Shown here one piece after another: positions 1 to 64,000 of a DNA stretch of 64,000 bases. Where the stretch lies: NCBI GenBank assembly GCA_964106645.2, contig OZ067039.1; one strand, 5' to 3'. A model generated the notes under the pieces. It searched no databases. It worked only from the letters and a program-made list of their open reading frames with translations, and had not been told where the DNA came from. Position 1 is the first letter of the stretch. The number at the start of each line of letters is the position of its first letter. The position numbers were made by a program, and so were the translations under genes. The stretch is from Podarcis pityusensis. Its lineage: Eukaryota.

Positions 1-110
1 CTGTTGCACTCAGGTCCTGCTTGTGGGCTTCCCATAGGCATTTTGCTGGCCATTGTGAAAACAGGATGCTGGACCAGATGGGCTTTTCATCTGATCAAGC
101 AGGACTCATT
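1..110 (+). mobile_element. CR1-type 3' end fragment
   Basis: ggcttcccataggcat...aacaggatgctggaccagatggg...tgatcaagcagg, reverse-similar to 12300-12400. Confidence 0.6.
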
Positions 111-1582
111 ATTGCCAGCATGATGTCCAGTGAATTGTGGGAACATACTTTGAGACTAAACTATGAGATGTGTGAATTCTTGCATAAAATAAGCAGCTTA
201 TTTTTATTTGCCCCATACATTGGGGAATATATATTATTGCTTTTCAAAGAGCTGGTTGTTGCTCACTTCTGTGCATCCACATTCATTGCTGACAGTTGGT
301 TCCCTGACTTGTTAAGCATGACAGCCGTTGCCTATTTTCTTACTGTGAATTATGCTGGTTGCTGGATACAAGCTAGGTTTGACTTAAGAGTGGGGATTAG
401 CATTGGAGTTGCTGATGTCATAAATGTATTGAAAGCAAACAGACTGGTGATGGCATGGAATATTATTTATATTTCCTGCAAAACACTGGGTAAGTTGAGT
501 ATCCTGGAACATCTTGACTTGATGGGCCACCCAAGGATATTCATATGTGAACAAAAAGATGAACCTGGATTTTCTCCCTCCAGACCCAATATTTTATCAA
601 TAACTCAATATCCTTTAAATCAAGAGGTAGACCACACTTTCAGAGTTGAGGGCCACATACTCATGCTGGTGACCAAAGCAAAAATGGGTGGGTGACCCCT
701 TCTCTTTTTTTGCCCTTCCTGTTCTTTATCTACCCATCTTCCTTTCATTTTTTTCTCTCACACATCTGTATACACAAGCATTAAATCATCCACACACAGT
801 CTCCCCTTCATTCATTCATTCTATTCTGTTCATTCTCTCTCTCCAGGCTTGGTGGGGAGGGGGCTGAAAGGAAGTGAAGGGCTGTGGATTGCCCATCAGT
901 GTTCCAAACACTTCTGTATGCCCAGGTAATATACTTGCACCCGATAGACATAAAAAAAGGCTTTGCGAGAAAGCGGCTTTGTCTAGGTATGCCAGTCGAT
1001 GTTTTGAACCAAGTTAAGCTCTCAAATGTCCAAAGGATGTACCCCTATTCCTCATTCCATGGTGCAGCAGTTTAACTGCAACAGGGACTGCGGAGCTGAG
1101 CTTTTTTAGTATCTTTCTCTTCAAATGTAAAGGCTCAAATAAGCCTCATTAAATAAATTGTTCTGTTCAACTCATACCCTAAAATAGGAGATGAGATACA
1201 TATCCTAGTCTGCTTCACAAAGAAGGAAGGATGCTGTATCCTCATCTTTCCAGCCTGTGAATTATGGATGGAGGTCACATCGGGGTGCCTTTTATCAGTA
1301 TTCAATGTGATCTTGTTTATTTTAAAAGGTATACCCCACCACTCTATCCAACAACAGGCTCTTGTGACTGATGTATAGAGTTTGTGACCATACTGTGGTC
1401 TATCTCCATGCAGGTTTCTCTCTCAGGCTGCATTTGGACAAAAGCCTGTTTCAATTTACATGTAGGGTTGGATTGAGCATTAGAGTAGGTGCACTGAAAC
1501 AGAAGGGGCATAGGTTAGCCATGGTGTACATTAATATAGTGAAAATAACAACCAACTATTGTAAATACATCAAAAACCATAC

Positions 1583-1588
1583 TTTATT
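1583..1588 (-). terminator. Candidate distal polyadenylation signal AATAAA
   Basis: Minus strand ...tgtaaattgtattgctatacataaAATAAAgtatggtttttgatgta... with UGUA motifs upstream and GU-rich tagttggttgttatttt downstream. Confidence 0.6.
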
Positions 1589-1960
1589 TTATGTATAGCA
1601 ATACAATTTACATATTAAATAACACTATAATAGAATGATTTGATATACTTTTAAAACATAACAAAAAGGAAATTCTTCAAGTTACAAAAAGGAAGAACAG
1701 AAAACAAAAAAATTAATAACTCCCCCCAAACCAAACACCACATTTCCCCAATGGGTCAATGAGACAAACTTATCCAGTGACTGGTTAAGTCTAATTCCTA
1801 TTGCACACACTGACAATGGAATTTAAAGAAAATCCAGCATCAACAATCACTGTCCCAAAGAAATAACATGTGTTGAATTCTTTTTGGAATGTGATGGCAT
1901 TTCACTACTTCAATACACATAAAGTATGTATTCACATATCCACCACAAAAGGAAAAAAAA

Positions 1961-2100
1961 NNNNNNNNNNNNNNNNNNNNNNNNNNNNNNNNNNNNNNNN
2001 NNNNNNNNNNNNNNNNNNNNNNNNNNNNNNNNNNNNNNNNNNNNNNNNNNNNNNNNNNNNNNNNNNNNNNNNNNNNNNNNNNNNNNNNNNNNNNNNNNNN
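1961..2100. other. Assembly gap (140 N)
   Basis: Run of N. Confidence 1.
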
Positions 2101-2694
2101 TTAAAAATGAAGGAAATGAAAATAATGGATAGAGATGAATACTTAGTTCTTTAGAAACAATGGCTGCTTGCTAGTTTCAAAGGTTCTAACAAAAGAAAGA
2201 AAGGTCACTACCCCAAATGTTGGAGAGTTGTGACATTTTATAAAATTGACTATCTCCTCTTCTGGAGACATGTTTATTCTTAAAACTCAAGACATTTTTC
2301 TTGAAATTAATTATCCTCTGTAGAAAAGGCTTCCCTTTGCAAATATCTAACAAAAATACTAAAAACAGTTGAACAGCTAAGACAATGTCGAGGCCAAGTC
2401 TTTTCATTTGTTTCTCTGTGTACTCTCCCTGTTTGTTTTGCATGCCTTCCCCATACAATAAGCAAAGCTAATGTAGTATGCATTACTTATAATGACAATC
2501 AAGAGAGAAAGCTCAAGAATTGACATGTAAGGATGGAGAATTACATCTCAAAAAGAAAAGAAATGCAGTGGATAAGCAATGAGGCATTTCCCCTTCATAT
2601 AAAATTCACTGGCACTATTTGAACATAACCATGTATCACAGGAGTGGGTGGCAGAAGAGAATGAATTTGAGAGAATGACTGCTAAGTCATTAAC

Positions 2695-2787
2695 AGTGCA
2701 ATCCTATACACACATTACCTGGAACTAAGCCCCATTGAACACAATGGGATTGACTTCCAACCAAATATGCATACAATTGCCCTGCAA
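2695..2787. repeat. Second palindromic dispersed repeat (caatcctat...agtaagtcccattga...taggattg); copies near 5885, 44445, 46028, 52303, 52570
   Basis: Mutually similar ~90-bp inverted-repeat units. Confidence 0.65.
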
Positions 2788-5700
2788 CGCAACTATACTT
2801 TCCTTATTTCTTCTTCTTCTTCAATTTTTCCATTATTTTTGCTAATATTTAGTATTATGTTTCTTTGGTAAAATTGATATCTCTACTTTAAAATACAATA
2901 GCAGTTTACAAGAAATCATACTTATAACAAGGTCATTGTGCTATGTCATTAAAAAGGGATAGCATTTTGGTAGCGTTCCAATGAATCTTTCAATTAAAAC
3001 CTTGCTCATCTGATTGCAACTCCACTAGCTCTACAATGGACCCTAAAAGTCTGTATTTCTTACACAGAGGTGTGCACATGTGCCTACATGCACCTACATC
3101 TTTTGCCTCACGATAGTTTGCACTCAGAGTTTGATCAGACACACTGAAATGCTAAAGGATAATTTGTTTCAAAATAAAAGTTTTGGTTTACCTCCTGCAC
3201 TATTCGTGTGTGATGAACTTAATCTATGCAAAGTGACTTTTCATATCAACTATCATACTCAAGAAGTACAAAGCAAAGCATGTATTTGCAGTACTAAGGC
3301 TGTAGACTGGGAATGCCAACGGCGCTACCCTTCCTTTAGATGAGGGTTCAATACATAAATACGCATTGATTTTCGTGGCCCAAACATACGAGGCAATTTG
3401 TTTCAGAGTATCCATATTACAATCCCATGTTCTCTTTGTTTCCAGACCACATTAGCAAAGACAGGTTATACAAGCATCAGTCTTTTACAAGTGCATTTCT
3501 TTCAAAATGCTAATATTGAAAATGACTAATGTTTATAAATTAATCAAAATTCAGGTATCATCAGAAGGATATCCTCCCCTCAACAGTGAAGTATAGTCAA
3601 TGTGAGTCTAACAGAAAAGACCAATGACAGTATTTCATTAGACTGCTGAGCCCACTGATCTGTTAATATAAATTCAGAGCTTACACTGATAAGCAATACT
3701 ACAAATATTCCTTGGATAAACAGATGCAAGACCCATTGCCTTGAGCAGGGTAGAAAGGCAGAACATAAATAGGACACAAATGACTAACTTGTTCCAAATA
3801 ATTCACTGGGATGTTAGTCCTGATTAAGGGCCAAACTACTGAATTAATTGCAGTAATACAAATAATGTGCACATTTTTGTTGCAGCCAACGAGAAGAGTA
3901 AATAACGTCTAAACCTGGGAGGGGTTGATGGGAATGGAGTGTTTAACTCTCTCCTTCCCATGGTTCTGACAAAAATTAACTTCTCATAAACTGCTGTGCC
4001 AACTGCTGCTCATATGACTTTGGCAGGGAGAGAAAAAGTTGAACTCCTCCTTCCCACCCCATAAGGTCTGACGGCTGCTTAGGTTTCTCCTTGGTTGTTG
4101 GTATTTGCATAATAAAAACAATATGTTGATTGCATTCATGCAATCAATGTCACATCTAGTGTGGCCCAAGCGCCCTCTGAGTTGGGGCTCATGTCAATAG
4201 GATTGTTTCAGAACAAAATGAGAGCTGCAAACTCAAAATTGCAGCTTTTCATGTCACAGCAAATTTACACTTTGTAACTTGAACTTCACATGAAACATCA
4301 AACCCTTCTCCCCAAACATATCTTGTTATCCCCCTCTTTACCTGCTGACTGCAGCATTAAGAATACACCCTGATTCCCATGTGAACTAATTAAAACAAAG
4401 CAATTGATCATTAAATCGAGTTATACACCTGTGGACAAAATCCTGTAAATATTAAAGAAGAGCTGGAATTCACATGGAATTGGCTTTGCAAACAATCCAA
4501 CTTCAGCTATACTGGTCTAATTTTGTCTTAAAATCCACACCGAAAAACACACTTGTACAACTTGGTACACATTTTAAGGAACTGGCTTAAGTGCTGCCAG
4601 GCAGTCTTGCCAAAACACATTCATTTCCCTCTGTAGTATCTCCTCCACAAATTCAGACTCAAATGAAAAGCTACCAACAAATCCAACTAAACCTGGGGGG
4701 CGGGATACATACACACCACACACCTCTTACTTTTTGAACCAGTCATTTCTTGCCACAAAATTTTGGATGTGAAGTGATCAAAGTTCGTCTCATGCTCAAA
4801 AGTTGTAATTTCCTGAAGCAGTGCCCATTGCCAGCAATGGAAGCACTGCAGTCCCTGATGCCAATGCAAGCAGTGTGCCTCTTGGTCAAAGCAGAAGCAG
4901 TACAGATGGTGTAACTTGAAATGGGTTTTTAAAGTGAAGTGCAGCTTCTGGATAGTCTTAAACCTACACAATGCAGTGGACAACTTAGGTCCCTCTCTGG
5001 TGAGCTTCACTTAATGTAGTTTATTTACCGCGGAACCCGGAGTCCTTTTCCAGCAGCTCTAGAGTGCATGGATGGTTCTGATATGTGCAAGAGGGTGCTG
5101 CCTCATCCATCTCCATAACAGAGGAGGCTCCTCAATGCAATTACCACCAGGATCTTGTTGTGGTTTTGGACCCTACTTTCTTTAATGCAACATTAATAAT
5201 TTCAACTGCAAATTTAAAATGGGCAGCAACGTGTGAGAGGCACTTAATTGTGTGTTTACGAACAATTACAAACAACAGCTTCATGGATGAATTTCGGAGC
5301 AGTTGTTGCATCGCTGGATAGTTTCTCCTGCTTTGCTGGACATTTATTTTCACACCCTTTTAGGAGGCCTTTACATTTTAGGAGACAATATTAAAAAGAA
5401 ATAGGCATTTGTTTAAGCATATGATACTTGAATTAGTTTGCTGTCAGAGTAGGAGACAAATACACCTGCATCAACTTGTGTCAATAAAAACCACTTCAAA
5501 CTCTTCTACTTAAGGGTTAAGGTCATCCAGATTATTTTAAGTTTAGTGGTAAAGTGTTTTGAATGTGTGGCTGGCACAGACTAGATTTCTCTCTTTTCTA
5601 TGGCTGAAGAAATCTATGAAACAATAGGACATTCTGTCAACATTATAAGCTGTTTCCTAAATGTTTGTACGTTTTACTTTGAATAAATATTTAATGCCCT

Positions 5701-6972
5701 AATTTACTTTCCCATACATTTGTAGAGAAAGCGCTGGAAATCATCATTCAAAGAAAGAAGTGGTTCTGCCCTGCAGTATTGAGGCACCAGTATTAGCCTG
5801 GCTGTACATTGCAAATACCAAATATTTGCATAGCAACTCTTACATTTGTAGTAGTGACTGTTGCATGCAAATAATTACCTAAAGCTACAATCCTATATGC
5901 ATACCAAGGAGTAAGTCCCATTAGACTCAGTGGGGCTCAGTTTTGGCTATATATATAGAACTGGTACCTTTTGGTTTCTACCAAATGTAAGAATTTTCAG
6001 TGGCTTTTTAAATAGAGGAGCTAGTAAAGGTATGAAGCCCTAGCACACAGTGAATTCTCACCAAGGTAGCAAACCTATCAAATGTGTGGTTCACACTATT
6101 GTGGTGGGAAAATCCCCTGCAGACGCAGAACTAGATGTCAAGGAGGAGACTAAGCTAGAACACTTCAACCTGACATCTAATTTTCTATTGGCATGACTTT
6201 TTTGCCTGGGGGACTATTCAATTTACCATCTTAATGACAAGTAGACCAGTGTCTCTGTTGGCTTACCCTGGATTCCCTCATACATACACACAGCCACTTC
6301 TACCCTTGACATCTAGTGCAGATATAACTGGCAGGAACCTGTTTTTACATGTAGGCACATTCTTCTCACTATTTTGAATTGGAGGCATAGTAAAGTAAAT
6401 TCAGACAAGAAGGGATCATTTTAAACTGATTCAAGGACAAACCAAGAGCACAAGAGCACAATAAAGTAATTTGGGTAGCTATAATGTAAGTTATACATTT
6501 TAGCCATTAAAACCGGTTTGCCAATTATACTGAATTTTATACTAGCAAGGTCCACTCTGTAATCTTCCTCCTGTGGGCATTCGCTGCTTATTTACAATGA
6601 CCACAGATGGTATGGGCCATGTAACCAAGCACCTCATCAGAATTTAATTCATTTCCCCATTCTTACAGTGTAGATAAAAAGCAGTGCAAGGGGACCATCC
6701 ATGCTTAAATGAGCTGCACAGAAAAGTGGTTTGGAAAGCAGAGCAGTTTTAAGTTATTCAAAACAGAGGCTTAAATGTAAAGCTAATGAGTGGAAATGGG
6801 TTTTCTTAAGTTGGAAATAGATTAAGTGGCTGCCTGAAGTAACAGGGACTGTGTAGTATAATGTATAATATATAGGAATGGATCAATGAACTAAGGAGAT
6901 GTATGCTAAATAATTAATTTGGTTCAAAAAAAAAAAAAAAGGAGGAAGAGTGTAATCTTATAGGTAGTTTTT

Positions 6973-6978
6973 TTTATT
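6973..6978 (-). terminator. Candidate proximal polyadenylation signal AATAAA
   Basis: AATAAA on the minus strand ~1.07 kb past the stop, with a U-rich tract downstream. Confidence 0.35.
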
Positions 6979-7853
6979 AGATTGTTTCACCAGTAATATG
7001 GATCAGTACGTTTTAGCAGTAAAGTATGAAAATTACACACCTGTAAAAACGGCATCTAACAGCTATGAAATTAAGAAATTCCTTTTGCCATCCTGCAACA
7101 TATTGTCAAGATAGAAATCCTGTTCCAGAAGAATGACGGAAATATATGTTTAAAATGGTGAATACTAATTGGAAAATTGTGACCTAAATGCTTTTGGAAT
7201 AAAATGATCTGGTAGTATATTGTTGATTACTAAATTGTCTGTGGTGGTAAAATGATCAAATATTTTCCCATACTGAAACGCCACTGTGAAAATCTGGGGA
7301 ATCAGTGAAGTTGTAAAACCAAAGACTGAGGTCAAAGCTCAAGATATGAGTCGCTCAGTGTTTCGGGAATGTAATTTAGTATGTGACATGGAAAGCAATT
7401 CCTAGGCTTCCATGCAGCCGAGAGGAGCAATTCAAACAATGCAGACCAGCTATTCAACCTCTGGATGCTACTGCACTTCAGTGTAGCTAGTGATCACCAC
7501 ACCACTTTGTCAAACAAGAAGGAAAAAAACAACACTCATCCATGTTACTGGAATACAGAAGACCTATAATGATTACCAAAGTTATATGAAAATTAATAAA
7601 CATTGGAGTATGTTTAGAGTACAGCACTGTTCTTGTAAAACAAAAAGAACCCTTCTGGTCTAGCATTCAAGACTTTAGAGTCAAGGCTCATAGTAATTAA
7701 CAAAACTTCATGGCATTTCAACTAAAAAGTAGCATGTTTGTTGTCATGGAATGTCACATCAGGGTTTGCTTGCTTGCTTGTTTTTGTATTACAACTTTAT
7801 AGGCAGTTAACACTGATCATATAGTGCAAACTAGATAAAATTGCGTTTCACTG

Positions 7854-8008
7854 NNNNNNNNNNNNNNNNNNNNNNNNNNNNNNNNNNNNNNNNNNNNNNN
7901 NNNNNNNNNNNNNNNNNNNNNNNNNNNNNNNNNNNNNNNNNNNNNNNNNNNNNNNNNNNNNNNNNNNNNNNNNNNNNNNNNNNNNNNNNNNNNNNNNNNN
8001 NNNNNNNN
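7854..8008. other. Assembly gap (155 N)
   Basis: Run of N, 43 nt past the stop codon. Confidence 1.
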
Positions 8009-8051
8009 TCTTCAGAAATTCCACAAATTAAGTGCCTTTTCAATATTCCAA

Positions 8052-8198
8052 TTAGACAAGAGACTCCATGCTTTCTGCAGGATCTGATTCGTCGTTGGCC
8101 ATAACAGCACCATTTTTGTCCAGTGCCATGGGGCCATTTCCGTTTTCCTTAGTGCTGACCAGGCTTAGCATTGCTTTGTAAAGAAATTGGTACTGCTC
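8052..8198 (-). CDS. PTPRG: PTPRG last coding exon (~exon 30), PDZ-binding C-terminus ESLV
   Basis: [48 protein letters not shown]-stop (TAA 8052-8054); acceptor ttccag. Confidence 0.97.
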
Positions 8199-9341
8199 CT
8201 GGAATGGAAAGATCAGAACATTTAAAACAACCTAACATTCAAGGAAGAAAAATGTTCAACTTGCGTTTTCTAGGGGGGATCAGTATTGCTTGCTGTGCCC
8301 TAGCCTGACACCTTTAATCTTGTAGCTCTCCCATACTCTGATAACCCACAATATAAACATGGTTACCAACCTTGCATTAGAAAATAATCCCAAAGCCAGG
8401 TACAGTACCAATGAAACAAAATTAAGTCATGCGGCCAATTTGTTGAATAATTACAAAGTTAAGAGAACATTTACAAATAACTATTTACAAAGGGCAGTAA
8501 CACAGATTCAACCAAAAGACTTGCCTCTTCAATCAATTTTGTTGGTTGTGCGTTACAGCTGGACCCCCGCCCACTTATTGCAATAGAATCACCCTCATTT
8601 TTTTTCAGTCACCTCTCACAAACTACATCTTCAATAAAGGTTTGTTTACTCGCCTTCTTTTAATATTACGTGCACCTCCTTTCTGCTCTGATCTAGTCTA
8701 AAGAGTCCTGTGCTTCCTGTGAAGCCTACAGGCACAATGCAGGGATGGAAACATCTCTAATTTAACAGATGTTCATCTGGGACCAAAGCAGAGCACTGCC
8801 ACTCATTCATTCTAACCCTTATCTGAGCATGTAAGTCTGAACACTGTGTAGCGTACTTAACGACTACGTATTAGAAACGAACATGTTTTGAAGTAAATAA
8901 AGGAGCATAGGGACAGAGGTTGATGGGGAAGCCGGGAGGGAAAAGAGCGAATAAGGTACTGCATTGTTTTGTTGTAGTATTGTGAAAACTGTAATGAACT
9001 ATAGTCTAAAAACCCCAAACCCTGCAGGAATATGACAAGTTAAAAAGTAGCTGAATGGTAGCACTGACTCCATGGATAGTCTCCATCCTGGAACAAACTC
9101 TGTTGGATTTAAGAAAGAAAGGGAATTCCGACCCTAGATAAATAAAGGTCAGGGTCTAAGATGGTGCTTATTGCTGCACTGTGGTTCTTAGTTGTGCAGG
9201 ATATCTGGCAGCAAAACTGGTGGAGACTCTATGACTGTATGTGGAAGAGGAGTCTTTTAGCTTTCTGACTTCACGGGCACAGGGGCATGGGACAGTATGC
9301 CAAACATGTGCATAGATTTTATCTCCTTTTTAAAGACTTAC

Positions 9342-9477
9342 AATGTCTGTAAATACTCCAGGCCTCATCAGATTGATCATCTTTGCCACCTGGAAAACGT
9401 CAACAGCATTTTCATTCTCCAGCTGCTGGGACAGAGTGGTAAGGGCACATAATGTTCCAGCCGCCACTGCTCCATAC
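9342..9477 (-). CDS. PTPRG: PTPRG coding exon (~exon 29)
   Basis: (E)[45 protein letters not shown]; acceptor ttgcag, donor gtaagt; 136 nt. Confidence 0.97.
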
Positions 9478-10859
9478 CTGCAAACCCACAGAACAGTTGC
9501 ATTCAGATGCTCATAGGTGAATCATAAAGTCCCCTGTCAAGCAGCAATGAAAATCTGATGACTGTGTATCAGCTTTAGTTTTCTTTGAATTGCACCTATA
9601 ATCTCTGCCAGATAGGTGTACCTATACTTGGGATTAGTTTGTTGTTGTATTAATGAATAAAATAAGTGATGATGTGGTCGAGTGCACAGAAGGAAAATTT
9701 TCATTTTCAGCTACATTTCCTCAGAATGCAGTTAAAAGTGGAACATATATTATGTATGAAGGCATAAAAATAAAAATCAGTGAATATAACAAATAACCCC
9801 AAAAGCAATTTACAAAGAAATGACTCAGCACTGTTAGAAACAGAGGTTTGATATTTTTTGTCTCACGAAATGCCCAGATCAATAACTGTCTTAATTCTGA
9901 ATATTTCAAGAGCAGCAAAAGTATTCAGAATCTAGGTGAGCATTAAAACTAGCAATGGCTTAATATTGTTTTGGCTAAAGCATCTGTATTTTATAATGCA
10001 CTTTAGCAAGTCAAGATGTGAAAGAAAAGTCATATATAGAGCCCTTAATTGTTCTTTTCAGACCCATCTGTGCATGATGATAATACACCACACATCCAGC
10101 CATCATTTCCTAAGGAGAGGGACAAAAATAACTAAGTAAGAAAGTATGTAAAAGACACTGGAGGGACACACACTCATTAGTTGATTGCTGTGTTGGGCTG
10201 GGTAGCTTCTTGAATGAATGTCTCATCCGCACATTTTGTTCTGATTTGGAGAAAGAACCCAAGGTACACGGAGAAAGCACTTGATTTTTCAGCAATTTGC
10301 TTAGTAGGCCAGGATGTCATGGTCTCCATAAGAACCACTGACCTATCCTCAATATCTAGTCCTCAATATCTAGTCCTACACATTCTGCAGGACACAATCT
10401 TGGTGGTTGCTTGTTCTGTGTAAGGGTGTAGGGTTGAAATAACACCACTGGCATGGACAAGTCACTGGCTGAAAAGGTCTTGGAGAGCCCATTATGATGT
10501 ACCACCGTTGGTGAATAATTGTTCCTGATGGACTCCTGAGTGTTCTGGGGATTCTCCTACCAATATGGCTGTTGTGGCTGACCTCCAGAATAGGAAATGC
10601 CTTTAGCATTGACACAACCACTGCCAAGCACCCTGTTTCATGGGTAGAACTCAGGCTCATTGGTTTTCTGAAAAACCTAGGGTGATGCAATGACTGGCTA
10701 GGTAGCCAGAGTGACAGTGGAAAATACTCAAGATGTATTTAACCAAACCAATTATTGTAATTGTGTGTGTTGTATACTGCCTTGCTCTATTTTTTAATGA
10801 ACATGTGGTCTATAAAAATGTGTTGAAATTCATTCCAAGACCTATTCTATGGTGATGAT

Positions 10860-11830
10860 GGCACCGAAGAAATTATACTTCTTAATCACCAGTGCATTGA
10901 CATGGGTCAGTCAGTGGAGCTGTTCCAAGTGATGAGGAGATGGTTGCATGCTAGTCCACAAGTTAGCAAGGAGGAAGCCTTGGCAGCCTGCTGTGACCAC
11001 TTTGCAAAACACTTTGCTGATGAATTCACTTGCATGTATTCCAGCTTAAACTCTGCACTGGAAGCGGGAATCTATGGCTTCATTTGAGGTTGCTGCTTGT
11101 ACTGTTTTGAAGGATAAATTTTAGCTTGTTTAGCCTGAGGCTAACCGCTTGCATTTTGGTCCGTGTCCATTGCGGCCGATTAAGAATGCCAGATGGGAGG
11201 CTGGCCAAGTGGGTGGTTGGAACTCTGAATTCTTCCTTGAATGAGAAATTAGTTGTGAGACCTTTATTGAAAAGCTTTCTCCGCAATGGTGGCAACTCAA
11301 ACCCAAGCTTTCTTGGACAAGACTCTTATTATTTAGATCCTTTCTGATCTGGGTTGAAGCCCAGCTTGAGGACAGAAATGGCTTTGATTGCCTTGGTGGA
11401 TGAAGTACTGGCTTCCAATTCTGTTACAGGCCCAATCTAAGATACTGAAGTGGCTTGGGACCAGGATATGTAAAGGAAGGTCTATTTCTGCATGAACCTG
11501 CTAGTCAATCTTCATCAACTTCCAAAGCCCTGCTCTGCAAGGTGATTTTTTTTTTTTTGGAAGGGTAGGTCCTTTTCACTGGCAGCACCCTAACTGTGAA
11601 CTAGATTAGAGTGGCCCTTTCTCTGCTGTTCTTTATGTGAGTGATTAAGGCATTTTTGTTCTGTCAGGCTTTTAATGTGTCTTAAATTTTACCTAGTTAT
11701 ACTTTTGTTTACCTGTGCTATTTTGGCTTTATATGCTCTTTTTAATTGTGTTACTATTGTTATAAACCATGTTGGAGGCTCTTTTTTAGAGCCAATAGGT
11801 GGTACAGACTTGTTTTATAAACAAACAAAT
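10860..11830 (+). mobile_element. Decayed L2-type LINE fragments
   Basis: LDPF.SG..P....E.AL.ALVD-like RT motif near 11330-11400; L2-like 3' tail ending ttttataaacaaacaaataaa. Confidence 0.55.
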
Positions 11831-11947
11831 AAAATACTTGTGCCCCCCTTTCCACTAATCAGATGAAAGGCCAAATAAGCTTCCATATTTACTGTAATCT
11901 TTCTTATCCAATCTATAAAATGAATATGATTTGATGGATATACATAC

Positions 11948-12090
11948 TCATCGTGAACAATGGTGGGGCCATCTCTTGTTAAGGCCTCTTCCTTGATTAC
12001 ATTGATAAGCTCAAAGGTACTGCTGATTGGGGCATCTGGGTTTGGCCATTTGGGACACTGAAAATGGCGTACTTCCAAAACATAGTCATC
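11948..12090 (-). CDS. PTPRG: PTPRG coding exon (~exon 28), D2 pseudo-active site VHDE
   Basis: [47 protein letters not shown](E); acceptor tttcag, donor gtatgt; 143 nt. Confidence 0.97.
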
Positions 12091-12299
12091 CTGAAACGAA
12101 AACCAACCCAACAGTTAATCGTTTTAATTCCACTTTTACGTTTAAAAATGCACTTCTAACATTCCGATAGATTCACTGATCACCTCTAGCTAAAAAGAAG
12201 TTAATCCAGCCTCGGATTGCTGTGAGGAAGCATGTCTTGTCTTCTGCCCATAGAAGCAGGAACTCTCTTTCTGCAAGTGGCATGTGGTAACCTTCAATT

Positions 12300-13260
12300 T
12301 TATTTAAGAACAAAAGAAGTCCTTGCTGAATTAGATCAATGGCCCATCTAGCCCAGAGTCCTGTCCTCAGAGTGGCTAACCAGATGCCCGTGGGAAGCTT
12401 ACAACAGCTGCCACGCACTGGGCTGACATCTTCATCAAACTATACAATCCAAGGTCTCGGTCCTGGTCACTCACCACTAGTCAGACCCCTGACTAGTGAA
12501 AGTAGTGTCTATGTGAAAGATGTTTTTTGCACCAACATGCATCACTTTTTACTTGTTTACACTAAATTGCATTTTCCATTCTACTACCCATTCATTCAGT
12601 CAAGAGAGGTCATTTTGGAATGCGTCACAATAGTTTTTTGTTTGTTTTAACAACCCTGAACAATTTAGCACCATCAGCAAACTTGACCACTTCACTGCTC
12701 ACCCTTACCTCTCAATCATTTATGAACAAGTTAAAAAGCACAGGTCCCAATATCGATCCTCGTGGGACTGCATTTTCTATGTCTCTCAATTTGGAGAACT
12801 GACCATTTATTCCTCCTCTCTGCTTTCTGCTACTTAACCTACAAGAGGACCTCTTCTCTTAATTTATGACAACTAAGCTTATGTGGCCGCCTTTGGTGAG
12901 GAACTCTTGTCTAAAGCTTTTTAAAAGTGCAAGTCTGCTACATCAACCAGATCACATCTATATACTTGTTGACTATCAAATAACTCTAATAGGTTCATGA
13001 GTCAGGACTTAACATGTTAGAAGCCGTGCTGATTCCGTTCAACAATGCTTGTTCTTCTATATGCTTGGTGTGTTTTTTTATTTGTTAACAGTGCTATGCA
13101 CCAGTTTTGCCAGGACAGATGTTAAGCTAACTGGCCTGTAATTTCCAGGACACCCCACTCCTGCAATCTCTTTTAAAAAATGGTGGCTACTTCCCAGTTC
13201 TCAGGATATGGAGGCTGATCAGAGGTGGAGGAAAAGTTACATATGTTTGTTAGCGGTTCA
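12300..13260 (-). mobile_element. CR1 LINE fragment(s): 3' end plus decayed RT region
   Basis: Minus strand reads ...AVPRGSILGPVLFNLFIND...VVKFADGAKL (CR1 RT motifs) near 12660-12800; CR1-type 3' end at ~12300-12400. Confidence 0.8.
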
Positions 13261-14344
13261 TGAGGCAGCATGGTTGGGGCATTTTTGCTCTCCTGGCTTC
13301 CCAACAGACTGGGTTGTTGGCATGGAGAGGGGAGAAGTGATTTCTGGGGAAGCTGGCCCATTGTGAGTCACAGTGTGCTGGCAATCTGATGCTCCTGCTG
13401 CCATGCACTGCTTGGGCCAAACTCCCTGCACACTTACCCTCTTCCTCTCAGTAGATGCCAGCAAGCTGCTGTGTTGGAAAGCTTGGAGAGCAACTGTGCC
13501 CCACTTGTGGGGCCTTGGCTGCTCCTGCACTGATCATTTCTCATCTGTCTCCATGGTGCTCGCTACGGACTTGCAGTGCATATGCTCACAAAAGAGTGTA
13601 AGAATAGAGAAAAGGCATGATGGGGTCAACTAGCTCTCTGGCATGCCCACTTGCATTTAGAAGTTGCAACTTGCTATATAAAGAATAACTGATCTCCTTA
13701 CTTAGGAGTAACCTACTTGCAGGTGCCATTTGTCCAGAAATTGCACAGAACATTGCAGAGAAGGTAACACCGCTTAAAACTGAGCGGGGAACCTGCAGCC
13801 CAGTTTCAAAACTCTACTGCTAGGTGTGGCCACCAACAGATTACACCCAAGGGAATACAGCCCACAACACAAAAACGACCCCCCACTCTTGCCTTAAGAG
13901 GGAATCACTTGCCCCAAACAAAATCTAGATATTGATACCTAATAACCAACTCCACTTGTGAGGCCCGCAAAAGCTGCTTTCAATAGCAGTGATGCATACA
14001 GAGAAATAGCTAATGAACATGCACCCTTAGTACATTCTTCTTAAAAATGAAAATAAAACCAAGCCCTTGGTGTAATTCCTGTCTGAGGAACTTTCACCTT
14101 TGGATCAGATAAAAGCTGAAATGTTATGACCTTCTGTGGAAATGGTATACTGAAAACAAAACTGGTATGTGACAGGAGAAGACCTCTGGGAAGAAATGAG
14201 GGAAACTGATAAGTCCACTATGACCAAACAAAGACATTAAACCAATCCCACTGAAACGAATGCATATCAATTGTTAACTGACAGCAGCAGTACTTTGAAT
14301 GCCAAGCAGACTCCAGATTCACCTCTGGAGGATGTTTTATATAC

Positions 14345-14491
14345 CTGGGTAGCCTCAAGGATAAAGTCATGGATGATGATCTGCTCCTCATTAGAGAGGC
14401 ACAGTCTGTCTTTGCTGATAAGGGTCACAGTAAATGCCTCACAGTTCATGGATTCTTCTCGACTTGGCCAGTACACAAATTCATCCTCTGC
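14345..14491 (-). CDS. PTPRG: PTPRG coding exon (~exon 27)
   Basis: [49 protein letters not shown]; acceptor ctttag, donor gtatat; 147 nt. Confidence 0.97.
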
Positions 14492-15312
14492 CTAAAGACA
14501 AAATGAATCAAACAGACCTTTTTGGTATATTTCTTTACTTTCTACATGAGCAAAATTCAAAGAACCAAAACTTGGTTTAATAGGAAGAAATACAAATTGA
14601 TCTTTCTTTCTTTTTACAAAATGTATCCTGTTAAAACAACAGTATGAATATCATAGGGATACTCTGAGCTTCCCAATCAGGGCAAGTTTGATATTTAATT
14701 GGTTTCACAGGGAACTGCATATTTTAGAACATTTATAAAATTAAAATTTTATAGAGAGGTACAGATTTTGCAGAAATACAATAACATTTTATAATGTGGT
14801 TTTTCATGTCTTAAGGTAAGCACCTGCTTGAAGCCACAAAGGTCATTAGATATTGACATGTTATTTCCTTTATTTGCTATCCATAGAGCCCTTTAGGACT
14901 TGATTCAAAGCCTCAAAATTCCCTTTTATAATAGTAACTTCAGGACATACAGAGATACTATATGTGTATAACACACACACACACACACACGGGCACACAC
15001 ACACACCCTACAGTTGTACTTCATGCTATATATTTTTAAAGTATTGTAAGTTCACAATGAATTTTGAAGAATAAAAATGAATTTTCCTTAAATATTCTGC
15101 TTCTATTTAATTTTCAAAATCAGTACATTAAAAACATAACACCACACATATACACACACCCCTCATTCTTAACAGCATTGATCCAGATAACCCGATTCTG
15201 GTTTGGGAAATCCAACCAAAATAAAACCTGCTTAGGACAGCACAAACTTAGTTAAGGGCACATAACTGTTAGAATCTACATCTTACCCTGAATTCAGTGT
15301 GAATACCTGAGA

Positions 15313-15450
15313 ACAGGGGTAGCCAACCTGGTACTCTCCAGATGTTGCAAATGAGCATTTCCATCAGCCATAGACAGAATGGCCAATGGTCAGGAATGAT
15401 GGAGGTTGCAGTCTACAATATCTGGATGGCACCATGTTGCCTACTCCTGC
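15313..15450. repeat. Short palindromic squamate repeat (cagatgtt...actacaactccc...gggagttgtagt...acatctg); further copies near 29190, 32060, 34355, 36506, 38750, 49067, 50310, 51964
   Basis: Dispersed, mutually similar ~130-bp hairpin-like units with caggggt...tactcctg-like ends. Confidence 0.7.
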
Positions 15451-16307
15451 CTTAGAAAATGACATTGTGTCCCAACCAGTGACGAATGCTGGCAGACAAA
15501 GAGCCCTGGAGCAGATGGAAATGTGGGCTCGCTCTCTTGTTCTTCTAATCAGTTTTGGAGTTCATATACCAGAAGCCCACAGTTCCAGGAGAAATACCAC
15601 CAGAGTCATGGGAGGAATACAGATTCTAGTCCTGTGCCATAGTCCACAAATCCATTAGATATTATGGGAAGGTGCAGATAAATTATGACTGCCACTTCAC
15701 TGCTCACTAAGAACCATTATGCCAACAACTCACTGTGTGTTTCTGTCTTTCTACACAACCAATCAACTGGGATAACAACTATTTAGGCACCTGCAGTAAT
15801 TTAATGGAAATGACAACATACTGCTCAGCTGTTTTGTAAGATGCCCGTCTATAGAGCTCCACTGCAACAGTAAACAAAGTAATTTTACATGTTCTGTTGT
15901 TCAAGAAGATAAGGGCAGGCAGATATTATTTCTCATTGGCATTAGAGAAAGAGAGGTCACAAATGGAGATTGATATCCCTGAGGGGTGACCGGTGCAAAA
16001 GCGCTAAAGTTTTCCTTTCCTTTTGAAAAAGCTCACTGGATAGACTTTGCCTTCACAGTAGGGCAGCACAGAACTGGGACATTTTGCAGGGATGCTGACA
16101 GAACACAACAGGTTTCCTCCCTCCCACTGTCTTCCCTCAACTTCTTTCCCAGGCGTCTTTGGATACTGTGGATTATGGAACTGTTAAAGGAGACATCAAC
16201 TATGCTTTGCATTGAAATACAGCCATAATATGTAGTTAAGTGGCCCAGTTCTTGCTCCCTGCTGTGATACATCATTAATATAAAGTAGGTGGAGTTAAAT
16301 AACTTAC

Positions 16308-16436
16308 AAAGCTCTGGTTATCCGGAAGCATGACAATGATCTGTGCATTGTGATCCCAGATCATTCTCCAGAAATCTTTAGTCGTGTGTGGCAGGGGATG
16401 TTGTGTAATGATGAACTCGTTGCTCCGATAGTAACC
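16308..16436 (-). CDS. PTPRG: PTPRG coding exon (~exon 26)
   Basis: [43 protein letters not shown]; donor gtaagt; 129 nt. Confidence 0.96.
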
Positions 16437-17427
16437 CTTTTAAAGCAAGAACCAAATGCAGCAGTTACTCAGTGCATAGAATAGTTTGGAAACTTCATGG
16501 ATGAGAGCAGACAATACAAGTTTATTAGATTGCTAAATTTTCAAAGCTCCCTGCTGTGTTAATTTATCCTAAAACAATACTGGAGAATATATAAGCGAAA
16601 AATAAACGCTATAAACATGTTTCACTTCTCTGAATAGTTTCCACCAGGAACGGCAACCCACTGAGTGTAGAGGACCACAGTGGAAACAACTAAGATGAGC
16701 TGCAACTAATATTTGTTTACCCTAATTAAAAATAATGGATTCAGCACAGTTATTAGATATATTGCCTTCCTTCTGTGATGCCACTTGTTCTAGTTTCTGG
16801 TACAGCAAATGTCACTTCAGATGTTTTAAAAAAATTCCTCCAGTAGAATGACACTGTCAATGACAAAATATGCAAATGACACACAATATGCAACTATGAA
16901 GAATATGACTGGCCAATGTAGGGCATGGCCCATCTCTCCTGCACAGCAGCTCACAGAGCAGTGCAAGCAGGGCAGGATCTCCACAGGACTGAATGAACCT
17001 TTTAACTACACCATAGTCCTTGGCTGGGACATATATCCATTGCAGCATGCTGGTTATTACCTGGAATGGGAGATGTGCTGGGCTCCTCTCATTCTACATA
17101 ATAGCTGGCATGCTTTAGTGAACATCTGCCCAGTCAAGGGCTGGCAAGGGAATCAGAGTTAGAAGACTCAATTGAAGCTCTGTGGTGATCTCATCCCATG
17201 AGCTGTGCATGCAGGAGAGGATGAATTGTGTACCTAATTCCCTAAGTTATAAAAAATGAATTTCTTTTAATTCTAAGCAGCACTGTATAACGTTTGTTGC
17301 ACACAGTGGCTGTTCTTTGGAAAAAAGAATCACCTCATTGAAAAAAGAAACAAAAGAGCTATTTGCAACAATAGATAAAACCAACTGAACAATTTTATAT
17401 TCGGTTACTTTCTGTTGATTTTCTTAC

Positions 17428-17504
17428 CATAATATAAGAGGCATTAATGTAATCAGTTCCTTTCATTCCAGGTAATGGTGCCAGTCCCACCCTTGCTCGT
17501 TCAG
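17428..17504 (-). CDS. PTPRG: PTPRG coding exon (~exon 25)
   Basis: (S)[25 protein letters not shown]; acceptor ttgcag, donor gtaaga; 77 nt. Confidence 0.96.
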
Positions 17505-18117
17505 CTGCAAACAAACAAATGAACAGACGAAAAGCCCATATCAAACAAAACTCACAATCTTAGCACAGCTATCATAACACAACTCCTATTTCTCCCAGGG
17601 CCAGACCCAGTATCATAAAATTTGCTGAGCTCATGCAGGAGATAAAGCTATAAAAATGATAAAAATGAAATGTTTGCACAAGGATATAATTTCAGCAATA
17701 AAATTTTACTACTTTCTGCTATCCCCAGATGCCAAATAATAGTTAATAGCGAATTCCCTCTCCACTATGAAATTCACCCAGGGCCTTGGGCCAGATACTC
17801 CCAGCCTAATTTACATCACAAGTTTGTTGTGAGGATAAATAGAGTCAGGACTATGTGCCTTGAGCTCCTTGGAGAAAGGGCAGAGGATGAAAATGTAATA
17901 AATGAAATAAAGATTTGATGATGATCATATCATTTATGGGCAACTACACACAACAACATTTGATTTATTTTTGCTGCTCTCATCCCTTCCCAAAAGTAGT
18001 GACAGCAACAGCCACTTCCCTAACTTCAGGGCAAGTCAGCAGCTATCCTCTGAGAACCACATTAATTGAAGTTAACTACCACAGAATGCACACACACAGC
18101 AGTGGATTTATCTAGAC

Positions 18118-18362
18118 CAGGTATGTCCAAAGTCTGTTTCGAGGGCCTAATCCAGCCCGCTGGTCGGTTTAATCCAGCCCCCGTGGCAGTTTATTTCCTG
18201 GGGTAAAATCCTAAAAAAATCTCATCAATTCTAAATTCAACCCTAAAAAAGCTCAACAACTTTGGGGTAAAATCCTAAAAAAAGTCAACAACTTTGGTCG
18301 GCCCTCACGGCCCTTCACTTCATCAAATCTGGCCCTCTTTGAAAAAGGTTTGGATACCACTG
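18118..18362. mobile_element. hAT-type MITE
   Basis: Imperfect TIRs caggtatgtccaaa / tttggataccactg with ggccc subterminal repeats; TSD not preserved. Confidence 0.6.
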
Positions 18363-19259
18363 GACTCTTCTAATGACTGCAGAGGTAGCCACGCTTACCA
18401 ATTCTTTTGCGGAGTGAGCATAAAAAACTTCAGCAAAGCAGATAAGCAAAAATGTTTGGCGACTAATGTCAAGGACCCCATATAAGTTTTGCCTCCCAGC
18501 CATTGAAGCGCTTCTAAGGATCAACTTAATATTTCAGATGTAATATTTTTATTGTAGGACTAACACAGACAAATCATCCTTAATGATGCATACCCCATTT
18601 ACTTATTTAGATTTATTCACCCATTGGCATGAAGAATTGAGGTGAATTACAACACTTTGAAAACCAATGCCATAAATATTTGGGACCTGCAACAAAAAGT
18701 TGCAGCATGCAGACCTCCTGTTCAGTGTCCCAGCCAGCCATGCTCTCCTTCACAATACTCTGTTCCATTCCCACGCCTACCTCGTTTTCCATCTCCCCAC
18801 CAACAAACAGCATTATATGGCTATTGAGCATGGGCAGAATGCATTGAGCTGTTCATGGGGGGGGGGGGGGCGGAGTCTTTTCCCTTAGGATTTTTTTCTT
18901 CCCTAAAATTATTTTGCACTTCTGAAAGTGCTGATAATTGAATTTCTGCAGGAAAAGACAAGTGAAAATTCCTGGAAACTGTATTAAGTTCCCTGAAAAT
19001 ATCTGAAAATACTTCATCACTATATTAAACTCTTATACTTTCACTTGGTTCAAAACTTATTTGTATTTATGCATTGGAATGCATTAACATGCATCCAGTA
19101 TCAGGAGCCACAAATCAGATTTATATTTAAAAAGAACTCTGACCCAATAGCACAAAACAATCCAATTGAGGGCCCACATCATTTCATGCAAACACAATTC
19201 AGAATTTAGCACAAGGAAATTATTCAGCACAACAATCAGACTTTAAGATGTGATCTTAC

Positions 19260-19353
19260 ATGGCACAACTGATGAGTTCCTGTTCTTTTCTTTGTTGCAG
19301 TCCTTCTGAGCACTGAAGCACTCCACGTACTTAGCATTGCATTGCATAACCAG
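19260..19353 (-). CDS. PTPRG: PTPRG coding exon (~exon 24), start of D2
   Basis: [31 protein letters not shown](S); acceptor ttttag, donor gtaaga; 94 nt. Confidence 0.96.
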
Positions 19354-19949
19354 CTAAAAAAATAAGCAAGAGTGATTAAGTCCTTTGCAGTTCTTTCTGT
19401 TTCTCACACATGCACACACACAAATATTTCTTATTTCTGGGGAAAAATGCATCTCTGGAAGACTAAACTGTAAAATATGCTAAAAGCATTCAAAACGCCA
19501 AGATGAACTGAACTTTCTGCCTAAAGAAAGGTACTTATACAAACACATGTTGGGCCCTCAAGTTTGCATAGGTCTCATTTATATCATGCAGGGTGAATGA
19601 AATTCCATTCCAACCTGGTTTGACAATGTCGATTTGAGTTCTGCTGAAGACATATTGCAAAGCCCCAAAGATATATGTAGGTCAGAACAGGTCTCAGGAA
19701 ACAAAAAAGCTCTCTCTGTTCTTTTATAAAACTTCAAAACAAGACTACGCCTAAGGAATTTTCCCTCCTTGCTGCTATTGTGAACCTGAATGCTGCAGCT
19801 GAGATCAGTTATTCCTGGGCTTGCCTATTTTGCCTGCCAAGTTGACTGTGATACTTTCAGGGTAAAAAGTGAGCTTACTGTGACTGCTTCTCAAGATACT
19901 TCACAGACAAAATCATCAGATATTTTGTTCCCACTTGAGACGCCACAGT

Positions 19950-20763
19950 TAGTGATATTAAATTCTCAAGAATAATCTTTTGGAGAATATTCTTGACTAA
20001 TGCGAATATTAGAGAATTTTCATTTAAAATAGAATATTCATTTTAATGCATTGAAAATGATATAATTTAATGTATTCAGAATGATATAAGTTGTTAATAT
20101 ACATGTTTATTAATGGGTAAACTTGTTTAGATGGCAACCAAAAATTGTACAGATACTTTTATTCAATGGGGCAATAACATGAATTTACATTCTTTGATTT
20201 TTTTTGCACCAAGCTTGAAATTGAAAATTCAACGTGAATGACTCACCACTAACCATATATGTAGTAAAAGAACCACAGTGAAAATATATAAGCACAAACA
20301 TACTTGTCACTTGCAAGTATCAAATAAAAAAGTAAAACATGTTTTATAGTTAAAGTTAAATCATTCTAAGGTGATGGCACTAGTAATTGTCATGCTAAGG
20401 TTTGGTATAAGAAAACTCAGTAGTTAAATCATATTTTATTTTTCCATTAGAACATGTACATATTACAGGACATGTCAAAAAATACAATTGGCATGTTAAG
20501 GTTTGATACAAGTAAATTCAGTAATAGTCTATCTTGTGCTCCTAATAGCTCTAACACTTAATAACTGTTTTGGTGACTAAAACATAACTTGATAAACATA
20601 ACTATATGCGTACATATAAAAAAGAAGCCATTAACATTAAATATATTATCATTATATGATAATATAATGTCAATCTCTGGTAAATGACACCTTATAAGAT
20701 TGAATGTGGAGAATATTCTCCAGAGAATTTTCTAGCAGAGAATATTCTCACCTCACATCACTA
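19950..20763. mobile_element. AT-rich non-autonomous hAT element
   Basis: 8-bp TSD GCCACAGT (19942-19949 and 20764-20771), TIR TAGTGAT/ATCACTA, subterminal GAGAATATTCTC-type palindromes. Confidence 0.85.
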
Positions 20764-20879
20764 GCCACAGTTAATGCAGGTTCAATAAGTGTAAACCTGG
20801 GTCCTACTTGCTCTACTTTTTATGGATAGTTTTTCACTTGTGTCACTGAAGATGTGGACAAGATCAAGGTGTTACTTTT

Positions 20880-21580
20880 AGTACAGAGAGCCCTTAACAG
20901 CTTGAGACCAGTTTACTTATGAGATCGCCTTACGTTACATGTGCGCTCTCAATCGCTTCAATCTGCAGAATAGGCACCGTTACAGATGACACACAATACT
21001 CATACCACAGTTGTCACAAATCAGTCTTTCAGTGTGGTGGCGCCTATACTTTGGAATTCTCTGCCTATTGACATCAGGAAGGTGCTTTTGCTGTACACCT
21101 TTTGTCACTTGTTTAAAACATGTTTCTTTAGCCAAGCCTATAATGGCACGTAGATGCTGATGTGTTTTAGATATATGTTTTAAATGCGTTTAAAATTCCA
21201 CCCAGTCTGCAATATTTCATTCTTAGGAAAGGTGCTTAGGGTGCAATGGTGATAAACCTGCAGGATCTCTTCAATGACACAGATTATCATGATCCATTTC
21301 AGTCCCACTTTAGGCAAGATATAGGATGGAGACGGCCATGGTCACTTTTGTGGCTGACCTTTTCCAGAAGCTCACAAGGGAGAGTATCCCTGCTGGTTCT
21401 GCTGGACCTATCAGCAGCTTTCAGCACCATCTATCAGGTTGGGATAGCCTCTGATCCATTTCCAGGCTCTGAATTGAAGGATGAGTATTATGTCCTAAAT
21501 GGCATAGGACTGGGATATTTAAATGCCCATCTACTCCTAGGTGAACTTGCCTTACACATTAAGACAACTTCAGAGGTGTA
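20880..21580 (+). mobile_element. Decayed L2-type LINE fragments
   Basis: ORF-track peptide DPFQSHFR...VSLLVLLDLSAAFSTI matches L2/CR1 RT motifs. Confidence 0.65.
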
Positions 21581-21705
21581 ACCAAAAGTCTTTTCATCAG
21601 ACCATTCCTCCCACCCATCCGCATTGATAAAGTACAGTTTTGGTCTGATCACTTTATCCCCCTAGGAAAGGCAGCAGGGCTGAACAAGCTAAGAATGAAG
21701 CTTAC

Positions 21706-21852
21706 CTTGAACTGTTTCTCTAGCCGAGTCTTTCCTCCAATTCCAGGTATGAGAATGCTATTAACATAGCTATGTAGCTGGTTAGCAGAAACTTCAGTCT
21801 CTTTCCCAAGAATGGCTTCCAACAAGGCATCATGAATAAAAACATACTGCTC
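21706..21852 (-). CDS. PTPRG: PTPRG coding exon (~exon 23), end of D1 and linker
   Basis: [49 protein letters not shown]; acceptor ttctag, donor gtaagc; 147 nt. Confidence 0.97.
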
Positions 21853-22809
21853 CTAGAATGGCAGGAAGCAAATAAAGAATGAAGCAAGCCCATAGTAAGT
21901 GGAGCATAGCTTCTTTAAAGGCAACTGTGTGAAGACTGTGTGAAAAGCGCTAGTTCACCTCCGAGTGAGGTTTGTACATCTACAGCTCTCAGAAGGGCCT
22001 TCTTAGTGCTGGCTTCTTGACTTTGGAATGCCTTCCCCTCTTGAAATCTTTTTGACACCAATTTTGGTTGGTTTTGGTGCCAGCTGAAAGCTTGCCTCTT
22101 TAGCCAGATGTATTAGAACACTGATTTTTTTGAGTAAGGTGTAGAGTTTAGAACTGTTGCCTCGCTAGTTTGATTTTATGTTCACTGTATCCCAACCTGG
22201 ACCATTTGCTTAATGAAGGGCAAGTTAAAAATGAACCAACTAAATAAAAATACTGCTTAGATAAATTTTCAGATTTTCCCCATAGTTATCTCTGCTTGCT
22301 TTTTTTCCTTTTGCAGCTTGCTGTTCTGCTTATTATTATTTTTTATGTACTGAATTTCCCTTTTCTTCCTGTATGCCTCAGTTCCCTTCTTTTTCTAAGA
22401 CTATTTTCTCCTTTACTTTTACAAAAAAGGAAAGTGGTGGTGGTAGTGAGACTTGCATCAACTTTAATCAATTGCTGTTCACCTTTACGAAAGTTCTCTG
22501 TGTTATAAAATATACATTACCTTGGCATACTAAAGGCCTTGTGGATACTAAAGACTGTAAGCCTTTGGGTCTAGTATTTTGAAAATTCTCTGTGAAGTGC
22601 TTGGTTTATTTTAAAAGCGACACAATTGCTAAATAATAATACGACAACTACATGCTTTTGCAAACTGAATTCACAGAAAAACATAAGAAATGCAGTATGT
22701 AACCTATGGAGATATTTCAGTGGAAATTACACTTGGCAGACCCTCTTGCAATATTTAATTGGCGACAATAGCTTGCTGCGGTAAAAACAAATGTGTCTCT
22801 GTGTTTTAC

Positions 22810-22945
22810 CTCTGTCTGGACGAGGTAGTTGCGCTGTGTCCTGATGTGTTTCAGGAAACCCAGGGCGTTAACTGTGCTTTTGTCTTTTATCTGTTGCAGC
22901 ATACTGTCTATAACAATGTAGGTACCAGTCCTGCCAACACCAGCG
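22810..22945 (-). CDS. PTPRG: PTPRG coding exon (~exon 22), P-loop AGVGRTG
   Basis: (S)[45 protein letters not shown]; acceptor tgtcag, donor gtaaaa; 136 nt. Confidence 0.97.
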
Positions 22946-23284
22946 CTGACAAAACAGAAGTTTCAGGAGAAAGGCTAGTTAAACACTAATAAAGAATTGC
23001 AACACCATGCTAATATTGATATACAGTAGACGCTTCTTTACATTCACAAAGTCTTGCTCTTTAGATTTTCTATAATATGCAATGGCCAACTTTCAATTTG
23101 CTTGTAATTGCTGGGATCTTAGGTGTTTCTTTGAATCCTCGCACAAGGAACCTTAGCTCCCAGTGAATGCAGCTTCTGGGCCAAAAAAAGGTTGGCCAGT
23201 CTTGCTCAGCATTTAAAGACAGGTCAGCTGGTAAGATTCATTTTCAGTTGGTGATACTCTCCAGGTTTGAGAGAAACTTGGTGC

Positions 23285-23500
23285 GACTTGGTGGTGTAGC
23301 GGTTAGAGTGTTGGACAAGGATGTGGGGTGCAAATCCCTGCTCAGCCAGGAAGCTCAACTTGGGCCAGTCACAGCCTCTCTGCCTAACCTACCTCACAGG
23401 GTTGTTGTGGGGACTAAATGAGGAGAGGGAGAATCATGTATGCCACCTTGAGCTTCTTGAAGAAAAAGGTGGGCTATGAATGCAGTAAGTAAAATAATAT
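23285..23500 (+). mobile_element. Older Squam3-like SINE
   Basis: ggtggtgtagcggttagagtgttggac head; ctaacctacctcacagggttgttgtgggg body; A-rich tail. Confidence 0.7.
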
Positions 23501-24321
23501 ATTAAATAAATATGTGAACATGCAAATATCTGCAAATTTAGGAAGTACATGTAGCACACACAGCTACTCTTTCCCAAAAAGGAGTCTTACATTTTGCAAT
23601 CAGAACATATTAAGGAATCCCACTGATGAAAGTAGGATTCATTTACTTTTGCCCTTTCTGACAATTAAAAAAGCTCCAAAACATTCAACCCTTTAGCGGT
23701 AATTCAAAGCTAAAAAAAATAAGCCAAAATGTAAGAATACAGCATGTTAAAACAACAATACATTAAAAAGTCTGGAAAAGTTTAAATGTCTTCATCTGAT
23801 GAATTCTTTTCTGAATCTGTTGTGGTTAAAGAAAAAGTTGCAAATGTTCTTGAGCAGCTGTGGTGTGGCATAGGGCAGTTCTGGATTAAACCTATTCGGT
23901 AGAACCTGAAAGCTCTGTCCCATAAAATGACAGCAAGCGATCACAGCATGAAATCCTGCAGCGAACTGCATAATCCTCTAGAATTCAATAAAAACTGCCC
24001 AGTTCTGCTGTGGATTACAGAATTATCAGATCCCAGAAAGTCATTCATCTATATAAGAGAATTTCACCCAGCAATGTGATGTGCTGTGCGGGACAGTTAA
24101 TAAACTTGTATTGGACCAGAGAAATTGAAGTTCAAACTGTGGTTCAGCCAATGATTCAGTGAATGGTGTTGATAAATCACAATCTCTTCCTATTGCAAAA
24201 TGGATATAATTGATTGTAAAGTGCACGATACATATGGGAAATACTGTTATGCTCTACTTCAGTTGTATATTAATCTACAACATGTTGCACGCAAAATTAG
24301 ACTGAACTTGCCCAGCTGTAC

Positions 24322-24485
24322 CTGCAGTGCACAACCACTGGGCCCATCTCAGCAGTCCTGGCTGCAGAGGATCTTCTTACAAATGTCAGCACTGGCAGTG
24401 CATATTCAGGCACACCCATGTCGGGCCACTGTGTGTAGTGATACTGAATGACCGTCCGTTCATTCTGTCGTCCTTTAGGGTTCCC
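24322..24485 (-). CDS. PTPRG: PTPRG coding exon (~exon 21), WPD loop and catalytic His-Cys
   Basis: [54 protein letters not shown](S); acceptor cactag, donor gtacag; 164 nt. Confidence 0.95.
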
Positions 24486-24594
24486 CTAGTGAGCCAGAAT
24501 ATATGAAACACATACAGGAGGAAAACATATTAGTTGGGGATTGAACTGCACCATGTTCAGGTGTGAGATAAGCTTTAACCAGTGCCTATTCTTC

Positions 24595-24925
24595 TAATTT
24601 TTTTTTTTAAATCATTTTCACCTTTTGCAAATATTTTAACAAGAGAAACAAAATCTTTGCAAGTCTAATTTACCTTCCCCTCAACTTCCCTCCTTTCTGC
24701 GGTTATTTATTTTATATCTTTTTATTACTGCACATCTAATTCAAATATATTTACTAATTTTCCCTTATCTTCCCCTTAATTATCTCTTATTGTGCATGTT
24801 TATATCAGTCCCACTAATGTTTTGATTTGTTTACAGTGTATCTTCAAATAGTCAATAATTTCCCCCCCATTCTATTTTAAAAAGTCTCTCTTCTTGATTT
24901 CTTACTCTTTTGGCGAGTTTCTCAA
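24595..24925 (-). mobile_element. L1 LINE 3' fragment
   Basis: Minus strand reads LAKRVRNQEERLFKIEWGEIIDYL, resembling a squamate L1 ORF2 C-terminus, followed by an A-rich tail. Confidence 0.55.
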
Positions 24926-25924
24926 TTTCTTCTTTTAACTTGCTGCAAAAATATATAAATAAAATCACGATACTTTTCTACAAAGACTAAATAAATCACT
25001 GGCAGAAAGGTTGGTCTTTCTTGGTTTTCCATGCCCATGTGCCCCACACCTGACATCATGTTTGGTGTAGGTGTGGGCAGGTGAAGACATACTGGTAGCT
25101 GGATTGACTGCTTGTGCAGCTGATCCCTGCAAAAAGCAGGATTGAACTCTACATGCTTGAGCTGAAAAATAGGATTACATAGGCAAAACAACTGCCTAGC
25201 AATGACTCTCATTCTACAAGCACAGCCATTATTCAAATACCTGCCTCTGTGACCTTTCTTTGTGCATGTAGGGTAGTTGAGCATCCCCAGAACCAATTTA
25301 CTAGTAGAGACATCATTCCATGCCAGAATGAAAGCTCTTCCATTTTATGACAGGATGCCATTGTGGCACTGCAGGCTTTGGACCTTGGGGTCTCAAATTT
25401 CACTGGGGCCCTGTGCAATGCCAAAATTTGGCACCCCCAGCCTCTTGTGGTCCATTCTAAAGCATAGTTGTGACATGCCCAAGGCTCCATATCCAGTGTG
25501 ACCGAACCACAAAATTGCGCTCCCCTAAATCTGCCTCTGGGGTGGGGCCCCTGGAACATTTGAGGACCTGCTGCGACTGACTGGTTACACAATATAAAGT
25601 TGCTCAGCTCTGGAGTGAACTTGACTCTGTAGTTGTTTCAGTTGCAGAAGAAATATCCAATGTAAAGTGCTGGTGATGTGTTGTGGGATTGGTTTCAGCT
25701 TATGCAGTCAGCTGATGTGGACAGGGTGCTGGTGGATACATACCCGTCCATGTGTCCTCTTGTCCCCCATCCCTCCTGCCTTATTAAATCTAGGAGAGTG
25801 CATTTGAATGGCTGGGTCCAGATATTTCATCAAAGAGATATACAGCAGCTGTGTATATCGCACCCAATAGCATATTCCTAGTGTCTATCCTTTGTCCAAA
25901 CCACAATGCAATAACACTTCTCAC

Positions 25925-26059
25925 CTTTTTCATTTTTGCATTCCTGACTGTGAAGCGGCGGACTGTATAGCAAGCATGTATTTTTGTGCTCTTCAATGTG
26001 ACAATGATATTGCCATATTCTTCACTGTTTTCTGATGGCCAGTATTGGTCACATTTTCT
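25925..26059 (-). CDS. PTPRG: PTPRG coding exon (~exon 20)
   Basis: [45 protein letters not shown]; acceptor ttctcag, donor gtgaga; 135 nt. Confidence 0.97.
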
Positions 26060-28634
26060 CTGAGAAAAGACAGAGTAGCATAGGATATTAGATTTTGAAG
26101 CGTGCTAGAGAACACAAGACCAGCAACATGCTAGAAAAGTCTTCCCTCCTTTTTCAGATGACTCTGGCCTGAAACCAGTATCAGCTGCAGCTTCTCAGCT
26201 GATGGGCCAGTTGAGAACGCAGGGAAGCGGTTGTCATCTGGAATGCCCTGGCCCCAGTTACCTTTTCTGCCACACAGGGAGTGAGTGTGAAAGACAGAAC
26301 AACAGAGCCATATTCCATCAGCAGCTGGAGTGGAAAGCTGCACCTAAAAGTTGCCTCCCCTTTGTGCCATCTCTTAGTGGAATTGCAAAAGTGAGTGCTT
26401 CTTGTTTTCTTGGCCTTTTGTTGAACTTAGGTTGCAAGGGCACATTTGGTTTGAGGGTTCTTTGGAAATTATCATTGCCCGCAATGCCCAAACATGGGCA
26501 AGTGTGGAGGGGGGGATGGTACATTTTACTGGGGCCTGGAGAACTACAAGGCTGCAACATCATTACTAGAAGGACAACTGAGGCTACGTTGCAGCCCAGA
26601 GAGACTGTGCTCATGCTGTTAAAAGGGAACTTGCAGTTTGAGGGAGAGATTTGTGCTTTTCCTATGTGACTTGCTCACTGAAGATCCATCAGTCTCAGAG
26701 TTCCTTCTGCAGAGGAAGGAAGGACGGAGAGTTGATGGGGAGGACAAAGCAGAATAGGGTTATTGATCCTAGGGCTAGAGGAAGTCAGTGCTACATGTAG
26801 GATTTGCATGCCCAAAATATATGTGAGTAAATGTCTACTTCATAAGTATCTTACAGATCTTCCTTAGAACTTTCCTTGTGAAACACCGCATCTCAAAAAA
26901 TCTACTTTGGGAAGAGTGTGTGTGACCTCTGCTTCTCTAACTAAATTAGATTTACAAAAAAAGCAGCCAACTTTTGGTGCAGTGTGTGTTGCCCTGGGCA
27001 AGAACATTAAGCTACCTAATTATTTTGTCTATTGTGTGCGAACTTGCAAGGTAAATTGACTTGGGTGAGATAATTCATGATTTCTCAATGAAAAAGGCCA
27101 GAAAAATAAATCTCTGAAGTGAATTGATCTATTTATGAAACATTTGCAGCTTGTTAGTCTTCTAAAAAAACCAAAAACATCAACAGGATAACAACTTCAT
27201 TACGATCAACCAAAAAGTTACAAAATAATCAGCAAGCTTCAAATAACTCTTCTGCTACCAACAATGGCAAATAGTGTGTATATATTTGGGCCTTAGTAAA
27301 AAGGTCCTAGTGTGGACCGCGCTCTGTCAGGCAGTTACCTCAGGTGGCAGGTGTGGGGTTATAAGAAGTGATGGAAAACAGAGTTATTTGTGCCACGCAG
27401 CCTGCCCTGCATCCCTAAATTAGCCTGCTGTCCTCTGACGCAACGAGGAATGCTGACCAATTACCAGTGTTGAAGTAAGAGTCAACTGCCAATCTGGCTG
27501 GCTTCTGTACATGGAATTGTTCTTTACCCCGGTCGGCCAAATGCCTTTGGCCAGCTCTGGCCATGGTAAAATTTCAGAGGTGGAAAGTTTAATTAAAATG
27601 GAAACTTTTCCTTGGTAACATGCTATTCTATGTATGGGTTGTGATCATAGTATGTATGTGGCAGAGGGTCTGCACTGCAAGTTTGTACTGGGCTCCCTAA
27701 AATAATGCTTGGACCATGATCCCTTTTCTTATTGCTGATAGCATGAGTGCTAATGTTGACCTCATTTCAGTCTCTTGTTTGGCTTGTAGCATGAGGATTG
27801 GTCTTTTTAGAATGTTCTGGATCTGGCTCATTTCCTGCATTTTTAAAAAAGAACCCTCAGATTGCTCTAAGCGGCTCTGAGGTTGTTGGTTTTTTTTTTT
27901 GCTATTTGCCTGTGCTCTGGTATGCTGACTGTGAGAGTAAGTTCACCAATGTACTGGGCATGTACATTGTGTACTTTTGGCTACCACTTAGGGGTGCTGA
28001 AGCTGTGTTCTGCTGGATGTTGTGAATTTTTATACTGTTCTATTAAGGAAATGGTGCTTATCCACAGGTTCCTGTATCTATTAAATTGATGGTTAGGTTA
28101 TTATGTACCAAATATTGTTATTTTGTATCAAATACTGTTATGTTTATTGTATTGACTGTCTGACATACTGTTTGGTATGTATTATTGATAGTGTGTTTTA
28201 ATTTTTATTGATGTTGCATTTTTATATATTGTTGCTATTATTTTTGTTTAACTTCGTTACGTTGTTCATTTGAAACTGCTCTGAGAATAATTTTTATGGA
28301 ATCACAGCATACATGTAAGTATGGTAATACTGATGACAGAGAATTCTTCTGGTGCTCTCTCTCTTCCAAACTTGGTTTCCTAGGCCCTCCTTTGTTCAGT
28401 GGTATGCTGCCTTCTCAGGAACCTTCTTTGACTCCTCTTTCTCTAGGGCACAATCAGCTCAGCCAGTGTCAGCCTTCTGCTTCCCCAGACCTTCTGTGAC
28501 CTTAGGAGAGCTCAGCCTATCACTGCTAGAAGCAAGGCTTCAAGCATCACTACCACCACACCCATCCCCTTAGTCTTACAGATCACATAATCACAGTGAG
28601 AAAAGTAGCTAGTGAAAAACTGCATTGCCCTTAC

Positions 28635-28769
28635 TCTTCCTTTTTCCACAAGGTTTGTAATCATGATGATAATTCCAGTGTTTTGCTCCCAAATCATTCT
28701 CCAGAAATCTTCAAATGTAGACTTTAAAGGTCCTTGGGTGGCAATGTAGGCTTTCGCTTTGTTGTAACC
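28635..28769 (-). CDS. PTPRG: PTPRG coding exon (~exon 19)
   Basis: [45 protein letters not shown]; donor gtaagg; 135 nt. Confidence 0.97.
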
Positions 28770-29002
28770 CTTCAAAGAAAACCATAAGGCAAAGCAAGAT
28801 AAAGTATCTGCATGGCAGTCATATTAATAATGTATATATTGCAGTGTGAGATGCCTTTCCTGCTGAACGTTTGAGGAGTCTGGAGCTAAAGTTAGTCAAC
28901 AGCAAAAAAAAAAATATAATAATTCTACAAGTACTAATGGTTTCTATTTCTTCTGTAGGACAGTGTTTCTCAAAAGAGAGATGAGAGCAAAAAACAACTT
29001 AC

Positions 29003-29085
29003 ATCAACATAATTGGCATTAATGTAGTCACTGTGCTTCGAGTCTTTTCCCGGCAAAGGTCTTAGCTTCACTCTACTGTGATCAT
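29003..29085 (-). CDS. PTPRG: PTPRG coding exon (~exon 18), DYINAN motif
   Basis: (Y)[27 protein letters not shown]; acceptor cctgaag, donor gtaagt; 83 nt. Confidence 0.97.
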
Positions 29086-29859
29086 CTTCAGGAAAGATAA
29101 CAAACAGGCACAAAACAGGAAAACATATTAGGAGATTAAAACTATGGATTTCTTAAAAGGACAATTCCCTAACCAGAAAACTAATAAGCACAACTCCCAT
29201 CAGCTCCAACTAGCATGGACGGCGAATGTCCAGGGCTGCTGGGAGTCCAACATCTGGAGGAAACCTTCATTGGCTCTTTTGGGGCTAAACCATTCTTTCC
29301 CTAAAGATTCTTTTTACTACTTATTAAATTTATATGCTGCCCTTCATTTGAAGATCACAAAACTTCTTCCATTCTCAACTGCACCAGTAAAATAATTTGC
29401 TGTCCAGAAAAAAAAAAGTGGCAGAAATGGTCAGCTAAGGGATCAAAAAGTTCTGGGTTTGTTTCTTTCCAGAGCACTTGGAAATGTGACAAACCCATTA
29501 GCAAGTTTGGGAGAGAATGGAACTAGCAAGGATTGTCAAATATGTAGTTCCCTCAAGTCGCTTTTCAGAGATTAGCATACCTAGATCAGACAGTAATTTA
29601 GGCTGAAACATTCAGCTGTGAAATCTTTAGGCAGGATTGCTACTTTCTAACCAAAAGCCAAAAGTATCTAATGTCAGACTGTCAATATCAGTCCTCTCAG
29701 AAAGCATACCTAACAGGGGTATCTTGTCCCTTGGATGAAAACAAACTTTTGTCACTCTAACTAACCTCATGCTAGGCAGACAGGCATTCTTACGCCAGTA
29801 CTGTAGTATAAAGTGGACACTTTTTGTTACTGTTGTCTCTTAAGGCCTTTACTACTCAC

Positions 29860-29956
29860 ATGCTAAAATGTTGATGTATCTGTTTTTGTGCTTGTTGTCG
29901 GGGTGATTGGAATGTTCAGCGGTGATGTTCATGTCAGATGTACAACGCTGCACTTC
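29860..29956 (-). CDS. PTPRG: PTPRG coding exon (~exon 17), start of D1 (KNRY motif)
   Basis: [32 protein letters not shown](Y); acceptor aacag, donor gtgagt; 97 nt. Confidence 0.97.
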
Positions 29957-30466
29957 CTGTTAAGAAAACAATTACATTGAAAAAGGCAGATGAGTGCAAA
30001 ACATTTTGTCTGTCTCATTTTGCAAGCAGCTCATTCAGAACACATTGAAATGGTGGGTGTAATTGATTCTCTTCGCCCATGAGAATTCTTTCAGCATAAC
30101 ACTGCTTAAACATATCCTAGTTCTATTAAGGATATTGCCTGCTTCCCAGTATCTGATATAAGTCCATGGTGATTACAATTCATTGTGGTGCAACCCCCCA
30201 CCCACCCACCGCTTTCCCATCTATCTAGAACTCCCTTAATAGCAGCCAGAATGCGACACCAATGTGGTCACAGGCCTTTTGCTAGCCATTTGCCCAAGGC
30301 TTAATTCTAATTAGAGCACTTTCAGAAGCAGGAACAACATAGCCAAAATAGCAACTCTGCTCTTAAAAGGGTTCTGAGCAAGTTTTATGCCATATAGCAA
30401 CTCACAGTCATAACTCCCCAGGTCTGGTAGAGGAGTGAGTGCCTACCTAGGTAATACAAAGCAGTA

Positions 30467-30695
30467 CAGTAAGCCCACAACTTGTAGGGGGTTACATTCT
30501 GGGGAATCGCCCCTAGAGCTAAAAACGTAAATAGTCAAAACACATTGGGTGCAATGGCAAGTAGGATTGCAGAAGTCTTTTCCCCCAGTTGCCCGTCCAC
30601 TTTTTGACCCTTTTTAATTTTTGTAAAAAAAATGTTTGCCAAGCGTGTAAAGCTGAATGCACAAGGTTAAATGCACATAAGCTGCAGAGTGACTG
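30467..30695. mobile_element. Degenerate Tigger-like MITE
   Basis: TA-CAGT...ACTG-TA termini with imperfect TIR (cagtaagcccacaactt vs cagtcactctgcagctt). Confidence 0.5.
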
Positions 30696-33600
30696 TATTG
30701 AAGAAGTACTTGCAGTTTAGAACAGACTGAATTTACAGTGTTTCACAGGGGCCCAATGTGAACAAGGGTCCTAATGTATCATTAGAGTTCGTCACCAAAA
30801 TAGACAACCAAGGGGGTAAAGTGAAGTGAAAAATGCAAAATAATCAAAATCGGCACATCAACATAATTGAACCACCTTAATTGTGACAACTCAAATATAT
30901 ATAGTCACAGCAGGTGCAGTAATCTTCTAACAGTTTGACTTCACCTCCTCCATTGTCTCTAGACAGACAGATGCCAACACACACACACGTGTGTTGGTTT
31001 CATTTCCCCCCTTAAGATGTGAGTGATTTCTTGTTTATCACATTCCACATTGAAGCCAGTGTTTACTTTGTAGGTGCTGTCTGTCTTCAATGCTTTTTTG
31101 TAACTTTAAATAATAATTAAAATATGTTAACGTTTTGATATTAAATAATATCAAAAAGTGTTAAGTTGGACAACACAGTGATTACACAGTCCTATGTTCC
31201 TCTTAGTCAGAAATGTCAATTCTGCCGTTTATTTTAAGTGTCCTAATTACATTTTAAAAATCTTTTTATAACAATGTAACATTGTTGCTTCTTTCTAGGG
31301 CATTTTCTCAATGTATTTAGCTGAATTTTATCCAAACGCTACTTCGGCAGGGTGCCGTGAGTGCCACCCGTTTCCCCTGTCCTCCCAAGGGTTACAAGAT
31401 GCCACACTGTTTCATACCCCAGGCTTCACGTGTTAATCAGGAGCATCCTAATAAGGGAAGTCATTAGTACAGCACAGCTGCTGCAATGATGGAGTAGGAG
31501 CTAAGTGACAGAGAAAATTATCACGAGAAATGTTAGTGAAACTGCAGATGTAGCCAGAGTGCAGGATTAATACAAAACTGTCATAAAGAAGTGACAAGCC
31601 AATTCATTGCCCTCCCTCCTATCTAGCCCCAAAACATTTACATTTTTTGGAAATCCAAAATATCACAAGTCCAAATATAATTAGAGGCATTTAGACTCAT
31701 AAAGCAGTGGCATTTGCTTTTTTATGGTAAGCAAATCACCATAGTTGTCCAGAAGAAATAAAGAACAAACAAAGAAGCTGAACGGGGTATCAGGTCTAAT
31801 CCTTACATGGAATAATTGACACTAATGTCACTGATTATGTATTCTAGAACAGTGTTTTCACACCAGTAGCTCAGCAGAGAAAGGATTCAGTGATTTAATC
31901 CAAAGGATATTTTTAATTATCAACCATTAATCACTGTGCTGTTTCACTACCCTCCCACTTTTTACATGGTTCTGTAAGGTCTGCAGATTCTGATGATGAT
32001 GCAATCATCATCAGAAAGAGCACCATCAAAAGAGCACCATCAAATGTGTGTGACACAGCAGGAGTAACCAACACAGTGCCATCCGGATGTTGGACTACAA
32101 CTCCCATTATCCTCAGAAGCTGGGGTTGATGGGAGTGCTGTTTAACAACATCTGGAGGGCACCACATTGGCTACTCTGCTTTATAGACTTAAAATGAAAG
32201 TCTCCAGTACAATTTAATGACATTCTATAAAAAAATAGTGATCCAACTTTATCTTAGCGTGTACTGTAGAAGAAAAATGAATGAAGCCAGTGAGGATTCA
32301 AACTTGCTGTAAAAAACACACGCTAGCATATCAGAAATAGAATTCAGTCCCTGTTATTGAATGACCTACAATAAATTTACATAATGCACATAAATTGGAT
32401 CAGTTGCCATTACATCTTGAAGGACCTTTCAGGTGGGACTGGTTTCTAAGGTCAGTAACTTTAATTAACCTTACTGATGCTTAGGGTTTATGGTTTTGTC
32501 CGCTGTACTGCAGCCTCAGTTCAGTGGCAGATTTATATATATGTGCAGTGTGCACAGAATTGCCCCATGCAGATGAGGACCCTGCAAGTTATCAGTATAC
32601 ATTGTTAACTGAGCCGATACCTCTGAAACGACTACAAAAAGTGAACAGTCATTGTTGAATTCTAGTAGCTTAGTTTGTTGCATTTCCCTCATTCTTCATT
32701 TCCCTACTCCTTGATTAAGGTCAGTTGAGGTTGGTTCATTAGAACGACCAGGGCTTAGTCCTATGAAGTTAAATGTCAAGCAATTTTTTAAAAAAGTTTT
32801 CCTCAGAAGCTCAAAGCTATACATTTTCCTGTCCCATACATCTTTCCACAATCCATTCGTATGTAGAAGGATAAGGGAGACATTTCTGCCAATCTCCCAT
32901 TCTTTGGTTAATCAGTTTTCTGCACCACTCAGTCAATCTGAGTCCAAAAGTTTTGCTATGGCTTGGAAATTCCACCCGCCTGTCTCCAATACAGGTAAAG
33001 AGACCATTGCTATCAAGCAAGCAGTACCCAGAAGGGTCAGAGGAAAAAAGGCGGGAAACTGCGGCAGAACATCAAGGAGTGCAATACTTGACCCATCAAG
33101 CATTAGCATACCCACTGAATGTGAAGCTGGAATCGCTGGCTGCTTTACACCAGTCCAAGACTGACCAGATGAAACAGGAGAGTACAACACTGATGGTCCC
33201 ACTGGTTGGTTATCATGGCCCATCAGGATGAGAAGCATGTGGAGAAAACCTCTGCTCAATGTAGCTGAGGGAAAAGGATAAAAATGGCACTCCTGCTTGT
33301 TGTGGTTCTGGGCAGGATGTGCCAACTCTCCACTACTACAACCATCTTCCTCAAGTCAAAGAGGTAATTCAGTAGCCAAGGGGTGGTCCCCAATAACCTG
33401 GAGATCCTACCCCCACCATTCCCTACCATACAAAGGAACAGAGGAAAGGAACAGCACAGATCAAGGGAGGGAAGGAGAAAAATACATACACTGACAGGAA
33501 AAAGCAGCAAGACAGGAGAGGAGGATGCTCAAAACTAAACACTTGTAGTACAAAGAGGAAACAACCTGGGGGGAAGAGTGATTTTGAGAAGAGAAACAGG

Positions 33601-35957
33601 CTGAAAGCATTAGCTCTCACCGCCAACAGGTAGGCTTGGTCAGATGAGAGGGCTGACTTCTCCAGCTTAAGAAGAGTCAAAAGGCTTGAGAAGACCCTGC
33701 CTGATCCCTCTAGTAGATGTCATACCACTCTAGGAATGCCTTCCATTTGGATCTGACAAAGTTAGGAAAGTTGCTTCTTCACTTTGAGCTGCTGTTTCAT
33801 TTATAGATGATTTGGGCCAACTCACAATAAGCTTATATCCTCGTTCAGAAGATATGAGTCAGGTGCTAGGTCACATATTAAAATTACATTTGTGAGCTTT
33901 CAGGAAATAACCAGGAGAAGGGAACTAGCAAATACTCTTGGTTGGCTGGCTTATGTTTGAGTAAGAACTGTATGCATTCTAGAAACATGAAAGTGCTTGC
34001 ATTGTCATACAACCTGAATCTATGTCTTGGCTTGCTTTCCTATGTGTTTGTTCTTACATAAGGAGGGAATCCTTATGGTGCTCGCTTAGCAACTACAGCT
34101 CAGACCCTAAGGAACCAGGTACCCCTTTTATATCTGTCCTGACACAAACATTTTAAGATGTCACATCAAGCAGAAACATGCCATGTTTATTTAAACTTTC
34201 ACAAATTTAAATAATTGGAATAAATACAACAGAAATCACAATCCAGTGGATTTTGCATTTTGGATTTAAGACTCAAAGGTTTTTATATATTTTTAAAATG
34301 GAAGCTGCACTGCAGGTGGTTTAAAATGTTAGCTGTGCTCTAGCTTAGGTAAAAGCAGGAGTAGTTAACCTGTGACTCCAGATGATGCTGAACTTCCATC
34401 ATCCCTGGGCACTGGCCACACTGGCCTGAGCTGATAGAAGACACAGTTCAGCAACATTTGGAGGACCACAGGCTGAGCCACCCCTGGTTTAAAGCCAGTA
34501 TCTAAGGAGATTACATTTAGTTATATATTTAGTAATATTTATATACCATTTGATCAGCAAAAATGTCTAAGCAGGTTACATTACCATGTGCTGTGATTAC
34601 CTTACTAATTCTTAAAAATATATAGAAATATTCCCATTGTCCCAAATTTCTAACAGTTCAAATGCAGGACCACTGGAGTATAAAGCAACAATGGATTGTC
34701 TATTTTAGGATTCTGAAGGGAAAGCTTTCTGGCAGGACTGCACTAGATCATTCTTTTTCCTTATTCAATTTTTTTGTCTCACTGGTTCATATGACATTCT
34801 CAGCGTTTAACTTCCCAAAACGCTAATTTTGTTTAAAGATGAACAGTTACGGTTCTTATTATTTTGTCCACTGGAATGTATTGTCGGCAACTCTGGAATC
34901 CAACACACTTGGTTTTAATCAACCTTTAGTCACAGTTAAAACTCTTCTGTGTCATTATGGCTAATTTAGCTTTTAATTATATTGTCCGTGCTACCACTGA
35001 TTGGGATTTAATACATCCAGGTTTAATGACTCATTCATTTTCAGTGTCCCTCTGAAACAAGTTGCTGATTAGTTTTATAAACTTCAAATATTCTTTTGCT
35101 AAATTTATGTGTAAAATCCAATTGCTACACGTCTGATAATCCAACATAATGAGCTAGAAATTGCTCCGGAATGGCTGATTGCATAGACATTCTGATATAA
35201 CTTCAGACAAGTGAACAAGTTACGACCCTGAGAGCAACATCATAATATGGTTTCCCTGTCAATTGAAAAGAACTCTGAGACAAAAAAAATAAAAAAATTA
35301 AGCAGTAAAATCTATACTTGTAAGAACATGCAAATGCTTCCCTCTCCAATTTGTAGCTATGCAACAAGGTTCTGTTTGCTTCCTTGTGCACTGAACTGTA
35401 GAAAGGCTATTTGGAAATTTCAGAAACCACTCAATAAATAGATGCAAAGTGCAACAGTCTCTTCTACAGGCCTCTGTGGCCCAGCAAGACCTAATTCAAA
35501 CTAAAGCCAAGCTTGTAAAGCTGCAACAAATTTAATGGCAAAGCAAAGAAAGGGTTGGGGCTAAACTAGGGTGGATTAGCAAAAGTAATCACGCCCAGCC
35601 CAGGTGTGAGCTAGCTTCTCATAGGGCTTTATTTTCTGTCTGATACCTAGGGACAATTGTAGCTCTGTACAGGTGCTACAAATCCTGGAAGTAAAAGTGT
35701 GAGAGGTGTGTGAGAGTGCCCTCCCCCATCACTGTTTTTCTTGCCTTCCAATGTGTGGAGGGTGGCTGACTGCAGCAGGGAGTTTCTTATATCTATGGAG
35801 GCTTCTTGCATGTTTTGGGAAATTGGGGTTTCCAAACGCCCAGGAAGCAGCCATGAATACAAAAAGCTCCCTGCTGTAGACAGTTGCCTCTCCTAAGTTG
35901 GTAGGCAATGGAAACCATGCTGGAGGGAGGGCAAAACTGGCACACTTGCCCTTTCTG

Positions 35958-35959
<2 letters not shown>

Positions 35960-35989
<30 letters not shown>
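35960..35989. repeat. (CA)n microsatellite
   Basis: About 15 units; another (CA)n at 14971-15006. Confidence 0.95.
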
Positions 35990-35992
<3 letters not shown>

Positions 35993-38900
35993 TCTTTTCC
36001 AGAATTTGTAACACCTCCATCGTGTCTGTAGAAAATAAGACAACAATGACTCTACAATGGAAGTAGCAAGTGAGTGCAGTTGGAATAATGTTACAGCTAA
36101 GCAAACTGGGTTTGGGAGAGTGCGAATGATGAAGATGGGTAAGGGTATTTAATGACATCCACACCTTGGTGGATCCGACTGAAATCTGTTTTGTCCAGCC
36201 TATGTTTTCAGTAGAATACCATCCAGATGCCCTTGTGAAACAAACAGAGGGATAGATGGAGACAGTCCCCATCCCTTTGTACTCAACACCTCATAATCAG
36301 AGGTATACATCGTTTATAGATTCCATTTTAACAATAGCAGTTAAAAGTCTTCCATAAACTCATTTTTAAAATGAAGTTGTTTAATCTCTCAGCTTTATCA
36401 CATTCTTCCCTTACTACAATGTGGAGGAGATACTGATGCTAACTTACAGGGATGTTGCAAGGAGTGCTGAGATAATGTATGTGAAGGCTTTTTAATGGTC
36501 TGAAGCAGGGGTAGGGCACCTAGTGCCCTCCAAAGGTTGCTGTACTGCCACTGTCTTATCCTTGACCTTTGGCTGGGCTGGCTGGGGCTGATGGGAGTTG
36601 AAGTTCAACAACATCGAGAGTGTTAGAGGTTTTCCAACTCTTTTCTGAAGCACTATGGGCATGCTTATGAGCAGCATTATCTTTTAGCTACCACTCTTTG
36701 GGGATAATCTGTAAGGATCCTGGTATTATTTTTTAAATAGAAATTAGTGAACCATAAAACTATTGCTCCTATGGAAGCTATCAAGTGCAGAATTCTTCCA
36801 CCAGATTTTGTGGACTTATGGCTGTTTTCTTAGCATTTTGGGGGGAAAGAAATTGATGTTTTTTGAATGTATGTCGGGGGATAGCTGCATTGCTTGTTTT
36901 TGGGTCAAATTCCAAGTTGGGGGCTGGATCACAACCCTTGTTTTTCCACAGGCAACAGACAAGGCTTGGGAGATTATATTCACCGCTGCTAATCTTTCTA
37001 GCAGCAAAGATGCCCAACCCACTAATGAATTTGAGGCAAACAAAATTGTATGGGTTCCAAAATCCAATACATATTATGCCATTATAAACATTCCATGCCA
37101 GCACTTTGGGGATTTCCTTGCTTAATCCTCTTTCATGAGACGTGAAGGACAGAACTAAGAACAACCTCCTCCTCCCAATATGCAAGTAAAAGCCTGCTTA
37201 AAGTTCCCAAAGGGGAAGATGGGGAGAGGGATCTACATTCAGAGGGTTGAAGAGTCTTCTTACATTTAAACTCCCTAATGGCATGATTGCCCAAATCCTC
37301 TACAAGGTTGCCAAAATGCAGGCAGAAAAGATAACTTCTAAGTTAGAGAGCAGGAGAAGCAGTGGAGCCCCAAATAAAGACAAACATTCTACCACTACAC
37401 TGTTAAGTTTTAAGCTTTTGAGAGTAAATATAGGACACAGAACATTCTATAGTGCTTTTTCTTCTTGTATCACGCTTTATGAGGAAGAAGGAGAAATCTG
37501 CCAAATGATCCCAAGAGGAGACACAAGTTTGCATGATTGTACAACCATCCATGCCATGTTTTTTTCCTTCCAATTTCCTCCTTTTTTCCTATTTCAGTCC
37601 TGAACACCAACCCCTTAATTTTTGTTTAAGGGGGTTTCCATGTAGGCAACTTATAAAGCACAGATCTACTATAGCCCAGTTCCAGCACTCCGTGCCTAAA
37701 TCAATGTCCCAGAGATGTCATCAGACTTGATGAAGATATGTGAATAGGGGTAGACAGAAAGGTTATCAGTGGTTCTTGTCATCTGATTTCCAAGGCAATT
37801 ATTATGGGAGGGCATATACAGACAAGAATTCCATCTAAGGGGGAAAGCACCTAAGCTCATCATGGTGGACTTTAACAATCAGGCGAGGTGTCTTAAGGTT
37901 ATTTTGCAAAGAGAGTTTGAATGAGAATAGCTCTGTGCTATAATGCATTACCAAGCCTCATCTATTGCTGACAGAACTACTGTTCTGGACTGAGGTAAGG
38001 TATCGCTTGTCATGTCCCACATTGTCCTGGCAGAGCCAGCCCAGAATTGGGCAGAACTTCAGAAAAAGTACAGGTATCTGTTGCTGGTCCTAGTTCTCAT
38101 GGGGTCAAAGAGAAGTCAGCAGATATGAATAACCATTCCAAGACCACCTTCATGGAAGGTACTTCACTTAATAAGGTGGCAGGTTTGGAGGAAACAATGC
38201 AACTTGACTGATATACTCCTCCCTCCCCCGAGAATAGCTCCAACAAGATCACACCCATGATGAAAGATGGCAGCATGTCTGAGCAGAAACCCAGAACTGG
38301 AGGTGCAGTGCTCATCCGGCAGGATGAAGTCAACTATCCCTGAGAGCCACCCATGAAGTAGGATCCAGATTCCTCACATGTACAATATCAGGGTCTGATA
38401 TCAGGCCAGGAAAGGGTGGGAGAGAAACGCCAGCTATGAAGCTACTCATTTGGGGCTACCCAGCACTGAAGCAACATCTAAGCTTCCTGTGTTCTGCATT
38501 ACTCCTTAATGGACAGACTCCCTACTACCTTGGGCAACCTGATCTCTGACTTTTTATACATGTCCCCTTGACAACTTGAATATCGAAGGAAGGGGAAATT
38601 CACAGCCGATTTTCAAGTGTGACTTTTCCAAGAGGGGTTACCTTGGTGAGAAGCAATTAGGAATGTGGCAAAGGTATAGAAATCAGATGGTGTCCCATGT
38701 CTGTCATGGGGAAGCCTAAAAATAGTGGCCTATATGAAGGACAGCTAACAATTCCCAGCAGCCCTAGCCAGTACGGCCAATGATCAGGAATGATGGGAGT
38801 TGTAGCACAACAACATATGGAGGGCACCACATTGGCTTTTGCAAATCCCTTATGGGTTCATTCCACATATACTTTGTGGGAGTGAAGAGATTTTGACTTT

Positions 38901-40713
38901 GAAATAGCAGTTTAAAAATTATTATACTTCCTTTAAAAGAGATACCCAACTTCAGGAATCAAAACTAATAGGCAAAACAATATTTACCGGGTAATTAAGA
39001 GGCAACAAGGGCACCCTGAAGCATTCTGAAAGGCTATTTCAGGAATATATCCCTCTGCTGCACAATGCAGACAGAAGCTGCCTCGCTTTTTGTTAATGGC
39101 AGCGATTTCAGAGACAGCGAAGCAAAGCCTACTTTAAGTCAGTGCAAGTTTACAGATGTGTAGCTGATTATTTTGAATAATTAAATGGTGTCAAAACCAG
39201 CTGTGATGAATAGCACTGGGGTCTCAATTCATAAATAATTGAGGAGACGGCATTGCATTTGATCATTCCCATCAAATTCTACTCTCCCGAGGATAAATGT
39301 TTGTCCTGAATACCATCAACATTGTTAAATGCCTCAATATCCCTGTTCAGTCATCCAGCCAACAGTCAATTTAACTAAATCACTTTTAACACCTCGCACA
39401 GCCGCTGTCCTCATGAATACGAAATGCTTATGATTGGCACAATAGGGTGTCCCCCCCTTATTTTGGTTCGGTTTTTGAATTATCAGACAGTGCGCCTCAT
39501 TGCAAAGGCTATTACCAAAGGGCAGCAATAAGATGCTTGAAAGGGCCATGCTGAAGAAAACGGCTGCAGCCTTAGCTTTGTTACACTGAGGAAAAGGGTG
39601 TTCAGCATCAAAGCAACCATTTTGTGCCAATATCTTATTAGTAAATACAGCTGCCTTTTATGACTCAGTCATGACATTTTTAACACTTGGTTGCTAAAGC
39701 ATGTCATGGCCCCCAAACCATATTTCTCTCCTCTCACCCTGGCGAGATGGCACAACAGCTGCACACTATTTTTGGCTGAGAGGGCTGGGAGAGCCCTCCT
39801 TTCTGACAGTACTTTCAAAGCTCCACTGTGATCAGGCTGAAAGGAATGCGGGGAAGCAGAACGGTTAATACTGGCTTTTGGAATAACTGTTTTAGCTTAT
39901 TAGAGCCTGAGTCTGCCACCCTCATTAAGCATGAAACTGTGTTTATGTAAGCCACACGGGTCTGTAAACCCACAGAGTGCCCGCGACTGTGACTTTGCTG
40001 CGCACACAGCTGCACAGCTATCAGCATTCCTGTATTTAAACATCTTCTTCCACTGCCATTATTTCTGTTTCAGTCCCTAATACTGAGCTCTCCATTTTAC
40101 TGTTATCACAGTTTTTATATTTATAAGATTTCATTCCCAGCCTTCACCATAAGGTCCCAGGACAGGTTACAACAATATAATAATAAAAACGGGGAAATTA
40201 GTTTACAATCACAAAACAAGTTACTCCTTACACTCACTTCAATATGCGGAACTTGCACTTCTACAGGTGCCATGCAATATTAGTTCTGAATTTGCAAAGA
40301 GTCATTCCTTTAGTGTTTCTAAACCATCTTCAAAGACCTGTTGTGCAAATGGAAGTCCTAGCACAGGGCTGACAGGGCCCACTAGGTGAATCCCACCCAA
40401 ACGAGTCTGTGGGCATTGCAGTCACAGTCTCTTTCCTCCTTGCTTGTCTACTAGGAGGCTAGCAGTTGCAAGGTTCAAGAAATCCCACCGAACATCCCAC
40501 ATATAACCGTTCATTACAGACTTCAGGCTGCTTTGTCTTCCATTCTGCCTCTTTCCCAATCAGCAGATGCTCACAGGCATTAGGACTTCTTCAACCCTTC
40601 TATTCAGAGAATCACTTGAGTGCAGTTGGACCTTCGCTCTTCCAAGGCTGCTTGAGACATTTAAATTAAACACCACAGAGAAACTTCCAGCGCTTAAGGC
40701 TGTAAACACGTAC

Positions 40714-40805
40714 CTCAAAGTCTTCTGAGAATCCATGCTGGTTGTTGGCATACAGTTCACTGATATGCTTAACGAATTGTTTGACAGGAATAGCTTCCAT
40801 GTCAT
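40714..40805 (-). CDS. PTPRG: PTPRG coding exon (~exon 16)
   Basis: (D)[30 protein letters not shown]; acceptor tttcag, donor gtacgt; 92 nt, phase 1/0. Confidence 0.97.
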
Positions 40806-41927
40806 CTGAAAAATAAAAAAGATACTCAGCTCTACAATTAATATTTTCTAACAATAACAATTGTCCTATAAAGTTAGGCAATAACATCTCTACCTAGATG
40901 CTAACAAACAGTGTGCGAAGATGGTTTCACGTGCCTTCACAGCTGATACTGGCCCCACTGATGTTGGTGCAAACTTAATGCTCAATTTCTGTATTATCAC
41001 TTTCATCCAGCACTAAGTGACCACCATGTTGCTGCTGTTTAGTCAAGTTTTCATTTAATTGATCCTACTGACCAGAAATGGTTGCTTTATTTCCATTTTA
41101 TGAATAAAGAACATCCATGAATGCACAGGAAACAAAGTGACCCGGGGCAGGTTGCCGATGGAGAAACTACAGGCAACTCTCCATTTATGGTGTCTGGTGG
41201 AATTTTGGTTTTTTAAAGGGTTTCCAAAGGGTTAGATAGAGGGTTTTTGCAGGCTTTTTCAATGGTGTTCCCACTATACACAATTTCACTTAAACATGCA
41301 GTGCCTTGGAACATAACCCCCACATAAATGGGGAGTTGAACTGAATTGAGCTCCAGGAATATATTTGTAGTGGATGGGCTTAACTACAGAATAGCTGAGA
41401 AATCGCAGCATATCTATTACCTTTGCTGTGTGCCTGATGACAGATAATGCAAATTATGAGTAGGGCAAATTAAATTGCTTTGGCTCTATGTCATAGGTAT
41501 TTTTACACACACATTTATGTATGTATTTGGTATAGCTTAACGCTTTGCAATATGAAAATATACTGACAAACAATAAAGAGGGCTCTGAATTCTAAACTAT
41601 TATTGTTATCAGTTCTACTACCTCTGACTTCTGCTAATGTGATACATGGAACAGCCAAAAAGGTTTGCCCATGGAAACATTTTGGTTGACTGTGTTCTGT
41701 GGTTGTATTAAGGCTAAGTCAACAATTTATAGATTGGTATGATCCATGCAAAATCTACATTTATGCTTACTTTTGCCTGGCCCGCACTTCATGGTAACTT
41801 CTTGAATTTTCTCTAGATATGCTAATAAAATACCGTTGCAAAATCCAGGGAATTTTTGAGGTTAAACCTGACAGCAAGTCTCTCCCTCTAGTACAGTGTT
41901 TATTACAATATCATAGTAATGTGAGTA

Positions 41928-42169
41928 CAGTCGTACCTTGGCTGCCTAACGCCTTGGGAGTTGAACATTCCAGTTCCTGAATGATCGAAAGCCAGAAGTG
42001 AGTGTTCTGGTTTTTGAATGTTCTTTTGGAAGCCGAACATCCGACGGGGCTTCCAATTGGCTGCAAGAGTTTCCTGCAGCCAATTAGAAGCTGTGCTTTG
42101 GAAGTCAAATGTTTTGAAAGCGAAACGGACTTCCGGAACGGATTCTGTTCAGTTTCTGAGGTACGACTG
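41928..42169. mobile_element. Non-autonomous Tc1/mariner MITE (second family)
   Basis: TIRs CAGTCGTACCT...AGGTACGACTG with TA TSD; central palindrome aattggctgca...tgcagccaatt. Confidence 0.88.
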
Positions 42170-42782
42170 TATGCTTAGCAGAAGAATTAACTCTCATCCA
42201 CAGGTAGGTTGTAATAATATATTTTCCAATGCAACTAATGTCTCTGAAAGTGATTGAATTCCTATGCTACTTTCATGAGAAGTTAAATTTCTGACAAAGT
42301 GAATAATCCCCCCCCCCAAAAAAATTCCCAATCTACAGCCAAAACCAGTAACACGTCCCTTTCCATGTACCCTTGTTTTAGCATATCTAACTCTAAATTA
42401 CAGTTTTGAAATGTATCTAATAAATGAGATAAACTATATATGTTAAAACAAGGAGGATGACTGGCTCTCGCAGTATGCCATTTTTATTCTGTCTGCTTAG
42501 ACTACAGAGTTGTGACCCTTCCTTGGGGGAATGAGCACATAATAATCTTTTCCACTTGATGTAGAGCATGCAGGAATAGCAAGAAAAACTTGCTTAACCA
42601 AAGGCTTGAAAACTATTGGAATGGGAATAAATCCAACTTTGAAGAGTCCAGCAACTATCTCTACTTTGGGACATTTAAGACACTTCCCATATGTTTTGGT
42701 ATATCAGTGAAAAGGATGAACTAAAGTCAAAGGTAGACTACAACCTCTATTTCATGAAACAATGAATCAATCAAGCCATCAC

Positions 42783-43011
42783 CTGGTGACAAATTATATG
42801 GATCTTCTGTGTCTGAAAGGTATTCAATCACTGTTGAGTTTCCCTGATCGAGCATTTCTTCTTCCTGTTCTTCTTGCTCTCTTCCTCCCTCTTTCCCATC
42901 CCCACCTTGGTCTGTCTTATCTTGCTCTATCTCTTCTTCACTTCCCTCTTCTTTTTTAAATGCACAGCAAATGACATCTCCATACAGGTATTTTGTTTTG
43001 AAGTTTCCCAT
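42783..43011 (-). CDS. PTPRG: Candidate alternative first coding exon of PTPRG: MGNFKT...CC...acidic linker, 76 codons +1 nt
   Basis: agaATGG strong Kozak, in-frame TAA at 43021-43023, donor CAG|GTGATG in phase 1 matching exon 16. Confidence 0.45.
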
Positions 43012-44055
43012 TCTTTCTGGTTAAATTGCCCAGCAAGTTAACACTTGTGGCGGAAGCTACTTGGCATCATGATGGGAAGATCCCACCTCCACTTCCATCT
43101 TTACCAAGCTGTCAGTGGACCAAAGAGCGGAGCATGGCAGGAGCTAAATTTTTCAGTGTTTGAAAGCTTTCACTTTGAAACAAGCTGATCTCTTAAGAGT
43201 TTGTGTGATTCAGTGCTGATACGAGTAACTCAGATAATCTTCAGGTCAACTCCACAATGCCCAGAATTAAAGATCCTGATATTTCAAATGGACTGGGGGC
43301 AGCGGGGCAGAATGACTTATTCTGACAGAAGGTCTAGCTGAGGCAAACATACTGCCAATTCATATTCATTTTATCTTTTTTCCCTTGCCTCAAAAAGCCA
43401 GAGATTAAAGTAATTTGAAGCACTGTGATTCGTCAGTTTAGGACTCTCTGCACAACTATTCCATACAGTCTGCAAATATCAGGAGCATTCTTTTGAAGGA
43501 AAATATATAGTCAGCCAGAAGTAGAGTTTGAAAGTTCTACATTCCAAAAATGCAGTCATTGTTCGAAAATTCCACTGCATTCTTTGCTCATGCACTCTAA
43601 ATGCCTCCTCAAATAAAATCTGCTAATGCATATGAGGAACATGCTTCTTTCAGGTACCTCTTATCTAGTGGCTACTGATAAGCTTCTTTTCCATTTCAGG
43701 AAAATTTACTTCAGAGACCATACCTCTTTTAGTCTACTGAAGAGATTAATGAAATCCTATAAAGGCTAATTAGGAAACCTAACAGTTGCTCAGTGCAAAG
43801 TCCCATTTGGGCAATTAGCTTTCTCCTTGCCTAAAACCGGGCAGCATTCATTAGTGTCACAGTGGAAAAAACCTTCTTGTCCCAACATTCAATAAATGGG
43901 AGGATATATTTTGTGTTAATAGCCATTGTTCATACTTTTTATTTTATTTATTTTGATTCTTCTTCATTCTGTCTCAGAGGCTTATATGTCCTTATGTCAT
44001 GTCAGTATGGATAAATAAGTATTTTAAAAATTAAGTAGGTTCTCTTGTTTCAATT

Positions 44056-44310
44056 GAGAGCCAGTGTGGTGTAGTGGTTAAGAGTGGTGGACTCGTAATC
44101 TGGGGAACCGGGTTCGATTCCCCGCTCCTCCACATGCAGCTGCTGGGTGACCTTGGGCCAGTTACACTTCTCTGAAGTCTCTCAGCCTCACTCACCTCGC
44201 AGAGTGTTTGTTGTGGGGGAGGAAGGGAAAGGAGAATGTTAGCCGCTTTGAGACTCCTGAAGGGGAGTGAAAGGCGGGATATCAAATCCAAACTCTTCTT
44301 CTTCTTCTTC
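44056..44310 (+). mobile_element. Squam3-type tRNA-derived SINE, young copy with (CTT)n tail
   Basis: gagagccagtgtggtgtagtggttaagag (A box), ggttcgattccc (B box), tail ...atcaaatccaaactcttcttcttc. Confidence 0.85.
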
Positions 44311-44874
44311 TAGATCTAAATTACTTACCAATATGTTAAAGACTAGCCCGCCTCTCCTCATCTACACATGGGAAAAAATTCTGCCGTGTTAAAAATCAAG
44401 GCTTTACATAGCCTTCCAGCAAGCAGCCTTGCTTGCTAGTCTTGAGCAATCCTATATTCAGTTACCTGGGGAGTAAGTCCCATTGAACCCAAAGGGACTT
44501 TCTTCTGAGTACACATATATAGGATTATATTATAATTGTACATTTGTCCCAGGCTCTAGGTACGTTCAGGCATTTGCCTGAACATGCAAAACAGAATCTC
44601 TGGATTGGGCCATGCAGACAAGCTCTGCCTCTCGTATCCTTGTATATGTTGCCTCACCTGATGAGTTCCCAGCCTCCCCCATTTTGAGAGGGTAAGATTT
44701 GCAGGGGGCTTATATTCCTTTTTGAGTGTAAACAGAACCTTCCATGGAAGACCCCCAATAAAACCTTAATCACAGGTGGAATATATTATAATGCAATCAG
44801 CATGTGGATTATATGAGCAGACATCTTGGGTTACTTTCCTACCCACATTAAGGCTACATTAAAGTGCGCAGTTT

Positions 44875-45300
44875 AATTGACCCAGGACCACAATACCTCA
44901 AGGACCACATCTCCCCATATAAACCGACCTGGACTCTGGATTCATCATCAGAGGCCCTTCTTTGTGTGCCTCCTTCACATGAGGTCTAGAGGGTGACAAC
45001 ATGAGAGAGCCTTTTCTGCACAGTGGCTCTCGTTTGTGGAATGCTCTCCCCATGGAGATTCGTCTGGCACCTTCATTATATATTTTTAGGTGCCAGGCAA
45101 AAGCTTTCCTCTTTCACCAGGCCTTTGTCTGATAATATTCTACAGCCTTTTAAATGTGGGGGGGGGGGGCTATTGTTTTGTTGTTTCAGCTTTAACAAAT
45201 TAGTTGTGCTTTTATATTGTATTTTAATCTTGTGAACATCCCTGAGATCTTTTGATGAACGGCCATATATAAATCTTACTTAAAAAATAAAATAAACAAA
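44875..45300 (+). mobile_element. L2 LINE 3' end
   Basis: tacctcaaggaccacatctccccatat...gagagccttttct...tgtggaatgctctccc, AT-rich tail. Confidence 0.6.
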
Positions 45301-46169
45301 AATAGATAATGACACTTGTGTTTAGTAAATATGTGCAATGCAAAAAAGGTGGTTTACAACTGTGATTACTTTTACCACACACACACAATCCATTCAGTGT
45401 CATTTTATTTTGCCCCTGACTTTTGTAAAGAAGGCTAAGCTAAAATATGGGAACCACGAGTGACTCTCACATTCCCTTTCCATATGTATAGGTCTTGTGA
45501 TGCACATTCTCTGCTGCATCTGGGCAGTGTTTAAAGTGTCCCTTCTGCACAACTTGCTACCAGATCCTTTTCACTGGAGATACCAATGGTTGCAAACAAA
45601 AGGCCCCAGGGCCAAAGCATGTGCTCTACCAAAAAGCTATGGCAAGGGGTGGAGAGGGCTAAGAAAAGACAGAAGCTTGGAGGATCAGGGATACAGCGTG
45701 TTAAAAGATGTTAAGTGGATGATTTAAGAGGCTATTCTAGTGTCAAGGGAAAGTGATAGTTTAGGGATTTGCTGGTGATGCAGAAAAGATATTAACGACA
45801 ATGCCATTTGAGCAGTGTATGACAGACTGGATCTTACTAAAAATCATACATGCAATGTCAAGTGAAACTGCTGCAGACACTTTGCAGAAAGTGTAAGTCC
45901 TATTCAGAGTAGACACATTGAAATTAATAAGCATGACTAACATAGGCCCACAATTTCAACTGGTCAACTCTGAGTAAACCATAGTTGCTTACAACCCCAA
46001 GTGGTTGATTTGGACTAGTCTGAGGCTGTGCAATCCAGTGTACACAATAGGGAGTAAGTTCCACTGAACTCAAGTTCCATTGGCTACAATCATCTTATGT
46101 TATAATCACAGTGCATCGTACAGGGTACAGTGAATTCCCATAACTGATGTTTGAACAATGGTGGATCTA

Positions 46170-46265
46170 CTGTCATGGATGCTTTAGCTGAGATTCCTGC
46201 ATTGCAGGGAATTGGACTAGATTACCATTGGGATCTCTTCCAACTCTACTATTATATGATTCTAC
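46170..46265 (+). mobile_element. CR1 3' end
   Basis: gctgagattcctgcattgcaggg...ttggactagat...cttccaactctactattatatgattcta. Confidence 0.7.
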
Positions 46266-49200
46266 TACTTTTCAGACAGGCTACAAGCCTGCAATTACTT
46301 ATGCGTGCCTGTATCCATAATGCCTAACTGATGCATTATGGGAGCTTTCATGAATCCTTTATTCCATTCCAAACACCCAAATTTAGGCAATCTCAGTAAA
46401 GGGACACACCACTGCCCTTATGAATGTTCTTTATTTTATTCATTTTACAAGATAATAACAACACACTGCAGAGGGTGCAGACAGTGCATTCCCATAACTA
46501 ACCTTTGAACAACACTGAACCTACTGGTTGAGAGAAAGACTATGTTGTTATTGGCTGGAAGCCAGCAAACTGTGAAATGAATTTAAATTGCACCGAATTT
46601 AAGTAGGATGAGCACATGTAGCTGTGCACTGGATTGCAGTCACTGTACTGAGTCTATTCTAAGAAAGCGAGTTATGCCTAAATCCCATTGAAAAACAATG
46701 AGATTTCAGCACATAATTTAATATTTTAAGTGTCATTAAGAACCCTCACTGGTCCTGATCCAGAGTTCTGCATGAGCCGTAATTGACTCTTAGGCAGACA
46801 AAAAAGAAAGAAAGAAAAGAGACCATGTGCTTGTGACTGAGTGAGTATTAATGACACCATTTCAATCAAGGTGTAATCTAATATAGCATCATGCCAAGAG
46901 CAACTATTAAGGGATGTGTCAGTTACAAATATTATGCACATTGAATGAAATCTGAATTTATAAACCACATGCACACATCCGCCTTTAAATAATAAATGAA
47001 AGTGACATTCAGTCCACCTACTTTAAGTCTGCAAGGAAGAAATGAGAGTCATTCCTGAATAATCCAAATGAGAACTATTTACATTCACTGAGGAGAATGT
47101 TGTGTCTTGCAAAAAGTACCCGATATGAAAAGGCACTGGGTACATGTTGGCCTCCTCCTCCTTAGCAATGAATATGGTGACATACAGTGATAATGGAAAC
47201 ATCCGAGCACTGGTTTGCAAACTTAAGGGAAAGTTGTGGAAATTTCTTGAGGTTCAGCAGCTGTTGAGTCCCCCCCACCCAATATGACTCAAACTGTTGT
47301 TGAAAAGAAGTGGGGAAAAGAAGGCAAGCCAATATCAAATGGAAGAAATTGGATTGATATTTCTCATACGTTTTGAACATGGCCCTCGTTCCAGGCCAGT
47401 CACTCTGCTATTTGCTCCACAGATTAGAAAATTCTGCATGCAGGGGCAGAATGGGACATCTCTTCATAAGCATTTTGGAGGGAAAACAGCATATTGATTC
47501 ACTTATGTGGTTATCCTTGATCCATATGGGGCTTAAGCTGGGAGATGTACATTAATGACAACACCGGCAAAATATATATATTTCTCTTTTTAATGCAAGT
47601 TTTATGATTCTCTGGTCAGCTTTTATTTGGTGGCGAGGGCTGATAGGCATCAGACAAGATCTACACACACCCAACCTATGACTACAGATTAGTGATAAAG
47701 AGTTCCATGAAAAGATCACTAGGAGGCACCCAAAATGAACTGTGCTAAGAAACAGAAAATGAAGCAATGGCAAGTGTGTGTGTGTCTGTGTGGAACAGAA
47801 TGGGCTAGCATATTTAATAATGTTTAATAAGTCTGCCATCCAGGCGCAGTTGCTCTCCCCCTAAGGGCATGATCCCAGATGAGACCAATGCTTTTTGATT
47901 TATATTAAGTGGGTAATAGCTGTAGGGGCAACTGAGCTAATGATCCTGTCGGTGTTCTGTGGTTCTCTAGACTGCTCAGCAGAGTTAATTATGAATTGTA
48001 ATGAGAACTCTGGGCTTCAGGACAGAACGGGCATAGATTAGTACATGCCTATATGCTATTCAGTTTCATGGTTGAAAATGAAGTAAATTTCTTCTGTGGA
48101 AAGCTAGGTATCTAATAATGCTGCAGTTGCAGAACAGCAAAATTCTATTATACCATCAATCATTAGCACCATGTATTTTGGAGCTGTCAAGCACCTTTAA
48201 AGCTGTCACAGAATTTGTTTTTGTTGTTTTAAAAAAGGAATGCAGAGGACTTTCACATTTTTAGATATGCATGGTCAAAACTGCTTCCATTGTGACCATA
48301 TGACTGAAACTGAGAATGAAAATTGGTCCACCCAGCCCGGTTAAATAGATGTGCAGATCCACAGGGACATATTTAACTATCCATTTATAACTACTGCCTG
48401 GGGTATCGCTAGCAAATAAAGATTACTTTAAGGAACTGGCGTTTGTTAAAATGTCATTTATACTTTACTTCCAGAATCAATACAGCTTGGGAGATTTTCT
48501 CATGCTCCCTGGCTATTTCTAAAGGGGAAGAAAAAGTTTAGAAGAGGTATCATTTTATCAACCATATGAGTGAATCAAAAGGAAGAATTTTCCATTTAAC
48601 CTTTAAAGGCTTTTCAGCAAAAACGGCTGTATAAGGAGTTATAACTGACAGGAAGGTGTGAAACAGCACTTAGCAGATTGCTCTGGGGAATGGAATTTGA
48701 AGCCTTTTCTGGTGTGGTGGGGAAGCGAGGAAAGGGCATCAGGATGAGGTTAATTGGACCCATTCAAACAGACTAAGAACGGGTTCCCCCCACTTTTAGA
48801 ATTATTTCTACATTTATGCACACCTTTAGTTCTACTCAGGCATCTGGTTTCTATGGGTACTGAATGCATGATGGGACCAGCAGGAACACGAGGGGCTAGA
48901 GCTGTCCCACCTTGATGACATCATATGTGTCGGCCATGACCCCAGGTGACTTGCCAGCAGACTCACAATCTGCTTCTATTTGTATAGGGTTTACAGGAAA
49001 AGGAAGTGAAGCTTGTTAAACCTTGTTCACTCAGGGTTCCCCATCCCCATGGAGGATACTCAATGCAAGGGGTAGTCAATGTGGTACTTTCTAGATGTTG
49101 GACTACCAAGTCCCCAGCCAGTATGGCCAATGGTCAGGGAGTTATAGTTCAACAACATCTATGGGACATCTCACTGGCGACACCTGTCTTATGAGCACAA

Positions 49201-50426
49201 AAAGAGCCCTCTTCAGACTGATGACAACTGGGCATTGGCTGGGGTTATGCAGCTGGTACATGCCTTGCTAGCCCACCTGGGCCCTTCACACATTGTGCCC
49301 ACAGGCCCTGAATTCTTGAATGGAGCATTAAGGCACAGTATTGCCATGGTATCATATACATAAAACTCAACAGCTATGTACAAGAAATTGCAAAAGTTCC
49401 ACAAAGGTTGCTGCTTCAGAATGCATGAAAAAGGTGCTCTTACTTCCATAGTTAGACCTTGGACATAGTTAGACCTATCACCACTAAAAAAGAGGCATAA
49501 TATTTTCTATTACACAGAATAACGCAGAAAATTTCATCCTTGTTTTTATGTTACATTTGTAATATGGCTTTCTACCTTCAGAGGAAAAACAGTATTTTAA
49601 TAATATCTAAAAGTATTTAAGTTAAACTACTATTCCACTGTCTATTATTTTATTCTAAGTTCCGGTTTGGTACTCCTGGAACATTTCAGTGGTATTGATG
49701 AAAAGCAACCATTTTCTCATTTTCTTTTTGGACTTATGGGCACACTCCCACTTTTTAGAAAATCAAAAATCTTCCCTCTAGTGTGAAAACACACTGAGAA
49801 TATTCATTCAAATCAAGAGCCACTATAACCCTCCGCATTTTTTTTAATAGAAAAGATGAAAACTTTATCCTGGATCTCAAACCCCCGCTTCTGCAGACCA
49901 ATGCTTGAAGATCTGGGGGGACCATTTGAACATTTTAGCTATTTCGCACATTATTTTGATTAATCAAACTAAAATTGGGCTTGGTTTCAACTACATACAT
50001 TAGTTGGAAGGTTGTAATGATATGGATTTTTCCTCTTTGTCGGCAAGAATAAAACAGCTATTGATGTATAAGTGGGACCTCCAGTCCCTTTCCCCTCCCA
50101 CCCATTTCCCATTTTGCTCACAACAGTCAAGCGGCATTATATGACCACTGAATATGTTTGGGGTCCCCCTCTCCTAGATCCCCCCAAAGTTTCTTGTCCT
50201 TCAGACAACTTAGTATTAAAAGTGTATTAAGAAATTATATTAGAGTGAAGCTCCAATAGAAGGAGCTTTTGCCTCCACCTTTTAGACAGACTAATAAATG
50301 ATCTACACCAGAGATCAGGAACATGTCTATCTCCCAATGTTGCTAGACTGCACCTCTCACCATCCCTAACCATTGGTCATGCTGTGAGAGCTGGAGGCCA
50401 ACAACATCTAGAGGGCGACCCTGATA

Positions 50427-50668
50427 CAGTGGTACCTCTGGTTAAGTACTTAATTCGTTCCGGAGGTCCGTACTTAACCTGAAACTGTTCTTAACCTGAA
50501 GCACCACTTTAGCTAATGGGGCCTCCTGCTGCTGCCGTGCCACCGGAGCACGATTTCTGTTCTTATCCTGAAGCAAAGTTCTTAACCTGAAGCACTATTT
50601 CTGGGTTAGCGGAGTCTGTAACCTGAAGTGTATGTAACCTGAAGTGTATGTAACCCGAGGTACCACTG
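50427..50668. mobile_element. Non-autonomous Tc1/mariner (Tigger-like) MITE
   Basis: TIRs CAGTGGTACCTC...GAGGTACCACTG flanked by TA on both sides; internal taacctgaag repeats. Confidence 0.9.
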
Positions 50669-51654
50669 TATACATGTTCAACCAAAAGAGGTTTTCTTCT
50701 ATTGTTTAAGACAAAAGGTGGGGGCTTGGTTGTTGTTGTTTTTAATGTTCCCTCTTATTTATCTGATTAAAACCAACAACATGTATTTGTAGTAATGAAA
50801 AACCGCATGAGGTAAAATAATAGACTAGAACTTTTCTCCTGCTCAGCTCTGAAATTCTTTATCTTACAACTCCCATTTAAGCTTCGTAACTATTCTCCTG
50901 AATACTTTGCACCTCCTGCGATGGTGTGGGGAAATACCACAGAACTAATGGAATTAGTAGCATTTGGGGGGTGAGGCATTCTATATGGTCAAATAATACA
51001 ATTTTGCTTACACGTGACAAGAAGATGGGGAGATTTTTTTTTATTTTTAAAAGCTTTTAGACAAACCTTAAGGAGGATTTTAATGGCAAAGTTTTGGTTA
51101 TATGAAGGACTTCTGGTTTGTAGCATTGTGCACACTGGTAATAGGGGAAAATCATCACAGCATGCAGAGTTGTACACATTTCTGACATGATTTGCTGCTA
51201 ATTGGATAAGAGTATGTGAACAAAAGCTCTGTCAGAATGGGTTATCCACAGCCCCTTTCTGAAGACAATCCCATAAAGCAGATCCAAACCCAATTTGGAA
51301 TTCAGCTAATGGGATCAAACCTTGGAAAAGTGACATAGAAAGCATCCCAAGTGAATTTCCTATGTATTTGCATGTTTGCTCAGGAGATCCCATAAAAAAA
51401 AAAATCACCACATGAGCATCAGAGGTTTGTCAGACAAGGTAATCACACTTCCGACAAAAGCCTCAAGGCCATACAAAGAACTCCAATGTTATCTTATCTA
51501 TATTGTACACAATATTGTTGGCTAGCAATATTTAACTTATACGTATGCCTTGCAAAGAATCTCAGTCTAAAACAGTTATTTGTTACATGGCTTTCAAAAT
51601 ATCTGGAAGGGGGGGGGATAAGTGCAGTGCACAATTCTCAGTGGGAGAGCATCT

Positions 51655-51810
51655 GAATCATAGAATCACAGAATTGTAGAGTTGGAAGGAACCCAGGGGT
51701 AATCTAGTCCAACCCCCTGCAATAGGGGAATCTCAACTAAAGCATCCATGGCAGATGGCTATCTACCCTCTGCTTAAAAACCTCCAAAGAAGGAGAGTCC
51801 ACTGCCTTTT
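51655..51810 (-). mobile_element. CR1 3' end
   Basis: gaatcatagaatcacagaat tail repeats and gagttggaagg...tctagtccaaccccctgc. Confidence 0.75.
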
Positions 51811-53011
51811 TAGGGATTCCAACTTCCTATGTTCCCAATAACTGAAAGATAACTGTAACGCTCAAACCAGTGGCCAACCAGCAGCCAACCCACTACCTCA
51901 GGAAAAACTGTGACAATTCCAACATGCCTTTGAAAAAAGCTTTGAGTTTTCATTGCTCTAAGGCAAGAGTAGGGAAACTTTGGCCCTCCAGTTGTTGCTG
52001 GACTACAAACTCCATCATCCCCGACTATTGATCCTACTGGCTGGGAAGGATGCGAGTTGTAGCTCACAACATCTGGACAGCACCAAAATAGCTACCTGTG
52101 TTTCAAGGCATAAAGAGCTGTGTACAACAGACAATATGCAAATCTTCACATCTGTCTGGCTTTGGCTCACAAATTTCTGCTGAGAACCATTCCATATATA
52201 ATTACTTCAAGGCACTTGACAGATTGTAAAATAGTAGGCATGTGCGTTGATATTTTTAATTAACCAGTAAATAAGCATTAGGACCAAGTCTGCAGCTACT
52301 CTAACAGCAATCTTCTCTTTACTGAGAAGTAAATCCCACTGCTTAGTTTCCAGTAAGTGTATTTAGGATTGTATTTAGGACTAAACTGATACAACTTTGC
52401 CTCAAGCAAAACCTATGCATCTTATTTGGCCACTTACATTTAAATGAGAGTTTTCCTATAAAACAGTACTGCGTAGGTGGGATCTCCCCCTGCCCTCAAA
52501 AGGTCACAGGCAGCCTGGCAAGCAAAAGTCTTCATTACGCAGACCTGGCAACTGGAGTTCCACTTGCACTGCAATCCAACATTACCTGGGAGTAAGTCTC
52601 AGTGAATGTCAGGATTTCTGTGTAGACATTCATAAGATTGTCCTGCACAGCTGGAGGCCAGAGAAGGTGCAGACTACGAACATCAGTGAACAAGAAGGAT
52701 GGAGTAAGTGATTAATGGCAAAAGGGCAGAGCGAGGAAAGTAGAAGACACATGGGGACTCCCCACTATGATACCATCAGTGCTTTGTGCCTTATCCAGAT
52801 AAGAAAGCACTAATCCAAACTCTGTGTTCCCCCCTCATTTTAATGAAGATTTACAGAAATATTACTACACACTGCGGGATGCTCCAAATGTATAAAGAAG
52901 TCAGCCAATGTGGGAAGCGGACTGACTGATACAGAACATACAGTGCAAACTGTGATTTGTAAGGAGCCCAAAGTATGAATGAGTTAAGTCATGATGTCAG
53001 ACCTTCCTTAC

Positions 53012-53103
53012 CTGGGATGGGAATAACAGGAATGGTTTCGTTTGGCACCACTCGAGGCGAACTGCTGTCTTCCACATAGAAATGAGCTGTCTGAAAACAT
53101 TTT
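53012..53103 (-). CDS. PTPRG: PTPRG coding exon (~human exon 15), juxtamembrane region
   Basis: Translates (R)[30 protein letters not shown](D); acceptor cacag, donor gtaagg; 92 nt, phase 2/1. Confidence 0.97.
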
Positions 53104-53831
53104 CTGTGAATGGAAGAGAAACATCATCAGCACTCTCAGGGCTCTCTGACATTTCTGTCCATGCTAAGCATTTGCATCACACACATGGACAAACACACAC
53201 AAAGTTTTATTTCTGATTTTGTCATGCCAGTGACTCTCAAGTGAACGCTAAAATGTGCTGCTACCAGTCACCATAAACCATCATTTCGTTTAGGAGCCTC
53301 CCGTTTCTTACCTTTTATTAAACAAACAGTCTAGGAAGTTTAGCAGCTGAGAGTGCATGCATTCACTTAAAAAGGAAACTTTTGGGTGTCACTTATTGTG
53401 GTTCAATAACAGCCCTCCTTAAAAGAAAACTAAAACAATCATAACCACACTAGTGTTGGAAACACATAGAACCTTGCCACTTAATGGGCAGCACCTAGAG
53501 CAGAACACCCATAACGGTCACACTACTTCCTTAGGGAAGTTGCAATCTCAACAGGAAAAAAAGTTTGCCTCATTCAACTCTGTGCTGGCTGTGCAAATCC
53601 CCTTTGCAGGCTTCTGCAAAACAACGAGAAGAACACATGCTGCTAAGGAAAAGCCTGTGGTAGATGTCAACTCGGCTTCCTCCCTCTGCGACCCTCCCCT
53701 ACCCCTCCGCTGAAAGGAACGCTGAAAAGGCCAGAGGGCAACTCAGATGCAGCCCACCGATGTTCCCGCCAGCCAGATTTAAAGACTTGAATCTGCTTCC
53801 CTGAACACATTGCAATTGCTGCTCTTTTTAC

Positions 53832-53923
53832 CTGTACTTAATGCAAAGCAGGGAGCACAAGCTGGTCATCACAGAGAAGGCACTGAGGAGGAGAGCATCC
53901 AGAGGTCCAATGAGCCTGTGCAT
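53832..53923 (-). CDS. PTPRG: Candidate alternative first (or cassette) coding exon of PTPRG: hydrophobic N-terminus MHRLIGPLDALLLSAFSVMTSLCSLLCIKY(R)
   Basis: accATG context, in-frame upstream TGA at 53969-53971, donor CAG|GTAAAA in phase 2 matching exon 15, CpG-rich region upstream. Confidence 0.6.
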
Positions 53924-54420
53924 GGTGATGCTAAGCAAGGCAGGGCTTTCCAGCAGCCACGTCACTGCTCATTGCTGCCTTAATGAGCTGCTTGAGGCTG
54001 GGACTGAATATTTAATGAGCCTTGCTCAGCGTGAGCAGCTATTGTGACAAGCAGAGGGGCTGCTCTCAGCTGTCAGGAGCTCTTAACAATAGCCTGGACA
54101 GAGCAGAGAGAGAGAGAGCCCTCTTCCTGCCTCCCTTAATGAACTGCTGCTCCTCAACACCTGTGCGGGGTCCTGAACGCCTCCGCCTCCGCCGCGATTA
54201 GCTTCCCCGGCACGCAAGCCACTGCCTCTGCTTGTAAAGGTTTGCAGCGGTCTCTCTTCCGCACAGCACGGCTTCTGGAATTACGGCCAAGCAGAAAAGC
54301 CCACTCCATCCCGCCAGCTTTGCTGACACTGTCAAAGCAATTTGTAGTGCCATTGTTTCCAGAACAGAGGTACATAGCAGAGGGCTTGGGGGGGGGGTGC
54401 AGGGGGGTGCAGAGAGAAAA
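53924..54420 (-). promoter_or_regulatory. Putative intronic promoter / 5' UTR of the short PTPRG isoform
   Basis: Locally GC/CpG-rich (54160-54320), CRE-like TGACGTG at 53958-53964, three TAATGA motifs (53981, 54013, 54137), G-runs at 54382-54406; no recognisable repeat. Confidence 0.5.
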
Positions 54421-54938
54421 AGGGCAGCGCAACTCACACAGCTTTCAAAGGCCAAGCAAATCTCTTGCAAGAAGTTGGCCAAATGCATGCAGCAGGCCCT
54501 CAATTTCTGAATTCTGCTAACAATCAAAGCTAGGGCTGTCAGATCGAAATGCTCAGAATAAGGAGATTGATGAAGCCGTGGCAGTATTTCTCAAATGTTT
54601 TGAGAATGGCCACCCCATTCTGCTGTCCCGTGAACCCAAAGCCAACTAGCTGAGCATATGGAGATATGGTTGTGTGCAGAAAGAACAAGCCTTTTCTTTT
54701 TAGCCTATGAAACAGAATACTTTCCTCTGAAAGTCCTACCTGGCACCTACCATTTCATTCCTTCAGTGGCAAAGGGTTTGTGTGTGTGTGTGTGCTTGTG
54801 TGTGTGGCAGGGAGCTGGGCAGCCAGCAACAATGGCTGGATTTTTATAATTTTGATTATGCTTTCATTACACTTATGCGTTTTTATTGTAGATTCACGTA
54901 AGTAACTGTGTTGGTCTGACGCAGTTGAAATAAATTTA

Positions 54939-55084
54939 AAAATTGTCCAGTAGCACCTTAGAGACCAACTAAGTTTGTTCTGGGTATAAGCTTTCATGTG
55001 TATATCGGAAGAAGTGTGCATGCACACAAAAGCTTATACCCAGAACAAACTTAGTTGGTCTCTAAGGTGCTACTGGACAATTTT
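54939..55084. mobile_element. Penelope-like element remnant forming a 56-bp perfect inverted repeat
   Basis: Arms 54939-54994 and 55029-55084 are exact reverse complements; gtagcaccttagagaccaact motif typical of squamate Penelope termini. Confidence 0.8.
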
Positions 55085-55779
55085 AAAAATGTTTTTATTG
55101 TATTTATTCTTGTTGCAAATTGCTTTAAGATTTTTAAGTAATACATACATTCAATTAACCCAACCGAACCCGTTGCTTGAAAACAGCCTAGTGCCCCATG
55201 GAAGGATCTGTGGGACTGGCCCAACAATGCCCAGAATGAAATCTGAAGAGGAAAAGACAAGACACTTTCTTATGCACAAGGGATTTTTTTTTGGGGGGGG
55301 GGAGAAACATTTCTCCAAGCTCACATAATCTCAAAATCACTTTGGGATGATGGTGTAAGGAGGGTGCAGTCACTCCATAATAAATCCAAGAAGGGTAGGG
55401 GAGGGTCCTCTGCAGGGGGCATTCAGCCTCTCTGGATCTAGAATGATGGGTGTACATAGGCTCCAGAACACTATCCCTTCCTAGAAATTTGAGCCCCCTC
55501 CAGGCATGAAACTAGTGAGCTGAACTGTTTGAAACTAAGGGTCATGGTCAGTGGAGATGTGATAAAAGGTTATGGGGCATGCACATAACCGAACACACAA
55601 ACAACGTGCACACGATATATACTGTTTATAGCCTATTTTTCATCTAAGTGGAATCCAGGGTTGGGTATGAAATACAGGATGCATAAAATCACAGAATCCA
55701 CAACAATTAACACTTAGAAAACCACTGAAACAATAGGATCAGCGAAAACAACAAAGCTGGCTAATCTAACACTCAAACA

Positions 55780-55960
55780 CACATTTTATCCTGCCCTACC
55801 TCCAAGCCGCTCAAGACAGTGTACTTGAACGTCATCCTATTTCCCCCCTGCTCACCACAACAATCCTGGGATGTAGATTATCGGTTGAGAGATTGTGGCT
55901 GGGTGAAGGCCACCCACTTTGTGTCACGGCTGAGTGAGGATCTGAACCCTATATTCAGTG
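55780..55960 (-). mobile_element. Degenerate Squam3/MIR-like SINE
   Basis: Reverse-complement similarity to the 23285 element (cacaacaatcctgggatgtag...ggttgagagattgtggctgg...gatctgaaccc). Confidence 0.55.
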
Positions 55961-58175
55961 GCTCTCGGGGATATCATAATAGGGACATCTGGCAGCCCCC
56001 AAACAACTGTGCTCTTGATGAATAACGAAAGCAATGGCAGCTAAATTCATAGGGCCGCTGAAACAATATGCAGCCACCAAAGAACACATTCTATAGCATC
56101 ATTTTACTCACAAGCAGGCAGCTGCTTCCACACAGACCATCTCCTAACAGCTGTACTTTTCTGGTAACATTACTTTGTAGTGAAATGATACCTGGGAATC
56201 CAAGGTGTGTGACATATGATCAAATATGTGTGGTGTATGACCAAACATTGTGACGTATGTGACGTATAATGAAATATTCCTTCACAAATCAGTTTGTTTC
56301 TTCCCTTAATATCCTGACTGCTCTTTCTCCTCCTGATTGTAAGTAAAGATAGACTTGGTTTCTGCTCAGGCCGCCTTTACTATAGACTATGAACACCCTG
56401 GGGGCACAAAGGGGAATAAATCAGTCACAGCAAGGGAAGGCCTATGAATATGGATCAGGTAGAACGTGCATGTGTTTGAAGCATTTAGGATTTTCTCCTT
56501 TGAGTAAAATATTCAGCAAAATCCATGGAGGATGGCTTTTGATATCATGCTCTTCATTTTAGTGTTTTTTTATATTCCTCCCGCCCCCCAAACGACAACA
56601 AGAAGGAAAAAAGTAATAATCCCACACCGCTTCCATCCCTCCAGTTGTTCTGTGTAAGAGTCACATTTATTAATAACAAAGCTAGTCTGATACAAATTGA
56701 TCATCTTATGTTTAACACTGAACCTTGTTTGGAGGTCCAGTGTAACTAAGAAAAAATGGCCAGGTTAACAAACATTCCACCAAGTTAGCCTGATTTTGGC
56801 TTATCCTGATCTAAACAGGACCAAAATAGTTTGAACTATTGTCTTTTAAATACTGACATGTCCATCTTCCAGTTTTGAGCAATTCTAAGCTTAGCTGTAA
56901 CTAGGCTTCTGATATTATTTATCAGAAGAACAGCATGTAAGACAAAAACCTACCATCTGCCACATGTGGGGAAGTAGCATCACAAAAATGAATCTTAAAA
57001 AGAAAAGATGTGTGACAGAGACCATGTGTACATGGAGGAGTAACTGATTTATGGTCATATAACATCTGAGGATATTTACACATCATGTTAACTCACACTC
57101 AGGTGTTTGTTCAGTACAGAGGGTTCCCTGATGATCTTCAGAACCAGGTGACGATAGAAAGCGATGACAAAAATTGTCACATGAATCAGCCTTTCGCCTA
57201 GCTTCATAGCTGGATGTGCTATGGAATTCTTTCAAACAAATACCTAGCACTGTAGCTTTGTCAAAACCTTGAATGGCTGTAACAGAGTCATTCCATTGGC
57301 TCATTCAGTACAGACATAATGATACCCTATTGCCTAGCTGTGGTTGAGCAACCAGCAGCCCCTGAACTTTTGGATCCCCCCCCCTGCCAACACATACCTA
57401 TTACCCAGTGCAGACACTACTCTCTAAATTTTGAAGGCAACAATGGTTAGTTTTCTATGTATGCCAACATTTTCTCTGTGGCAGCCATCTGTCTCCAGCT
57501 ACCCTGTGGGAAGGATTCCAGGAGAGTAAAGTAGGCAAGCGAAGACTGTCTCAGAGCCTCTTCCAGCTAGACTCTCCCTTCTTTCTTCCTACAGGGCCAT
57601 CTGCCCTGTAGGAAAGACTGGATATCAATAACTGGGGAGGTGGGGGACAAAGAAGCGGGGAGAAGGGTGGGCGAAGACTCCGAAAAACGCCCCTCATTGC
57701 CTAGTGACGTTTAATTGATCTCGCAGTGTTACATCTACACCAGCCACTGGTGTATCTTCCAGGAATAACTTCTTAAAAATATTAGTGCCAAGACTGGAGG
57801 GCTTGTGTACCAGTATCTGGGATTCCCTCACGCTAAAATCAGCAGGGCTCACAGCAGAATAAACAGGCTTGGGATCGTGATGTACGTGATCTCAATGCCT
57901 CCCCCAGCCACAACTTCTGTTCCTTTAAACAAAGGCAGTCCCCTACGTGTGGGCAGATCACTATTTGAACACATACTTATGCACTTGCTTATAGCATAGC
58001 ATAATAGCAAAGAACTTGCTAAGACCACAGGAAATTGAGGCTTTAGTTTATTGCAAAATCTGGAAATTGTCAACTGAAAGCTATCTATCAGGAGGGGCCT
58101 GATCCTACCTTTTTTAATGCTACAGAGTTTAAGAGCATATGTCAGGCTCTATGAAAAATATTTTAGTGCTGTCCA

Positions 58176-58550
58176 GTGACGCAGGTGGTACTGTGGTCTA
58201 AACCACTGAGCCTCTTGGGCTTGCTGATCGGAAGGTCAGCGGTTCAAATCCCTGCAACAGAGTGAGCTCCTGTTGCTCTGTCCCAGCTCCTGCCAACCTA
58301 GCAGTTTGAAAGCACACTAGTGCAAGTAGATAAATAGGTACTGCTGTGGCAGGAAGGTAAATGGTGTTTCCATGCACTCTGGTTTCCATCACAGTGTTCC
58401 GTTCTGCCAGAAGTGGTTTAGTCATGCTGGCCACATGACCCGGAAAGCTGTCTGTGGACAAACACTGGCTCCCTCAGCCTGAAGCAAGATGAGCGCCTCA
58501 CCCCATAGTCACCTTTGACTGAACTTAACCATCCAGGGGTCCTTTACCTA
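58176..58550 (+). mobile_element. Sauria SINE (Squam1), lacertid type, near full length
   Basis: tRNA-like head (gtggtactgtggtctaaacc...ggttcaaatccc), diagnostic body (cctagcagtttgaaagcac, gctggccacatgacccgga) and tail ggggtcctttacct. Confidence 0.9.
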
Positions 58551-59335
58551 TATGGAAACTCAGGTTTCCGAACATGTGACGAACATGTGACATGTGAAAA
58601 GTGTGATGAAGAACATTTGCACTAGAACATTTCCAATTAGTCCCTTCACCCAAACATGCAGGTGTGGGTGCAGGTCCATGAGAAACTGCACAGGAACTTG
58701 TTCCAGCAGGTAATGGTGTCTTGCTAGTACTGCAGTAAGCTAACATCATACCATGATGATGAGCGCATCTGGAAGGACAAAGGTTCCCCATACATGGGAT
58801 TGGAAATGCTTCTCAGCACATCTCCACCCACCCTCCTCTTTCCCAAGTGCTCCATTCAGATATGCTCAAAATGTAGTGGCAGATAGTAAAGACAGGACAG
58901 ATTCAAGCTCAAAATGAGTCTCAAATCAGCAACCCTTAAAAGTAATTTCAACTCAAAAACAGCCCACAGTCTGACACTGGAAGCTTTGTACCACTCACGC
59001 TGGAATATATCTATAATGGATAAAATTACACATAATTTGAGATTTTGACAAGGCTAGACCCTCCAGACACTTTTTATATGATTTGGCTTTCTTTTATGAC
59101 ATATATAGCAGAACCGAAGCTTTGAAGACAAACCTTGTCACAAGCCTGGCAAATCTGGAACTAAACTTGATGAGCTGATAGCATCAATAGTCTTTACTCG
59201 GGTTTTGCTATTTTAACTCATGTGCAACTACTCATTCTACGTGCCTAATTTATAGTTTTGTTTTTCATCTTTTAATTTTTGTCTGTTGCTGTAATTGTGC
59301 TCTCTGTTTCATATGCATTTTAAAGTGAAAGAATA

Positions 59336-59381
<46 letters not shown>
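59336..59381. repeat. (AAT)n microsatellite
   Basis: About 15 units. Confidence 0.95.
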
Positions 59382-59386
<5 letters not shown>

Positions 59387-60613
59387 TTTATTATTCATAC
59401 CCCGCCCATCTGGCTTAATTAATAATTATTTATACCCTGCCCATCTGGCTTTGTTAATAAAAAATCTTAACAAAAAAAATTCAGTAACCCTTAATTTCAT
59501 TATCAGAATATCTCAACACAGCAGATTTCAGTAGAGTGTTGTATCGTTTCAACTCAACTACAAAGTCTATGCAGGGGCTCAGAGAGGAAGGAGCCACACA
59601 CAAAGATATGGCTACCTCAACAGGCCCAAGGCCAGCTCCTGAGGGTGTGGGCTGAGCTGTTCTTTGTTCATGAACTCACTGGGAGGTGTCCTCCAAAGCC
59701 CTCCCTCCTTACCCTCCTGAAGCCTTGCCTCTTGACACCCAATACCCATTTTGATTCCTGCTTCCTTCATTCCTTCTCTAGCATCCAGTTTTGTTTTGCT
59801 TTGGTGGTGATGGTGGTTAACCGAGGGTATTAAATAATAAGAACAAACAAAAGTAAAAAAACCACCCCTGCAATACTAATATAATATAGTTTGAAATCAA
59901 GTCCATTTGGAATTAGAAGAACTTAAATTGGGCCTATTGCCTACTCTGCCAATGAGTCCTAATAATCTATTTATTACTGTGAGCTCAAGGTACTTGAGGT
60001 ATCTCCTCAGAAGTCAGAATGACATTTTCAATGACTGCATTTGAACAAGCACCCAAATCCACGTGGAACAGAAGTATACAGTTCCAAACCGAGTGAAATA
60101 CTTTTAGGCTTCAAGAAAGAATTCCACAATCTCATAGCTGAAATGGTATCCATTCTCCTTTCCAATTCCAGGACAATCCAGACAGCCCACACATGTTTTC
60201 TGCAAATTACTGAGAACTCTGTTGTCTTTGAAAGAGACTAGTGTGCTCAGTGAAGCAGTCCCACTATTCTCTCAGCACAGCCTTCCTAAACCCCATATGC
60301 TTTATTTCTTGGCTGGCTTTCCTCAGGGAACAATCACTGTGTGAGATCTCAGACATCAGACAGGCCATTGTGAAAAGGAATTGCGGGTATGGGCAAAAGG
60401 GAATTGCGGGTGGGTGGGACTACCACCAAAAGTCTTTGAGGGAAGATCCTCCATCACTAAATGGTGGTTGTTGTTTTTTTAACTCAATGACATTAACAAA
60501 TTTACAACATTGAGTATTGCCAAGTGTTCTGTCGGAGTACTACAGATGTGAACAAGGTTTAAAAGGGCATATGCACATATCCATATTCCAGGTATAGGGC
60601 GGTATGTAAATTC

Positions 60614-60660
60614 AAAGAAGAAGAAGAAGAAGAAGAAGAAGAAGAAGAAGAAGAAGAAGA
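60614..60660. repeat. (AAG)n microsatellite
   Basis: About 15 perfect units. Confidence 0.95.
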
Positions 60661-61486
60661 ATGTTCACTGAATTTACTGACTTTAGAGAGCAGTGTGTGT
60701 TTACAAATGGAAACTCCTCCTCAGGTACCAACTCCTTTGCAAGCAGAAAAACAATAAAATACTGCCAATAAATAAAAGGGGTATGGGTTATGTAGAAAAA
60801 CCAGGGGTGCACTTCTCCACCAGCTAGATGGCTCAATGGACTTCCTATGCTCCCGCTGTTGCTTCAGAGCTGCTAGTATTCAGAGGCTCATTGCTTATGA
60901 ATATGCATGTTAAGTTTAGTTATCATGACTCATAACTGCTGTCCCTGAATTTGCCTAACCGCCTTTTAACAGCATCTAATGGCTATTGTTGAGAGTGAGG
61001 GAGACTGTTTGTAGGTGGGTGTTTTAAGCGTGGGTGAATATTTGCATGTATAGGTTGAATTCATCTGTGTGGGTGCTGAGTGAGTGGAAGGGTACTGAGT
61101 GGAATCCTATTTTGACGTTTTATTGTTTTTATATGGCGTTTTTAATTTTTTCTTGGTTTGCCTTGTAAGCTGCTTTGTGATTTATTTGTCTTTTGCTTTT
61201 AATGAAAAATGGTATATAAAAACTAGAAAGCAATAATTGCCACACCTTGCCGCAGTGAACGGCCAAATTATACGTTGGGCATCAGCAGTAGGGCCCCAGT
61301 ATTGGCCCGAGGGAGCTGTATGAAACTTTACCTGCTGAAATTGCAGCACGCAGAGCAAGCCACTCTTGGATTCTGAAATAAACTGCCTGCTAATCCATGG
61401 CTTCATTAACAACATGTGCTATGGATGTACAGATGTGGCCACATGAAGCAGATAACTTTGCATTTTAAAAACATCTGCTCCACCCA

Positions 61487-61513
61487 CAACAACAACAACA
61501 ACAACAACAACAA
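61487..61513. repeat. (CAA)n microsatellite
   Basis: About 9 units. Confidence 0.9.
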
Positions 61514-62075
61514 CTGACAGGTAGCAACTTCTCAGGAATCCTGGAACTGCAACTGGGGCAGATCAAGGCCAACTCCAAAATGACCAAAAGACCAGCATGT
61601 GTGAGCCTCACTGAAGTAAATGGGCGCTATAGAGAAGCAATGATCGGCGAAGTTCATCTCAGGACGACACCTGCCAGCAGTCTGCAAAGCATTAGTTAGG
61701 GTCATCAGTCACTGACTTTTATGAGCAAATCATGTGGGCTCGGGCAATTATGAAGCCCACAAAGAGAAAGCCCACACGAACAACCAATCTACTGAATATT
61801 CATGAACTTCCAGCCTGCCTGTGTGATATTGCACTCATGTGAGAGAGCATCTGTGAGCATCTCCTTCGCAGAGGACACAATGGGGCTGAAAATATCACCC
61901 TTTTTTGACAGGCTTTTACTGCAAGGGTCTAGCTGAAAGATTCCAGAAGGAAGATCCAGCAGGCAGCAGAAGGACATTAGAATGGGAATACTATTGTGCA
62001 ATGAAGTGCCAAATCAGTTCATATATCATGTATGTCGGTATAGTTGCACTTATGGCAAGGCTGACAACCCTCCTA

Positions 62076-62215
62076 CTCTGACTACCTCACTTGGTAGAGC
62101 ATGAGACTCTTAATCTCAGGGTTGTGGGTTAAAGCCCTACATTGGGTGAAAGATTCCTGCATTGCAGGGGGAGAGGTGGACTAAATGAACCTCATGGTGC
62201 CTTCCAACTCTACAA
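62076..62215 (+). mobile_element. tRNA-Lys(CTT)-derived SINE with CR1-type tail (Squam2-like)
   Basis: ggtagagcatgagactcttaatctcagggttgtgggtt matches tRNA-Lys; followed by agattcctgcattgcagggg...cttccaactctac CR1 3' end. Confidence 0.8.
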
Positions 62216-64000
62216 TGTCAGGGATTGAACCTGAAACCTTCTGCTTCCGAAGTATGTATTCTACAATCTACCATACTCTTGTATATATTTCACATACATT
62301 TTATTGGCTTGACAGAGTACTCTGGGAGCGTAGAAAGTTTATTCCATGGGCAGGTCTAAAACTCAAGTGGATTCTGAGCAATCAGACTAAAATGTCACAA
62401 AGCCATACTTTTAGTGTTCTTTTCCACCCTGACTAGCTGTACAAACGTGAAGGGAACATGTATTTAAGAGTAATTAATCTGGGATAAGTGATCTTCAGTA
62501 TACCTCACTCTGTAGATTCAGTGGCATAGAGTGTAATGCTATAGATACAGGATCACATGCCTCACATCAATTAATCAAAACAGCTTCCTGTTTCCATAGT
62601 ATGCAGTACAGTAATGCAGATTAAAAGCCTCTTTACATAAGTGGTACATATTCATAACACTGAATGCAAATCAACTGCCCTTGCTGTACTCACCATTAGA
62701 GTGGCTAAGAGTGGGGGGAAAGGTGATGACCAACTGGAAGTATGGAATCAGAGAGAGTTGGTTATTCAAGATGAATTGAGTACAAGCATGTGATGCACTC
62801 CCATGTTCTATTTATCATCAGAGCCACAGCTTTAGCTAATAGATACATAGGCATTGCAAAACGAGCAGAACCACTTCTTTAAAATCAAGGCTCTTGCAGT
62901 GTGAAGTTTTCCCCATTAAAGAGCTCCAAAAAACCTGGCTGAGCTGGCTAAATCAGGATTCTTGGAGGGAGGGTGATACTTAAGTCTGCCACTGTAGAAC
63001 CAAATGAATGCTCAGGTGGCCAGTGCCATAATGCATTTACATGGCTCTCTGACTACAAATTAATAGTGGGATAAATCCAGCACACAGCTCTTTCCTCCAT
63101 CTTGCCAACACCATCCCCTGAGAATGGCAAAGGAAATTGTGAAACCTTATTTGGGATGACACACAAGGTCCTCTAAGAGTAATTATTCTCTCTGTGACCT
63201 CTGGCAGGGCTGGAACAAGTGAGGCTTTCCCCCTCCATGTATTTAATCAATACTTGGAACATCTGTGCAGGTTACACTCAGTGGTGAGTGAAAAGCTTTT
63301 GACATAAGGGATTTATGAAAACGAAGAAAAAGGAGGATGAGGATGTGCTCTATGGACTACAAATTAACCAGGAAGGTGGGATTTCTTTTAAAAACTTTTT
63401 AATGTTTATGCTCAAATTTAAAACCATTTTAAAGGAGTTCGCATGCCTGACCTAAAACACAACTGGTGAAATCCAGTGGAGTCCATTCACTAACAGAAAG
63501 GACTTCTGTTTGTAGGAGGCTTCTGTTCCCCCTCCCCATGACCCCCATGTGGGAGCTTTTGGAGGGGTGCAGACAAGAGGAATGGGAAGTCCATTCACAT
63601 AATGTTGGATGTTGTCCAAACGGAACGGAGTTATTTAATGAATGAAGGTGCTTTATTTTGAATGCATATCCTAAATCTTGTTTATGACAGTTCTGCATGG
63701 TGGGGCGCAGAACTGTGGGGATGGGGCATCCCCCTAAACACTTAAATTGATAAATGCTAGGCTTTTGGGTTATTGGTGATATGAAGGCAGAATATAAGCT
63801 GCAAAGGAATTCCTGGGTAGCCTGGCCAAACTTCTAGCACCAGGTGTGACCAGAGACTGGAGATTTGGAAGGTTGCCAGGGTAACTGCTCTGGGAGGAGG
63901 GCAAGGGGATTCTGGGAAGAAGAAAGGGTGAGATCCATCTTGGTGAGGGGCAAGGAAGGACTGCCTGCAATGCTTTGGGTCATGCTATAAGATCTGGACT

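What the first reader, a model, noticed from the sequence alone, without database searches (positions are those of the whole stretch)
40714..54420. Possible modular anchoring system: three alternative N-termini on one phosphatase core
Inference from the two candidate exons taken together: the same D1-D2-PDZ(ESLV) module could be delivered by (i) the canonical receptor TM exon outside the window, (ii) a signal-anchor exon entering at exon 15, or (iii) a lipidation exon entering at exon 16 that also drops the juxtamembrane [10 protein letters not shown] segment. Each candidate independently shows upstream stop, ATG, a membrane-targeting motif and a phase-matched donor. Phase matching alone has a 1 in 3 chance per exon, so transcript data are needed.
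Basis: inference. Interest (0 to 1): 0.7.

Follow-up and report, generated by a model that had tools for sequence, protein, structure and literature searches.

The report
Receptor-less PTPRG form from internal promoter
A lizard receptor-phosphatase gene (PTPRG) carries an old internal first exon, already known in mouse, that makes an enzyme without its outside sensor and probably pins it to the membrane through two conserved cysteines, whereas the proposed third start is more likely an optional internal exon or a relic.

Summary
The window holds the 3' half of lizard PTPRG (minus strand; exons 15-30 give one open frame). Both candidate exons exist as described.

Candidate A (53923-53832) is real. 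It is the orthologue of mouse exon 14a of Ptprg-V2: a mouse 5'-RACE primer matches it 20/21, and finch and four fishes carry it (5 of 102 named references). It is therefore already known, but is published as 'exclusively intracellular'. What is conserved is the last 13 residues, with two invariant cysteines and a basic end. The hydrophobic extension that makes a signal anchor was seen only in lizard and finch. S-acylation, plus a weak signal anchor in those two, is my inference and is untested.

Candidate B (43011-42783) has no transcript support as a first exon. Its donor is weak, it lacks promoter signals, and its probable Sceloporus counterpart is an internal 60-residue cassette without the myristoylation motif. 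Anchor-like pseudo-exons appeared in 61% of 300 resampled introns.

Verdict: two N-termini are supported and three are not shown (about 0.2). The organisation is a known kind (PTPRE, PTPRO, PTPRR). One practical point is that two mouse Ptprg null alleles should leave V2 intact.

The parts
53901..54500 (-). Probable internal promoter region of the short isoform
   Evidence: The three CpG-richest 400-bp windows of 625 (14 CpG, GC 0.56-0.57, o/e about 0.45, so below a classical island); GC-box-like words at 54193 and 54187
53924..53966 (-). 5' UTR of exon A; 53966 is the position equivalent to nt 1 of mouse NM_001347593
   Evidence: Mouse exon-14a primer nt 4 maps to 53963; mouse RACE primer F matches 53945-53965 at 20/21, score reached by 0 of 100 shuffles
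53957..53964 (-). TGACGTGG element at the inferred start site (CRE/UPRE-like; label recalled)
   Evidence: Only copy on either strand of the window; present in the mouse RACE primer F
53870..53923 (-). Exon A, N-terminal extension from Met1 (18 codons) that completes a 19-residue moderately hydrophobic stretch
   Evidence: 11/18 identical to finch P0018; Kyte-Doolittle 19-mer 2.15 versus 3.21 for the canonical TM; A at -3 of the ATG
53832..53869 (-). Exon A conserved core MTSLCSLLCIKYR (orthologue of mouse exon 14a coding part), phase-2 donor
   Evidence: 13/13 finch, 13/13 Alosa, 11/13 Hucho, 10/13 Tachysurus, 10/13 Collichthys; both Cys invariant in 6 of 6; donor rank 24 of 3534
53012..53103 (-). 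PTPRG exon 15 (juxtamembrane segment)
   Evidence: 100% identical to Podarcis references; boundaries
42783..43016 (-). Candidate B: acidic exon-like frame; ATG 43011 with myristoylation-like start and Cys15-Cys16; phase-1 AG acceptors opening at 43016 and 42950; phase-1 donor after 42783
   Evidence: Best of 428 intron-15 frames against the Sceloporus 60-aa cassette (66 versus next 33; 5 of 20000 shuffles); acceptor scores 3.3 and 3.2, donor 4.3
40714..40805 (-). PTPRG exon 16 (start of the crystallised D1 region)
   Evidence: 100% identical to Podarcis; PDB constructs start at about this exon
8052..29956 (-). PTPRG exons 17-30: D1, D2 and C-terminal ESLV
   Evidence: Exon-by-exon tblastn and open frame; two Y_phosphatase stretches in the finch orthologue

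Best explanation
PTPRG has two transcription starts. The distant one makes the receptor. An internal promoter at about 53966 starts exon A (mouse exon 14a), which splices to exon 15 and yields a 76-78 kDa D1-D2-ESLV phosphatase with no ectodomain. [Shown in mouse by published cDNA and RACE; shown here by orthology; not shown by lizard transcripts.] The selected element is a 13-residue peptide with Cys at positions i and i+4, followed by KYR and exon 15's K/R-C-F. I infer that it is S-acylated and holds the enzyme on the cytosolic face of membranes, uncoupled from contactin or bicarbonate sensing. [Inferred.] In lizard and finch an upstream in-frame ATG adds 18 residues and gives a marginal N-out/C-in signal anchor that ends in the same cysteines. 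[Sequence shown, topology inferred.] Candidate B is a fast-evolving squamate acidic exon used, if at all, as a minor in-frame cassette between exons 15 and 16, lengthening the juxtamembrane linker; its MG..CC start is probably incidental. [Inferred from one annotated orthologue model.]
For: Mouse RACE primer match. The mouse exon length inferred from the supplement coordinates (134 nt) against 135 nt here, and the ORF start at nt 94, give 13 codons + 2 nt, i.e. the same phase. Five of 102 named references carry the core; 8 of 13 positions, including both Cys, are invariant in 6 of 6 sequences. The two Cys fall at 40 and 80 degrees on a helical wheel. Strong donor and CpG/GC-rich upstream region for A but not for B. 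Sceloporus X3 carries a 60-aa in-frame insert at exactly the exon 15/16 junction that aligns to B from about residue 19 on. Alternative palmitoylated N-termini are precedented in PSD-95, SAP97 and GRIP1/2 (PMC6502786 passages).
Against: No lizard transcript was seen for either exon. No S-acylation data: searches for PTPRG or RPTPgamma with palmitoyl/myristoyl terms listed no such study (listings, plus passages of one paper). The mouse 13-residue sequence itself was not seen (figures not held), so its cysteines are inferred. Taki 2024 did not detect V2 in 3 of 3 hippocampal preparations and states that RefSeq has no human orthologue. A brain-membrane western with an antibody to the cytoplasmic region reports only a >180 kDa band (legend only). 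For B, unrelated acidic stretches of PTPRG ectodomains score as high against it (55-68 versus 66), the donor is offset by one codon from the Sceloporus one, the position equivalent to the Sceloporus acceptor reads CAT rather than AG, and only 1 of 102 references has the cassette.
Confidence: 0.55

Rival explanations
1. One reading: three N-termini, with B a true first exon giving a myristoylated and palmitoylated 79 kDa enzyme that lacks exon 15.
For: B has a strong Kozak context, Gly2/Thr6/Lys7 fitting the myristoylation pattern (pattern recalled), CC at 15-16, an upstream stop and a phase-matched donor; this specific combination arose in 2.7% of 300 resamples. Exon 15 is dispensable for the fold, since PDB constructs start at residues 58-68 of the finch isoform. 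One close-relative ORF keeps Met1, Gly2 and CC. An exon can be both first and internal. The exon-15 query could not have found an isoform that starts with B.
Against: No protein of 134-2000 aa with this N-terminus among 23 candidates (weak test). One hit among 1.84 billion representatives, and it reads through the donor into the intron with 10/10 identity there against about 88% in the exon, so it is an unspliced genomic frame and shows no extra constraint. No promoter signal. The Sceloporus counterpart lacks the motif. Real-sequence control 0.19 expected.
Confidence: 0.2
2. Exon A makes a soluble cytosolic phosphatase, like cytosolic PTP-epsilon. The conserved peptide binds a partner, sets turnover or senses redox, and the sauropsid extension is a by-product of a conserved pyrimidine-rich 5' region.
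For: This is the published reading: 'catalytic' class in Forrest 2006 and 'exclusively intracellular' in Taki 2024. The extension is 65% pyrimidine and clearly less hydrophobic than the real TM. The non-coding DNA there is conserved to mouse.
Against: The passages read base the cytosolic label on absence of a TM domain and report no localisation experiment. Two invariant Cys plus a basic cluster over fish-to-bird distance is the usual look of an acylation signal (own knowledge). Met1 position and frame are kept between lizard and finch.
Confidence: 0.3
3. B is not spliced at all in this lizard: a decayed exon or a purine-rich intronic stretch that only resembles the Sceloporus cassette.
For: Weak donor and acceptors (4.3, 3.3, 3.2; 14 of 15 true donors score >=4.9 and 14 of 16 true acceptors >=6.3, leave-one-out); 31% identity to Sceloporus; the two Podarcis models among the references lack it; composition alone gives similar scores.
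Against: Same intron, same strand, same 3' phase, gapless alignment and an open frame in both species; best of 2231 frames in the whole window (66 versus 43); the one indel in the close relative is a whole codon.
Confidence: 0.3

Closest known systems
Mouse Ptprg-V2 (NM_001347593 / NP_001334522, cDNA AK144283, exon 14a); rat X6; predicted in rabbit, guinea pig, hamster (PMC11215419, PMC1431701)
   Same: Orthologous first exon, same entry into exon 15, same phase, about the same length and start site.
   Different: Mouse has 13 exon-encoded residues and is described as cytoplasmic. Lizard and finch have an upstream in-frame ATG giving 31 residues with a hydrophobic stretch. Neither paper, in the parts read, notes the cysteines or the presence in fishes and sauropsids.
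PTPRR, PTPRE and PTPROt multi-promoter isoform sets (PMC9900141 passages)
   Same: Internal promoters deliver one catalytic core as receptor, signal-peptide-less TM (type III in PTPRR) or cytosolic forms.
   Different: There the short TM forms reuse the receptor's own TM exon (stated for PTPRR; recalled for PTPROt). Here a separate first exon supplies its own candidate anchor.
Palmitoylated alternative N-termini of PSD-95/SAP97 alpha forms and GRIP1b/pGRIP2 (PMC6502786 passages)
   Same: A short alternative N-terminus with cysteines switches the membrane targeting of a shared core.
   Different: Unrelated scaffold proteins; acylation is shown there and only inferred here. No sequence comparison was run.
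Sceloporus undulatus PTPRG isoform X3 (P0020)
   Same: Acidic 60-residue insert at the exon 15/16 junction, probably orthologous to B.
   Different: Internal, inside a full-length receptor model, and without the MG..CC segment; a computational annotation whose read support I could not see.

Membership tests
PTPRG (R5 receptor PTP) | Tandem D1-D2 phosphatase domains ending in a C-terminal ESLV | tested here: met
PTPRG (R5 receptor PTP) | Carbonic-anhydrase-like, FN3 and TM exons upstream | not testable with these tools
   Outside the window; present in the orthologues
Ptprg-V2 / exon 14a isoform | First exon orthologous to mouse 14a, phase-2 donor, joins exon 15 in frame | tested here: met
Ptprg-V2 / exon 14a isoform | Transcribed and spliced in this species | not testable with these tools
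   No transcript data for the window's species
Ptprg-V2 / exon 14a isoform | Only 13 exon-encoded residues, no hydrophobic segment | tested here: not met
   In-frame upstream ATG with A at -3 gives 31 residues in lizard and finch
Type III (N-out/C-in) signal-anchor proteins | About 19 hydrophobic residues near the N-terminus followed by basic residues | tested here: inconclusive
   KD 2.15 and summed biological scale -0.8 (scale values recalled) against 3.21 and -5.2 for the true TM; KYRK follows
N-terminally S-acylated isoforms | Conserved N-terminal cysteines next to hydrophobic and basic residues | tested here: met
   Two Cys invariant in 6 of 6 sequences; mouse sequence not seen
N-terminally S-acylated isoforms | Thioester-linked fatty acid and cysteine-dependent membrane binding | not testable with these tools
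   Needs acyl-RAC or imaging
Myristoylated plus palmitoylated alternative first exon (candidate B) | Met-Gly start fitting the myristoylation pattern, with nearby Cys | tested here: met
   (pattern recalled)
Myristoylated plus palmitoylated alternative first exon (candidate B) | Motif conserved in the distant orthologue | tested here: not met
   Absent from the Sceloporus insert; upstream Sceloporus DNA not available
Myristoylated plus palmitoylated alternative first exon (candidate B) | Own promoter and capped 5' end | tested here: inconclusive
   No CpG/GC enrichment; tissue-specific promoters often lack it; no CAGE data

The most novel reading that the evidence does not exclude
RPTP-gamma has an ancient (bony fish to mouse) ligand-blind isoform that is lipid-anchored rather than cytosolic and that survives in the commonly used mouse null alleles. 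Sauropsids turned its N-terminus into a signal anchor, and lacertid lizards added a third, myristoylated and palmitoylated start by recruiting an ATG in front of an internal acidic exon. The full three-way system is about 0.15; the lipid-anchored V2 part alone is about 0.55.
Probability: 0.15. Interest if true: 0.7.

Novelty: new variant of a known kind. Interest (0 to 1): 0.42.

Why it matters
RPTP-gamma is studied as a contactin receptor, a CO2/bicarbonate sensor, an EGFR phosphatase and a tumour suppressor. A membrane-held form without ectodomain would act on the same substrates while ignoring extracellular control. The knockout used in the eLife vascular study carries a cassette just 3' of exon 1 (PMC7541084 passage), and the gene-trap line has its insertion between exons 2 and 3 and was quantified with exon 2/3 primers (PMC3447766 passages). 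Neither should remove a transcript that starts at exon 14a (inference), so their mild phenotypes may understate loss of the phosphatase. The exon-21 C1060S knock-in would inactivate both forms and gave a broadly similar behavioural result (abstract), which limits this argument for adult brain. The cysteine hypothesis is cheap to test.

Tried and rejected
Search for proteins beginning with B: none among 23 candidates; one unspliced close-relative frame among the 50% representatives. ESM Atlas: no usable hit for B and only generic PTP leads for the finch N-terminus. Pfam: 0 families for A or B. A region search with finch residues 1-40 returned only itself (1 of 1 candidate), so the taxonomic range rests on the best 120 of 651 hits, from which 18 unnamed rows were dropped. 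The cluster-member look-up could not be made, so the 28 members of the finch cluster and any mammalian or lacertid short isoforms stayed unseen. AlphaFold on a 5-row alignment failed (mean pLDDT 29.5) and is not used. Mouse RACE primer E (24 of 100 shuffles reach its score) and the MPSS tag (4 of 100) do not map convincingly; the MPSS support in Forrest 2006 probably reflects a shared 3' end (inference). The idea that exon A is a duplicate of the TM exon is only weakly supported (7-432 of 5000 shuffles over 8 comparisons) and was not adopted. The idea that B's cysteine codons are an old polypyrimidine tract was not supported (tract score -1.2). Neither exon overlaps a repeat found by self-BLAST (no repeat library available). 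One search scored A's donor one base off; one search corrects it. The original knockout paper was not held.
Full report
Identity. The window is vertebrate DNA (GC about 40%, CpG-poor). Its minus strand carries exons 15-30 of PTPRG: tblastn places every exon in order, and the refined exons give 650 residues ending ESMESLV. Exons 15 and 16 are 100% identical to Podarcis references, so the source is probably a lacertid lizard (inference). The TM exon and exon 14 lie beyond position 64000. Exon numbers follow the mouse numbering in PMC11215419.

Observation. The criteria used are loose, however. In 300 resampled copies of the 12.2-kb intron 15, some ATG-to-donor exon with an anchor-like motif appeared 61% of the time, and the real intron holds 18 phase-matched ATG-to-donor candidates. 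The two candidates therefore needed separate outside evidence.

Candidate A is real. A search with exon 15 gave 651 hits; the best 120 were listed and the 102 named ones examined. Five carry A's sequence directly before exon 15. A 684-residue finch protein starts with a 31-residue orthologue (24/31 identical, cluster of 28 members). Hucho, Tachysurus, Collichthys and Alosa models share only the last 13 residues (10-13 of 13). Two of these fish models are partial or look unreliable, and the Alosa model places the core internally, after the TM. Independently, Forrest et al. 2006 (PMC1431701; passages, section 12 and two supplement rows read) list a mouse Ptprg cDNA, AK144283, with an alternative 5' exon confirmed by 5'-RACE in 6 of 6 tissues. 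Their primer F matches the window at 53945-53965 in 20 of 21 bases, a score no shuffle of 100 reached; primer E does not map. Taki et al. 2024 (PMC11215419; abstract and sections 3, 11, 20 and 41 read in whole or part) name this exon 14a of RefSeq Ptprg-V2 (667 aa). They list predicted orthologues in rat, rabbit, guinea pig and hamster, state that none is annotated in human, and did not detect it in 3 of 3 hippocampal preparations. Their primer puts the mouse start site at window 53966. Locally, A has a strong donor (24th of 3534 GT sites) and sits in the CpG-richest part of the window.

What A encodes. The mouse ORF starts at nt 94, one codon before the position of the lizard's second Met, so the mouse form has no TM-length segment. 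In the six sequences I could see, 8 of the 13 core positions are invariant, among them two Cys four residues apart and KYR; exon 15 adds K/R-C-F. This pattern suggests S-acylation, as in the palmitoylated alternative N-termini of PSD-95, SAP97 and GRIP (PMC6502786 passages). It is inference: searches for PTPRG or RPTPgamma with palmitoyl or myristoyl terms listed no such study, and the mouse peptide itself was not seen. In lizard and finch an upstream ATG adds 18 residues (11/18 identical) and gives a 19-residue stretch of KD 2.15, against 3.21 for the true TM, followed by KYRK. That could be a marginal N-out anchor or a by-product of conserved pyrimidine-rich DNA.

Candidate B. One of the 102 references, Sceloporus isoform X3, has a 60-residue acidic insert exactly between exons 15 and 16. 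B is its best match among 428 frames of intron 15 (66 versus 33) and among 2231 frames of the window; 5 of 20000 shuffles reach that score. Orthology is probable but not secure: identity is 31%, acidic ectodomain stretches score 55-68 against B, and the donors differ by one codon. In Sceloporus the exon is internal and starts downstream of the MG..CC segment. In the window, two AGs in the matching phase (43016, 42950) would allow in-frame inclusion, but they and the donor are weak, and no promoter-like composition precedes B. The myristoylation-like start is good on paper, with a chance level between 3% and about 19%. The only relative that shares it is a 90%-identical unspliced frame with no excess conservation inside the exon. 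An isoform starting at B could not have been found by the exon-15 query, and cluster members could not be listed, so absence from databases is weak evidence. If B were a first exon the product should be catalytically whole, because crystallised constructs begin at about exon 16.

Comparison with what is known. Delivering one PTP core with different N-termini from internal promoters is established for PTPRR, PTPRE and PTPRO (PMC9900141 passages). Exon A is a member of the known Ptprg-V2 class and differs by its extension. B is not shown to be a first exon. A review of PTPRG (PMC8773835, passages only) discusses shed and secreted forms, which a 75-80 kDa band would have to be told from.

Consequence. 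The exon-1 knockout (PMC7541084 passage) and the exon 2/3 gene trap (PMC3447766 passages and abstract) lie upstream of exon 14a and should spare V2 (inference). Against high abundance in adult brain: V2 was not amplified from hippocampus, and a western legend reports only a >180 kDa band with an antibody to the cytoplasmic region.

Verdict. Observation confirmed; interpretation partly supported. Probabilities: exon A is a functional first exon here, 0.9; its product is membrane-held through the N-terminus, 0.6; B is used as a first exon, 0.2; B is mainly an internal cassette, 0.45-0.5; B is unused, 0.3. Interest 0.42.

Noticed in passing
window 53957-53964 (minus): The window's only TGACGTGG lies at the inferred start site of exon A and is kept in the mouse primer; it resembles a CRE/unfolded-protein-response element (label recalled), hinting at an inducible promoter.
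   Followed up: partly
window 53972-53931 (minus): A 13-codon out-of-frame upstream ORF starts 6 nt before the mouse-equivalent start site and ends just before Met1; the mouse primer also shows an ATG followed by a stop three codons later in this region.
   Followed up: no
window 53861 (minus); P0090: A phase-2 AG inside exon A (score 5.5) could let the cysteine core be spliced in after the TM exon; the Alosa model does include the core there.
   Followed up: partly
window 25925/24485 (exon 20/21 junction): The window lacks three residues (GQK) in D1; 35 of 102 named references, nearly all squamates, lack them, 48 have them and 19 were not classified.
   Followed up: partly
P0025, P0032, P0066 (outside the window): Otter, goat and anole models start shortly before the canonical TM exon, suggesting a further ectodomain-less, TM-bearing form; the otter cluster has 20 members.
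   Followed up: no
window 42905-42906 region (minus): Candidate B has a second phase-1 donor after 35 codons with a similar score (4.4), which would give a shorter version.
   Followed up: no
window 62083-62140 (+): Weak tRNA match at the Rfam threshold (29.3 bits), most likely a tRNA-derived SINE head.
   Followed up: partly
window 6978, 5348, 5025 (minus): AATAAA signals 1.1-3.0 kb after the stop. Mouse V2 is 6265 nt, close to the 6.2-kb human PTPRG mRNA cited in PMC11215419, so that band could be either a short-UTR full-length message or a V2-like one.
   Followed up: no

Follow-up and report, generated by a model that had tools for sequence, protein, structure and literature searches.

Several receptor-type protein tyrosine phosphatase genes, including PTPRE, PTPRO (PTPROt) and PTPRR, give rise to shorter phosphatases from internal starts. 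Mouse 'catalytic' Ptprg (AK144283), which lacks the ectodomain and the transmembrane helix, is made from an alternative 5' exon that was confirmed by RACE (Forrest et al. 2006, PMC1431701). Ptpre and Ptpro also have receptor-less forms from internal first exons (PMC1431701), and the short forms PTPROt and PTPRR are transcribed from alternative promoters (PMC9900141). The short forms of PTPRE, PTPRO and PTPRR either are cytosolic or keep a transmembrane segment, and none is described as myristoylated in the available excerpts of the two papers (PMC1431701, PMC9900141). The excerpts of two PTPRG reviews report that rat has four splice isoforms, describe a soluble ectodomain and mention no lipid-anchored form (PMC8773835, PMC8766859), and inhibition of PTPRG by head-to-toe dimers is also described (PMC8766859). 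Receptor-less forms of receptor phosphatases, mouse Ptprg included, are known in this way, and none in the excerpts of the papers compared here trades its transmembrane helix for a lipid anchor.

Dually acylated N-termini occur in ABL1 (exon 1b), PDE2A3 and DUSP15/DUSP22, none of which is a classical receptor phosphatase, and in ABL1 1b and PDE2A3 the anchor is gained through an alternative first exon. The consensus for N-myristoylation is G-x-x-x-S/T, and in eNOS myristate is needed before palmitate (PMC5492501). Exons used both as first and as internal exons are common in human, and their class changes between species (PMC11797052; bioRxiv 2021.05.27.446076, Fiszbein et al.); these hybrid exons arise by the gain of a 3' splice site or of a promoter (PMC11797052).

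In this study, a candidate first coding exon for a short PTPRG isoform was analysed in a 64-kb stretch of genomic DNA from the lizard Podarcis pityusensis, referred to below as the window. Like mouse catalytic Ptprg, the predicted product would be PTPRG without ectodomain or transmembrane helix, encoded from an alternative 5' exon. The mouse exon, in contrast, is spliced to exon 15 and lacks an MG start, whereas the candidate exon would skip exon 15 and add a predicted lipid anchor and an acidic linker. The candidate resembles eNOS in combining a myristoylation consensus with downstream Cys residues; unlike PTPRG, eNOS is not a classical receptor phosphatase, no homology is claimed, and the Cys pair of the candidate lies 13-14 residues after Gly2. 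In the open-access literature, as judged from the papers listed, no article was found that deals with this exon or describes PTPRG as myristoylated.

The candidate exon and its host gene

The following features were identified; exon numbers follow those of an earlier reading made from the letters of this DNA (the sequence-only reading).

8052..40805, minus strand: PTPRG exons 16-30 (15 exons, 620 aa), encoding D1 with KNRY, WPD and HCSAG, and D2, where the catalytic Cys is replaced by Asp
40714..40805, minus strand: PTPRG exon 16, phase 1, the start of the crystallised D1 region
42783..43011, minus strand: candidate exon (76 codons plus 1 nt) that would open the coding sequence of a short PTPRG isoform, in frame with exon 16 in sequence and translation
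42783..42960, minus strand: conserved acidic core, residues 18-76 (21 D+E, 5 K+R), very likely orthologous to a 60-aa insert of Sceloporus
42964..42969, minus strand: Cys15-Cys16, predicted S-palmitoylation sites, within a pyrimidine-rich stretch 5' of the Sceloporus acceptor position
42994..43011, minus strand: ATG and Gly2 to Thr6, with A at -3 and G at +4, fitting the N-myristoylation consensus and kept in a relative's open reading frame (P0001)
43021..43023, minus strand: in-frame TAA four codons 5' of the ATG
53010..53012, minus strand: exon 15 donor, phase 1, opening the 12,206-nt intron 15
53832..53965, minus strand: other alternative first exon, with an ATG at 53923 and a phase-2 donor that joins it to exon 15; it is conserved in mouse and in birds

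The host gene is PTPRG, since the exons downstream of the candidate encode its D1 and D2 domains. Exon 16 was identified by PDB entry 2hy3, all PDB matches being PTPRG (the N-terminus of D1 constructs), and the translation of exons 16-30 was identical at 620 of 620 residues to Podarcis raffonei PTPRG isoform X3 (P0057). The sequence-only reading had proposed an ATG in a strong Kozak context, an upstream in-frame TAA, 76 codons in 229 nt and a phase-1 donor, all of which were confirmed on the letters of the minus strand: three codons separate the TAA (43023-43021) from the ATG (43011-43009), and the exon ends in phase 1 at 42783 with a GT directly after it. Its further proposals agreed with our results as well, in that the candidate donor and exon 16 are both in phase 1 and therefore in frame, the 76 codons and the 620 residues of exons 16-30 add up to the 696-aa isoform that it had predicted, and the start, with Gly after the initiator Met and Thr four residues later, fits the G-x-x-x-S/T consensus (PMC5492501).

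The open frame alone is not beyond chance in intron 15, the sense strand of which holds 11 stop-free stretches of at least 76 codons. The candidate is the sole acidic one among them, with an E+D fraction of 0.28 versus 0.03-0.09 in the other long open stretches. The reading frame also runs 18 codons beyond the donor (42727-42782, minus strand); P0001 stops 9 codons past the donor, so this extension is not kept.

The exon at 53832..53965 corresponds to the published receptor-less form. A 21-base part of the primer of Forrest et al. had a single match in the window, at 53945-53965 with one mismatch (reached in 0 of 100 shuffles), which falls in the 5' UTR of this exon. Its peptide shares 23 of 30 residues with the start of the finch isoform P0028 (28 members), and its donor is strong (8.8 bits, reached by 0.6% of intronic GTs). 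A receptor-less PTPRG was thus already known, from a different exon than the candidate. The peptide of the other first exon has a hydrophobic N-terminus, and the DNA upstream is GC-rich (0.56).

Comparison with an internal exon of Sceloporus

Sceloporus undulatus PTPRG RefSeq isoform X3 (P0048) carries a 60-aa insert exactly between exons 15 and 16. Residues 18-76 of the candidate aligned with this insert without gaps over 59 columns, 18 of which were identical, with a score of 61. That score was reached in none of 5000 full shuffles and, when local composition was kept by block shuffling, in 0, 1 and 1 of 5000, and the score of the C-terminal 19 residues alone was reached by 10 of 20000 shuffles. 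Among the 17 offsets tested, only the offset of -17 scored above 4. The two segments also agree in intron, phase, length (59 versus 60 residues), overall composition and in their counts of acidic and basic residues (21 D+E and 5 K+R in each); in Sceloporus, unlike in the proposed isoform, the segment is an internal exon of the full receptor and begins at candidate residue 18 (Phe18).

Orthology of the two segments is very likely because they share the same intron and the same phase and are in register at both ends, and it is this match to the Sceloporus exon that raises the candidate above chance. The comparison thus points to a spliced orthologue that shares position and phase with the candidate, at the protein level and in one species, P0048 being an automatic annotation. 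The claim of the sequence-only reading that this is a coding exon spliced in frame to exon 16 is supported by the insert, and the candidate segment is very likely a real coding exon joining exon 16 in frame. RefSeq X isoforms usually have RNA-seq as their basis, and the lacertid and iguanian lineages split well over 100 million years ago. Removing the 29 aa of exon 14 and the 60 aa of the insert from Sceloporus X3 (1499 aa) gives the length of X7 (P0040, 1410 aa), which implies that the Sceloporus annotation has the insert in combination with further alternative exons.

A database query with exon 16 gave 508 matches, of which 120, all cluster representatives, were examined. Among the 120 matches listed, 93 join exon 15 directly, one (P0048) carries the insert, and 26 are genomic read-throughs or partial models, which are uninformative on splicing. 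By name, 32 of the rows listed are from squamates (11 species), and the insert was found in P0048 only; both Podarcis rows (P0027 and P0057) are without it, no lacertid protein containing the exon was found among the rows listed, and none of the 120 proteins starts with the candidate peptide. The exon is probably restricted to squamates.

Searches with the candidate peptide itself returned P0001, a genomic open reading frame of a relative, as the only candidate (1/1) among proteins of 41-133 aa, and none of the 23 candidates among proteins of 134-2000 aa (90% cluster representatives) matched. A phmmer search gave two matches, P0001 and P0002 (E 4.7e-4); the latter is repetitive and looks like a fish-type immunoglobulin chain, and was set aside as unrelated. 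In the ESM Atlas, the candidate peptide had no usable match, and residues 815-915 of P0048 had matches only below 0.9. Among sequencing runs, 23 rows were listed, 15 of them presumed to be RNA (shares 0.05-0.33), 6 of unstated kind (0.64-1.00) and 2 without a share; they speak neither for nor against the junction. P0001 keeps the MG, Thr6, the Cys-Cys pair and the frame through six substitutions and a one-codon (3-nt) deletion. Since P0001 is a genomic read-through that was found because it is intact, it lends weak support to first-exon use, and at a divergence of about 8% it cannot show selection.

Use as a first exon or as a cassette

The features that bear on the splicing of the candidate are listed below.

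42777..42785, minus strand: candidate donor, phase 1, weak to moderate (4.2 bits)
42947..42952, minus strand: two weak in-frame AG acceptors (scores 1.5 and 0.4), giving exon starts at 42950 and 42947 and a cassette of 168 or 165 nt
42960..42962, minus strand: position aligned to the Sceloporus acceptor, reading CAT, without AG, by the protein alignment
43016..43018, minus strand: weak in-frame AG acceptor (score -0.4), giving an exon start at 43016 and a 234-nt cassette
43038..43135, minus strand: four upstream ATGs opening short uORFs (7-13 codons), all within 125 nt, one with a strong context at 43098

We assign a probability of about 0.55 to the reading in which the candidate acts as a first exon, or as a hybrid first/internal exon, and gives rise to a predicted myristoylated, probably palmitoylated, receptor-less PTPRG. 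The segment has an in-frame ATG in good context, a donor and no good acceptor, as judged by rough matrices built from 15 sites of the PTPRG gene, by which the donor is also weak: its score lies below those of 14 of the 15 true donors (leave-one-out) and is equalled by 12% of 652 intronic GTs. The three in-frame AGs all score below the 15 true acceptors (4.5-13.9) and are matched by 23-34% of 829 intronic AGs. At the position aligned to the Sceloporus acceptor, the AG of which we infer from the join in the Sceloporus protein, the Podarcis pityusensis DNA has none, and P0001, which also has Phe at codon 18, cannot supply the acceptor G either.

The start itself was compared with the rest of the window. 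Of 63,450 overlapping anchors taken across the window, 2.1% were preceded by any MG start and 0.12% by an M-G-x-x-x-S/T start in frame within 25 open codons, the latter being a post hoc figure, as the finding had been picked for its myristoylation motif. Three of the 257 ATGs of the intron fit a looser pattern, and the candidate is the sole one of these that opens more than 11 codons. The Cys-Cys pair is not independent evidence because its codons lie within the pyrimidine-rich stretch that precedes the aligned acceptor position and may be a remnant of this tract.

No promoter signal was detected upstream of 43011, in the form of a nearby TATA or CpG enrichment; the CpG observed/expected ratio is 0.24 at the candidate, compared with 0.20 over the whole window, and the other first exon has a ratio of 0.38. 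The four upstream ATGs limit a uORF-free 5' UTR to less than about 55 nt. The candidate would correspond to described hybrid exons in that a single exon would open some transcripts and lie inside others, the internal use being annotated in Sceloporus and the first use being proposed here. Described hybrid exons have starts typically centred on the 3' splice site, going by the excerpts of that literature, whereas transcription of the candidate would have to start 50 nt or more 5' of the aligned acceptor, with coding sequence gained as a result. The interpretation given by the sequence-only reading is supported in part: the coding exon and its frame held, whereas the first-exon role is a proposal, the sole transcript-type evidence being that the last 59 codons are internal in Sceloporus.

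The best-surviving alternative, which we consider less likely, is that the exon is used as a cassette only, inserted between exons 15 and 16 by way of the AG before 42950 or 42947 (or 43016). The full receptor would then gain about 55-78 acidic residues in its juxtamembrane region, which would place D1 farther from the membrane and might alter inhibition by dimers, and the MG start and the Cys-Cys pair would be accidents of intron and acceptor sequence. Such a use would agree with the internal exon annotated in Sceloporus X3, with phase 1 at both ends and open frames from 43016, 42950 and 42947, and with the missing promoter signal upstream of 43011. GAAGA words are also frequent in the exon, the 229 nt of which hold 8 of them, or 35 per kb versus 2.1 per kb in the intron (a 16-fold higher density), and such words can assist weak splice sites. 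The absence of the aligned acceptor AG, the weakness of the alternatives relative to 15 of 15 true acceptors and the lack of the insert in P0027 and P0057 speak against a cassette, under which the in-frame MG start would also be a coincidence at the 0.1-2% level. A lipid-anchored isoform is the likelier, though putative, use of the exon in Podarcis pityusensis.

It is improbable that the segment is a dead exon, an ancestral squamate exon that lost its acceptor in this lineage and has gained no stop yet. The absent acceptor AG, the weak donor and the fact that none of the rows listed is a lacertid protein containing it would be expected of such a relic, but the 76 codons are free of stops, the core aligns without gaps with the Sceloporus insert at equal acidic and basic counts, and the frame of P0001 survives a 3-nt deletion.

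Least probable is a chance purine-rich frame or a transposon remnant with a merely compositional likeness to Sceloporus, a reading suggested by the 69% purine content of the exon and by a stretch of the PTPRG ectodomain that is acidic but unrelated, which scored 48 without gaps at the best of some 200 offsets versus 61 for the insert and gave similar BLASTP E-values with composition adjustment off, but opposed by the shared intron and phase, the register of both ends within one codon, the block shuffles and the C-terminal test, and composition-adjusted E-values of 5e-5 for the insert versus 0.19 for the ectodomain stretch. The exon is thus probably not a chance frame. The sequence-only reading had named a LINE ORF1 remnant as something to exclude, and no transposon signal was found by the checks made, which covered copies in the window, Pfam and tandem repeats: the candidate had no second copy elsewhere in the 64-kb window and matched 0 Pfam families. 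A tandem-repeat scan found two short arrays, one of which (29 nt) lies inside the candidate exon, and an Rfam scan of 41000-46000 gave 0 matches.

The predicted product and neighbouring elements

In the lipid-anchored, receptor-less reading that we prefer, an internal promoter would start transcription just 5' of 43011, and translation would begin at the ATG at 43011, the context of which is favourable. The donor at 42783 would be spliced in frame to exon 16, a join that is known as the orthologous protein junction in Sceloporus. After removal of Met, NMT would be expected to acylate Gly2, and Cys15/Cys16 would provide a second membrane signal; palmitate is proposed for this role because the first 17 residues hold only two lysines. 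The 59-residue acidic and probably disordered linker would then separate the intact D1-D2 region from the anchor. KNRY would lie 114 residues from the lipid anchor in the proposed isoform; in the plain receptor it is 85 residues from the helix, and in P0048 the distance is 174. The phosphatase activity would presumably be uncoupled from extracellular ligands, so that membrane substrates could be dephosphorylated free of ectodomain control.

Internal use in Sceloporus would be explained by an acceptor inside the exon, the AG of which is missing in Podarcis pityusensis. The more extended proposal, which we advance tentatively and at slightly less than even odds, is a squamate exon of dual use, in which the exon's own promoter would yield a myristoylated and palmitoylated receptor-less phosphatase and a single base would decide, lineage by lineage, whether the exon is spliced into the receptor. 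If this dual-use proposal is true, a transmembrane receptor phosphatase has been re-anchored by lipids through one new exon. A lipid-anchored isoform would offer a natural test of how the type of anchor and the length of the spacer affect PTPRG activity and dimer-based inhibition, and the exon would provide a traceable switch between first and internal use across lizards. If the exon is a cassette only, it would represent a modest splice variant confined to a lineage, with no description so far in the open-access literature searched.

Several other elements were observed in the window. A 248-nt element at 50424-50671, with 26-nt terminal inverted repeats and starting at TA, is presumably a Tc1/mariner-type MITE, and an apparently similar element lies at about 41925-42228. 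About 1 kb upstream of the candidate ATG, an element at 44050-44311 (minus strand) follows a GAA run and resembles a Sauria SINE. Intron 15 also holds a 95-nt repeat twice, at 46170-46264 and 51661-51754, in opposite orientation and with 85% identity, a weaker copy of which lies near 62151-62226. Two runs of N, at about 1960-2100 and 7850-8010, total 295 bases, and the second of them lies just past the PTPRG stop, in the 3' UTR.

What the first reader, a model, noticed from the sequence alone, without database searches (positions are those of the whole stretch)
53832..53971. Candidate alternative first exon giving an ectodomain-less, signal-anchored PTPRG isoform
Seen: 728 nt upstream of exon 15, the minus strand reads tcaccATG CAC AGG...AAG TAC AG|gtaaaa, i.e. 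MHRLIGPLDALLLSAFSVMTSLCSLLCIKY. The CAG|GTAAAA donor is in phase 2, exactly what exon 15 needs (AG+A = Arg), giving ...[13 protein letters not shown]. An in-frame TGA lies 45 nt upstream of the ATG, and a CpG-rich promoter-like region lies beyond. The peptide has a ~19-residue hydrophobic stretch followed by KYRK (positive-inside pattern) and two cysteines. Established: PTPRE makes a cytoplasmic isoform from an internal promoter. Inference: a 681-aa PTPRG with both PTP domains but no carbonic-anhydrase/FNIII ectodomain, anchored by its own short membrane segment and so uncoupled from ligand. It is too short for the ORF track. I cannot tell whether predicted-isoform databases already contain it.
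Basis: partly seen in the sequence, partly recalled or inferred. Interest (0 to 1): 0.85.

Follow-up and report, generated by a model that had tools for sequence, protein, structure and literature searches.

The report
Lizard short PTPRG isoform first exon
This is the lizard copy of a known internal first exon of the PTPRG receptor gene (mouse 'exon 14a', variant 2), which makes a phosphatase without its outside part; in lizard and two other non-mammals an extra upstream start codon may add a short membrane anchor, which nobody has tested.

Summary
The exon is real and is the orthologue of mouse Ptprg exon 14a (variant 2, NM_001347593, 667 aa), supported in mouse by cDNA and 5'-RACE since 2006 (PMC1431701, PMC11215419). 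A published mouse exon-14a primer matches 53963-53943 at 18/21, once in the window and never in shuffles. So an ectodomain-less PTPRG from an internal promoter is not new. The mouse start (13 aa) corresponds to the lizard's second ATG (53869). It adds 18 aa and completes a 19-residue hydrophobic stretch (KD 2.15-2.18) followed by basic residues. That fits an N-out/C-in signal anchor, but constraint on the extension is weak (pN/pS 0.6-0.74, against 0 for the core) and membrane insertion is untested. The promoter is conserved but is not a CpG island (o/e 0.39-0.45). The scan had no earlier PTPRG report on other DNA. Verdict: known isoform type in a new species; the anchor is a plausible open detail.

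The parts
53832..53923 (-). Coding part of alternative first exon (orthologue of mouse exon 14a) from the upstream ATG: 30 codons + 2 nt, phase-2 end
   Evidence: same ATG, length and donor in L001 and L002-L010
53867..53869 (-). Second in-frame ATG (Met19); gives 12 aa + junction Arg = 13 aa, the length given for mouse exon 14a; 663-aa product
   Evidence: mouse ORF starts at nt 94, lizard equivalent nt 98
53840..53896 (-). Codons 10-28: 19-residue hydrophobic stretch with two Cys, followed by Lys-Tyr-Arg; candidate signal anchor (inferred)
   Evidence: KD19 2.15 lizard, 2.18 in L001 and L002
53826..53831 (-). Splice donor GTAAAA; conservation ends just after it
53924..53966 (-). Inferred 5' UTR; 53966 corresponds to nt 1 of the mouse transcript and is the A of a CA dinucleotide (initiator-like)
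   Evidence: mouse primers match 53965-53943; context; start site is inferred from mouse
53967..54166 (-). Conserved promoter-like block with two CTCATTAA copies (54019-54012, 53987-53980) and AATGAG (53973-53968); in-frame TGA at 53971-53969
   Evidence: up to 97% identity to L009; motifs at identical offsets (-96, -64, -50) in L001 and L009
8052..40805 (-). PTPRG exons 16-30 (D1 with intact WPD and [10 protein letters not shown] motifs, D2, stop at 8054-8052)
   Evidence: Pfam PF00102 on four exons scanned separately

Best explanation
An internal promoter in the intron before PTPRG exon 15 starts a transcript near 53966. Its first exon (orthologous to mouse exon 14a) splices in phase 2 to exon 15 and on through exon 30, giving a PTPRG with D1, D2 and the C-terminus but no carbonic-anhydrase-like domain, FNIII domain or normal transmembrane helix, so it cannot be controlled directly by contactin or CO2/HCO3- binding. 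Shown: orthology, conservation, open frame. Taken from mouse: capped start and splicing. Inferred: in lizard and the two other species scanning ribosomes meet ATG 53923 first (A at -3) and make the 681-aa form, with leaky scanning to ATG 53869 giving a 663-aa form like mouse V2. The N-terminus most likely holds the enzyme at a membrane, by an N-out/C-in hydrophobic anchor in the long form and possibly by acylation of the two conserved cysteines in both. I put the exon's identity at about 0.93, use of the upstream ATG at about 0.7, and true membrane insertion at about 0.4-0.45 overall.
For: Mouse exon-14a primer (nt 4-24) matches 53963-53943 at 18/21, unique, 0 of 100 shuffles; RACE primer F matches 20/21, 0 of 2000 shuffles. 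Mouse V2 begins in exon 14a with 13 aa and joins exons 15-30, 667 aa. Its 5' exon was confirmed by oligo-cap 5'-RACE in six tissues. Codons 20-30 have 0 non-synonymous and 2 synonymous changes against L001 and L002 (Fisher p 0.04). Same donor and a phase-2 acceptor 656 nt downstream in L002. CATCACCATG is identical in all three species, and changes inside the hydrophobic stretch are conservative while residues 2-9 vary freely.
Against: No lizard junction read or start site was obtained; none of the runs holding the stretch is on record as RNA. Only two distinct orthologous sequences, so the statistics are thin. Extension pN/pS 0.60-0.74 is not significantly below 1 (p 0.3-0.7), and its lack of indels is shared by the non-coding block upstream. 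Mouse is annotated from the second ATG and described as cytoplasmic, though from sequence alone. V2 was not amplified from mouse hippocampus and has no annotated human counterpart.
Confidence: 0.8

Rival explanations
1. Same first exon, but the working protein starts at the second ATG (663 aa) and is cytosolic, as annotated in mouse; the upstream ATG is a weakly used or neutral extension.
For: Core codons are invariant while the extension has 8 amino-acid changes and pN/pS 0.6-0.74; mouse ORF start maps to the second ATG with a net 4-nt shorter leader; classed as 'catalytic' with no transmembrane segment in PMC1431701.
Against: The upstream ATG and its context are identical in three species and come first after the inferred start site; codons 10-18 are more hydrophobic than their base composition gives (p 0.02, post hoc).
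Confidence: 0.3
2. The sequence is an in-frame 99-nt cassette exon (acceptor AG at 53932-53931, phase 2 to phase 2) spliced into full-length PTPRG.
For: The lizard has an AG there and 53930-53832 is a multiple of three.
Against: L001 and L002-L010 have AA at that place; the mouse cDNA extends upstream of it and starts with a capped end; it would add a second hydrophobic segment after the transmembrane helix.
Confidence: 0.03
3. The block is only a conserved enhancer of homeodomain-type sites; the exon is silent in lizards.
For: The highest identity (97%) lies in non-coding sequence upstream of the ATG; no lizard RNA evidence here.
Against: Conservation stops at the donor, the core changes are synonymous only, and the orthologous mouse exon is transcribed and spliced.
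Confidence: 0.05

Closest known systems
Mouse Ptprg variant 2 (NM_001347593 / NP_001334522; cDNA AK144283; exon 14a), rat X6 (PMC11215419, PMC1431701)
   Same: Homologous first exon at the same place, 13 aa from the second ATG, joined to exons 15-30, no ectodomain or normal transmembrane helix.
   Different: Lizard and L001/L002 have an in-frame ATG 54 nt further upstream (681 aa against 667 aa) that completes a 19-residue hydrophobic stretch; mouse V2 is described as cytoplasmic. The mouse peptide letters themselves were not available to me.
Internal-promoter forms of Ptpre and Ptpro ('catalytic' and 'TMcatalytic' classes, PMC1431701 Table 8)
   Same: Receptor PTP gene using an internal first exon to drop the ligand-binding ectodomain.
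   Different: Those TMcatalytic forms keep the receptor's own transmembrane segment; here any anchor would be newly supplied by the alternative exon.
Type III (reverse, N-out/C-in) signal-anchor proteins (own knowledge)
   Same: Short neutral or acidic N-region, about 19 hydrophobic residues, basic residues on the C-terminal side.
   Different: The stretch is rich in Ser/Thr/Cys and only marginally favourable on an unweighted insertion scale (-0.8); untested.

Membership tests
Ptprg exon 14a / variant 2 isoform | First exon lies in the intron directly upstream of exon 15 | tested here: met
   728 nt upstream in lizard, 656 nt in L002; mouse description
Ptprg exon 14a / variant 2 isoform | Sequence homology to mouse exon 14a | tested here: met
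   primer 18/21 at 53963-53943, 0 of 100 shuffles; RACE primer F 20/21, 0 of 2000
Ptprg exon 14a / variant 2 isoform | In-frame Met giving 13 exon-encoded residues | tested here: met
   ATG 53869 gives 12 aa + Arg; nt 98 against mouse nt 94; count and spacing only, mouse peptide not seen
Ptprg exon 14a / variant 2 isoform | Open frame through exons 15-30 with D1 and D2 | tested here: met
   phases and lengths by coordinates; PF00102 hits exon by exon
Ptprg exon 14a / variant 2 isoform | Spliced, capped transcript in this species | tested here: inconclusive
Ptprg exon 14a / variant 2 isoform | No transmembrane segment (cytoplasmic) | tested here: inconclusive
   true of the 663-aa form by length of the hydrophobic run; the 681-aa form has KD19 2.15
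Type III signal anchor | About 19 or more hydrophobic residues near the N-terminus, conserved | tested here: met
   KD19 2.15-2.18 in three species
Type III signal anchor | Positive charge on the C-terminal flank, not the N-terminal | tested here: met
   N-region net about 0 (lizard) or -1 (L001); Lys-Tyr-Arg follows
Type III signal anchor | Purifying selection on the residues added by the upstream ATG | tested here: inconclusive
   pN/pS 0.60-0.74, p 0.3-0.7
Type III signal anchor | Membrane integration with the catalytic domains in the cytosol | not testable with these tools
   needs fractionation and topology assays; no DeepTMHMM or SignalP here
CpG-island promoter | CpG observed/expected at least 0.6 with GC above 50% | tested here: not met
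   o/e 0.39-0.45, GC 0.53-0.56

The most novel reading that the evidence does not exclude
The exon-14a isoform is not cytoplasmic but carries its own N-terminal membrane anchor, made from a conserved upstream ATG in lizards and probably birds. The mouse form may also be membrane-bound: the best placement of a mouse RACE primer puts the in-frame reading RELLIAFLF directly before the annotated ATG, so the annotated start could be too short. PTPRG would then make a ligand-independent membrane phosphatase with a second, unrelated anchor.
Probability: 0.4. Interest if true: 0.55.

Novelty: new member of a known kind. Interest (0 to 1): 0.36.

Why it matters
The short isoform has been listed in mouse for twenty years, but my searches found only two papers naming it and no functional or localisation study. 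Conservation between mouse, lizard and two further amniotes shows it is old and under selection, not cDNA noise. If the longer N-terminus is an anchor, the 'cytoplasmic' label is wrong at least outside mammals, and there is a ligand-independent membrane pool of PTPRG activity. Such a transcript would survive knockouts aimed at 5' exons and be missed by ectodomain antibodies (inference). This matters to PTPRG specialists; it is not a new mechanism.

Tried and rejected
Protein searches with the exon peptide found only read-through gene calls on genomic contigs of two species groups or nothing; their length limit excludes 667-681-aa proteins, so whether predicted-isoform databases hold the lizard form is unanswered. 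No Pfam family for the peptide. Cassette exon rejected (acceptor not conserved). CpG island rejected. CTCATTA is not enriched window-wide (10 found, 12.3 expected); only its local clustering and conservation stand out, and that test is post hoc. Paper searches for a chick or lizard form or for localisation data found nothing. No structure prediction: a 30-aa peptide without an alignment would not be informative.

Full report
Observation. The minus strand carries an ATG at 53923, 30 open codons, AG and a GTAAAA donor at 53832/53831, an in-frame TGA at 53971-53969 and an acceptor at 53103, 728 nt downstream and in matching phase 2. Exons 16-30 of PTPRG were located one by one; four scanned separately hit Pfam Y_phosphatase. 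The region upstream has the most CpG in the window but o/e is only 0.39-0.45, so it is not a CpG island.

Conservation. The 30-aa peptide found one hit, at 76% identity, among 1.84 billion representatives, and a follow-up found close kin. All are read-through gene calls on genomic contigs (L001; L002-L010) and give two distinct orthologous exon sequences. The tool gives only run ids; I take them for non-human amniotes, probably birds (inference: the mouse primers fit them less well than they fit the lizard). Both keep CATCACCATG, both ATGs, the 92-nt length, the upstream in-frame TGA and the donor. In L002 a phase-2 acceptor for exon 15 follows 656 nt later. Against 20 kb of L009, 54166-53827 is the best block (81% over 341 nt, E 2e-83), and identity falls from about 0.9 to 0.27 right after the donor, as expected of an exon end. 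Codons 20-30 have no amino-acid change and two silent ones (p 0.04); codons 2-18 have eight amino-acid changes, pN/pS 0.60-0.74, not significant.

Identity. PMC11215419 describes mouse Ptprg-V2 (NM_001347593, 667 aa), which starts in an alternative 'exon 14a' encoding 13 aa and joins exons 15-30. It rests on cDNA from E11 spinal cord and embryonic eye, is predicted in rat, rabbit, guinea pig and hamster, has no annotated human counterpart, and was not amplified from hippocampus. The paper's exon-14a primer (nt 4-24) matches window 53963-53943 at 18/21, the only match, with none in 100 shuffles. That places mouse nt 1 at 53966, the A of a CA dinucleotide, and the mouse ORF start (nt 94) at the lizard's second ATG (nt 98), which gives exactly 13 residues. 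PMC1431701 had already confirmed this 5' exon (AK144283) by oligo-cap 5'-RACE, positive in six tissues, and classed the product as 'catalytic', without signal peptide or transmembrane segment; its inner primer matches the lizard 20/21. The finding is therefore the lizard orthologue of a known exon.

Mechanism. Shown: homology, conservation, frame. Taken from mouse: capped start and splicing. Inferred: the promoter is the 200-nt conserved block upstream, with CTCATTAA twice and AATGAG once at identical offsets in three species; these resemble homeodomain sites of the POU6 type (from memory, a lead only), which would suit neural expression. An out-of-frame ATG at 53972 lies just upstream of the inferred start and would be excluded. 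The first ATG met is then 53923, with A at -3, so the 681-aa form is the expected main product in lizard, with leaky scanning to 53869. Residues 10-28 average 2.15-2.18 on Kyte-Doolittle in all three species; changes inside that stretch are conservative and those in residues 2-9 are not; the N-flank is neutral or acidic and the C-flank basic. That fits an N-out/C-in anchor that leaves D1 and D2 in the cytosol. Against it: the stretch is rich in Ser, Thr and Cys, marginal on an unweighted insertion scale, and selection on the extension is not demonstrable with two orthologues. The two invariant cysteines could be acylated in either form (inference from N-terminal palmitoylated proteins, own knowledge).

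A lead on mouse. The outer RACE primer, placed without gaps, scores best in all three species with its last base on the A of the second ATG, with a near tie 15 nt upstream that is also in frame. It then reads RELLIAFLF in frame, more hydrophobic than shuffles of its last seven codons (p 0.002, post hoc). The placement is uncertain (118 of 2000 shuffles score as well against the lizard) and mouse nt 29-66 are unknown to me, so this only suggests checking whether the mouse start is annotated too far downstream.

N gaps (1961-2100, 7854-8008) were not filled. The run search gave no holder on record as RNA. Length limits of the protein search mean I could not check whether a predicted 681-aa lizard or bird isoform is already in databases.

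Verdict. Real, conserved, and known in mouse; new only as a non-mammalian member with a longer, possibly membrane-anchoring N-terminus. Interest 0.36; about 0.55 if the anchor is shown.

Noticed in passing
window 56508-56369 (-); L009 9477-9617; L001 about 960-1060: Conserved block (75% over 141 nt, E 2e-20) ending in a pyrimidine tract and CAG at 56400-56398, like a splice acceptor. What follows loosely recalls mammalian cassette exon 14 (from memory) but no frame is open in both species, so it may be a decayed exon 14 or an unknown exon.
   Followed up: partly
window 43011-42730 (-): The scan's second candidate first exon (Met-Gly start, acidic linker) has no tblastn match in L009 (best E 0.84). 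L009 ends before exon 16, so this is not a full test; L009 has an unrelated-looking MGNF-start ORF at 18321 at roughly the collinear place.
   Followed up: partly
window 43809-43701, 60371-60159, 61728-61662, 63281-63114 (-): Further conserved non-coding blocks shared with L009 (65-84% identity), several AT/TAAT-rich; candidate enhancers.
   Followed up: no
window 24485 (-), exon 21 acceptor: The lizard exon 21 seems to begin three codons later than I recall for the mammalian protein, which would explain part of the 663 against 667 aa difference; recalled, not tested.
   Followed up: no
window 55085-55000 and 54994-54930: A stretch of about 60 nt occurs twice in direct orientation about 90 nt apart (seen as the same translated segment in two ORFs); probably a small local duplication in a repeat element.
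   Followed up: no
window 53972-53931 (-): Out-of-frame ATG at 53972, conserved in L001 and L009 as part of the AATGAG motif; would form a 13-codon upstream ORF only if transcription starts upstream of the mouse-equivalent site.
   Followed up: partly
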